NCBI GenBank assembly: GCA_020137815.1
Contig: CM035358.1
Coordinates: 1,550,001-1,614,000, forward strand
Reading direction: 5' to 3'
DNA: 64,000 bases
Origin: Hormiphora californensis
Taxonomy: Eukaryota > Animalia > Ctenophora
Below, piece by piece: positions 1 to 64,000 of the stretch. Under the pieces are notes generated by a model. That model searched no databases. It had not been told where the DNA came from and saw nothing but the letters and a program-made list of their open reading frames with translations. The position numbers and the translations under genes are program-made. Within the stretch, counting starts at the first letter, position 1, and each line of letters opens with the position of its first letter.

Positions 1-572
1 ATCGGTTCGTTTCGAACCGTCTAATTAGTGACAGGACGTGCGATAAGATGCACTGATTCGAAACACGATTCGGACGTGGTTGATATTATACCTTTGAAAA
101 AGTTTCATAACTTTTTTTGCAAAATTTTACAGAATGATTGTCAATGCTTTGATCGATGCTCCCCATGAAATTTCAGGTAAAAATATATTTTAAATTCGAA
201 TTCTTCCTCACCCCGCTTAAAGTGCCCCGATTCGGCATGGTATCACATATCGGTTCGTTTCGAACCGTCTAATTAGCTGCAAGACATGCGATAAGATGCA
301 CTGATTCGATAAACGATTCGGACGTGGTTGATGTAGTACCTTAGAAAGTATTAAAAAGTTGAAATTAAAAAAAAATTCTTTTTCTAATCAGAAATGATCA
401 TGTAATCAATACATGGACATTGCATTTAACACTTAGATGTGTTTTAGAATAACATTTTGGACAAAAACAGTGTTTTATGGGCCAAATATGCCCTACCCCG
501 ATTTAACGGACACCCCGATTTAACGGACAAAACCCTTTCCCCCGAGGGTGCCGTTAAATCGGGGTCCGACTG
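1..572. mobile_element. Right end of a non-autonomous TIR DNA transposon (Tc1/mariner-pogo-like) with internal ~248-bp tandem units
   Basis: Ends ...ccgttaaatcggggtccgactg|ta (TIR = CAGTCGGACCCCGATTTAACGG followed by TA). The ccccgatttaacgg motif is repeated subterminally at 496-526. The block atcggttcgtttcgaaccgtctaattag occurs at 1 and ~249. The left end lies outside the window. Confidence 0.65.
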
Positions 573-866
573 TATCATGTTCTTCATGTTCTCATGTTCT
601 TTCGCTTCCTTTACTCCTTAGTCCTCTCTTTAACAAGTATCAGTATCTTGTAGTAGTCCTACGAAGGGCCTGTATTATATGGCAGTTCTCCAATCTCCAC
701 CCTATCACGTAGTATCACTCCACCCTATCACTATCTCTCTGTCAAACTAGAGCCACCCTTCTTCTACTCACTGTACGCTGTCGGAGAGAGGGCAGTAAGC
801 TTGTGTAAACACAGTTTCATACTGCTGTGTGCTACTGCTGCCGCCCCTATTTGCTGGAGCAAACCT

Positions 867-910
867 ACACACACACACACACACACACACACTCTCTCTC
901 TCTCTCCCTC

Positions 911-1000
<90 letters not shown>

Positions 1001-1001
1001 A
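867..1001. repeat. (CA)n(CT)n compound microsatellite
   Basis: Directly visible. Other long CT/GA tracts lie at about 1855-1990, 3448-3508, 9349-9484, 10063-10160, 23838-24010 and 31290-31348. Confidence 0.95.
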
Positions 1002-1867
1002 TTCAATGTCTACTGATTATCTCTTCTTGCTTTACTTTTCTATTCGTGTGTATGTGTTTTCATTGCTCAATGTTTTGTAACCGTTTAACATTAACTTTTA
1101 AACCACCAAAATTGAGCGTCTTTTAATTGGTTTCTTAACATCTGCTGCTGTTATAGATTGTTGACTGTTGAGACTCAACAAGCTGGAAATTCTTGATCTT
1201 CAGGGACTCTTCATTCCATCGCGGTCAATTATTTGTCTTACCTAGCTGCTAAATCTAGCTAGAATGAGTTCATTTACTCCCGGTTCCTGGATGACTTCTA
1301 AAAGCTACGCCAATTTCATGGAAATTTATCAGCATATATTCTCACACGCCCGGTAGTACAGAATGTGCATTGTGCAGCTCCCATGCTTAGCTGTCACAAG
1401 CAGCACAGACAATAACAGAGTGTGTATTGGGAGAGAGAGAGGGAGAGAGAGAGCTAACAAGTGTGACAAGCTTCATAATAAGGGGGGTGATGTGTGGCTG
1501 TTGTATCTTCCAATCGTTGAATTGTATTGGTTACGAAGTTACCCCTTGCCAGTGCAAGTAACCAATGAATTGTAGGGGAGAGGTTTGATGGACTTATGTT
1601 TATCTTTTTCTTCTATATTGTTCTATATGTTCTATGGACATATTATGTCTTAACTTAAGACAGTTAGTAGGTAAAGAGACGAGTTTACCAAGTCTCTCAC
1701 GACAATTATAAAGTTTAAAAGCCTCTAATCCAACATAAAAGAGTTCCTCCCGTGACAGATATACGGTGCTGTGTGCGTGTCGTCATGTTAGATAAGACAT
1801 TCCTTTCTTCACTTCTTTACCTCCTTTCTGCACATGGTTATCTTTTTTAGCTTCCTCTCTATCTCTC

Positions 1868-1911
<44 letters not shown>

Positions 1912-1933
1912 TCTCTCTCCCTATCTCTCTCTC

Positions 1934-1969
<36 letters not shown>

Positions 1970-1989
1970 GCTCTCTCTCTCTCTCTCCC

Positions 1990-3442
1990 TCACTCTCTCT
2001 TTCCCCTCGTCCTCTCCCCCTCTCTCCTCCCGGCTCTTTCCCTTTTTCTCCTTCGGGGTCCCCCCCTCCCCCCTTTCCCCCCTCTTCCCTCTCGTCCTCT
2101 CCGTCTTCTCCTCTTTTCCATGGTTCCCTCTCCTCCCGCTTCGGGTCCCGAGTTCCCTTCCTCTCCCTCTCTCCGGGGTCCGTCTTCTTCGTCCTTCGCC
2201 TTCGGCTTCCCTCGGGGATTTGTTCTCGGGTTTAAAAATTTTCGGCCCCCCCGGTTCTGCCCGGGGGGGTCTTTTTCTGCCAATCCCCCTCTTGCTTCTT
2301 CCCCGGCCTTTTCCCCGGGTCTGTCTTCTCTTTCCCCCCCTTTCCCTTTTCCCTGTCTCTCCGTCCTCTTTTTCCCCTTTTTGGCCTCTCCCCCTTCCCT
2401 TTTTCTTCTCTCCTTCCCCCTTTTTCCTTCCTTGTTCTTCCCTCCTTCGGGGCCCCCCTTCTCCTCCGCCGTTTTGCTCTTCTCCTTGCCCCCCTTTTTT
2501 CCCCCCCCCCCTTTTTCCCCCCTTCTTTCTTTTCCTTCTTTCTCTCTCATCTGCTGCTCGTGCCACTACCTCTCCCCCCGATCCTCCTTTCTCTCTACTC
2601 CTCCCCTATGTGTGTACCACACATCTTTCTCAGGCTCTCCTCTGCGTCTTCTCCCTCTCTCTCTCTCGCTTCCTCTCCCGGTCTTCTCTCTAGTCTCTTT
2701 GTTCTCTCTCTTTCATCCCCGTTTTCTCTCTGTCTGTCCGTTTCACTTCCCACAAAATTCGGCTTTAATGTCTTAACTCTGCTGGTTTAATTGCTGTTGA
2801 GGCTCGGGGACTCTCTCGTCTAGTCTTCTCCTCTCGCATTTGCATCAATCTCTGGATGAGCTTTCTCCGTCATTCTATGCTTCTACTGCTTCACTTCAAT
2901 TTCAGTTAATATCCCCCTTCCAGTCAGATTCGTGCATCCTTTTTCCAACAGCGCCCTCAATAAGGTGAGTGTGTCGAGAAGGGTCTGCCTCTCTTACTGC
3001 TCGCTGTCTCTCTCTGTCGCTCTTCCTACTCATTCGTCTCCTGTTGGTTCTCTCCTCTCGATCGATCTCTGGTTCGCTCTCTCGGTTCTCTCTTTAGCCA
3101 TACGTGCACTTTCTCTGCTCGTCTCGTCTCAGCTCTCTCTTCCGGTCTCCTGCCTCGTCTTCGTGACATGGCTGTTGACTCTGTCTCTATTTCGTTTCTC
3201 TCTCATCGTCTCTCTACTCTTCGGTCTTGTCTAACTGCCGCGTGCTCTCTCTCGCATATCGTTCTCGCTCTCTACTCCCTTAGGTCCTTCCGTCTCGTCT
3301 CGTCTTCTGCTTTCGCCTCTCTGCTTGTGCTCCTCTCTCCTTCGCGTCCTCGCTTCTCCTGGTACGGTCGGCTGCATGCGAGGTCTGCTCGTCTCTCTTC
3401 GGTCTCATCGATTGACTCGGGATCAATGCCTTACTCTCATCT

Positions 3443-3450
<8 letters not shown>
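1990..3450. other. Low-quality pyrimidine-biased sequence, partly a garbled copy of ~600-1400
   Basis: C/T-inflated sequence between CT microsatellites. Fragments such as cacaaaattcggctttaatgtcttaac and gttgaggctc echo 1105-1180. Confidence 0.6.
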
Positions 3451-3515
<65 letters not shown>

Positions 3516-3783
3516 TCCTGCTGCCTGGTAACCCTAGATGTCCAGCACAGCAGACACGTTTATCTTTTAACCTGTCCTTCCCACATATTCACTAGCCTCT
3601 CATTTCCTTGTGGGCTGACCTGTCATGAGAGATGGGAGGAGCTTTTTTGGGTGTTGTTCTTGTAAATATTACTTTGTCGAGTGTCCTGACAGTGCATCTA
3701 CTACGCGATATAACTTGTGATTTATCTGTATGATTGTTTAAACATAAAACATGTTTTAGCCCCCTCTTTTCCAACCACAAACC

Positions 3784-4789
3784 ATGCTAACGAAAGAGCA
3801 ACTGGAGCAGTGGGACAAGGATGGGTATCTAGTTATCCCTGACCTGATAAACCCTGAATATTGTGAGGAACTGAGAGATGCCATTACCAGGACAATCTTT
3901 GATAAACTTGATCTTTTAAATCATCCCAGGACCTGCTTTACTACTTATGAGGTATTGATCAGCTAATACATCCATCTCCTTAAATTTTAATGATCATTTA
4001 TCTCTCTTCATCATATAATAATCCCTATAACTATTATTTACAAGTCCAATTCTCTCTTTCTTCCAGGCGAACAATGGGGAACAAGACAAGCAAATGATGT
4101 CAGAGTACTTTCTAAATTCTGGTGACAACATTTCCTTCTTTTTTGAAGAAGGTGCAGTTGACGAAACTGGTGCATTTACCCGACCGGCACACAGTGCAAT
4201 AAACAAAATAGGGCATGCACTTCACACCGACGTTCCTGAATTCGAAGACCTTTGTTTTAGTTCCAATATCCTAGAAATCTGCCGAGATCTGGGCCTGGAG
4301 GACCCTGTCCTACCCCAGAGCATGTACATTTTCAAAAGCCCGGGGTTGGGAGGAGTAGTAACACCCCATAAGGACAGCACTTTTCTACACACCGGGGGAA
4401 CTGCTTTGGTGGGGTTGTGGATCCCAATTGATGATGCTACCCCTGATAATGGGTGTCTTTGGTTTATACCGGGGAGTCACAGGGAACCTGCAACACTCTT
4501 TATGAACAGGAGCAAGGAGGGAGGGGAGTGTGTGTTTGTAGGAAAGAAGAATGATAATTTTGATCGTGATGATGAGTATGTGTGTGTGCCAGCGAAGGCT
4601 GGATCTTTGGTTATTATTCACGGGGATGTGGTGCATAAATCGTATGCGAACACGAGTGAGAATTCTAGAAATGCTTTCACATTTCATTTGTATGAGGGAA
4701 AGGGTGCGAAATGGGCTGAAACTAACTGGAATTTGCCCACTGAAAAGGGTACTTTTGTACATATGTATGATACAGAGAAGGGTAAGTAA
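3784..4789 (+). CDS. PHYHD1: Phytanoyl-CoA dioxygenase domain-containing protein 1 (Fe/2OG dioxygenase), 2 exons (3784-3951, 4067-4789), ~296 aa
   Basis: In-frame GT-AG intron. Motifs WDKDGYLVI, INKIGHALH, QSMYIFK, HKDSTFL (HxD), GLWIPIDDATPDNGCLWFIPGSH, HGDVVHKS and R-x-AFTFH. Confidence 0.93.
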
Positions 4790-5029
4790 AGAGTGTTGAA
4801 AATTGTAGCTGTTAAAATACTGTTTTCATGTGTCAACTTATAGAGCCCACTTTAGAAATGTAGATACTTTACTTTTGCAATAAGTTTACAATAAATCTTT
4901 ATTCTCGATGTAACGAACTGATTTATTAACAAATTTTATGTTTTGCTTAAATGACGACTAAACTGTGTGTAAAAACATTTGCATGCAATAAATGGATTGC
5001 CTGTGATTAACTATCTACATAACAGTAAG

Positions 5030-5295
5030 GCGCGGCGGTGTTGGTTTGAATCGGTGTGAAAGTAGACACCGTCAACAATTGACAAAAGCGCCGCGCACAC
5101 GCTGATTATTTCGAGAGGGATTGGAGGAGACCAAACGTAGCGCGCGACACAGAAAAGTTTAACGTGCTTGAATCAGCCGCGCTGATGTTTTTGAAGCGCG
5201 CGCCTCGTTCAATAATTCAACGAAATTGAAACAAAAGAGCACTTCTGTTCGGTTTTTCCACAAAACGTGTTTTTACTTTTTTTGAATTCCTCAAG
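5030..5295 (+). promoter_or_regulatory. CpG/GCGC-rich putative promoter and non-coding first exon upstream of TMEM38
   Basis: Local cluster of gcgcg motifs in a CpG-poor background, followed by a donor-like aag|gtaagg at 5295. Confidence 0.4.
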
Positions 5296-5583
5296 GTAAG
5301 GGGACAGTGGTGCTCTGTCATATTGGCCACACGTACAGCGCCTCCCATTTGTAGTTCCCAGCGTCTAAAACTAAAAATGTACGAATTTTTGTGTGTTTTG
5401 GACGCTGTGAAGTCACTTCACTGAAGTGTGAACCACGCTGGAAACGACGCATGGAGGCCGGGTGCGCTGTGTACGACGTACATAGCCAATATGACGGATC
5501 ACCAATGTTAGAAAATTTCAAAATGATGATCTCCGCGAAAACGTATGGTTCAGTCCATCATCACGTCATATTGCATATTAGCC

Positions 5584-8500
5584 ATGTCAGTGATGGAAAT
5601 ATTGAACGATGCGGGTCAATACCTCCACTCCCTTCCATACTTCCCCGTTCTCCACTCAATCCACTGTTTCGCAACTGCCTCCTCTCTCCGATCCCAACCA
5701 GGTTAGTCAAGCTACTGTTCTGATTTGATCTCCAACATGACATAATATTGAATGATAGTTCTAACTGTTTCAGTTTTTATATTAATGTTCATTACAGGAG
5801 CAGTTGAATTTGCCCATGAACACCCATTGGCATCCCTTGCTGGAACTTTATTGATTGTTAACGCGGGCGGTGTTCTCTCTTCTCTGGCACTGGGTAACCC
5901 CCTAATTGGACCCTTTGTCAACCCTCTCAATACCCTTACCGCTGTTATTTTCTGGTAGGTTTTTAGCTTCTCTGTTAATTTGAATTAATCTCAAATCGTC
6001 AAATTATGTCTTAATTATAATATTTTATGTAAATCGATTGCATGTTCGTCCAATTATCTCTGTGTAATTCTGTGTAAACATTGTTCCCTATTGATTTACA
6101 GGTGGTTGGTGTTCTTTGGACCGGCCGATATATTCTTCAAATTGTACAAAGTCAAGCCTTTCCAGGTGTGTGTGTGCCTGCTAGATCGTACATGTCACTT
6201 GATTCATTCAAATTTTCAGAGTTTCCAATTTCCTATCACTAGAATTTCATCTCTTTTGTTTCACGCTCAAATATGAAACTTTTCCCATCTGGCAGTTCAT
6301 TTCCGATCTACCAGTACCACTGCACTTCCCATGCATTACATATTGCAGCAAACAAGCAGAGCCCTGTCTAACAGTAGGAAAAGTACGCAGTCCCAAGCTA
6401 ATGACCATTTAACCCAGCAAAACCCTGTCTTACAGTGTGAGACGTGATTCGCACTACCATACCCTCCTCTGATAATGTTGTTGAGATATTGCGATTTAAA
6501 TCCCTACCCTCTCCCCAGTACATGTTGATGGGAGCAAGGGAGACGAGGCGATGTAAGAAAATTCTAGATGGCGTGAATGCCGCTGCAAAAGTATATACCG
6601 GAGGACAGATCATTCCCATGATTCTTGTTGGTGCTCTTGGAGGTAAGACACGTGTCTTTTCACTCTCAGTCAACTTGTCTCAGCTTGTACGCAATGTCCC
6701 CAAAATCTGATAGTCTTGTCTGTCCCGGGACTATGACTGGCCTCTATTACAAGTCTATGGCACTCAGACCTGCTAATACCCTCTCACTCAAGCCAATATG
6801 AACCATGTTGCGTCATGACACGAGAGTTGCGGTCTAGGACGTAGTATAGTATGTGCAAAGGAAAATAGTCATTGATTTACAAATTGGAACGAATATTTAT
6901 CAAATCACGATTCACACACACAATTATAAGCCAGCTATATTTCTCCTCTCCCACTACAATCACATTTAAAAATTTAGTTTTAGCATTATCCAGCATATTA
7001 AATCAGATTTAGTACTATCTTTAAAGTTTATATCAACCTGCTTTTCACTCAAATATATCAATCTGACTGTCCTCCTCTGCCTCCTCTTCTTCCTCCTCTT
7101 CTTCCTCGGAGGCCAAAATGGGCTGATCATCGGACTCATTAAAACTGTACTCAGGGTCACTAAAAATATCAACCTGAGAATTATCATTTGATAGGACAGA
7201 GGAAACGAATGAGTTATCTCCCAGGTCTTCAAACAACTCCTCCCCAGATTCTTCCATCTCAACATGTGAGCTTTCAATCTCAGCACGTGAGGTTTCCACT
7301 TCACCCTCTGGATGTCGTGTGGGTTGAGTATCCTGGGCTGCACTAAACTTGTCTTGATAATCAAGTGTTACAGGAGAAAGAGCCCTTGATGAACGAGGTT
7401 CTTCTCTGCCGATATAATCTTCACCCTGTCTCTCCCCCTCTTTTACCACTTCCAATAGTTCAGTGGTTACTAATGATTCACCCAATACATCACCTGTTAC
7501 TAATGATTCACCCAATATATCAGTGGTTGAGGTACACTGTGTCTCCTCTAGACTTGTACAGGTCAGAACTCCAAAATCAATGGCAGGTGTGCACGTGAAT
7601 GATTCTATTGTGCCACCTGGTTCAACCTGAGACTCAATCTCCTGGATCTCACATTCTAACTGTTCCTTAGTTAGTTCACTCTTCTGTACATCTGAAACCA
7701 CACGGCCACTGGTTTTGCTCTGCTTCCCAGCCACCTCCTCAGCAGAATCCCCTCTTGATCCTCCCTGCTCCTCTCTACTAGCGATCTGGTACTGTCGACA
7801 AGCCTCAAGCTCCCTACTATCAAAATCAGATAGTAGAGTCGAATCACCCGGTCCCTTTGCACCTGGCACACCCCCATCAGAGGTGTTATCAGCAGTCTTT
7901 CGGGGTTCAGGGCCGGAGTCAGGGGAGGTAGCTTTGTTTATAAGTTCGGGGGAGTCAGGTGAAATTATGATGGGGAGGGAGTCTGGTGAGAGGAGGGGTG
8001 AATCATTTCCATCCAGTTGGTCGTGTGGTATTGTGGGGCGCAGCACACTAGACGTGGTACTGAGATTCACTGGAGAAGGTCTGGGTGATGGGGGACTAAA
8101 CTTGATCGGCGCAGTAGTTGGAGAGGGTTGAGTGAATTGAGTGACGGGAAGGGTACTGGGTGCTTCGATCTCTACCCTACACCTCCTCCTCTTACCTCCT
8201 CCACCTTCCCGCCTTCTGTGTGGTGTATTGTCTTCTCCCTCTCGTCTCGTTTGGAGTATAGAACTGTGATCTTCCTCCCTTGTCCTATTTGGTGTTGGCG
8301 CAAAAGAGTTATCGAACACCAGTGCTGCCGCTTCTATCGGGCTAGTTCGAAGATGGAGAGATGTTATAAGCGGAAAGAGGGGAGACGAGTGTCGTGTGGT
8401 AGTAAAAAGAGGAGTTGAGTGTTTCTGTAGTTTGGCGGGAAGGTGAGGGGTCGAGGGAATATCCATCCCGCGGGATCGGTGTAATATTGATGTTGGAGGT

Positions 8501-9347
8501 GAGATTCGAGGTCCGGTAGGTAATGGTTTATCGGCAACTTTGTTACTTGTTTTGTTCGTCGTGGTCCCTGAAAGTTAAATTTGAATGAGAATACTGAAAC
8601 AGGAAGAGAAAAACACCATAAATTTTGAACAAGTTACATCATTTTGTTCAGATCTCAATCTACCTTTATCTGGTGTTGGTGCAAAGATATCTTCTGAACT
8701 ATCCTCCTCCTCCCTCACCTCATCACACTGGGTTGCAGTTGTTACACTTTCAATTTCCCTAACCACAGGTCCACTTTTTACACTCTCAATCTCAGAGTCA
8801 CGTACAGTTGCCATGGGAATGCTCCTCATACTTTCAATATCAAACTCCTTCCTTCCGTAACTCTTGACGCTCTCTATCTCATCACTGATTGGTCGATGTC
8901 TCTCTATCTCGTCCCTGATTGGTTGCTGTCTCTCTATCTCGTCCATGATTGGTTGATGACCGTCCATGGTGGTCGTTGCTCCTCGTGTTGTCTCCCACGT
9001 TGAGTTGAAACTTCCACCCTCGTTCAGTAGAAGGGTTTTCAGGGTTTTAGGACTTCTTGCCGGGTGGAGAGATGGTTCTGAAACACACACGGGTTACACA
9101 TCGGTTACACATAGATTACAATTTACACCCAGGTTATGGGTTAGTATGGTGACGTGGCAATATACAATTAGGATTTACACGATACGATATTGGATTTACA
9201 AGGATAGATTAGGCTCCAGAAGATCTACTCCATTCTTCCGTTATATTCTCTGGGCTCTGGATCATCGGTTAATTGGTCGGGTTAGGCTTTTCGGGTAAAC
9301 CATTCGCATATATGCGGAGTCTACTCGTGGATAGGCATTGGCGAAGC

Positions 9348-9429
<82 letters not shown>

Positions 9430-9443
9430 AGAGATAGAGCTCC

Positions 9444-9488
<45 letters not shown>

Positions 9489-10062
9489 TAAAGAGAGAGA
9501 TAGAGGAAAGGAGAGTGAGATTGATAATGAGAAAGATGTCTATTGGTTGGCCAAAATGCCTCATGTGCTATAATAACGGTTATGCCTTACGGCTTACATT
9601 TATTTTACATCTCTGACTTTTCACTCGCTCACTGAATTACCATCTCCAAATTTTCTTCTCTCTCTCTCACTCAAACTCACTTTCATTTTCTCTCTCAATC
9701 TTACCCATTCGATAGCGTGATCTCTCCTTAATTGTGTCTCCCATATGACCTTTTCTCAATATCTTTCTTCCCATTTATTTTCTCTAATGCATCATGATTA
9801 CTTATAATCTTCCACTAAATTTCCTTTTCCTCCATTCTATTTGCCACCACCGGTAGTGAGTGACTAATGCAGTGTGGCTAACTGCTAATAAAGACAATAA
9901 TATATGTTGGTATGTTTGTGTGTCCGTCTGTTTTTTGTTTTACTTTTTGTCCAGGGAAATGTACACAAAGATGAGTGTAACATTTGCACTTGGTTCAGTG
10001 CCAGCATCCCGGAAATACTTTCCCTCGTTAACAAATTTATACTCCCCTGTGTCTCAGCGTAA

Positions 10063-10160
<98 letters not shown>

Positions 10161-13100
10161 CCCCTCTCTTTCTTATAGCCACTATGTCTCTACTACTACT
10201 GTACTTGTTCTTCCAAGGCGCTTCATACCCCACTGTTATATACAATTTGAAGTAAACACTAAACAACGACAAACAATAAAACTTGCTGACAACTAACAAG
10301 AGCAGGAACTCAGATCAGCCACTAAACCACTAAACTACTCAGATCTTTTAATAATCCCTACCTGAGTTCTCAATCCTGTCCTTGATCTTGATCCTGCCAG
10401 ATTGGAGATATTCAGCGTGAGACACAATGTGATCCTCTCCATGCATCCGAACTTTCAGAACCTGCAAGAGGGCCAATTGTTAAGCAAATAGGGTCATTGA
10501 GAGTAAAATATCAGGTTGTGGTATTGGTAGGATAAGAAGAAGAATATATCAGTGACACTCCTAGTTTCACCCTCTTACCTCTCCCAGCAGACAAGATTGA
10601 ACTGTATTGAATAGTTCAGTATCCGATAGTCCTTTCTCTTTTACCCGCCTGAAATAATTGAACAATGTGGTCTGGAGAAAATAAATAATACCAACCCCCC
10701 TCTAATGCCATAATTCATGAATTTATAAAGTACACCATCTCTCACAACAGTATTTCACACACTACGCTTACTTGAAAAACTGCATGGCAGGTTCCCCGAA
10801 CAGTTCGTTGGCGCTATGCCCAAATATGGCAATATCCAGGGGTTTCCCCGAGTGACTGACAGTCAGGCCGAGTCGATACCTCGGTACAGGGTGATCTTCG
10901 TGCCTATTGCACTGTTTGCATAGCTTCCTGCAGGGGATAGAATAGAATGAGGATATAATAAAGTGCGGGATTTTGAGGAATAGTTAACTAGATTAAATTC
11001 TGAATGGTAATATTAGGTTCTGAATATATGGGTTATATTGGGTTCTTTAGTGATAACTAGATTAGAAGGTTTCTAGAAGTTGGGAAAATGATGGAGAATT
11101 ATGCAGTGATAGATATTGAGATAATGCCACGTCTACAAAAAGGACGTGGATCTAAACAGAAAAGTGCACACCGGAGAGGGTTGAGGTAGGAGAGAGGGGG
11201 TAGAATCAGATGAGCGTCCCATCGATTCGGTTGGGGTGGTCCTTCTTCTACCTCGTCTCATTCTATCTCCACGCTCAAGGGCCAGAGATCATTTACAAAT
11301 CCCAGTGTCCCAACTTTTAGTATTCACGGTATCCATTCATACCCCAGCAATGTATACTTACATAGAGATGAGGTAGGGTACATCAGAGACTTTTGAGTGA
11401 CATTTCCTGCACGCCTTGTAATATACCTGCCGCTGTACAGCCAACACTGTCACCCTACTTGTCATAATATTTCCATAATAATAGCCTAGAGAGGAAATGA
11501 GAGAGGGGGTTTATTTGAATTTTGAACTTTTTTAATCTTCGATAATTTCATTTTACATGTGGATTTGCAGGTAATGCCGTGTTTGACGTAACGCGCGAAA
11601 GAGCCGAATGTGGTGCTTCACGCGCGTGGATAGAGAGGGAGAGCAATCAACCAGCGCCGGAGAGTTACTCCCTCGTCCCTCGCGCGCTACATCAATCACG
11701 TCCCTGTACTTCAACATCAAACCAACTGATTCACATAAAAACTTCAAAATTTTAACTGCCAAAATATCTTATCTTCTTTTCTTGTCAGGTTGCTCGGGCA
11801 AGTTCCTTCAGACGACAGAGGAATCGATGAGGAAAGGAAGTTCTGATCTGAGTAAAGGAGAATTCATCCAAATATCATTGTTAGTTTGAGAGTTAGAAAA
11901 TTGACTTTTACAACTCAGTCCTGATGGCTTAGCTCGCTAGATTCTGGCCAAAACTTGGGAGCTTCCTACGAACAAACTGATAAATAACACCCTTTATTTC
12001 AGTGTGACCAAAGCCTCTCTCGCCATTGCAACTCTCTACACCCTCTCTCTGACTGGACACATCCCCATTAGTGTCCCCCAGGCCCTTCTGATCTGCTCTG
12101 GTGCTCTGGTCACCACCAATCTGGCCATGGCCCTCGCGGGACTTCCCGACCCCTTCCACCCCATTTCCAAGGTAACTGTCACCCCACTGTAACTCAGTTT
12201 AGGTGGTTCGAAGCTGTAGAAATCCTTTGCTGCAACATCGCCGCGTGCGAGTACTGATTCAATGATTTATGTGTCGTGTTGTGGGCAGAGATCACGTTAT
12301 CAAATAGCATTTCTATACGGCTGTACCTCTACAAACACCTCAGCCCGGTGATCAGCTATCCAATCTAGGAACATCTGTCCGTAATGTCGGACACCTGATC
12401 TGTAGGGGGTCTCCAAATGTGCCGTCAACTCAGGCAACTTAACAAATAGTCTCAACAAGTGTTCCACACCGTATAACAAAACAGGTTCCTTGGGTCCATT
12501 AGTACCGGCATCCTTGTCTCCCCAGTGGGAGTACCCCGGGAAAAGGAGGGCCTCTTTCTCCGATATAGGAGTAAGGAGTTGCTGCCGTTTTGACCGGGAA
12601 TTGAGAACAAATCCCTCCTGTTCGTACTGTGTCCTCTCTTCCTTGTATAGTAGTTGGAGGGGAAGTGTGACATTAAACATGGTCCGGATCTCAGTACAGA
12701 ACTCCTCGGCTCCTTCATCGTCAGGCCGTGAGGAGGTGAAACTGGACAGAATACTGGCTACATTTGGAGTTCTGGGCAGGCACACAACTTGGTTACGGAG
12801 TGTTATATTCACAAAGTCTCGTTCCAGGGATTGTTTAATGGTGTCGGGGAGGTTTAGCTTTATCATGACTGGTTTGGAGGATCTCCGGCTGGTGGAGGGT
12901 GTCTGTTGGGTTGATGATGGTGTACGTCTTGTGTGACCTGGTGCTTTCGGGCTACCTAGCTGGTTTTCTAGTTGCTCCTTTGAGATTAGATTCTCCGGGG
13001 TGATGGGGAGGATGAGGTCTTCTGCTACCCACCTGAGGAAAGAAAAGAGATGCGAATATAGAGAAAAGGAACATTTATGATATTTAATCAAGAAAGCACG

Positions 13101-13725
13101 GGCTTAGGTAAACACACAAAAAATGCAGTTCAAGTATGATTCACTACCTGTCATATTTCTCGCCCCAGTTCTGGAAATGTGTCAAGTAAACAGGTTGGAT
13201 ATTTTCTCCCTCTTCCCCAGTCCACTTACACAGGTCCTCCATTTCCACCTCCTATTGTGGAACAGAGTTAGGAAGAGAAATATCAAAATCATTAAGACAG
13301 GAAAAACGGAATCAGATCAGAATAGATATTGTATGGACCCTCAGCTTCTTCTAACTTCTAGTTGATATTAGGATAGCTTGTTATATATGTGAGAGAGGGT
13401 CGAGTAAGGCAAAGAATCAAGAGTATCAATCAATCAATCATGTACCTGAATAGTAGCATTGTAAATGTACTGTAGCTTTCTGGGGTCAGGTTCATAACAC
13501 AGAACTTTCTCTCCTCTTGCATATTTTGCAGTCATAGCGCCTATACCATTGGGGAATGGGCTATTAGGTTAAAGTTCGATGGCCTGACTCCCTCCACTGC
13601 TATTGTAACAACTAACAATACATTATTTATCCTAATTGTTTCAGGTCACATGGAAGGTCATGTCCATGACGAGCAGTGGAGTTCCTGCGAAACAGGAACT
13701 TACTGACAGCAAGAAGAAGGAATAG
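5584..13725 (+). CDS. TMEM38: Trimeric intracellular cation channel (TRIC/TMEM38), 7 exons (5584-5701, 5798-5954, 6102-6165, 6519-6642, 11789-11879, 12003-12171, 13645-13725), ~267 aa
   Basis: All junctions are GT-AG with consistent phases (804 nt total). Motifs LPYFPVLH, FAHEHPLAS..GGVLSSLALGNP, WWLVFFGPAD, ETRRCKKILDGV, MILVGALGGCSG, FVTKASL, and a basic C-terminus SKKKE*. Confidence 0.9.
7045..11465 (-). CDS. DDIAS: DDIAS/noxin-like protein with an N-terminal RPA70C-type zinc OB-fold and a long acidic disordered tail; 6 exons (11465-11362, 10927-10772, 10648-10579, 10461-10362, 9077-8664, 8567-7045), ~788 aa; nested in TMEM38 intron 4
   Basis: MTSRVTVLAVQRQVYYKACRKCHSKV..CKQC..PRYRLGLTV..IAIFGHSANELFGEPA..VQSCLLGE matches the CxxC..CxxC and RYxLxL..FG..FG pattern. 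Exon phases sum to 2367 nt. Orthology is inferred from architecture only. Confidence 0.75.
11570..11705 (-). promoter_or_regulatory. CpG-rich putative promoter / 5' exon of the DDIAS-like gene
   Basis: cgcgcg cluster inside the TMEM38 intron. On the minus strand there is a donor (cat|gtaaaa) near 11556 and an acceptor (tctctag) just before the ATG. Confidence 0.4.
12300..13535 (-). CDS. MSL3: MSL3-like chromo-barrel + MRG domain protein; 3 exons (13535-13446, 13251-13148, 13032-12300), ~308 aa; nested in TMEM38 intron 6
   Basis: N-terminus GEKVLCYEPDP..IYNATI..YLTHFQNWGEKYDRWVAED; the EPDP insert is MSL3-type rather than MRG15-type. MRG motifs LPRTPNV, LPLQLLYKEERTQY and YGVEHLLRLFVKLPEL. 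Confidence 0.85.
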
Positions 13726-14416
13726 AGAGTAAGGGAGCAAGCTACAGTCCTGGCGTGTTTGAATCCTAGACCTAGAGTTGGTCTGAGTTCTAACTGCACT
13801 TGGTGGATATCTTGGAAAATATTATCTTTATTTCGCTGACGAATTATTATATCGACATTATCAACAGTTTTATTGTAAAAATGAACATTCTTTGTCAATT
13901 TAAGAGACATATATTTCGCACTTGTGTATATTTCATCTTCTATTTATTTACCGCTGGTTAATTCTTTGTTTTTTGTCCCTTCTGTAAATTCCAGATGTTC
14001 TAGACGGTCTCAAAGATATCAGCCATTCCCTGGGACATCTAGGATTACGTTCACTAGGCAGTGAATAGTGTTTTCCATCTCTCATTGTTTTGTCGTTCCA
14101 ATGAACTGAATACTACTAAAATTGCTTAAAAAACTAAAAGGTTGGACTGTGGTGTCGATCGTCTAAGGATAGTGCTAAAAGATGTTTCCAAGTTAACAAA
14201 GTCAGAACCCTTCGGTATCAACGAAGGATGGGTCTGCCTAAAACGTGCAGGATATTTTTACAGGAGTGCAACTGAGAACTTTGCTACTATACCGTTTATT
14301 TGGCTCTGAACGGTAAAATTTAAAAATGTGGCATATCTGTGTGTCTGACACACGCATCGAAGCTAGAGAGAGTGATAAAAATATGAGTGAATTAGGTACA
14401 GTAGGGAACACAGTGC

Positions 14417-14722
14417 TTCTTCTTCTACTTCTTCTTCGAGGACGCTGGCTATGGGTGGGTGTCATGAAGCCCCCGTTTCCCGTCCTGGGTGATGTGGCTG
14501 GTATGTTGCCAAGCTGCTTCGGCCCAAGGAGACTTGGGGAGCTGGTGCTATACCAGGTCACAGGGGTTATGAGTATTCGCTCATTTGCTGTTCCCCTAAT
14601 CCCCTATCAACAACACAGTGCAGTACCACACGGTCGCCAAATCCCGTGTACTCAGGGCCAGGGGCGGTGCTCTCTGTCAGGGGGTATGAGGGTGAAACCC
14701 TCCATAGCAGTGGCCATAGCAA
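14417..14722 (+). ncRNA. Candidate structured RNA or SINE-like element of unknown family
   Basis: Nested helices with C(UUCG)G, GAGA and GAAA tetraloops on the + strand, preceded by a (CTT)n tract. No family signature recognised. Confidence 0.35.
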
Positions 14723-14799
14723 CGTACAGTACACTAAAGTAGATTTGATGGGTTGATGGGTGAAGAGCACAGGCTACAGTCATGACAACTGAGAAAACG

Positions 14800-15060
14800 C
14801 TTGTGCCTTGTTCAAAGAAAAGTTTGGCAAACGTTGCGGGATAAGGCAGCGCTTTTCAAAAGAAAAGTGTGACAAAGAGCTCAAAAGTTCAAAATCGAGA
14901 TCACGATCAACAAAGCAAAAAATACTCCTGCGCGGCGCTTAATTTAGAATTGTTAGCGCGTTACGTTTAATGCAGCGAAGTATTGCCAAATAATATCGCG
15001 TTGCGTCGTGTAAAATTAAATCTCAAGTCGGATTTTTTGAAGATTTTTTGAAAATTTAGT
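14800..15060. promoter_or_regulatory. CpG-rich putative promoter, possibly for the minus-strand MSL3-like gene
   Basis: gcgcggcgc, agcgcg and tcgcg cluster with the same composition as 5030-5230. Confidence 0.3.
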
Positions 15061-16114
15061 TTTCTGGGGCTTCTTCTAGGCTGACAGCCACGCCGTAGCC
15101 ACCCCGGGGCTTCGAGTTGCATCACATGCATTAGTATGACTTCTTAATGGATTATAACCGGAAAATATTGTGTCCCTGGTGCCTGGAGGGCCTCTGCTAG
15201 AGGCTGGAGCGCCTGGCATGAGTTATGATTGGACAGGCATGTAGGGGAAGTTTTGAAAGTGGTGGGGCCAAATTTTTTGGTCACGTTATATGACATACAT
15301 CTACTTTTCTGTTGAAAATTTGGGGGAAATTTGAATAGATTGGGCGAAGCGATAGCGGAGCCCGAGAAAAATTTTCGGTTTTTTGGCCAAAAAGTCATAG
15401 TTTTTGTCTAATCATGAAAGGTACTGGGGCCATTTCTCGAAAATTACTGGGACCATGGCGTACCCTGCCCCCCCCCCCCCTTCCCCTACATGCGTGTGAT
15501 TGGATGATTGAGGCCATCCTTTTCCGATTCTTGGCCACGCCAACATCAGAGATAAGCAATTAGTTGGGGCATTTATAAATTAAATGATTTATTTCAAGAA
15601 TGAAGAGTTGCATTTTTCAATATCCTCTGTGTCCTGTGGGAGCTCAACTGTTTAGAAAGTGTGTGAGACGTGTGTTGTTATATCCAAGGCTTTAATTAAA
15701 CTCTAATGTTATTACACTAAAGACTAAAGATTTACTACTTACTCCAGAAAACAGAAGACCATTTCATACAACCAGATTGGTTTATACCAAGCAAATGCGA
15801 CTGTTCGTACTTTCTCTGTGATGAAAACAGGACAAACTGTTAACTTTATACTTGAAAACTTTTCAATCCAATATGAAGAAAAGACAGTAGCAAACTAAGC
15901 AAAAAGTGCCTCTCACAAACAGGAAAGAGATCCTTGTACAATCTGCAATTACATGATAGTTTTCCTATAGAGATTTGTTTCACAAAATAATACAACTCAT
16001 GATAATGAATCTTGAATCTTCAAAAAATGTTTAGGTAAAAAAAGTGTACGCAATTAGACACTACATCAACACCAATATTTGGCCATGTACCAACTCCAAT
16101 AGAACCTTTGAAAT

Positions 16115-16756
16115 AGTCAGGACCACTATTGGTGCGCGGTCGTGCCCACGGAAGGAGTGCTTGGATCATCTTGAAACCGGTTTTAAGTTCACTAATGCAT
16201 GCCTAAAAGTGTCTGTAGCCATTTGGGTGATGTTCTGATAATCCAATCACGAGTTATGACCGAAAAACAGTCAAAAAAGACGTTTTAAAGTGACAAAAAG
16301 GAGGATCTGAACACAGCCCTTATATGAAGGGCTGGGGCTTTGAAACTTCTTGTGTGGACAGAGAATCGTCCAAATTTGCAGCGTTAACTTTCAGATAGTT
16401 TCTATCTTTTGTAGTTATCTAATTAGAGTCGTTTAAACATGTGAGAAGTTGCTAAAGGGTCCTATAATACTGCTTGTGAAGTGATCACTTGACGAGATTT
16501 GCCCAATTAGAGAGCGGATTAAAGCATACAAGCGGTGAGAGCAAGCAATATGAGACGGAAGCAGTACCTAATCACCCTGTTTTGCAGGGTCATAAAGATC
16601 GTCTCACATGTTTAAACGACTCTAATTAGATAACTACAAAAGATAGAAACTATCTGAAAGTTGACACTGCAAATTTGGACGATTCTCTGTCCACACAAGA
16701 AGTTTCAAAGCCCCAGCCCTTCATATAAGGGCTGTGTTCAGATCCTCCTTATGTCA
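16115..16756. mobile_element. Palindromic (foldback) MITE, right arm cut off by low-quality sequence
   Basis: 16291-16446 is a near-perfect inverted repeat of 16602-16756. The garbled duplicate at ~18260-19120 shows the arms extend to gtcaggaccac...gtggtcctgac. Confidence 0.7.
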
Positions 16757-17262
16757 AAGGGGGAAAAAAAGGGTTTGGCCAAAAAAAAAAGGGGGGGGGG
16801 GGTTTTGCGGAAAAAAAATTTTAAAGGGAAAAGGGGGGGGCCCCCCTTTTCAAAAAAGGGAAAAGGGTTTTTTGAAACAAAAAAAAAAGCTTCCAAAAGT
16901 TTTCCCAAAAAATTCCCGGGGGAAAAAAGGGTTTTTTAAAAACCCCCCCCCCCCCCCCGGGGGGGGGGGAAAAAAGGGCCCAAAAAATACTCCTGGCGGG
17001 CCCCCTGGAATTAGGAAAAGGTTTAGCGGGAATTTTTAAAAAAGGGTTTTGGGGCCAAATTTTTGGTTTCCGTTTAAAATAAAATTTTAATTTTTTTAAA
17101 AATTTTTTAAAAAATTTTGTTTTGGGTTTTGGGGAAACCCAACCCCCGGACCCCCGGGAAAAAATTTTGGTTTTTTGGAAAAAGGCAAATTTTTGTTTTT
17201 AACTATGAAAGGTCCCCTGGGGATTTTTTTTTGGAAAAATTAGGGGAAAAGGGGGGGCCAAA

Positions 17263-17299
<37 letters not shown>

Positions 17300-17509
17300 C
17301 AAACCAAAAAAAAAAAAAATTTTGAAAAAAAAAAAAAAAACAAAAAAAACAAAAAAAAAAAACCAAAAAAAAAAAACCCAAAAAAAAAAAACAAAAAAAA
17401 CCAAAAACCCAAAAACCGAAAAAAAAAAACCCAAAAAAAAAACCCCCCCCCCCCGCAAAAAAACAAAAAAACCAAAAAACCCCCCCCAAAAAAAAAAACA
17501 AAACCCCCC

Positions 17510-17551
<42 letters not shown>

Positions 17552-20500
17552 TTCCCCACAATTGGGTGTGATTGTGATTTGAGGCCCCCTTTTTTCCGAT
17601 TCTTGGCCCCACCCCCCCAAAATAAGCTAACCAAATTATTTGGGGGCCCCATTTTTTAAATTAAATGTTTTATTTAAAAAAATTGAAAAAGGTTTTTTTG
17701 TTTTTTTTCCAATACCCTTCTGGGTCCTGTGGGGGGTAAAAACTGTTTAAAAAATTTTGGGTGAGACGGTGTTTATATAAAGGTTTAAAAAAACCCCAAA
17801 TTTGTTTTTACATTTTAAAGAATTTAAAAGTTTTTAACTTTATCCAAAAAAAACAAAAGACCTTTTTCATACAACCAGTTTGGGTTTTTTAAAACCAAGC
17901 AAATCCCCGATGTTGGGAACTTTTCGGTTTGAAAAACCGGACAAACTTTTTAATTTTTAAAATTTAAAAAATTTTTTCAATCCAAAAAATTGAAAAAAAA
18001 AAGCCCCAGGGGAAAACAAGGGCAAAAAGTGCCTCTAAAAAAACAAAGGAAAGAAAAATCCGGGTAAAATTTTGCAAATTACTGAATTTTTCCTTTTAGA
18101 GATTTTTTCAAAAAATAATACAACTCTTTGATAAGGGAATTTAAAATTTTTTAAAAAAAAGTTTGGGGGTAAAAAAAAGTTTTACGAAAATTAGACACTA
18201 ATAAAACCCCAATTTTGGGCCCAAATGTACCAACCCCAATAGAACCTTTGAAAATGAAAAAAGGGACCACTATTGGTGCGCGGCCCGTCCCCCACGGAAA
18301 GGAGGTTGTTTGGATATTTTGGGAAACCGGTTTTAAGTTCCCCAATCCCATCCCTTTAAAAAGTGTCTGAGCCATTGGGTGGGGTTTTGAAACCAATCAC
18401 GATTTTTGACCAAAAAACATTTAAAAAAAAAGGACTTTTTTAAAGTGACAAAAAAGGAGGATCTGAACACAGCCCTTATATAAAAGGGGGGGTTTGAAAC
18501 TTTTTTGTGGGGAAAGGGAGAATGGGTCCAAAATTTGCACCCGGTTAACTTTAAGAATTTTTCTATCTTTTGTATTTATCTAATAGAGTCTTTTTTTTTA
18601 AAAATGTGAGAAGTTGCTAAAGGGCCTATAAAAAAGGTTGGGAAGTGATCACTTGACGAGATTTGCCCAATTAGAGACGGTTTTTTAAAGCATAAAAACG
18701 GTGAGAGAAAAGAAATATGAGAGGGGGAAAGCAGCCCTAACACCCTTTTTTTGCGGGGGTTTCCATAAAGATGTTACATTTTTTTTTTAAACGACTCAAA
18801 TTTAGAAAAAACTAAAAAAAGTTTAAAAAACATTGAAAGTTGACACTCCCAAATTTTGACGTTTCTCTGCCCAAACAAGAATTTTCAAACCCCCACCCCT
18901 TTTCTTTAAAAGGGGCTGTGTTCAGACCTTTTATTGTCATTTTTAAAAAACGTTTTTTTTGACGTTTTTCGGTCAAAAATCTTTGTTTGGTTTCCAAAAA
19001 CATAACCCAAAGGGCTACAGCCCATTTTTGGGAGGCATTAGTGAATTTAAAAAACCGGTTTAAAAAGATGATCCAAGCATCCTTCCGTGGGCCCGACCGC
19101 GAAACCAATGTGGTCCTGACAAAAAGCTTTTTTATTTGTGCATTTGTTCCCACTTTTAATTGATTTTTCCTTTTTTAAATTGTAAGTGCATTTAAATTAA
19201 ATTATTTCCAAAATTTTTTACCCAAGAATGTCGTTCTGTTTAGATCACAAAAGCTGAGGGGGGCGGTTCCCGAAATTCAGGAAAGCCCTTTTTACCAGAG
19301 GGTTTTTGTAAAAACTTTTTAAAAAAAAGGGGAAAACTAATTTAATGGATAAAATTTTTTTACAGGTAAGGGGGACACAAAAAAAAACTTCTTTTGGTAT
19401 TTTTTTTTTTAAAATTATGGGGATAATTTTTTTAAAACATTTTTTCCCTTTTAAAGCATTTATTTTTACTGAAAACTCTCTTTTTGATTTTGAAAAAAGG
19501 GGGGGGGCCCCATAATGCCATGTTTGGAAATTTCAATTTGGCCCTTTTCACTAAAGTACCCAAGAAAACCCCAAAGAGAACCCAAAACAGAAGTGGAGAA
19601 AACCTCCCCTTTCCCCCAGGGGTGGAGTTCAGGCTGCAGGGGAAAAATTAACTTTAGCATTGGTAATTTGCGAAATTTAAAAAAATTTAAAATGAGGGGG
19701 GGATTTTCGAATGGGGGGGTGCCAACTTCAACAAAAAACTAGCCTTTTTCCCCATCAATATTTTTCAAAAAATTTTTATTTAAAAATGGAAACTAGAAGG
19801 TTTTTTGGTTGGGGTTGGGGGTTTTTTTCTTTTTTCTAAAAAGGGGAAGGTTTTGTTTTTTGGGGGGGACGACCCTTTTCCCAAAAACCCCCCCAAATGG
19901 GGGAAATTTGGGGTCCCCTCTTTCTTGGTTTTCCCAACCCCCCCAAAGGGGGGAACCAAAAAAAGGTTGGGGGGGGTGGGAGCTGGGGACATTTGGGTTT
20001 TTTGGGGGCTATTTTTGGTGGGAGAAAAACAGTCTACATAAACTGTGTAGAGGAGGGTCTTAGAGGTTATAGAGGGTTATAATAATGGGGGTGGGGTTTT
20101 TAAAATTTAGGGGGGGTTATGTCATTTCCCCATTATTATCTTTCTGTGGGATAATGATTAGGTTTTACTAATCTATGATAAACCCGGGGGATTCAATGTT
20201 AAATTTTTCACAACTTTTTATACTTATTTCAGATCTTTTCATCACTTTTATTTCACCAAAAATACTATTTGGAAGAAGAAGAAGCCCCTTTTTTCCCCTC
20301 TTCCTCCCCCCTCCCCCTTTTTCCCTCTCTCTCCTCTCAATTTTTCCCTCACTCTTTTCTCTCTCTCTCTCTTTTTCTCTCTCTTTTTCTCTCTTCTCTC
20401 TTCCCCTCTCCCCTTTTCCCCTTCTATCTGGCCTTTTTTCATCACATCCCCCTTTCTATACTAAATTTTTGGGAAAGGGAAATCCATTTTTGAGCGCTTT

Positions 20501-20589
20501 AAAGTTTACACACTCTATGCTCGCAGATAGGAGGAGTACCGGGGGGGGGGTAGAAATAACCTTTTCTACTGATGATGTGGGGACTCTCT

Positions 20590-20623
<34 letters not shown>

Positions 20624-22920
20624 TTCCCCTCCATCTTTTTCTCTCTCCCCTCTTCTCTTGTCTCTTCTTTTCCCCCTCTCTCTATTCCCTTCCTTTTCTC
20701 TCCCTCCTTTTCTCTTACTCTATCTATCTCTCGATTTTTATCTTTATTTCCCTCCGGGTCTCCAAAACCCTTTTTCTCTTTTTAGTTCGTTTAAACAAAA
20801 TTTTTCCCCAAACTCTTTCTTGTATACCGTTCGCGAACAGTTTCTTCGTTTTCAGTTTCTAAATTTTAGTTTCGAGTGTATTTTTAACAAAGCAACATTT
20901 TTTAACAAAAAAAGGGAAAAAAACTTTAACAATCCCCAAAATTTCCGGCCCCAGGGCTTCTGAACTTGCTGGGGTGGAACCCAAAATCGAAGGGAGTAAG
21001 GAAAAAATCTCAGGAAAAAGGAATCAATACCCTTTCCCTTTCCCTTCGGGTTTTGCCCTGTCTTTTCCAGTAAACTATATTCTTGACAAAAAGCCCTTTC
21101 CCGTGAGAAAAAGGGTTTTTTAATTTTGTCCCTTTCTATAGTTTTAGCCGTTCTCAAATGGGTTTGAATCCATTCAATTCGCTCTCCCTTTAAAATTATT
21201 GCCCCCACAGGCCACTTATATCAATTTTTATCTCGGGATCTGTGCCCCCCCTTATGTTCTTACGTTTTTTCCCCCGATGGTTCCAAACCAAAACCCCGAG
21301 TTGCCAAAATCTACACGTTCGTGTACCAAAGGGGAAATCCCCTTTTCCCCTAGTGTGCGTTTCGGAAAACTTTCAAAAAAAAAAAATTCTTTCCCCTCTC
21401 CCTCCCCCCAATCCCCCAAATGAAAGCCCCCCATTTTCCCCCCCAATTTTCCAATGCCCCCTCTACCCCCCCTTTTCAATTTTTCCCCAACCTCCAAGGT
21501 TCCTCCATTTTTCCCTCCTTCTCTCCTTTTTATCCCCCTCTTCTCCATTTTTCTATTTTCTATTTCGCCCCCTCTCCGCCTTCTTTTTTTGCCACCCAGT
21601 TTTGGCTTCCCCTTGCCTTTGTTTAAAGTGCCTTTTTTTTTGCCTCAACAATTTTCCCGGAGCGTTGTTTTTGCTCCAACCCCCGGGGGGGAGAGGGGAA
21701 GGGGGGGAGAGGGAAAAAGGGGGGGAGGAGGGAAGGGGGGGAGGGGAAACTTTTCAGGAACCCCTGTTTCCGCGGGGGCTGGTGCCCCTTTTCGGGGAAA
21801 TAAAGGGGGGCCCCTTTTTGGAGAAGAAAGGAAAGGGGGGTAAGGAAAGGAAAAACCCCCGGTGTAAGGGGGAAAGGCCCCTTTTTTACAAAGCCCCTGG
21901 CGTGACCGGCAGGGGAGCCGAAGAGAGCGAGAGGGAAAACCCCGGGGGGAGAGGGGAGTTTGGGGGAGGACCCCCCGAAGGGGAAAAGGTAGAGGGGCTT
22001 TTTTGTTGTTTTTATTTGGGGGTTTTTGGGGGGAATTTTGGGGTTTTTTTTTTTTTTTTCTCTTTTTTTTTCCCCCTTTTTTGGGAAGGCTTTGAGAAAA
22101 AGGGGGGCCCCAGGGGGGAATTGGGAATTTGGGGTCCTCCGGTAAATTGTTCCTAGGCCCTTGTTTGGGGGTGTTTCCCTTTTTTTGTTTTGTTTAATTT
22201 TTCCCCTTCCTTGCTTTTTTTTTTCTCTTCATTACCCCTCTTTCTTTTTTTAAAAAATAAATTCCCTCTAACCTTCCCACCCGAAGAAAAACCCCCAAAA
22301 AGGCGGGGGGAAAAGGAGGGAACTTTTAATGAAATTTAAAAAATGGGGAATAAAGGGTTTAAATTTTTTTCTTTCTTTTAAGGAAAAAGATTTCTTTTTT
22401 CCCTTTGGTCTCCATTCTCCTTGTTTTCCCTCTTTCCATTTCTTTTTCCCCCCCCTTCCTTTTTAGAAAGGAAAGGGTTGGCCCAAAAAACCCCGGTCTG
22501 ATTGGCCCATCACCCAAAAGTTTAGTTTTCCCCCCACCCCCCTTTTCTTTTCCCCTATTTTTTTAAGGCCCCCAACCTCTCGTTGATTCCTTTCCTGTGG
22601 TTTTCCCAATTTTTTCTTCCCCCACCCCAAACAAAAACCACCCCTTAAACCCACAACAGCCACACAAAAACCCCCCTTTCTTTCCCCCCCGTTTTTTTGG
22701 CCCTTTTCTAAAACTCTTTCTTTTTAAAAAATTTCCCTTTGGGTTCCCTTTTCAAAATTTTTCCTCTTTTCCCCCTTGGTTTTGGGTTTTAAAACCGGTT
22801 TTTTTTTAAGGCCCCCCCCTTTGGTTTTTTTCTGGGGCCCCCCCCCGGCCCCCCCCCTGGTTTTTTTTTTTTTCCCTTTTTTTATTTTTTTTCCTTTTTA
22901 AAATTTTTTGTTCCCAAACC
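16757..22920. other. Homopolymer-inflated low-quality assembly segment; ~16900-18930 re-reads ~15140-16750
   Basis: The same motifs recur in the same order (ccgattcttggcc, gtgcctct, caatagaacctttgaaa, gatctgaacacagcc) with every homopolymer run lengthened. ORFs are K/G/F/P low complexity. Confidence 0.85.
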
Positions 22921-23844
22921 AAATATCCCCTTGATGCACTTTAGGAGTTTAGGCCAGAGAAATGCATTATTATCATTGAATACATTATCCAAAATTCTTA
23001 TGTAGTTTTGAACAGAATTATAACTGGCGTGGTTTGTTACAGCTTCATTGTCATGATCATAATTAAACGTTTCATAATCAAATCATGATTCCAGAATGCG
23101 ATATTAGCTTAGTTTTAGTTTGTACAATAGCCAATCTCTCCCTGGCTATCTTTGTCTAGCTTTAACCCATCTCTCTCTCTTCCTCTCACTTGGATACACT
23201 TTACATGTATATACACGGTCTATCTTCGACACACCTGCGTTACCTGCGTGTACTTTTACAGCTCTATCATTGTGGCTCACCCCTCATCTCTGGGCTAATA
23301 AGCGCCATCGAGTGTCTTAGAACAGCAGCTATACGACTTGTACTGCTCTCCCTCTCCCACTTGTTCGTCCAGTGTTGTCTTGTTCAGTCTCTCTCAGTGT
23401 GTATCATCTGGTACATCTACCCTTCTTAGACCTCCTTTTTGTTTTACCCTTTGTGGTCCAGCCTCTCGCTCCTCCTTTTAATTTCTCCCTACAGGCCTAC
23501 ATACCGTGTATATCAACTCCACACGACACTACGGCGGGTATTATTCATCCAGGGAGAGAGGAGGGGAATATTCTGAAATATGAATTGGTGTGTGTATCTT
23601 TGTATGCCGTCTTTCTACTCCAGTACTAATAATGAGTCTACCTAACTATGATGAGGGAGGTATTTTATTGGGGTCATGAGGAGAATGAGGTCGTAGTTTT
23701 ATCAATGAATCAGCATCGGCAAGAAAAATGGAAGACTGTTAACTGGTTAAGAGAATGGAGGGAGCGAGTGAGAGAAAAAGGGTTATTGAGAAAGAGATTT
23801 GGAAAGAGTTGGAGAAATACTGCAATGAGAAAACGCGAGAGAGA

Positions 23845-23918
<74 letters not shown>

Positions 23919-23940
23919 GCGAGAGAGAGAGAGAGAGAGA

Positions 23941-23978
<38 letters not shown>

Positions 23979-24749
23979 CAGAGAGAGACAGAGAGACAGA
24001 GAGAGACAGAGAAATTGAGTAAATAACTTTAGAGGATTGTTGAGGCGCATGCCATACAGATTACAGCAGCGTATGGCTGATAGAGTGTGTGTTAGAGGCC
24101 TCAATTCTCAACTTACCTTTGCTTGTTGTACTTTGCTTTATTCGTTTCGTCCTATATACTAGTACTATTCTTCGTTATCAGGTGTATTTATGTGGTATTT
24201 ATTATAGTTCTTTAAGTAGCCCTCACTGACTATTAAGTCGCCCCGTGCTCTTTTGTTGCACCAGCTCTACCTTTATTGTATAGTGTTGAAAATTGCAGTT
24301 CTCTTCTTTCGTTCTAATCTTGATCACTGTGTTTTGAGTTTAGCCTCTATCTCTATCTCTCTATCATTATCTCTCTCCATTATCTCTCTCCATCCCTCAC
24401 TGCGGTATAATTCGTATAAAAGTGTAATCGATTAAACTTTACTAGCTGCTGTTCTAGTAGTGGATATTATATTCAACTAAAGTATTGCTACAGTTGTCTG
24501 ATTGCTACAGTTGTCTGATGCTTCTATATATTTAATTTTAATTCATCTGCTAGATCATGTCTTGTACATAATATCTGCATTTGATAGAGTCTCTCCACTG
24601 GTCACTGGCCACTTTTGTTTCAAACATCGAATTATTATTATCCTCTGAACTACGTTGAATTATGGAAACATTTGACCTACATTTATAAAACTTCCATCCT
24701 AAATGTTCCTATAGCTCCCTGATATATATCGTCCTGTGGAGTTACCACA

Positions 24750-27700
24750 ATGCACTCCTCACCTCGGATCCAGGCCCACACCTTCATACGATGGATGAAC
24801 AACAAACTAGTAAAGGCCCACAAACCCCTTGTTAGGTCCCTTGTCCGGGACCTCCAGACCGCCCTGCCCCTTTTGGCCCTAGTGGAGGTATGCCACGGGG
24901 AGACCCTGCCATTCGAGTATCACGACCCCTGTGAGACAGAGGAGAAAAGGGCGGAAAACTGGGCACGACTAACGGAGTTTCTTGTCGCGGAGAAAGTGAT
25001 TGATGAGGATATCGGTGAGAGAATTGTTGTTGTCTGATCTGAGAATTAGTAGGTGTCTGTTGGGGATCGGGAGCTTTTCGGGGGTTTTGGACCTGGTTGG
25101 GACTTGGGATAGTGATTAGTGGATATACATGTTTCGATACCACCATATTCCATGTTGTTGTCTTATATAACCGGCTGGAAAACAAAGAAAAACGGTAGTT
25201 ATGTAACCGATGCCCGTGTTTGTAATCTGTTCGTCTCTGCCATTTAAAGTGGTAACTGAACTGGGTTCATTTCATCATCTTGTTCCTTTTCTGCATAACT
25301 CGAACTCAACTTACAGTGCAGCACTCAATTAAATCTCGTTTTTACTTTTAAATATTTTCAGCTAACGACGACATTATGGCTGGAAATGTGAAGCTAATCC
25401 TGGGTCTAGTTTGGATGCTGATCCAGAAATATCACATCCAGTCAGAGGACGCTAAACGGGCAATGCTCGACTGGATACAGGTAATTGAATACACTATCCA
25501 CCATTTTAGTTATACATACTATTATTTACTGTAGAAGATCGTTAAGAATCTTTAAAACACAAGATCATTGAATGGCAGGTGGATAGAACCCACCCCTGGC
25601 TACCTGTGTGTTGTACCTGCCCAGTGCCCAGGGTGTGCTATTTTTTCAAATTACTAATTTAATTCAAAATTTCACTTGGTATCGGGTTAAATGAGCTCCT
25701 ACGATCATTCTAAAACATTTTATCACAAAGTTTTGGCTCTACCATGGCCCAATTACGTTGGCACGAGCTATGCCCATATATGGGCATATTCATTTCAAAA
25801 AGTCTGTTTTAGGGCGTTATTTCGAACAAAACAAACATATAAATCGTCTCGTGACAACTTATACAACTGTTACTTTCAGCTTGAGCCTTCAGATATCCAC
25901 TTTATGAACAAAAATAAAAATTTTTCTCCCTTTTTATCTTGCTAATTTTACCAACTTGCAGAATCGTGGGGACGAATTTTAATTTTTTTTTAGTTTTTTC
26001 TTGGTGGAAAGCAAATTTCGGTTGTAATCGACTAATTTTGGCCTGCGGAACACGATCCCGTTCATGAAAAAGCTCTCAAAATTTAAGAACATGTCCAAAA
26101 TGAACATTTTTTGTCAAAAATGAACATTTTTTGTCAAAAATGAACATTTTAAGTTCAAAAATAAACTTTAGCATCATTTAATGATGCATATCAATTCCTG
26201 TCAGTTTCGAGGTGCTGAACACGATCCTGAACATAAAAAGTTAATATCAAGAACATGTCAAAAACTGGTGAAAACCACACATATTTCCCTGTTTTTACCA
26301 TTTTTCGGTTAAAAACTACACTTTTTGAATCGCGATGCCAACGTAACTGACAAACACTATCTCGATTCTGTTTTGCTGATGTGATAGAGAATTGTCTATA
26401 GTTTCACATTAGCTAGATACTGAATGGCCTAGTCGAAAAAAATTTGAAATAGCACACCCTAGGCCCACTGCCCACTGAATAACACTGTGTTTATCTTTAG
26501 ATAGTAGTACCGGATGCTAACGTTAAGAACTTCACGAATGACTGGAACGATGGTAGGGTGCTCTCAGCCCTTGTAGAGACATGTCTTCCTGGTGCTATCC
26601 CTGACTGGAAGGAGTTAGACCCAATGAATGCCGTGGAGAATATTACAGCTGCCATGCAGGTACATATTGATTGATTTGATTTAAGAATTTGGATATAAAC
26701 AAATAATTTCCTCAGCTAGCAGAAGAAGAGCTATCCATCCCAGCTCTCCTCGCGCCAGATGACATGGCTAATCCAGATGTAGATGAGCTATCCATCATGA
26801 CCTATGTTGCCTGCTTCAACCCCCAGCTTCTACAGAATCTTCTTTACTGGGTCCAGTCCAAACTACCTCACAGGTCAGTGGGATAGTTCACTCTGTGAGG
26901 GTTCGTGTATCAAACTGGGACATGTTCGATTTTATTGAGATAGCGAGTTCTTGAGATAATTCGCCAGTAATAATGAAACAAAACATGGAGTGACGTCTGT
27001 CTCGAGACAGTTTTAATGAGTTACCGGCAACAATATATATCCCCACTTTACAGGAGTATTGAGAACCTGAACCTAGATTGGAGTAACGGTGTTAACCTGG
27101 CATTCCTAGTGGAATCCCTAGCACCGGGAACCTGGGAGAACCTGGACCTTGTCAGTCCTGATACAGGTACTGCAGTCGAACCCCAATTTACCGGGAGGTA
27201 TTCGACCTTCTCTCATAGCGCCCCTGTTGTTAGGGAACATAACAAACATACATATCCCATGTTTGATGTTTCTGATAGTTACTGTCCCTGCGTTTCCCTA
27301 ACGGACGTTTTTCTTACTCCAAATCCCTAGTTCTAATATAACAGCCTTAGTTGTTAGTTTATTTTGAAGCTTTGTCGAATGTTCTCTCTCTCTCTCTCTC
27401 TCGCATTCCCTCGCTCACATTCCATTAACTAGGTAGTAATATTATTCGAAAAATATTTTGGTGCTTCGCTTCCGTCCGGTTATTCACATTCAATTGAAAT
27501 AAATATTGAAATCGACTACCCCACACATTACACACTCAATAGCATAACATGTGTCAGCCATATCCTGATCTACTTAAATCTACATCGTGTCTTACTATTC
27601 CATGAATATTATAATCTAACCTCCCAATAGCCAGGAGCAATCTACAGACAGGACTAAAGCTAGCGTATGATGCCCTCGGAGTATTTCCTCGTGTCAAGAT

Positions 27701-30700
27701 AGAGGAGGTAATGAGCCTGGAAGTCTCCGAACTCCAGATGGCTACCTATCTCTGGCAGTTTAGGGTAAGTGAACTTCTATCAAATAGTTCAAATTAGTTC
27801 ATGCTATGGTTTCTCATAAGATCAAGACAAACTTTTAACAAATATCGAAGGTTTCCATCAATTTATTTGACCCCCCCCCCTCTTCTCAGAACTCCAAGGT
27901 AACCTCTGGGTACGCTGAGACAACGGCCCAACTCTGTATGGCATCTGGTTTGGGATTAACCCGGGGTGTAGTTGGGGAACCCGCCCAGTTCAGTGTCCAC
28001 ACCGGTAATGCTGGTGTGGGAGAACTAGTTGTCAAGATCTCCAGCCCTACCAGCAGTCCTATCGTGGTAATTAATTAATTCTAGAATCATTGATTAGCTT
28101 TTATATCAATCAATTTAGATTGATGAATTCTAGGCTAATGACAACTTGTAAACAAACCCCGCCTCCCCTCAGCCGCTAGTGGAGGATCTTGGTTTGGGAG
28201 AACATGCTGTCAGCTATGTACCTAACCAAGTTGGAGACTACATAGTTTCTGTCATGTGGGCTGGGAACCACATCCCAGGATCCCCCTTTAAATCTGTTGC
28301 CCTGGGACCCCCGGATGCCACCAAGTGTGTGTTGAGTGGAGAGGGACTGCATGTTGCCCGGCCAGGATGGCCTGCTGAGTTCCTGGTCAATGCTCAGACA
28401 GCTGGTGTAGGACACCTTTCTGCTAATATTCAGGGTAAGTAGTCTTGTAGTGGAATGCACAATACCCAATAGCCCGTAATCCAAGATACTAAACCTCTAT
28501 AATACTATCCGTTTCACCGCAATGTAGCTCTAAAAGTTATGTCTCATAGAATCTTAAAATGGATACTTTCCAATCTTTGTCAGTCTGTGTGATCTTGTAG
28601 GGGGATAATATATGCTATCCCGTTACAGTATAGAGTTACCAAAAGGAGCTATATTGGAGTCATTATTAGTGCAATGAATCTGGGGGAATGAAAGGGGAAA
28701 TTAAACCAAGATCATTGAATCGTTGAAATATCATTTTAATGACTTAGTGCCTATCGTGTAGCGTCATGGGTCTCGTGTTACATGGGATAGTCGCCATGAG
28801 TGTTACACTGAGTTCGTTACAACAATGTTACATTTACACGGCCAGAGAAGCTAGTCCCTAATGTACCTACAACAGGTGTACAGCCTATAATAACGCTATC
28901 GAGCGAGTGAGGCATGCAGTTTCCCCCTTCCCAATAACTCACATTGTCCATACCCCTGTTGTCATAATCTCCCAATAATAACTCCCCTGTTGCCCTAATC
29001 TCCTAATAACTCCCCTGTTGTCCACTAGGTGCCCATACCAACCCCACTGTTGAGGTTGAAGAATACGCTGAGGGTAAATTCAGGGGAACATACAACGCTA
29101 AAGAATCTGGTAAGAGAGGGCTGTTATAGGTAGTTGTAGATCATGAAGATCTGAAAGATACTTCTCTCTCTGTTTTGTAGGGGGATTGGGGCTCTTTTCT
29201 ATATGTTTGTGTGTTTGTTGCTGTGTTGGTGGCACCTCTCCAGGCCCCATGTCTGCCGACTGTAACCTTATTTCACACACAGATCTCTACACACTCTATC
29301 TGTGCTGTATCTTACAGACCATTCGCTAACTGATTTATACACTATCATTCCCTGCCGTATTCATTGTATTCCAGTCCCAGTTTCATAAAATGTAGACTGT
29401 ATTATAAGTTATAACTAGTGTTTATTATAACCGTGACTGTAATTTTGTCCCCTATCTGTCTTGTGAGAAAACAATCAGTATCATAACCTATAATAGTGCT
29501 AATGTTTACTCAATAGTAACCATGTCACCTGCCCCGCTAGGTGACCACGATCTATTTGTGTATTGGTCGAATGAGCCAGTTCCTGGTAGTCCCTTCCTGA
29601 TCCACGTTGAGGACTCCCTACCTCCCAGCTCAATGATCAAAACTACCGGAGGAAGGTTAGTAAAAGTATAATAAAGGGGGAATGTGGTCTGTAAATAGTG
29701 ATTGGGAAGGGGAACTTATAAATGTGGAGAAATTAACCGCGAAAGTCTATAATTTCACGTCCACCATTTATAGGCACCTTGCCGTTTGTCATGCTTAATA
29801 TGACATCTAGCTGGAACATGTGTCTGATTTTAGAAAGCCCCGTCACACGCATTACAAGTGTTATATTACTTTGAGAGGGTATATCTCTGTCTGGCTCGCA
29901 TACCTCCGTTATCGCTTGTGTGTTTCATATAACAGTATATCGAACCATATTCTACCACTTGGGTATCATTGAACCGTTGTATATATTTTGTCCATATATC
30001 GAGTGTCTCAGAACCTGATCAGACTTGTTCTTATTTTACTTGTTTAGTACATCATGATCTATGAGATAAGAACACACGGTGCTGATGGATCTCTTCTCGA
30101 GGTGACACAATGCTACTGCCCCTCCTCCCCTTCCTCCTGTTACAGCTCACCTTCTCCCCCGAAACTGGGGAGTAGGGAGCCAATACAGAGAGTGAGCAGG
30201 GATCAAACACAGAGAGACAGCAGGGAAACACAAAGAGACAGCAGGGAGCCACGGAGAGGGGCCAGGGAAAATCCAGAGTTGTTCCCGTCATCTCGAGTAT
30301 TCCCCAAGACCACTGGCAGGTTCGTCTTAGTGATCATCATAACATGCTAGTAGGTGTACAGTACTATACTCGTTATATATTCAACCTTTGCGGGTGGTTG
30401 GTGATATATGTGTATTAGATGGTGGTATATTTAGCATATGAACAACTGTAGGTCTTAGCTGCAGAGAAAGGAGTTATATTCGCTCAGTATATAGCTACAC
30501 TTATCGTCTTAACCTATTAAAACGTTCTTTTTATCACTCTCTCTCCATCTTTTTATCACGCTGTCTCTCTCCCACCATATCCCTCTATCTCTATTCGCAT
30601 CTATTTCAGCTGCTGGAACGAATGACCTGAGAGCTCTCTTTTTTATTCACTTTACTTCTTCGGTCTAGTCTGCTACTCGACTATATTTCGCTTATAGTTA

Positions 30701-31317
30701 GAAGTACGTTCTCCATGCTTAGCAGTTCTTTCTCTTGATATTGTAGAGTAGTAGCTATACTTTCATTTGCTATGTCCGGAGAGTCGAGCAAGACAATCTT
30801 TCATGACTTAGTTGAATACGATCATGAACTGTCTGCTGTTCATGACTTGTTTCTATTAGATCTATAGCAGGTTGAAAGGTCTAACTACTCGTCTAATGGT
30901 CTGATTCTGTCTACAAAATACGTCTATTTCTAGTCTACTTCGTTCTTACTTTCCGACTTTTTATCTCAAAATCTTTTGATTTGTCTGATATTTAAAATCT
31001 ACCGGATAGATAGCTTAAGTTGTTCATCGTCTGTTCTACCTGACTAGTAAATTTCTAAACTTCTAAACTTTCTAAACTTCTAAACTTTTTGTTGTTTTTG
31101 TCTCCACATGTCATGTTTTTGTCTCCACTTGTTGGTGGTTGGTAGCTTCATTCCAAGTCGTCTTTCTTGTTGTCTGTATGCTTGCGTCTGTCCTTGTCGT
31201 ACTGTTAGTGTAAACTATATGTCAGCCAATCAGTTTTACTAATCCGCCCACGCAACCAACTCTCTCTTCTCTCTCTGCCTCTTTGTCTACTCTCTCTATC
31301 TCTCTGTCTACTCTCTA

Positions 31318-31348
<31 letters not shown>

Positions 31349-33273
31349 TCAAGCGTCTGTCTATTCTCCTTCTACATAATACCCTCACAATTCGTCTATA
31401 CCCACAGCCTCATTCAATCTTGACAAAGCCCTCTCTACCATAACGGGTACACACCAATTAGTTACGTCCGTCTGTGTCTCTTACACAAATGTCTGTCTAT
31501 CTGTCTGTGTCTGTCTGTCTGTGTGTCGCTGTGCTGTCTGTCCCCTATCACATCTCTATCCCCACCCTCTCTCTAGTAATGCTTGCCTCATTTGGCTTCC
31601 TCCCCATTAATTGATCAATAGTGCCAATAACACCCCCCCCCCCTAACAACATCGTACTTGAAAGAAAGAGCACTCATAAGGGGGTCATATCATGATAATA
31701 ACATATGATAATCTCTAGCAGCCAATAACAATTAGAAATCGATCTTAATGTGCATTAGAAATATGTTTTAAGAGCGGAAACATCCCACACAATCCCCCAT
31801 AATCCTCTTGTATTACTAGTCTATATTGCTGCAGCTCTCTCCTTGACATACAATGCAACTTCGTGGTCGGCGGGGTCAGCGTTGTGTACGATTCGATATT
31901 CCATCCTCCCTGTAAGTTATGTGTGTAAGACACTGAATCATTAATAAATACACATGTCACATGCTTGAGAGAAAACAACGTCATTGCTTTTTTGAATGCG
32001 TCATGATCATATTCCTGTTCCTGATGAGTTCCTGATGTGTTCCTTCAAATTGAGTTTCACATTCATCTTGATTGTGTAACACACACATCCCTCTGAGCTG
32101 CTGCTACTGCTGCAGGAGAGGCCTGGGGAGTTTGGAGGTCCAAGGGATATCAAATGTCGAATGTGTTCCTCTGTGTCTTGGGAGACGGAGCGCGCGAGCG
32201 ACATATCAATCTTGGGAGGGATAGTGGCGCGGGGATGGAGGGTAATGGCGCGCGTAACGTGCTTCTAACAAGCAAATTCACCCGCCACTTTTACAGAGCT
32301 GCTCACTGCTTGTCTGGGTGATCAGTAGGATTTTAGGAACAACATCCCTTTTCTAAACTAACCCTTCTTTTTTTCAGAATGCTCCAGACTGACACAGTCC
32401 ACAGAGCGGGGGATAGCATAGAGCTGGACGTGGACACTCAGGACGCAGGAGATGGTCAGCTTGCTGCTGTTGCAATCGGTCCCAAGGGTGATGCAGTACC
32501 TGTTGAGATTATTGCTAACAGAAACAGGACATTCACATTGAAATTACTGACGTCAAAGGGTGGAAGGTTAGTGGTTTGGATCATTATTTCTCTTTTGAAG
32601 GGGCCTACTCTAAAACTCTACTGATATTGAATTGTAATGATGTAACCCCCTCCCTCCTCTGCAGGTACCTGGTTAACGTGTACTTTAACGGTTCTCACAT
32701 CCCCAACTCTCCATTCAAAGTGCGGGTATGTAATCCCGAGGCCATCTGGGCGGAGGGCCCTGGACTGATGGATAGTTTTGTTGGTGAATTGGGTGACTTC
32801 CAGGTGTTTACAAGGGATGCCGGACATGGCACACTCAGTGAGTTAAAACAAATTATTGTTTCCCTCAATTAACTTCTTTCCCTTCCACCATCTCCAAAGT
32901 CCCACCAAACCCTCTTTCAGACTTCACCTCTTTCCCTCATAACTCTCCCCTTTCTTCCTAACTCCCCCTTTCTTCCAGGTGTCAGGGTAAACGGGCCAAA
33001 GGATAAGTTCCGAGTGGACATGTGGAAGGGAGCGGACAGGACAGTAAACTGCCGATATAACCCTGAAGTGGCAGGAAAATATACCATTAACATCAAGTGG
33101 GAAGATGAACATGTTAAGGTAATTTTAATGCCAAACCGTGTTATTTTCTAGTTGTTGGGCTTTTTTTCGTGTTAATATGTTCCGAATTTATTTCATAATC
33201 TCCTCTCCTATCCACTCAGGGAAGTCCGTTCTCTATTCTGGTGAGGAAGCGACCAGAGAATGGTGACTCTTGA
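24750..33273 (+). CDS. Short filamin-like protein (3 calponin-homology domains + 4 filamin Ig repeats); 14 exons (24750-25014, 25362-25480, 26501-26659, 26716-26873, 27054-27166, 27631-27764, 27890-28066, 28173-28434, 29029-29109, 29541-29655, 32378-32566, 32665-32837, 32979-33118, 33220-33273), ~712 aa
   Basis: CH1: IQAHTFIRWMN..GNVKLILGLVWMLI. CH2: NFTNDWNDGRVLSALV..VDELSIMTY. CH3: DWSNGVNLAFLVE..ELQMATYLWQF. Four Ig repeats end in HIPGSPF, PVPGSPF, HIPNSPF and HVKGSPF. Phases are consistent over 2139 nt. Confidence 0.88.
25622..26470. mobile_element. Non-autonomous TIR element in filamin intron 2
   Basis: Ends cagtgcccagggtgtgctattt..tcaaatt and aatttgaaatagcacaccctaggcccactg. Internal 20-bp tandem repeat (caaaaatgaacattttttgt x3) at ~26096-26155. 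Confidence 0.7.
30054..30319 (+). CDS. Probable alternative first coding exon of the filamin-like gene (splices to 32378)
   Basis: Acceptor tttag|tacatcATG, then 88 codons + 2 nt ending cag|gttcgt. This is phase 2, the phase exon 11 needs. Splicing into it from exon 10 hits an immediate stop. Confidence 0.5.
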
Positions 33274-34073
33274 AGAACCAGACCTATGATAATTATAGTA
33301 CCCCTCTAATGTACTTGTAGCAATCTTTTAGCGGAGCCGTGACGTCACGACGTTATGACGTCATAAAGGACGTGTTTAAATGACGTCAGAGTGAAGTGAA
33401 CACGAGATGAGTAGTGTGCCAAGAAACTGTGTTGATTGATATTTAGAAGAGTTATATTTGCTGTACAAAAACCGTATATTTACAGAGCTTGTATTTTAGA
33501 TCTTAGGTTTAGAAATGTTTAATTTCTGCTCTCTCTTTCTCTCTCTCTTTTGGCTGACATTTAACATTTAAACCTTATAATATTATGAAATTTATGGTAC
33601 CATTTAGTACAGAGATGCTGTGTATACAGAGATACAGTATCATGTTATTGTGACATCATTTCTCTTACTTTTGATTATTAACAGTGCCATTCTGTTTATT
33701 TGGTGGGGACAGAGTGAAAAGGCTGAAGAGTGTGTGTGTGACAAAGGTTATTTTATGTTATCATTACATGGTTACAGAAGTCTTGAACTTATACTTTGCG
33801 AACTTTCCAGATTCTCTTCTTCTTCTACACTTGTAAATCTAAAGGAAGAAATCCAGTATACATATTTACAGATATTTTACGTGTAACGTGTGTATGTTCG
33901 AAGATGTTTTTTGAGTTCCCTGTATCATGTTATATAGCTTAGTCTTTTATATTTTCAGATCGTTCTACATAATATACACATTTGCAGTTTAGGGAGAGAG
34001 TAAGCTGTGTAAATACAGTGGCATCAATCTCTACGAATATGAAGAGTTTTACTTTGCCAAACATGTACACTTG

Positions 34074-35098
34074 CGGGGTGTGCGATGGGGTACCGGACAG
34101 AAACTCGAACTCGAACTCGAACTCAAAAATTTCGGACTATAACTCACTTTTGAAAATGTCGAATTTAGGTGAGTTAAGTCCGGATCTGGTGACTTTCTGT
34201 CCGCCCCACTATAAACTATTTACTGTTTGGCGGCGCCAGACCCCAATTTCATTATCCTAATCTGAGCACGCGACAGTGTGCTCAGATGGGGTCGCGGCGC
34301 CAGACAGACTATTTAGCACTGTTTAGGGTGAGTTAGAGTCCAGATGGACACTAACTCACCTGTTCGAGTTGTGGGGGCCAAGGTGGCTTTCTGTCTGCTA
34401 AAAATGTCGAAATTCGACCCCTAAACTCACATATTCGGACTGCAACTCACTTTCGGTAGACAGGGGAAACAAGAGTGACATGAAAAAGGCGGAAAAATGT
34501 GTGAGTTTTTGTCCGCGAATTTCGATTTTCTGTCCGGACTAGAACTCACTTCATGTACTGCAGAGAGAAAAATGCGGGAAGACTTGTCATACACTGACTG
34601 TACACCGCGCAACCGGTGCGAAGAGGGAAGACATGGCGGCGTCGTTGGTAGAGAGAGGGATGCAAAGTTGTATAGAGAGCCTGACAAGGAGAGAGAGGGG
34701 GAGAAAGGGCGGGCTAGTTCAGTTCCCGTTGTTCACTCATACATTTGGTTGAGCTCTGCGATGTACAGTCAGTGCCTGACATTCTGACAACTGCATACGT
34801 TATTTTCGACTGTCCAGGCCTGGTTTATAATATGTAGGGCTGACTGCCGTATCAAGGTTCTGATGCCTGGCCCTGAGTAGTATACATATGGACAACAGTC
34901 TTCTAATTCCCCCATCTCCCCTCCACCCCAATTTGTATGTTTGTTCCCCGTTTGTTTGTTTTTAGAATTTTCTGTAAACAGAAAGGCCGCGACCCCATCT
35001 GAGAATCAAATCGGGGTCTGGCGACGCGACAGGAAAGGCCAAGGGTTTTCAAGATTAAGATTTTGGAAGTTCATGTTTATACCCCTGGCCCACCCCTG
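34074..35098. mobile_element. Possible degraded hAT-like non-autonomous element
   Basis: Imperfect ends cggggtgtgcgatggggtac and atacccctggcccacccctg. Internal inverted motifs (cagatggggtcgcggc / gccgcgaccccatctg; cgccagacccc / ggggtctggcg) and gaactc repeats. No clear TSD. Confidence 0.35.
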
Positions 35099-36075
35099 TT
35101 ATGTCAATTAGCCCCGAGTTAGAATCAGCTGCCATCGAATCCCTCTCATGGGGAGGGAGCTGGAGGGGTTCTATACTATACTATACTAATATATAGATCT
35201 GTCAGTATGCGAGACAGTGTAACTGACAGTAGCACTGTTGCCATATTATTGTATTACTTTTTTGCAACATGTTTTACTTTTACTGATAATGATATAAGAG
35301 CCTCTACTAGAGGCCGGACAGCAGCTTTCTGGCACCGCCACACCCCGTTTCGATTATCAAGCGACATAGTGCTGAGAATTGAGATCGGATGTTGTAACAA
35401 TATTTCCCACACACAGCCACTTTAACTTTTGTTTAACATTTCAAGTTTATCTTTCCATTTTATTTCTAACCATCGGCCCATCCCCAAATTCTTTAACTTT
35501 TCAACCCTTATCTGTTATCTCTTTATCAGTTCAAAACGACCGTTGAGAGAGAGAGAGTGAGAGAAACATGGCGAGAGACCAGAGTTCGTCGCTCGTACGA
35601 GGATTCATGTCACGTGATATTGTCAGCCAATCAGAGACCTCCATTGTTCACGTGATGTTGTTGGCCAATCAGAGACCTGCGTTGATCCCGCGTGATTCAG
35701 TCACGCGGTCAGTCATCTCGCGATGGAAGGGCTCATTTCCTTTGATCGTCATTTCGATTCCTGATCGCCTCTCCCTCTAACTAAAAGGTGAGTCCCTACT
35801 ACTTGCCTTGCTTGTTACCTTTGTTAGGCCAATACTCTGAAACTGGTTCTCGTGCTCAAAGGACAATATGCTCTGACGGGTCATCCTATTTGCTTTACTG
35901 AATAATGAATATCTCTATCATTGTTCTCTCTCTCAGATATCCTGTTTTGAGACTCTAAATGAGAGATCCTGCTACTACAGCAGTTACTACCTACACAGCC
36001 CACTGCAACATCCCACCCAGTTAAACAAGGTAACTCATAGATTATAAAGACACCCTTTTGCAGTGTATTTATTAA

Positions 36076-36459
36076 GGGGGGGGGGGGCAAGGCCAAAAAA
36101 GCCAAACCCGCCCTAAAATCCGGGTCTGATCATGATCTGGCTTTTTTGATCTGGCTTTTTTTTTGGCTTTTTTTGATCTGAATTTGTTTGGCTTTTTTTG
36201 ATCTGGCTTTTTTTGATCTGGCTTTTTTTATATCAAACTTTTTTCGGTATAAATTTTTTCCCTATCGATGTAAAATGGTAAAACTAGATCAAATAAGCCG
36301 TTTTAAAGTGTTTTTAATGTCATACAGACCATATAATGTCAGAATTACATTGTACCAAAATGACCAAAAAAGTAGAGCCGAAAAAAGCCAAACCCGCCCT
36401 GAAATCCGGGATTGATCTGGCTTTTTTTGGCCTTGCCCCCCGCCCCCCCCCCCCCCCCA
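36076..36459. mobile_element. Kolobok-like MITE (TTAA flanks, G-run termini)
   Basis: ttaa|gggg..gcaaggccaaaaaagcca ... tggctttttttggccttgcccc..ccca|ttaa, with internal gatctggctttttt repeats. Confidence 0.6.
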
Positions 36460-36886
36460 TTAATGTGTTTCTATGTATAATTCAATTAGCTCTTTTTTTA
36501 CTGGGGCATCCATTGTTGACTATTATCTAAATCTTCGACTCTCTCGCTAATACCTTGCCCTCAGGAGTTATAAGAGCTAGAGGATCGTGATATTGGCAAA
36601 GAGGATTTAACAAGAAATCAAGAGGATACATTACTTGAGGATTTCTTGAGGATCTGTAGCTGTGGAGGATGTTGGACGTTTGTATCATTTTGTCTCAGCG
36701 AACAAGGTAAGAACTAATCCTGGGGTGGCGAGGGGGTGGTAATATCAATCTTGTCCTTTCTACACTTCATGGCCACTGTTGTTGAGTAACAAGGTCACTG
36801 GGGGTACATTGCTTTTGCACTTAGAATCAGCTCTTGGGTCTCGGGTGCAACTTTTCCCCCTGCCTAGTAGGATCAGATCCATCCAC

Positions 36887-39800
36887 GGTATGTTATATGA
36901 TAGCAGTTTGACAACACATTTTCTTCTAATTTGTCAACTTTTGAGTCACCCATGCAGCTCGCTTGGTCTCCAAATAGAAGTGAAATGGATTACTGCAGGG
37001 GTATCCATGCACACTAGTAAGGCTGGCCTACTTGCACTAAACTTTTAGATCTGTTGAAACTGTGACGGAGTTTCAGGCTACATTTTAAATTGCTCACATA
37101 GTAGCCTTTCTTTGTGAAACCGTGAAGGGGTTTCCTGCATACGTATTATGAAGCACTGAATTTCTGGTTCATATGTCAATTGTCCTTGACCCCCAAAGTT
37201 ATTAACCCGGGTGTTACTCACCAAATCTGAGCTTAGTGCAGTTGTCGCTGCACCCAGTTAACTCGATAACTGGTCAAAATGTAGACAGTAGATTGTAGAT
37301 GTAAATTAGAGCTGCCAATTATATAGTCAATATAAGTTTAGTTAAGTAGTTAATATATTCAAAATTTCTGATATTCGAGAGGTCCAATTGACTGGATTGG
37401 ACCGTTTTTGTCTTGAAATGTTGCAGCAGTCCTAGCACCTGCAGCTGTGTGACTGGCTCCGGGCTGTCTGTTATGACTCATCAAGGTCTGCCGAGATCAT
37501 TTCCTAATTCTAATTCACACATGCTGTACTGGTCTATTGTCGGCCGTCAACTGACTTTAGCTTCCTGTTTTGGTGTGCTTCGGAATTTGGAAGTGATTTA
37601 ATTGGAACTTGGTAGGTCATAGCGCCTTTATTTTGTCTGAAGTGACAAGAGTTATTTGTTTGTACTCTGCCCTCTTATATGGGCACTAAAGTGTCGTCAA
37701 CAGTAAGGCCATGTGTTAAATGTGTAATTTAGAAGCTTCTGAAGTTTTGGTTCCATGTACCTAACTCCCCTCCCCCAACCCCAGGTCCGTAGAGGTCAGC
37801 ATACAACGCCGCTGTTTGAGTTGAAAACGCTTGGAACCTACACAGCCTTGAACAACGGTATGTTATGATAGCAGTTTGACAACACATTTTCTTCTAATTT
37901 GTCAACTTTTGAGTCACCCATGCAGCTCGCTTGGTCTCCAACTATAGAATTGAAATGGATTACTGCAGGGGTATCCATGCACACTAGTAAGGCTGTCCTA
38001 CTTGCACTAAACTTTTTGATCTGTTGAAACTGTAATGGAGTTTCAGGCTACATTCTAAACTGCTCACCTGGTAGCCAATCTTTGTGAAACCGTGAAGGGG
38101 TTTCCTGCATTATAATATTTAGAAGCACTGAATTTCTGGTTCATATGTCAATTGTCCTTGACCCCCAAAGTTATTAACCCGGGTGTTACTCACCAAATCT
38201 GAGCATAGCAGTTGTCGCTGCACCCAGTTCACTCGATAACTGGTTAAAATGTAGGCAGTAGATTGTAGATGTATAACAGAGCTGCCAACTATATAATCAA
38301 TACAAGTTAAGTAGTTAATATATTCAAAATTTCTGATGTTCGAGAGGTCCAATTGACTGGATTGGACCGTTTTTGGCTTGAAATGTTGCAGCAGTCCTAG
38401 CACCTGCAGCTGTGTGACTGGCTCCGGGCCACGAGATCTTATGGCAAACTTCTGTTAACTGATGTTTACCGCACACAATAATGGGAACGTACAAATGTAA
38501 AGTTAATGCTAAGCACAGAGAGCTTTGTTCGGCTGGATGTGTTCTGGTAATGCGTTGACAGCAGCGCATTGCCGGGGGCGGCAACACAAACTGGCGAGTA
38601 GTCGGGGCGATTGACAACCGAACCGGCTACTTGTAAAGACACGACGTGGTAGGTCCATTCTCCCGGGTCCGCCCAATAGTGGAGGTGGGATCGTCAATCG
38701 ACCAGTCGGTAGGTTGGTTGGCGGTTCTGTGTCACCAGCGCCGTTGGACTGTTGTTTGGGGTTCACCATAAGGGACAATGAGAAGCTTCACAACCTTCTA
38801 CAGACTCCTAACGTCCCCCTCATTGTTCCCATTTGATATCAGTTATACACAGTAGTTTGCAAACCAAATTATATAGTGGGCTCTAGTCAAGTCGATTGTT
38901 GAAGTAATAAAATTTGGGAAATTAAAAGGCCGCCAAGTCCTGCATCTCTCCCACCTAATTATCATTGATGACAACCCCTAGTTAACAATGTATTTCTCTT
39001 CAACTAAACACCGCCAGGACTTGGCACCAAGGCCAGGTGTTTAGTTGAAGAAGTCTTGATTCCATGTACCTAACTCCCCCTCCCCCACCCCAGGTCCTTT
39101 GAGGTCAACATACCACGCCGCTGTTTGAGTTGAAAACACTTGGAACCTGCAGAGCCTTGAACAACGGTATGCCCGGTGTCCCGATTTTTTTTTCACGCCT
39201 GGAATTTTCATTTTGGGAGCTCGTTTTGCTGCAGGAATTTTACTATTTGCTGCAGTCATTGAGTCATGGATAGGGATTTTACCGTCCTAAAATACCCCGG
39301 CAGTCCCAGTACCCCTAACATTGGAATATTTCCCTACTGCAGTCCCTATAAGGTTGGAATATTCCTTGGAATATTCCATCTTTGCAGTGCCTGCTGCAGT
39401 GCTGCTGCAGTAGTGGAAATTCCTTGGAATATTCCATCTTTGCAGTGCCTGCTGCAGTGCTGCTGCAGTAGTGGAAATTTTTTGGAATATTCCACTCAGG
39501 GACTGCAACAGTGACTATAACGATCTCACCCCTTTGTAAAGCTATGGGGAAAAAAGAGAGCTATGTTAAAGTATGAATCTCTCTTTTCTTCCCCTTCCCT
39601 GCTGCAGTGCTGCAGCGACTGCAGAGATGGAAAATTCCGAGAAAATTCCACTCAGGTACTGCAACAGTGACTATAACGATCTCACCCCTTTGTAAAGCTA
39701 TGGGGAAAAAAGAGAGCTATGTTAAAGTATGAATCTCTCTTTTCTTTCCCCTTCCCCCTTACTCGACTGTTGTCGGTGCATTACGCACAACTGGGGCATG

Positions 39801-42800
39801 CCCCAACATATTCTATCTCTCTGTTATAACAGAGAGATAGAATATGTTACACACTGCTGCAGCACTGCTCTGTGTGTAAGTATGGGAAATATCTTCTGCT
39901 GCAGTAGCAGCTGCTGCTGCAGTCCCCCAATATTTTTTCATTTTGCTGCAAGGATTTTGTTTTGCTGCAGAATTTTTGCATTTATCTTTCCTTCATATTC
40001 CAGAGATCGGGACACTGGGACGGTATGTTATGATAGCAGTTTGACAACACATTTTCTTCTAATTTGTCAACTTTTGAGTCACCCATGCAGCTCGCTTGGT
40101 CTCCAACTATAGAATTGAAATGGATTACTGCAGGGGTATCCATGCACACTAGTAAGGCTGTCCTACTTGCACTAAACTTTTTGATCTGTTGAAACTGTAA
40201 TGGAGTTTCAGGCTACATTCTAAACTGCTCACCTGGTAGCCAATCTTTGTGAAACCGTGAAGGGGTTTCCTGCATTATAATATTTAGAAGCACTGAATTT
40301 CTGGTTCATATGTCAATTGTCCTTGACCCCCAAAGTTATTAACCCGGGTGTTACTCACCAAATCTGAGCATAGCAGTTGTCGCTGCACCCAGTTAACTCG
40401 ATAACTGGTTAAAATGTAGGCAGTAGATTGTAGATGTATAACAGAGCTGCCAATTATATAATAAATATAAGTTAAGTAGTTAATATATTCAAAATTTCTG
40501 ATGTTCGAGAGGTCCAATTGACTGGATTGGACCGTTTTTGGCTTGAAATGTTGCAGCAGTCCTAGCACCTGCAGCTGTGTGACTGGCTCCGGGCCACGAG
40601 ATCTTATGGCAAACTTCTGTTAACTGATGTTTACCGCACACAATAATGGGAACGTACAAATGTAAAGTTAATGCTAAGCACAGAGAGCTTTGTTCGGCTG
40701 GATGTGTTCTGGTAATGCGTTGACAGCAGCGCATTGCCGGGGGCGGCAACACAAACTGGCGAGTAGTCGGGTCGATTGACAACCGAACCGGCTACTTGTA
40801 AAGACACGACGTGGTAGGTCCATTCTCCCGGGTCCGCCCAATAGTGGAGGTGGGATCGTCAATCGACCAGTCGGTAGGTTGGTTGGCGGTTCTGTGTCAC
40901 CAGCGCCGTTGGACTGTTGTTTGGGGTTCACCATAAGGGACAATGAGAAGCTTCACAACCTTCTACAGACTCCTAACGTCCCCCTCATTGTTCCCATTTG
41001 ATATCAGTTATACACAGCAGTTTGCAAACCAAATATAGTGGGCTCTAGTCAAGTCGATGTTGAAGTAATAAAATTTGGGAAATTAAAAGGCAGCCAAGTC
41101 CTGCATCTCTCCCACCTTATTATCTTTGATGACAACCCCTAGTTAACAATGTATTTCTCTTCAACTAAACACCACCAGGACTTGGCACCAAGGCCTGGTG
41201 TTTAGTTGAAGAAGTCTTGATTCCATGTACCTAACTCCCCTCCCCCAACCCCAGGTCCTTTGAGGTCAACATACCACGCCGCTGTTTGAGTTGAAAACAC
41301 TTGGAACCTACAGAGTCTTGAACAACGGTATGTTATGATAGCAGTTTGACAACACATTTTCTTCTAATTTGTCAACTTTTGAGTCACCCATGCAGCTCGC
41401 TTGGTCTCCAACTATAGAATTGAAATGGATTACTGCAGGGGTATCCATGCACACTAGTAAGGCTGGCCTACTTGCACTAAACTTTTTGATCTGTTGAAAC
41501 TGTAACGGAGTTTCAGGCTACATTCTAAACTGCTCACCTTGTAGCCAATCTTTGTGAAACCGTGAAGGGGTTTCTTGCATTATAATATTTAGAAGCACTG
41601 AATTTCTGGTTCGTATGTCAATTGTCCTTGACCCCCAAAGTTATTAACCCGGGTGTTACTCACCAAATCTGAGCATAGCAGTTGTCGCTGCACCCAGTTA
41701 ACTCGATAACTGGTTAAAATGTAGGCAGTAGATTGTAGATGTATAACAGAGCTGCCAATTATATAATAAATATAAGTTAAGTAGTTAATATATTCAAAGT
41801 TTATGATGTTCGAGAGGTTCAGTTAATCAGTTGGTTGGATCGGACCGTTTTTGTCTTGAAATATTGTAGCAGTCCTAGCACCTGCAGCTGTGTGACTGGC
41901 TCCGGGCTGTCTGTTATGACTCATCAAGGTCTGCCGAGATCATTTCCTAATTCTAATTCACATATACTGTACTGGTCTATTGTCGGCCGTCAACTGACTT
42001 TAGCTTCCTGTTTTGGTGTGCTTCAGAATTTAGAAGTGATTTAATAGGAACTTGGTAGGTCATAGCACCTTTATTTTGTCTGAAGTTATTTGTTTGTACT
42101 CTGCCCTCTTACATGGGCACTAAAGTGTCGTCAACAGTAAGGCCATGTGTTAAATGTGTAATTTAGAAGCTTCTGAAGTTTTGGTTCCATGTACCTAATT
42201 CCCCTCCCCCAACCCCAGGTCCTTTGACGTCAGCATTCCACGCCGCTGTTTGAGTTGAAAACGCTTGGAACCTACACAGCCTTGAACAACGGTATGTTAT
42301 AGCAGTTTGACAACACATTTTCTTCTAATTTGTCAACTTTTGAGTCACCCATGCAGCTCGCTTGGTCTCCAACTATAGAATTGAAATGGATTACTGCAGG
42401 GGTATCCATGCACACTAGTAAGGCTGTCCTACTTGCACTAAACTTATTGATATGTTGAAACTGTAATGGAGTTTCAGGCTACATTTTAAATTGCTCACCT
42501 AGTAGCCAATCTTTGTGAAACGGTGAAGGGGTTTCCTGCATTATAATATTTAGAAGCACTGAATTTCTGGTTCATATGTCAATTGTCCTTTACCCCCAAA
42601 ATTATTAACCCGGGTGTTACTCATCACATCTGAGCATAGTGCAGTTGTCGCTGCACCCAGTTAACTCGATAACTGGTTAAAATGTAGGCAGTAGATTGTA
42701 GATGTATAACAGAGTTGCCAATTATATAATAAATATAAGTTAAGTAGTTAATATATTCAAAATTTCTGATGTTCGAGAGGTCCAATTGACTGGATTGGAC

Positions 42801-43530
42801 CGTTTTTGGCTTGAAATGTTGCAGCAGTCCTAGCACCTGCAGCTGTGTGACTGGCTCCGGGCCACGAGATCTTATGGCAAACTTCTGTTAACTGATGTTT
42901 ACCGCACACAATAATGGGAACGTACAAATGTAAAGTTAATGCTAAGCACAGAGAGCTTTGTTCGGCTGGATGTGTTCTGGTAGTGCGTTGACAGCAGCGC
43001 ATTGCCGGGGGCGGCAACACAAACTGGCGAGTAGTCGGGTCGATTGACAACCGAACCGGCTACTTGTAAAGACACGACGTGGTAGGTCCATTCTCCCGGG
43101 TCCGCCCAATAGTGGAGGTGGGACCGTCAATCGACCAGTCGGTAGGTTGGTTGGCGGTTCTGTGTCACCAGCGCCGTTGGACTGTTGTTTGGGGTTCACC
43201 ATAAGGGACAATGAGAAGCTTCACAACCTTCTACAGACTCCTAACGTCCCCCTCATTGTTCCCATTTGATATCAGTTATACACAGTAGTTTGCAAACCAA
43301 ATTATATAGTGGGCTCTAGTCAAGTCGATTGTTGAAGTAATAAAATTTGGGAAATTAAAAGGCCGCCAAGTCCTGCATCTCTCCCATCTAATTATCATTG
43401 ATGACAACCCCTAGTTAACAATGTATTTCTCTTCAACTAAACACCGCCAGGACTTGGCACCAAGGCCAGGTGTTTAGTTGAAGAAGTCTTGATTCCATGT
43501 ACCTAAACTCCCCCTCCCACCCAGGTCCTT
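36887..43530. repeat. Modular tandem array: shared ~680-bp core alternating with cassette A (~630 bp) or B (~290 bp), order B-A-A-B-A
   Basis: Core marker cggtatgtta..tagcagtttgacaac at ~36887, 37856, 40021, 41326 and 42290. After gactggctccgggc the unit continues either tgtctgttatg (B: 37464, 41907) or cacgagatc (A: 38430, 40595, 42863). Confidence 0.92.
39172..40019. mobile_element. Non-autonomous DNA transposon with 14-bp TIRs and an 8-bp TSD (hAT-like), inserted in one array unit
   Basis: acggtatg|cccggtgtcccgat ... atcgggacactggg|acggtatg. The empty site is visible in the other array units. Internal ~59-bp and ~157-bp duplications. Confidence 0.9.
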
Positions 43531-43539
43531 GGGTCCAAC

Positions 43540-44329
43540 TTCTTGTGAATTTGTGTGTGATGATTATAGGGCCCATATGGATCACAATAGTGAAGGAAAT
43601 TAGCTTGGTTATACATTTTCCATAGTTCGGGCCTTTCTTGAGCTAAAATGCCCTAATTACAGGTATTGAGAGTGAGCTGTTTGCCCTGTTCATATAATTT
43701 GTTTTTCGCGACATTACAAAAAAAAACGGTTGATTTGAAGTAGGGCAAAAATGTCTCTCAGAAGAGCCACCCCCAAAAATCGGACCTTTGAATGTTTTTT
43801 AAGGAACCTAGTCCTCAGGTCCTCACGATCAACCGTTTTTGAGACACAGGGAATTTTATTTATTCTGAAATGGACGGCTTCCACAAAAACTCTGTACAGC
43901 CTTATCTATCAATAAGGGACACGCCCAAAATTTATGGCCACTTAGATAATCGTTATACGACAACTTTCTCCCAATTTACAAGCTTACATGTTCGGGAACT
44001 TTGCCAAATAGGCGTTTAAGTGAAAAAAAAGAATCCACCTCAGGACCGGAAATCATCGGATTTGCAAAAAAAATTTGTGTATGTGTTATCACCTCAGTTC
44101 CTCTCTTCAATCATCCCACATTTGCCGCTCTTATCTTCAAAAATTTTTTGTGGGATTGCCAACCAAACGTCATGTTCACGGACATTTTTATAGAAAGCTG
44201 AGCACACAAATCATGACATTCGACTTGAGAGCTCAAATTGCATATTTAGGTCTCCTTGGGCATGGCTACAAACCCACGGTTGAGTAGATTTCCCGCACTC
44301 GAAAAAATTTTTGGTTTAGGGCTGTACCT
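43540..44329. mobile_element. Truncated copy (spacer + one arm) of the foldback element at 59673-61061
   Basis: Reverse complement of ~59673-60430, ending gtacc|ttaa with the same flanking sequence. Confidence 0.8.
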
Positions 44330-44333
44330 TAAC

Positions 44334-47300
44334 CATGGTTCAATGAAAATAAACGGTTGGTTTATACGGGCTGTATTACGTGTGGGGAGATGTTAGTTTC
44401 TGAGAAGGTTTGTCTTGTTTGTTTGTTAGTGTCTGGACAAACTACGACCATGGGTATGTAACGTGTTGGTGATGAGATGAACGTGAGTCCAAGTCTACTA
44501 AGGGGGTGCCAAAATTATTGGTCAAAACACATGCTATACCCGTGAGCCCACCTTAATTCCAAAACAATAAACTGCCTAATTAAATCACTGTTGGTGTTTG
44601 CACCCTTGACCAACTTCCCCCTGAACATCACCAGTTTTCCGGGTGTTGTCGGGTAGTTTGGGATCCGCAGAAGTATCCGCGGGCTATCCGATAATGTTTC
44701 GTTGCGGGGTTGGCGCTGGGTGGCTGAATGGGACTCACCGTTAATTTTTGTGGCTACACCGCATTTTATTCCAGCATCAATGTGTGATTGGGTTATCTCT
44801 CGTTGAAATTGATAACCATTACCTAAAAGTATGTGACCTAAACAAAACTATGTTATGCACACCCAAAGGTTCACCCCCACTCACCTTGTACTCCCAGAAA
44901 TCCAGGAATTTCAACACATCTTCCTAAGTTACCAGCTGAACTTTCCTGAATTATGGGTTTACTCTCAGAAGAGCCTCTGCCTTTATTTTCCATACACACA
45001 CCCTCCCCCCACCAGGACCTTTCCGTTACTAGCCGGTACTGGGGCTCTGGGAGGACTAACTTTACTGATACATCACCTTTGAACAATGTGTGCTCCTGGT
45101 TGGGCTACACCTACCAGGTGAGGGCAGGGTTTGGGGTATCATCTATGAGAAGCAGTACAATGACAGTGTTTGTACACTGTACACCTGAGGAACGGTTTTA
45201 GTCTCACTTTAAGATACAGTGTACATGCAGATAAGGGGTACAATTACATGAGAATTTTGATATATGGCTACACCTACTCAAATAGTATTCCCAGATGTGC
45301 ACAAGGATCAAGGCGGCAGGCGGTATTGGTAGACTCTGGTCGACGTTGGTAGGTAGTCAAGGGAAACCAGTTTGAGGAACAATAAATATGAAAGAGGAAG
45401 GAGTAAGACAGTAGTGTCCGTTGTTTGTAAGTGATAAATACAGAAAGTTCATGTATCAAGATACTGATAATCTGATCAACTCGCTAACCTCATGAAATAT
45501 ATTCATCCCCTGTGTGACTTAGCTGGATCACGATGAGTGTCTGGTGTGCCTGTTCTCTTGATTAATGCGTTTTTTTGTCACACCCACACGTCCTTCTTTA
45601 TGTATAGAGGGAGGCAATGGCTAACTACACTACACGTATCATCAGCTGTTGAGGACGGGATGGGTACCAGGGGCGTGGGGCTACACGTTCCCGTACCGCA
45701 GCTCTATGAAAATCTATGCTGCTGTTTCCCGGGGTCTGTTGTTAATCGTGTTGTCGCGAGAATGGTGCTGATTCGGTTGTATTAAATTACTGATTGGTCG
45801 GGGTTGTCTGGTTTACTCCACTGGGTTGAGATCTTGATTCAGTTCTCTGTGTTTCTATGGTTAGCGACGTCGTTTATTAGAAACTGTTTGTACATATTTT
45901 TCCTGTCAATTTTCTCATTCTCCCCTGTCACCGTTATCAATTCCCGTGTCCAATGTTTGGTCTCCTAGGTGGATCGGTTTGATGCCTGCAGGGGGACTCT
46001 ATCCTCCACTTCCCATGTCTTTACGTGTCAGGATACAGTGGGTGGAGAACCAAATTGGTAAAGACGGTCTTTTCCTTGCTGGAAGTTTGCCCACCCTCCC
46101 TGGGAAGTATTTGTTCTTCATTTTCTACCAAGGTACAGTGTAGAACATGAATAATATTAAAAAATCAGAACGCATTTCTACACAAAGATATAGAGTCTAA
46201 CAACCACATAACTCGTCCATTTTTTTATCATTGTCAGATCTTTGTTTCAATCCGACGAAAGTTGAGTCTGGTGACCTGAATTTCTTAATAATTTACTAGA
46301 AAATCAATCCACTATCGGAGGGACGAGAGGGTTAATCCGAGTTGAGGTCAAGGGTCAGAACGCAACAACAGGTCGATTTCGAGACGGTAGACTTTCAACA
46401 CACATCCCACACTAGAGGTAACTACCCATGTCATCGTTCCCGAACGGGGGAAGGAAAATGATTATATGTTTATATATGCTACCTATAAATAGAAGACATG
46501 AAAAGCTTTCCATCCAGCCACAGCACTAAATATTTTATCCGTTTATCACTGTGAAAAAAACCGTTCTTTTGGGGGAGTTAATGCAGCCCAAACGGTGAAG
46601 AAGAATGAAGAAACGAATGGAAAACAACAGGACCTCCCAATAGTTTCACACTTTTCATCCGCGTAAGTTTGAAAATTGAACTCCCGTACGGTTTGAGCAT
46701 ACTCGCTAGGTTCCAGCTATCTACACCTCCATACCACATTACATGCAATCACAGTCTGTTCCGTTACACCGGTATAACCCTGTGATTGTAGGTGTATGTA
46801 TGAAGGCAACCCAAATATTGTGTTCAAACATCAACTGTTAGCATGCAGATAGAATCATTTTATAAATAACATGACTATTTTGAGGCCACACAGGGTTTGA
46901 TAACAAAATGTACACCAGCCCATGCAGCTTTTATTTCAAACACTGTTTGAATCTTTTTGAGCGGTATGAATCTCCAACGATAACACTGCAAACCTTGTAG
47001 TGAATGGGGTTGTGACCGAATGATAGCGTTGTGGTGTTTCTAGCATTGGTGGTAACCTTGCGGGGTGATAACGGTTGGTAACCCTCACACTTCTCAGCTG
47101 CTGCTGGGGTTTCCTTTTTATTCTCGTCCTCTTGAGAAGATACTAGTCAGTCTCTTCTACACCTCATTTCCCTTGCCTTCCTCCACCTTCCAGTTTCAGG
47201 GAGTTCTGTAGTGTCGTTAATTTCCCCAGACTCAATGTTGTCATTATCAAGTTCCTCTGGCAGTGATGCAACCTGGTCAGAGTGTAAAGATGCTTCCTTC

Positions 47301-47700
47301 TCGTGTAACGAACTGTTATCTGAATTCAACTCCAAAGGATCAACTTTGAGGGGCAGGGAGGAATTGTTGTGTGTATTCACGGCTGATTGTTTTAGAATTT
47401 CTGATAATGATTCTCCCTCTGTACACTTTACTGACGTGGGTGGTCGGATGTAGGAAGATTTGTAACGTCAGGAGAAGGCCGCCATAAAACGCAGGTGAAG
47501 AATTCCATCAAATATTTCTGTGTTACATCTCAAACAGTTCGAAAAGTGGGTAATGATAGAGGATAGTTGTGTCAGCGTGTCCGGTGGTTGTCCCTGATCA
47601 CTTGCAGGTTCGCCCAAACCCATCATCCTGGAATCGTTTTTAGTTAACAAATTAACGCAAGTCGCAAACACCCTTTTTACTAGGGTTGCCGTTAGCCAGC
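44334..47700 (-). pseudogene. Frameshift-ridden copy of an unknown multi-exon gene (acidic N-terminal region, hydrophobic segment, N/R/Q-rich region); inverted duplicate of 57036-59668
   Basis: Colinear reverse-complement similarity to 57036-59668. ORF fragments at 47147-47380 and 47468-47671. The indels may be read errors. Confidence 0.45.
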
Positions 47701-48151
47701 GCTGTAGTCCCCACCTCTGTAGCCGTCAAAAACGCGTGTTACTAGGTGTACTGGAGCGCAGGCCAGCGTTAAATCGTGGTGTTGGGATGTGCTGAATAAA
47801 CGGTTTTTTTAGGTTGTAGGCTAAAAGTAGGGTTTTAGGCCGTTGGGGTTAGCCTTGAAATTTCATACTAGCTTAAACTTTGATTAGCACAAACGGTTTG
47901 TGTGGTTTGGAGATTAGAGCCATTTAGTGATACTGAAAAGTGAATACAATTTTTAGGGCGCGATTATAATCCTGGGTGCCTTGCAACTTGTAAGGTCGCG
48001 CTACCAAAAGAGTACACTGTAGACCGACTTTTGCACACGGCTATCCGCGATGAGCCACAAATCAACATGCCAATGTGAGTAATAGAACGTATCTGTTAGA
48101 GAATCGATTAGCCCTAAACCGTAACCAAACCAAACCCTAAACGAATAGCCC

Positions 48152-51100
48152 TTTCAATTCAATTCACTTCAATCATTTGCGCACAATAACAGGAATTTTA
48201 AAACCCATAAACCTCCTCATTAGTCTTCAATACACCACCAGCTCAGCACAAACAACAGTCATCAGATTGGAAATTGATCAGGCGCCACTGCAGGATAGAG
48301 TTGTTGTCATTAGATGGATCACCCGATAATAGTGTGGAGTATAGGGATGAAACAAACGGTAGACACCCAGCGTGATTAATTGGGAAGTGTCGGTCCTCCT
48401 TACATGTCGTGTAGAGTGTTCCCAGTTGGGGCCCTTAAAGCCATAGAAAAGAAACCACTCAAAAACTGTGATATTTGCCGTTGAGCTTCAATAAGAATAT
48501 CTGGAAACGAATTGCTCTGGTCCAGAACGGGGGCTCTCACAAAGCCCAGGTTGGTGGTGTTTGTGATTCACATTGTATATTTTTTTTTCCAGGACCATTA
48601 TCCAAGTTGTATCTCTCACGAGTCTTTGAAAGTGACAGTAGACACAGGGATCGGAGTCTCTGCCAGTAGTCCAGGCCTTTAAGGCCTGCGCTTTACGAGT
48701 AAAAGCACGTGATATATCCTCTAAACGACTGATATCGCCAATCTTGGTGGGGGACCAAAGAGTACAAACAGTAGTCCAGGTGTGGACGCACCAGGGATTT
48801 GTATGTAGAGGGTAACCATGTTGCTCCGAGAACGGACCTGATGCACTGAGGGTCCAGCCGCAATACGTCTCGCCTCGGAGTATTACACGAGATATCTGGG
48901 CTGACCATGAACCGTCGGAGGAGAGGAAGAACCCAAGATCACGAACGGTACGGAAGGGATAATATCTCTACCGTCTGAAAGATGATATGTATAGTTCTCG
49001 GCACTAAGGGCATTTCCCTGAGAGATGATGTGTGATTTAGTGTATAGTTCATCACTTCAAAACTTTGCTTGGTGGAGCGACATATTGTTGATATCTGCCA
49101 AGAAATGATCTGTTGAGATCCTCTTGAAGGAGGACTTATCCAGTAACGTTCGTATAGCAGAGAAGATTTTGGTATCGTCTTGCAAACGACAGGACGAGCC
49201 GTGTTGACTAAGAATCTAGGTCGATCACACCTATGAGAAATAGGATTGGGCCTAGAACTGGTCCCTTGGGGTACACCACTAATCACTTGAGCGAAAGAGG
49301 AAGGGACACCGTCGACCATAACAGTTTGCATCCGATCGTAAAGGAAACTACTTAGCCAAGATAAAAGTCTGCCCCTTGACACCATATTTCTGGAGTTTTT
49401 CCAATAGAATGCCAATGTCCACCCTTATCAAATGCCTTCTCAAAATCGAGGTGATAAGAGCATCTACCTCGGAGACCATTGAGATTGTTCAGTAGGTTGC
49501 AATATGACGAGTGAGTTGCGAGATACAGCTCGCTTACTTCTGAATCCATTTGGGAGAGTCATTAAAAGATTTTCTGACTCAAAATACGATACAAGTGGGA
49601 ACGAACAACTCTTTCGAAAGTTTTAGTAATGTGACTGGTCAATGAAATTGGCCGATAGTTTGCAGCAACATGACTTAGAACCCTTTTGTAGAGGGGTGAT
49701 ATGAACTGCTGCTTCAGGGTACGTAGGAACTGCACCTGAGTTGAATGATTACACCCACAGGATAACAAAGGGTATGATAGAGATGACCGACAGTCACGTA
49801 GTAGAATTCTGGCGAATATCCCCTGGTGGGCGCTGGAGTAAGGGTTCAGATCGGCTACACGCCTTCTCAATGTCCGATGGAGGAGAACAATATGTCTGAA
49901 ATACTGGACGTTGATGGCGAAATAGATGAGGCTGCAGCTGAAGGGGATGTAGAGGGAGCAAATACAGAATGAATTGGACTGGAATAACTCGGCTTTTCAG
50001 AAGCTCATCCGTTTAGTGATCCATCCTCTCGTTAAAAATGGTGGAATCCGTAACGCATTTACGCTTTCGATTTGCATAGGACCAGAAAAACTTCGGATTT
50101 GACTTGATTTTATCCAAGAACCCCCTGTTCCTCATCATCCAACCGCTGTGAGATGTGGGCCATTATCCTCAGCGTGACCCTGGCAACGCTAATTTCAAGT
50201 TGTGGATAGATTTGGGTAGTGTGTTGGAGCGATAGACAAACGTTTGTTGAGACTTCTCTGCGATTTTCAGGCGCCTCAAAATAGGGATCAGACGTTTGTT
50301 TCCCGCTTTCTTTTTCCTCTTGGAGTGATGAGACAAGACCTGCAAGATGGTCAAGTTGAAAAGTTGGACACAATCTGATCCGTCCTGTCATTACAGATAT
50401 CAGCAAGCATCCCAGTCGATAAGGTTTAGCTCGTTACGCATTGATGGGAAGTCCGCTTCATGAAAATTGAATGCAAGAAAAATCCTCAGATTGGAGTCCC
50501 GAACTGGCTGGGACTTGATACCAAACCCAAGAGTACATGTTACCATTTGGTGATCGAGAAAGTTTGGATCTGATACATGGTATCTATGACATAATCAGGT
50601 CTGTTAGTCAAAAACAAGGTCCAGGGTATTGGACCTCTGGTGGACCATCGACAATTTGAGTCGGAAATGAGAGGCTGAGAAATCGAGCAGGTTCCGGATG
50701 CATGTATCAGGGGCTTCCATGGACACCCAATTGATGCCAGGCATATTAAAGTCCCCTGTTAAGAAAACTGTCCGGTGAGTGAACGTTGTCAGCGCCACAA
50801 CTGTCGATGAATTGGGACACACCGTTGAGAAGATCGGCAATTGGAGCATTTGGTGCACGCATAAACCACGCCTAGACATGGAGTGGCTTTCTTTAATGTA
50901 CACGATAGCTGCACTGCTGGAGGAATCAGAGTAACGGTAGTCGAGTGAGATAGGAAGTTGGCTGTTTACATAGAGGGCAACACCCCCACCTCTTCTACCA
51001 TCACGGCCACTCCTGATGAGGTGGAAACCTTCAATGTTGCAACTGAGATCACTAAATGCATCACTCCCACCAAGTTTCAGTTATAGCATGCATAGTATGG

Positions 51101-52712
51101 GGTGTGAAGAAGTTCTGTAAGGTGTCCCTGAGATAGGAAGCTTCCACTTACATTCGCTTACCCGCAGAAGGGTTAACTACGGCGTTGATACTGAGTAATT
51201 TCGAATCTTTCCAGTGCTCGCGGGAATAGCATTGGAGTTGTGCACAGGCTGGCTGAGGGAGATATTGGGGCGTGGTGGAGTGTAGCCCTGGAATTCCTGT
51301 CTCATTGAGTCCAGGGAGTTTTGACCTCCCGTAGTATGTCGTCGCGTAACAGTTTCCATCAGGTTCATCGAAAAATCCTGCTGCGTATTTGGCGTTTTTC
51401 GACGGCAGGAGAGACAGATTTGTCCACTCTGGTTTTGGGGACGATTTTGTGAGCCAGACTGAGATTTCCTGTACCAGATTGGGGTTTTCTGGCATCGTTA
51501 TTGGGTTTTCTTGGCATTAGGGGGGGGGCGTCCTTTCCTCTTTTCTGCGGTGAACTTAAGATGATCCTCTTGCAGTCTCTGTTCGTAAAGAATACCCGGG
51601 AATCTCAGACTCTTTGCAGAGTGGAGGATGGAGATAGGAGCAGTTGTTCCCTTTGTTACAAACCGTGATTCCTAGTCGTCCCATATGGCTAAACCTAAGA
51701 CACACTTGGGGGTGTTCTTTCTTGCAGGTTTTACCATTAACCAACTTGCACCATCGGGTACCGTGCGGCAGTCCCTTAGTAAGTGGCGTTCAAGACCATT
51801 TTTGAACTTGGATTTGGATTGATAGAAGTTGGGTTTCTTATCATCCTGATCCTCGTCTGGGTCCTCTCCGAACTCAACTCGGGGATGATCTTAGTGTCTA
51901 GAACAGTTTAAACCACCGACTGGAGTTGTCATGTCGGGATCATTGTTGTTGGCTTTGAGAACTGTCGATGTTGGCCTCGGATTCACCGACTTGGGAAGTT
52001 TGAGAATTTTTGATCTCTTTTGTTCACCTTGGTCTTCTTCTTTTTCTTCATCCCACTTCTGCCTATTTGGGGCTGATCTTGAGCTGGAATTCCGAATCAG
52101 ACAGGTTTGGGTTATCTTGGGTTAATGTCACCGTAAAGGTTTTCGGTTTATCCCATTTTTCTTCTCACAGGATGAACATATCCAGTGGGAGCCAGGAATA
52201 GATCCAGGGGACCCTGCCATCGCGTCACATACGTGGGCTCCTTGGCCACAAAGGTAAAGCAGCGAATAGAAGGAGATTCGCCGAGCTTAAAGGCGTACAT
52301 TTCGTTAACAACCCTGCATCTACGGGAAAGTGGCTTTCGAGCTGCATGATAAGGTAGTCCGATAGCGTGGTGCGATTTGGTACCGTTTTGTTTTTTCGCA
52401 TTTGACCCGGGAGAAGCACCAAAAAATCTTCCGGCAGCTTCGAGTGTTTCGCAGTTAAAAGCTCGAAACACTTCTGGTTTTGTGTGTAGTGGACATCGTG
52501 ACGGTATGGCCGATAACACCTTCCTCGTAAGTGAGTCAGCCTGGTGATAAGAGCTGCAACGCAAGGATGCTACCATCGACATCGACATCAGAAGTTTCAT
52601 TGATTCATTAACCATCTTTGACATAGGGCTTGACCCTAGATAGGAAGATTTGAAACGCACAGGCGCGCGCTCAAATTAATTTGTTTAAAGTAGTGTTGAA
52701 AAGTTTGAAACT
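48152..52712 (-). mobile_element. Full-length CR1-clade non-LTR retrotransposon (ORF1 with PHD-like and CCCH fingers; ORF2 APE endonuclease + RT), many frameshifts
   Basis: ORF1 from ATG 52624: IRCF.CGQGAHVC and CKKEHPQVC..CNKGNNCSYLHPPLC. APE: GGGVALYVN, GDFNMPGINW, NTLDLVF. RT: NYRPISLTSHITKTFERVV, LDFEKAFDK, SGVPQGT. CR1-type YKSLVRPHLDYC. 3' tail of (ATTGA)-like repeats at ~48152-48176. Confidence 0.92.
52670..52712 (-). other. Spliced-leader exon sequence fused to the LINE 5' end
   Basis: Minus strand reads AGTTTCAAACTTTTCAACACTACTTTAAACAAATTAATTTGAG, matching the Pleurobrachia-type ctenophore SL as I recall it. It is followed by CGCGCG rather than a GT donor, so it is not an SL RNA gene. 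Confidence 0.85.
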
Positions 52713-53093
52713 TACCCGTCGCGCGCGCTAAAACTACAAATTGTTAGTAATGAAAAGCACCCAGATTTTAAGGTTTTCTGAAAATTCACTAACCCCAACA
52801 CGGAAAACGTTAAAATCTGGGTGCCTTTCATTGCTAACATTCGTAGTTTTGGCGCGCGGACGGTTAGGGCTATCCGTTAGGGTGGTTAGGGTTTGGTTTG
52901 GGTTATCGGTTAGGGCTATCGATTCTCTAACTGATACCCGTTCGTTTACTCAAATCGGCCATGTGGTTCCATGGCTATAGCCGTTTGAAAAAAGTCGGTC
53001 TAGTATACTCTTTTGTGTAGCGCGCAACCTGTAAACAGGCTGCAAGGCACCCAGATTATAATCGCGCCCCCCCCCCCCCCAACACCGATTGGC

Positions 53094-53242
53094 ATGAGGC
53101 CCCTCGAATGTTCAAGTCATGCACAATCAAGTCACGCCCACCAATCACGCTCAGAACGCGCGGAGTGCTTCGCGCGTGTCTGACTGTGATTGGTGGGCGT
53201 GAGTTGATTGTGCATGACTTGAACATTTCCGAGGGGCCTCAT
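53094..53242. mobile_element. ~150-bp hairpin MITE
   Basis: atgaggcccctcg-aatgttcaagtcatgcacaatcaa..cacgcccaccaatcac pairs with gtgattggtgggcgtg..ttgattgtgcatgacttgaacatt..cgaggggcctcat. Confidence 0.75.
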
Positions 53243-53439
53243 CACTTTCCAACTTTTTTGGAAGCGCACACCAAATAAAATAAAACACCCAGATCCGACT
53301 TTAAAGAGCCGCGCGAGAAACGCGCAAAACAAATACGCGCATCGTCAATCCGTAAAATAACGATATAATATTTTGATCCTGACATGAGGAACTGATCAGC
53401 ACACAATTTCATTTCCGGTCTGCGACAAACCATGATATA

Positions 53440-53584
53440 CTCCATTTTTTTTCAACTGTTCACCCCCCAAAGTCGTGCGCGGAATTGTTTTGCGCATTTA
53501 TCACATGTTAAGCGTAGCGCGCTGCCACCCAATTCGAATTTTTTATCAATTTCAGTTTTTGGGTGAAAGTTGAAAAAAATGGAC
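53440..53584. repeat. Short inverted-repeat element
   Basis: tccatttttttcaact.ttcaccc..aaa pairs with tttttgggtgaaagttgaaaaaaatgga. Confidence 0.55.
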
Positions 53585-53745
53585 TTTAAGACAAACTGGA
53601 CAATGATAAACTCATAAATTTTGTTTTGGTAAAATAAGTATTATTGATCTCCAAAAGTGTTCAAAAGCAGTCCATACTGTCAGGCCAATACTCTGACAGA
53701 ATACATATCAATATCACGTTATTTAAGTTAAAAACAAAAACTATT

Positions 53746-53908
53746 ATAGCCCCAACCAAAACTTAGTTTCTGTGTTTATTTCCCGCCTGGAAGATTCAGA
53801 GGTTAGAAAGACCTGGACGTTGACAAGGTCTTTCTAACTCCCGAATAAGAGTCTAATTCTTTCCAGGTGGAAGTAAACACAGAAACAAAGTGTTGGTTAG
53901 GGTTTAAT
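53746..53908. repeat. ~160-bp imperfect hairpin element
   Basis: gtttctgtgtttattt..cctggaa..gttagaaagacct pairs with aggtctttctaac..ttccagg..agtaaacacagaaac. Confidence 0.6.
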
Positions 53909-54237
53909 ACGTATCCACATTTAGGCAAAGTAATAGAATACTCCAAAACTAAAAAACAAGTCAAAAGCATTCCAACTCTCAAACGTCCAACTTTATACCA
54001 CTCTTAGAATTGTTGCCACCATATCAATAATGCCATCTTTATCGATCAGGTTTTCCTGGAGTGTCGAATCTCTGCCAGCGAAAAAAATCATCAGTCTTAT
54101 CACTGTGTATCTGTACAGTTCCTGTGGATAATACAACGGTTAACACCAAACTAAAATGAAGGAAGCAAAATGAAACCAAGCCATAAACACACAACTTCAG
54201 CTGGCTCAATGGTCATTCAAAGCCGCCATATTTCACA

Positions 54238-56935
54238 AGTTAGAAGAAAATTTGTTGTCAAACTCCAATGATAACATACCGTTGTTCAAGGCTCTGTAGG
54301 TTCCAAGTGTTTTCAACTCAACACAGCGGGCGGGGTATGTGACCTCAAAGGACCTGGGTTGGGGGGGGTTAGAGTAACATGGAATCAAGACTCTTCAACT
54401 AAACACCTGGCCTTGGGGCCAAGTCCTGGTGTTGTTTAGTTGAAGAGAAATACATTGTTAACTAGGGGGTTGTCATCAATGATAATTAGGTGGGAGAGAT
54501 GCAGGACTTGGCGCCTTTTAATTTCCAAATTTATTACTTCAACAATCGACTTGACTAGAGCCCACTATATAATTTGGTTTGCAAACTACGGGTATAACTG
54601 ATATCAAATGGGAAAATGAGGGGGACGTTAGAGTTTGTAGAAGGTTGTGAGCTTCTCATTGTCCCTTATGTTGAACCCCAAACAAACAGTCCAACGGCGC
54701 TGGTGACACAGAACCGCCAACCAACCTACCGACTGGTCGATTGACGGTCCCACCTCCACTATGGGCGGACCCCGGGAGAATGGACCTACCACGTCGTGTC
54801 TTTACAAGTAGCCGGTTCGGTTGTCAATCGACCCGACTACTCGCCAGTTTGTTGTTGCCGCCCCCGGCAATGCGCTGCTGTCAACGCACTACCAGAACCA
54901 CATCCCAGCCGAACAAAGCTCTCTGTGCTTAGCATTAATTCTACATTTGTACTTTCCCCTTATTGTGTGCGGGGTAAACATCAGTTAACAGAAGTTTGCA
55001 AAGATCTCGTGGCCCGGAGCCAGTCACACAGCTGCAGATGCTAGGACTGCTGCAAACATTTAAGCACAAAAACGGTCCAATCAGTCAATTGGACCTCTCG
55101 AACATCATAAATTTTGAATATATTTAACTACTTAACTTATATTTATTATATAATTGGCCGGCTCTGTTATACATCTACAATCTACTGCCTACATTTTAAC
55201 CCGTTATCGAGTTAACTGGGTTGCAGCGACAACGGCTATGCTCAGATTGGTGAGTACCACCCGGGTTAATAACTTTGGGGTCAAGGAACAATTGACATTA
55301 TATGAACCAGAAATTCAGTGCTTCTAAATATTATAATGCAGGAAACCCCTTCAGGTTCACAAGATTGGCTACTAGGTGAGCATTTAAATGTAGCCTTGAA
55401 ACTCCATTACAGTTTCACAATCAATATAAGTTTAGTGCAAGTAGGACAGCCTTACTAGGTGCATGATACCCCTGCAGTAATCCATTTCAATTCTATAGTT
55501 GGAGACAAGCGAGCTGTGTGGGTGACTCAAAAGTTGACAAATTAGAAGAAAATGTGTTGTCAAACTGCTATCAACATACCGTTGTTCAAGGCTCTGTAGG
55601 TTCCAAGTGTTTTCAACTCAAACAGCGGCGTGGTATGTTGACCTCAAAGGACCTGGGGGGGGGAGGGGGGAGTTAGGTACATGGAATCAGACTTCTTCAA
55701 CTAAACACCTGGCCTGGTGCCAAGTCCTGGCGGTGTTTAGTTGAAGAGAAATACATTGTAACTAGGGGTTGTCATCAATGATAATTAGGTGGGAGGATGC
55801 AGGACTTGGCGGCCTTTAATTTCCCAAATTTATTACTTCAACAATCGACTTGACTAGAGCCCCACTATAATTTGGTTTGCAAACTACTGTGTATAAACTG
55901 ATATCAAATGGGAACAATGAGGGGGACGTTAGGAGTCTGTAGAAGTGTGAGGAAGCTTCTCATGTCCTTATGGTGAACACCCAAACAACAGTCCAACGGC
56001 GTGGTGACACGAACCGCCAACCAACCTAACGAATGGTCGATTGACGGTCCCACCTCCACATTGGGCGGACCCGGGAGAATGGACCACCACGTCGTGTCTT
56101 TACAAGTAGGGTGCGGTTGTCAATCGACCCGACTACTCGCCAGTTTGTGTTGCCGCCCCCGCAATGGCTGCTGTCAACGCACTACCCGAAACACAATCCG
56201 CCGAACAAGCTCTCTGTGCTTAGCATTAACTTTACATTTGTACGTTCCCATTATGTGTGCGGTAAACATCAGTTAACAGAATTTGCCAAAAGATACTCGT
56301 GGCCCGGAGCCAGTCACACAGCTGCAGATGCTAGGACTGCGTGCAACATTCAAGCCAAAAACGGTCCAATCCAGTCAATTGGACCTCCGAACATCATAAA
56401 TTTTGAATATATTAATACTTAACTAGATTTATTATATAATTGGCAGCTCTGTTAATTCGGTACAAGACTACTGCCTACATTTTAACCAGTTATCGAGTTA
56501 ACTGGGTGCAGCGACAACTGCTATGCTCAGATTTGGTGAGTAACACCCGGGTTAATAACTTTGGGGGTCAAGGACAATTGACATTATATGAACCAGAAAT
56601 CCGTGCTTCTAAATATTATAATGCAGGAAACCCTTCACGGTTTCACAAAGATTGGCTACTAGGTGCAATTTTCAAAATGTAGCCTGAAACTCCATTACAG
56701 TTTCAACAGATTCAATAACTTTAGTGCAAGTAGGACAGCCTTACTAGTGTGCATGGATACCCCTGCAAAATCATTTCAATTCTATAGTTGGAGGACCAAG
56801 CGAGCTCATGGGTGACTCAAATTGACAAATTAGAAGAAAAATGTGTGGTGTCAAACGCTATCATAACATACGTTGTTCAAGGCTCTGTAGGTTCCAAGTG
56901 TTTCAACTCAAACACGCGGCGTGGTATGTTGACCT
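54238..56935. repeat. Inverted copy of the tandem array (two core+A units and the start of a third), running into an assembly gap
   Basis: Reverse complement of the 40021-41326 type unit with ~1.3-kb period and scattered 1-nt indels. Confidence 0.9.
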
Positions 56936-57035
56936 NNNNNNNNNNNNNNNNNNNNNNNNNNNNNNNNNNNNNNNNNNNNNNNNNNNNNNNNNNNNNNNNN
57001 NNNNNNNNNNNNNNNNNNNNNNNNNNNNNNNNNNN
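56936..57035. other. Scaffold gap (100 N)
   Basis: Run of N. Confidence 1.
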
Positions 57036-60000
57036 ATTCGGTCACAACCCCATTCACTACAAGGTTTGCAGTGTTATCGTTGGAGATTCATACCGCTCAA
57101 AATAATTCAAAACATGTTGAAATAAAAAGCTGCATGGCTGGTTACATTTTGTTTATCATACCTTGTGTGGCTCAAATCGTCATTTTATTTTATAAAATAT
57201 TTCTATGCTGCATGCTACATGTTAGATGTTTGAACACATATATTTGGGTTGCTTCATACTATTACACCTACAATCACAGTGTTATACACGGTGTACGGCA
57301 CGAGATGTGATTGCGAGTAATGTTGGTATGGAGGTTGAGATAGCTGGAACGCTAGTACGATGCTTCAAAACCGTACGGGATATCAAGTTGTTCAACTTAC
57401 GCGATGAAGAAGGTGAAATATTGGGAGGTCTGTGTTTTGTCTGTCATTCTTTCTACCGTTTGGCTGTCATTAACTCCCAAAAATGAACGGTTTTCAACTT
57501 GATAAACTGATAAAATATTTATGTGCTGTGCTGGATAGGAAACTTTTCTAGTCTTCTAGTATTATATGGTAGCATATATGAACATATAATCATTTCCTTC
57601 CCCCGTTCGGACAGATGACAATGGGAGTTACTCTAGTGTGGGTGTGTTGTGAAAAGTCTCCTTAGTAGAATGTAGTTCGTTTGACCCTTGACTCGACTCG
57701 GAGCTAACCCTCTCCAGTCTCCGAATAGTGATGACTTTTCTAGTAAATTTATTAAACTTCAGGTCACCAGACTCAAATTGTCGTGGGAAGCAACATAAAA
57801 GATACTGACATGATCAAAAATGGACGAGTTATTGTTCGAGTAAGTAGATATATCTTGTGTAAAATGCGTTCGATTTTTTATTATTTATTCCAATGATCTA
57901 ATCGAGTCTTTAGAAAATAAGATAACACTACTTTCCCAGGGAGTGGTTACAAAACGTCCCAGCAAGGCAAAGACCGTCCTTTACCAAGTTGTTCTCCACC
58001 ACTGGGAGCCTGACACGTCCAGACATGAGGAAGTGGAGGATAGGTCCCCCTGCAAGGCATCAAACGAATCACCTAGGAGGAACAACAATTGGACCAACAG
58101 GGGAATTGATAACGGTGACAGGGGAAATAGAAATGGTGACAGGAAAAATAGTAGCAACAGTTCTAATAACAGAGATAACCATAGAACACAGAGAACTGAA
58201 TCAAGATCTCAACCCCGTGGAGCTAAACAAGGAAACCCCCGAAATCAGGAATTTAATAACGATCAGCACCATTCTCCGAGACAACACGATAACAACAGAC
58301 CCCGTGAACAGCAGCATAGATCAAGACTGCGGTCAGGGGAGAGTGTACCCCCGCCCCTGGTACCCATCCCGTCCTCAACAGCTGATGATACGTGTAGTGT
58401 AGTTAGCATGCCTCCTCCTCTGATACCAATAAAGAAAAGGACTAGTGGGGGAAACCGGCATTATCAAGAGAACAGGCACACCAACCATCATCGGGGATCT
58501 CAAGCATCAAGTCACAGCAGGTGAATATATTTCATGAGTTAGCATTTGGATCAGATATCAGTATTTTGATCATTAACTTTTCTGTATTTTATCACTTACA
58601 ACCACTGACACCTCTTTCTTACTCCTTCTCTTTCCATATTATAGTTCCTCAACTGGTTTCTCCCTTGACTACCACCCAACTGTCTACCCAGAGTTCCTAC
58701 ACACCTACCCTGCCGGATCTCTTGTCACCATCTGGGGAACACTATTTGAGTAGGTGTAGCATTATCATTATCAATTATCATGTAAATTGTACCCCATTAT
58801 CTCAGTGTACACTGTACATTAAAGTGTAGACTACCCCGTTATCTCAGTGTACAGTGTACAAACTGTACATGTGTACTGCTTCTCTATCAGATGATACCCT
58901 AACACTGCCCTCCCTGGTAGGTGTAGCCCAACAGGAGCCCACATTGTCAAAGGTGACTGTACAGTAAAGTTAGTCCTCCCAGAGCCCCAGTACCGGCTAG
59001 AACGGAAAAAGGTCCTGGTGGAGGGTGTGTGTATGGGAAATAAAGGCCAGGAGGCTCTTCTGAGAGTAACCCATATTCAGGAGATTCAGGGTAACTTGGA
59101 AATGTGTCTGAAATTCCTCGCTTCTGGGAGTAGCAAGGTGAGTGGGGTGAACTTTGGTTTGCATACATAGTTGTTGTAGGTCACTACTTTTGGTAATGGT
59201 TTAGTAATTTCAACGAGAGATCTAACCAATCACACCTTGATCTGCTGGAATAAAATGCGGTGTGAGCCACAAAAATTATACTGTGAATCCCATTTCAGCC
59301 ACCCCAGCGCCACCCCAAGAACATATCGGACTACCCGCGGATACTTCGCGGATCCCAACTCCGACAACACCACGGAAACATGGTGATGTTCCGGGGGAAG
59401 TTGGTCAAGGGGGCAACACCAACAAGTGAGTTAATAGGCAGTTTATGTTTTGGAATTAAGAGTGGGCTCAGGGTATCATATTGTTGACAATAATTTTGGC
59501 ACCCCCTTAGATTTGGATACACGTCTCATCTCATCACCAACACGTCACATCCACCATGGTCGTAAGTTTGTCGCAGAACTAACAAACAAACAAACAAACC
59601 ATCATAGAACTAACATCTCCCCACCGTAATACACCCGTATAAACCACCGTATTTTCATTTTGACCCTGTTAAGGGTACGCTAACCAAAAATTTTTTTCGA
59701 GTGCAGGGAAATCTCTCACCGTAGGGTTGTAGGCCATGCCAAGGAGACCTCAAATATGCAATTTGAGCTCTCAAGTCGAATTCATATTTTTGCTACAGCT
59801 GTTTAAAAAATGTCCTGAAAATACGTTTTTGGCATCCCAAAAAAAATTTTTAAAGATAAGAGCATGAAAATTTGGGGATTTGAAGAGGACATGATGGTGA
59901 ATAACCACAAAATTTTTTTTTGCAATCCGAGCTGATTTCCGGTCCTGAGGTGGATTTCTTTTTTTCCACTTTAACGCCCTATTTGGCAAAGTTCCGAAAA

Positions 60001-63000
60001 CATGTGAAAGCTGTAAATTGGTGAAAAGTTGCGTCTAACGATTATCTAAGTGGCCATAAATTTTGGGCGTGTCCTTATTTGAGATAAGCTGTACAGAGTT
60101 TTTTTGTGAAAGCCGTCATTTCAGAAATAAATAAATTCCCTGTATCTCAAAAACGGTTGATCGTAGAGACCTGAGACTATGCTTAAACGATTCAGAAGGT
60201 CCGATTTTGGGGGGGTCTTCTGAGAGACATTTTGCTCCTACTTCAACCGTTTTTGCTGTAATTGCGAAAAACAAATTCTATGAAAAGGGCAAAAGCTAAA
60301 CTCCAATATCCTGTAATTAGGGAATTTTAGCTAAGAAAGGACCGAAACTATGGAAAAATGTTAAACAAGCTAATTCCTTCACTATTTGGTCCATATGGGT
60401 CCCTATAATCATCAAAAACAAAATCACAAAAAATCCACGATGGCGAAGATGGGTTTTTGTTTTTCGCAATTACAGCAAAAACGGTTGAAGTAGGAGCAAA
60501 ATGTCTCTCAGAAGACCCCCCCAAAATCGGACCTTCTGAATCGTTTAAGCATAGTCTCAGGTCTCTACGATCAACCGTTTTTGAGATACAGGGAATCTAT
60601 TTATTTCTGAAATGACGGCTTTCACAAAAAAAACTCTGTACAGCTTATCTCAAATAAGGACACGCCCAAAATTTATGGCCACTTAGATAATCGTTAGACG
60701 CAACTTTTCACCAATTTACAGCTTTCACATGTTTTCGGAACTTTGCCAAATAGGGCGTTAAAGTGGAAAAAAAAGAAATCCACCTCAGGACCGGAAATCA
60801 GCTCGGATTGCAAAAAAAATTTTTGTGGTTATTCACCTTCATGTCCTCTTCAAATCCCCAAATTTTCATGCTCTTATCTTTAAAAAATTTTTTTTGGGAT
60901 GCCAAAAACTTATTTTCAGTTCATTTTTCAAGCAGCTGTAGCAAAAATATGAATTCGACTTGAGAGCTCAAATTGCATATTTGAGGTCTCCTTGGCATGG
61001 CCTACAACCCTACGGTGAGAGATTTCCCTGCACTCGAAAAAAAATTTTGGTTAGCGTACCCTTAAGGGTACACCTGGCGTTTTTCATCATCGAGTGCCCA
61101 ACCAAATGACTTCACCAGGGTTTAGGTCATACAAAATGGACCTCAAATATGCAATTTTAGCCCTAAAGTCGAATTCATATTTTTGCTACAGCCTATTTTC
61201 AAAGTGGCGTTTTTTTAATTTTTGTTGAAATTTTTAACCTCAGGACCACTTTTTTTGAGATAGAAACATTAAATTCTCGCAATTTGAAGAGAATATGAAG
61301 GTGAATAAGCCCAAAGAAGGATTTTTGAATAGGAGCTTTTTTCTGGCCATGAGAACGGTTTACTTTTTTGCTTCTTTGACACGCTGGCTGAGAATGTTCC
61401 CATGCTTCATTAAAAATGAAAATCTGGAAATAGCTGCTCAAAACGATTATCTATGTGGCCCAAAAATTTTGGAACTTTCCCGCCAAAGATGCGGTGTACA
61501 GAGCTTGTTTTGTGAAACCCGTCTTTTTGAAAAAGAGGGAAATTCCCTGTATCTCAAAAACGGATGATCGTAGAGACCTGCGACCAAGCTTAATCGATTC
61601 ATAAGGTCCGATTTTGGGGGGGTCTTCTGAGAAACATTTTGCTCCTACTCCAACCGTTTTTGCTGTAATTGCGAAAAACGTATCGGCAAGTAAGGGGGAA
61701 ATCAGCCCTAAGCAGGCTACTGGAATAGAGTTGTTCCCCCTTTTCATAGAATTGGTTTTTTGCAATTACAGCAAAAACGGTTGGAGTAGGAGCAAAATGT
61801 TTCTCAGAAGACCCCCCCAAAATCGGACCTTATGAATCGATTAAGCTTGGTCGCAGGTCTCTATGATCATCCGTTTTTGAGATACAGGGAATTTCCCTCT
61901 TTTTCAAAAAGACGGGTTTCACAAAACAAGCTCTGTACACCGCATCTTTGGCGGGAAAGTTCCAAAATTTTTGGGCCACATAGATAATCGTTTTGAGCAG
62001 CTATTTCCAGATTTTCATCTTTAATGAAGCATGGGAACATTCTTAGCCAGCGTGTCAAAGAAGCAAAAAAGTAAACCGTTCTCATGGCCAGAAAAAAGCT
62101 CCATTTCAAAAATCCTTCTTTGGCCTTATTCACCTTCATATTCTCTTCAAATTCCAAGAATTTAATGTTTCTATCTCAAAAAAAGTGGTCCTGAGGTTAA
62201 AAATTTCAACAAAAATTGAAAAAACGCCACTTTGAAAATAGGCTGTAGCAAAAATATGAATTCGACTTTAGGGCTAAAATTGCATATTTGAGGTCCATTT
62301 TGTCTGACCTAAACCCTGGTGAAGTCATTTGGTTGGGCACTCGATGATGAAAAACGCCAGGTGTACCCTTAACCCAGCCGGAAGGAGATACCATCTCTAT
62401 TGACTAACATCTCCCTTTATTATAAATTGTAATATGTTTCCGCTCCCACTTCACAATCTCGACCCCTTTTCAGAGGGCCGATATTTCATGACTGTGATAT
62501 TTTCTGATGATATGGAGTGCCGGGTAACCTATGTGCCAATCAAATACAAATACGATAGACTGCAGGTCGGCTGTCAGGTAATGTACCATTCTGTCAAATG
62601 AAGATTAGGAAAATACTAAGCCTTAACTTTGTCTTCTTCGACCCTGTCTCACCACACCCCCAAAAATGTAAAGGAGGGTTAGAACATAACAACCCTAAAT
62701 AATCCCTTCAACATTTAGGTGTTGGTGATTGGTAAGGTTGACTTTGATAACGTTCGACTAGGTCCTGGTGCACTACCCATTGTCACGGCAGAACTCATTC
62801 AAATGATACCGTGAGTATAATGACAGGAAGAAGGGTCTGTTAGATAGAAGGGGGCTAATTATCAGAAAGATAAGATTTTTTAAATCTTTCTCTCTCTCCT
62901 GTCAGAGATGGCGCAATTTCAAATGAAGCCCCGCAACCTGTTGAACCTACCAAGACTGTGATCTACGAGGCGTTAAAGAATATCCTGCTGGAGAGTCTGC

Positions 63001-63824
63001 AGACCAGTCCAGCACCGAGGAGCACTGATCCGTGGGAGTTCTTAGAACTGGGAAGGAGTTAAATTACTGTCCTTATATTTTTACTATTACTCACAATTTG
63101 GGCTATTATTTAATTTTTAGCTTTATTTTATTTATTTTTTCAAAAACAGGGGCTGCGGGCAGTTATTTTTAATTGTTGAACACGATAACATTTAATTGGA
63201 GCCTGGAGGTGAACTCTTTATTTTGACAAGTGTTGACAAGCTTAGTATAGATCATAAATGATAACTTTAGCATACATAGCACAGTTTTTCATTGTACTGG
63301 AATTTTAAAGACGATGTATTCATTTTATTGATTATTTCAAAATATTCTTGATACTATAGCACGTGTTTTAACTGATAATTTAACAATATAAACAACGATA
63401 TTGACAATGATTCAAAACACCTAACCCCACTTTCTAGGCGATGGGTGATGTTCCCAGGGTCCGACCCACTGCCACTGTAGCCCCCACCCTATCCTCCTCC
63501 CAACCATCCTCCTCTGGGGCAGCTCCCTCCTCCTCTACCACCACCGTCCCCCGTCCTGGAGCAGCTAGGCCGCAACAAGACCTCACCAGACAGGTACTGT
63601 TTGGTTACAAAATTACCTAGAGGGATAATCCTTACGTAAAAGAATAAAATTGAAAATGAAAACATGAAATTGTTACAATGTTAACCCCACCAGACCCAGC
63701 CGCAACAGCAGGCAAGTCCAGCAGCACATTTAAACATCAACATCAGTGTAAATACCCAGCGATCAGGTCACGGAGGAACACAACAATTCAGATTTCCTGT
63801 CCCATTCAGGAAACACCCCTCAAA
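57036..63824 (+). CDS. Unknown multi-exon gene (partial, 5' part error-ridden) with a probable OB-fold and low-complexity regions; clean exons 62474-62577, 62719-62810, 62906-~63060, 63438-63593, 63694-63824
   Basis: Phase-consistent GT-AG exons give GRYFMTVIFSDDMECRVTYVPIKYKYDRLQVGCQ|VLVIGKVDFDNVRLGPGALPIVTAELIQMIP|DGAIS.. The N/R/Q-rich ORF 57943-58521 ends at a cag|gtgaat donor. Linking the two parts across the foldback elements is inference. Confidence 0.5.
59673..61061. mobile_element. Long foldback non-autonomous element 1 (~600-bp arms, TTAA TSD, GGG termini; Kolobok-like)
   Basis: ttaa|gggtacgctaaccaaaa ... ttttggttagcgtaccc|ttaa, with near-identical arms. Confidence 0.88.
61066..62368. 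mobile_element. Long foldback non-autonomous element 2 (~610-bp arms, TTAA TSD; related family)
   Basis: ttaa|gggtacacctggcgtttttcatcatcgag ... ctcgatgatgaaaaacgccaggtgtaccc|ttaa. Mirror ORFs on both strands (61295+ and 62157-). Confidence 0.9.
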
Positions 63825-64000
63825 GTACGTTCAATTGATTATTAATAACAAAAAAACAGAATTGTGTACTAATTAATTCTTACTCCACTTAGTATGATTG
63901 TGGCTCCAATGTTTCGTACCACCCAATCACATTAGAGTTTTTCAAGGTTCGTAACACACATGATTTCCCCTGTAGTGAGTTTTCAGTGTGTGTAAAACAC

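Follow-up and report, generated by a model that had tools for sequence, protein, structure and literature searches.

A host spliced leader forms the 5' end of a CR1-group LINE in Hormiphora californensis and heads several other comb-jelly LINE families

Several described systems bring spliced leaders and retroelements together. Dinoflagellate retrogenes with relics of a leader were reportedly described by Slamovits and Keeling in 2008. SLACS, CZAR and CRE are elements with a restriction-like endonuclease that reside within leader genes. According to the available text on NeSL, this element targets leader exons (PMC4640811). In dinoflagellates, the accessible parts of two studies describe genomic leader copies onto which a new leader is spliced at an internal AG (PMC12014239, PMC5585692), and in Hydra about 30% of the transposon Iso-Seq reads carry a leader, as reported in the excerpted sections (PMC12220107). 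For the ctenophore H. californensis, the leader has been found on 56% of Iso-Seq reads and 718 leader sequences have been counted in the genome; the section on leaders does not sort these 718 copies by downstream sequence, and the main text makes no mention of retrotransposition (PMC8527503). A search of the full-text literature (subscription journals and Repbase lying outside its scope) listed no paper on leader-headed LINE copies in ctenophores, and the available parts of PMC8008620, PMC5240408, PMC3942190 and PMC4233971 hold nothing on leader-headed LINEs.

The element described here lies in a window of 64,000 nucleotides of H. californensis DNA, where an insertion of about 4.5 kb, an APE-RT LINE, interrupts one arm of a palindromic, MITE-like repeat whose class name is taken from its shape (Table 1). 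The first part of the insertion is a 43-mer identical to the published 44-letter leader of H. californensis except that the initial G is absent (PMC8527503); this upholds the earlier note, which had read the 43-mer as a spliced leader of the Pleurobrachia type. It matches the window once, against 0.00 matches expected from 100 shuffles, and no second leader copy longer than 16 nt was found there. The leader is joined exactly at its splice point to 45 nt that lead to an ATG, with no intervening GT. Once joined, the two MITE flanks align to the intact partner arm without losing a base, and no more than a single A is duplicated (alignment score 295, against 90 and 211 for the separate flanks). 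The flanks are contiguous without loss, and therefore the leader is the first part of the insertion; the previous statements that the MITE resumes directly on both sides and that the leader lies inside the insertion, forming its 5' boundary, are both borne out. In the extent given earlier, 48152 to 52713, the start at 52713 is one base of target; the leader starts at 52712. Uninterrupted MITE arm is present in four contigs of sequencing run X1, where there is a loose end at 52714. At the insertion, Pfam matched no host gene in the frames searched (106 of 123 candidates) that lie outside the element between 33.2 and 62.2 kb.

Table 1. Parts of the leader-headed LINE and of the repeat that it interrupts (window coordinates)
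Feature	Position	Strand	Remark
Upstream half of interrupted MITE arm	52713..52778	(-)	its A at 52713 is possibly a duplicate of the A at 48152
Spliced-leader exon, 43 nt, first part of insertion	52670..52712	(-)	matches published leader
Predicted hairpin, last 7 leader nt with UTR	52648..52676	(-)	z -2.2 for 52712-52643
5' UTR, 45 nt	52625..52669	(-)	52669-52643 (27 nt) common to two sister families, divergent beyond
ORF1 region, broken by assembly errors	51150..52624	(-)	lower end approximate; tblastn with L020 ORF1
ORF2, AP endonuclease and reverse transcriptase	48288..51087	(-)	67.7% identical to P0001
3' UTR and short (ATTGA)-like tail, no poly(A)	48153..48287	(-)	tail at about 48177-48153
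Downstream half of interrupted MITE arm	47956..48152	(-)
Intact partner arm of same MITE (empty-site reference)	52803..53069	(+)

LINEs of the CR1 group have two ORFs, an APE-RT, a simple-repeat tail and no clear target duplication. The window element shows these traits, namely ORF1 followed by an APE-RT ORF2, a simple-repeat tail without poly(A) and little or no target duplication. The (ATTGA)n-like tail noted before is present, though short and imperfect. Whereas CR1-group LINEs have promoter sequence of their own at the 5' end, the window element has a host leader exon there. In a frameshift-aware alignment, ORF2 matches P0001, a 942-aa APE-RT with RVT_1 and Exo_endo_phos_2 above the Pfam cut-off, over residues 4-940 (605 of 894 columns identical, 48 frameshifts, four stops); the endonuclease lies N-terminal to the reverse transcriptase, and ORF2 is collinear with P0001 up to its end. 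Because of the frameshifts, Pfam searches with 22 window fragments gave no reverse transcriptase match, and their sole matches were to APE, under the cut-off. Homology to the ORF2 of a related element on a metagenome contig, L020, begins near 51210, and tblastn with the ORF1 of L020 hit the window at 52250-52149 (E 0.003) and 51765-51601 (E 1e-8), a region that also holds a weak CCCH match under the Pfam cut-off. The ORF1 start proposed earlier at 52624 stands as an ATG directly behind the 45-nt UTR; as ORF1, however, the 158-aa frame that opens there is false, since each of the four DNA runs has an extra base behind 52599. The earlier label of CR1 holds at the level of the group only. In a FastTree phylogeny of 25 rows, which included no curated CR1 references, the window reverse transcriptase clusters with an ORF2 from Mnemiopsis and with unnamed proteins, separately from the L007 group described below. 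Its ORF2 is 28% identical to bird ORF2s in the tree, which we take to be CR1. Rfam searches over 46-56 kb returned three weak miRNA-type matches on palindromes, all far under the cut-off.

The 5' end of this family can be followed in four DNA runs (X1, X2, X5 and X6) from two samples and two studies, which gave 14 contig records over 52570-52687, an interval that includes only the last 18 leader bases. The junction of leader and UTR, which the earlier note had wished to see supported by reads, is held by contigs of all four runs. Its depth, which is not to be equated with copy number, is 125.6 in X1 (body 163.1), 1147.7 in X2 (body 742) and 1488.7 in X5 (body 2431.4), while X6 has a single piece over 52570-52684 at 3623.9. 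The junction contigs carry 15-22 leader letters, so that none reaches the 31 letters on each side of the bridging rule, and S1, one of the two samples, is possibly the source of the window itself, which leaves S2 as the independent support. No acceptor-bearing 5' end of the window family appears in the contigs of the four runs, although contigs can drop rare forms, and none of the four has a break or loose end for this family at 52669-52671, the place at which an outron should diverge. The window copy had earlier been seen as a lone daughter, capped by the leader, of an acceptor-bearing master; no such master's 5' end appears among the contigs of the four runs, and the leader is instead the common 5' end of the family in two samples. 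Contigs do end at 52647, 52638 and 52684, and their partners across the branches at 52648 (X1, X2), 52639 (X5) and 52685 (X6) were not seen; these partners are likely to be truncated copies, with a variant of the leader at 52685.

Related families are visible in the same contigs. One has the leader and 27 nt of UTR in common with the window family and diverges thereafter (all four runs; depth 126, 974, 780 and 2023). A variant of a third family has the leader in X6 and lacks it in X2; there, record 6 (depth 104) has a non-leader upstream sequence whose terminal AG lies nine letters ahead of the common UTR, and the last eight letters of this sequence equal the last eight of the leader, nine bases earlier. 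Sixteen contigs of X1 have unlike sequences after the leader (agreement 0.45), and in X1 pieces of leader are also joined to other MITE positions. The element itself is a single unbranched contig of 3730 nt in X1, at a depth of 163 against 15-35 for neighbouring pieces, which suggests several near-identical copies. Over these 3730 nt, contig and window differ by 62 substitutions and 141 gaps (about 5%). Among the substitutions listed (40 of 86 entries), most are at full share in X1, X2 and X5, the last from the second sample, and two occur in only some runs. Because the differences are at full share across runs and samples, the window copy is best understood as a young element assembled with many errors, and probably not as a decayed one.

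The earlier note had also proposed looking for leader exons outside leader genes. An exact scan of metagenome contigs for the last 29 nt of the leader returned 34 loci, the DNA or RNA status of each contig being judged from structure only. In 23 of them, the leader stands at the 5' end of the contig before unrelated sequence with no P0001 match; three of these were translated and have long ORFs, and all 23 look like trans-spliced mRNAs. One locus, L022, is a leader RNA gene, with the exon followed by GTAAG, twice, in a 778-bp unit with 5S rRNA. Ten have the leader at the head of other elements, a share that thin metagenome cover, which assembles only multi-copy DNA, tilts towards transposons. 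Their junction always follows the leader's last AG and their upstream flanks are unrelated (10/10); in two, GT comes directly after the leader, without forming GTAAG. ORF1 and an APE-type ORF2 are present in seven of the ten. L020 is akin to the window element; L003, L007, L008, L015, L021 and L034 make up a second lineage, presumably with L2-like motifs. Among the three compared, ORF2 identity to the window is 37% for L020 and 18-19% for L007 and L034. ORF1 identity within one lineage is 31-61%, and nonetheless the leader is the same as in L022, a sameness partly built in by the exact 29-mer, which selects perfect leaders. L016 and L032 share one related ORF, L032 ending in (AAT)n, and L031 has one ORF only; Pfam assigned no informative family to the ORFs of these three. 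Thus the observation extends from the window copy to several comb-jelly LINE families. With the window included, the leader is complete in two of 11 heads and short of 1-8 nt at its 5' end in the other nine. A separate exact scan found the window family's own junction at no locus in the metagenome contigs, and seven pattern matches to P0001 in viral contigs yielded none that was confirmed.

Against this background, the known systems differ from the locus in instructive ways. NeSL, SLACS and CZAR share with the window a leader exon directly upstream of a non-LTR element. In them, however, the enzyme is a restriction-like endonuclease and the leader is target DNA, whereas the window LINE has an APE, dispersed sites and a leader that moves with it; with MITE on both sides of the insertion and unrelated upstream flanks at the ten loci, the window LINE was rejected as a leader-gene-targeting element. 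Nor is the window copy a leader RNA gene, as its leader is followed by LINE UTR and not by a GT donor with the leader intron. Insertion at such a gene was likewise discarded: the flanks of L022 match nothing in the window, 5S is absent from 46-56 kb, and the element's 3' flank, where the earlier note had considered a leader-gene intron, is MITE with no leader-gene flank. Hydra likewise offers animal transposon RNAs that use host leader trans-splicing, but its figure is at the RNA level for all transposon classes, and the excerpted text describes no LINE families that begin with a leader in the genome (PMC12220107). In dinoflagellate retrogenes, by the accessible accounts, trans-spliced RNA was copied into DNA with its leader, as is proposed here (PMC12014239, PMC5585692). 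The dinoflagellate cases concern host genes with tandem relics from re-splicing at the internal AG, whereas the present ones are autonomous LINEs with no tandem relic in any of the 11 heads; the window LINE would work like dinoflagellate recycling without being a member of it.

How non-LTR elements regenerate their promoter and 5' end is a basic question about their life cycle. It is known to be solved either by a promoter inside the element or by co-transcription from the gene that the element targets. When spliceosomal trans-splicing precedes reverse transcription, the resulting joint lies at the donor position. Because just such a joint is found in unrelated lineages, at least one past trans-splicing event very probably took place in each. 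In the account that we favour, with modest confidence, the host leader is the normal 5' end of a young CR1-group LINE, of which the window contains a full-length copy, and the lineage persists by renewal of that leader. Host transcription would run into a resident copy, whose leader, which on inspection contains no AG between nt 3 and nt 41 but closes with one, would serve as an outron-like tract with an acceptor. The old leader's final AG would accept a fresh leader, so that the same junction would be rebuilt whatever had been lost at the 5' end, and the trans-spliced RNA would then be reverse-transcribed into DNA. The source of transcription, the cap and the use of the terminal AG in the element are steps proposed from the letters of the DNA.

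That renewal occurs in every cycle is somewhat probable. Its main rival holds that the leader was gained once per lineage by trans-splicing and then inherited, with an internal promoter in the leader or in a conserved UTR block and an RNA that mimics a trans-spliced mRNA. This seems rather unlikely, in that nine of the 11 heads are ragged at the 5' end without cumulative loss, whereas an inherited head would erode, and one unchanged leader is found on families only 31-61% identical in ORF1, both of which favour renewal. Permanent capture would nevertheless fit the lack of an acceptor-bearing form among contigs of the four runs, and a promoter role has been proposed for the dinoflagellate leader in the available text (PMC5585692). 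The 27-nt UTR block is conserved in three sister families and is predicted to pair with the leader's end, and the resulting hairpin of the window family would bury the junction AG, which speaks against renewal; as a general trait, however, this pairing was rejected, with 0.25 in 11 element heads versus 0.15 in 23 mRNAs (p=0.17). Also weighing against renewal, the terminal acceptor would be GAG, which animals disfavour as a 3' splice site. TTTYAG is kept directly behind the leader in L016, L020 and L032 (3/10 loci), although under routine re-splicing such a site would be expected to compete and to disappear, which again suits permanent capture better. The missing tandem relics also count against renewal, since relics mark dinoflagellate recycling.

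It is also conceivable, but improbable, that rare source copies with promoter, outron and acceptor produce the leader-headed copies as dead-end daughters. Rare forms get dropped from contigs, the branches at 52648, 52639 and 52685 lead to unseen partners, and the AG-ending upstream sequence of the third family in X2 has the look of such a source; yet the contig break or loose end expected at 52669-52671 is absent for the window family in all four runs, and masters would themselves need replacement over time. Origins without splicing are nearly excluded, whether by a template switch or RNA ligation to leader RNA, of which U6-L1 chimeras are an example, by insertion at a leader gene, or by a chimera of assembly. 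The 5% divergence of the window copy from read contigs does betray a rough assembly, but the junction recurs in a second sample and study, the joint lies at the donor position and does not coincide with the leader RNA's end, and no leader-gene flank is present on either side of an insertion at which the MITE resumes exactly.

If renewal of the leader by host trans-splicing is true, it represents a third answer to the problem of the 5' end, in an animal and in unrelated LINE lineages. It would also give a testable account of hundreds of unexplained genomic leader copies in Hormiphora and of the mis-mapped shared first exons reported in the available text for this species (PMC8527503). Even more tentatively, pleurobrachiid LINEs of several clades may have no start site of their own and may be cut out of read-through or intronic host transcripts by leader trans-splicing, the previous leader serving as the next acceptor, and a large share of the 718 genomic copies could be retroelement heads. 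This possibility we hold to be somewhat doubtful. The leader head also provides an exact tag for full-length insertions in ctenophores. Among sequencing runs, a search listed none of RNA that contains the element; in run X8, taken to be RNA by guess, three of 30 bins are covered, almost all on the leader, which speaks neither for nor against an RNA of the element. As a side observation, the first AG lies at least 22 nt behind the leader in seven of 11 heads versus three of 23 mRNAs; six of those seven heads are related, and the AG-free zone was discounted as a signal on that ground.

Immediately downstream of the leader, the sequence begins with TTTYAG, a textbook acceptor, in three metagenome contig loci, namely a LINE related to the window element (L020) and two other leader-headed elements (L016 and L032), and a very short upstream ORF is present in all three. 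The L020 element may sit in a host intron, on the sense strand.

The L032 element encodes one ORF of 327 aa and lacks an RT, and is possibly a non-autonomous, HAL1-like retroelement with ORF1 only. It has 18 relatives, mostly on contigs of 1.0-1.8 kb, and L016 is related to it. In the leader RNA gene locus L022, the unit of the tandem repeat, in which leader RNA gene and 5S rRNA alternate, measures 778 bp.

Features of the window and of related loci and records
Feature	Location	Remarks
GTAAG at contig start	L020 2289-1940, minus	about 350 nt upstream of leader
Leader RNA gene and 5S rRNA, alternating	L022 263-381, 693-735, 1041-1159, 1471-1513	tandem array
Complete 1.15-kb element	L032 463-1622	shortened leader, single ORF, (AAT)n tail
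Third-family variant (LINE) with non-leader upstream sequence	DNA run X2 record 6, aligned to window 52635-52667	
Host genes: PhyH-family, TRIC channel, MRG domain, filamin-like	window 4031-4786, 6441-6707, 12303-13103, 24723-33148	
Homopolymer-rich stretches and 100-N gap	window 16900-17560, 20300-22900, 56936-57035	
Several repeat units, 95-100% identical	window 36885-43604 and 54677-56584	spacing about 1-2 kb
Large nested palindromes	window 59669-62372	arms up to 618 nt, 98%

Upstream of the third-family variant, the sequence is not the leader, yet its last eight letters are identical to those of the leader. This sequence could represent an acceptor-bearing form or another leader type, or the eight-letter match could have arisen by chance. 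In run X8, whose RNA status is a guess, five records (25, 28, 30, 31 and 32) carry leader copies with 3-5 changes inside contigs that extend past the leader; these are decayed genomic copies.

Within the window, the homopolymer-rich stretches look like poor reads. The repeat units recur further along as inverted copies, and a repeat in L031, another leader-headed element, is related to window 39172-39458.
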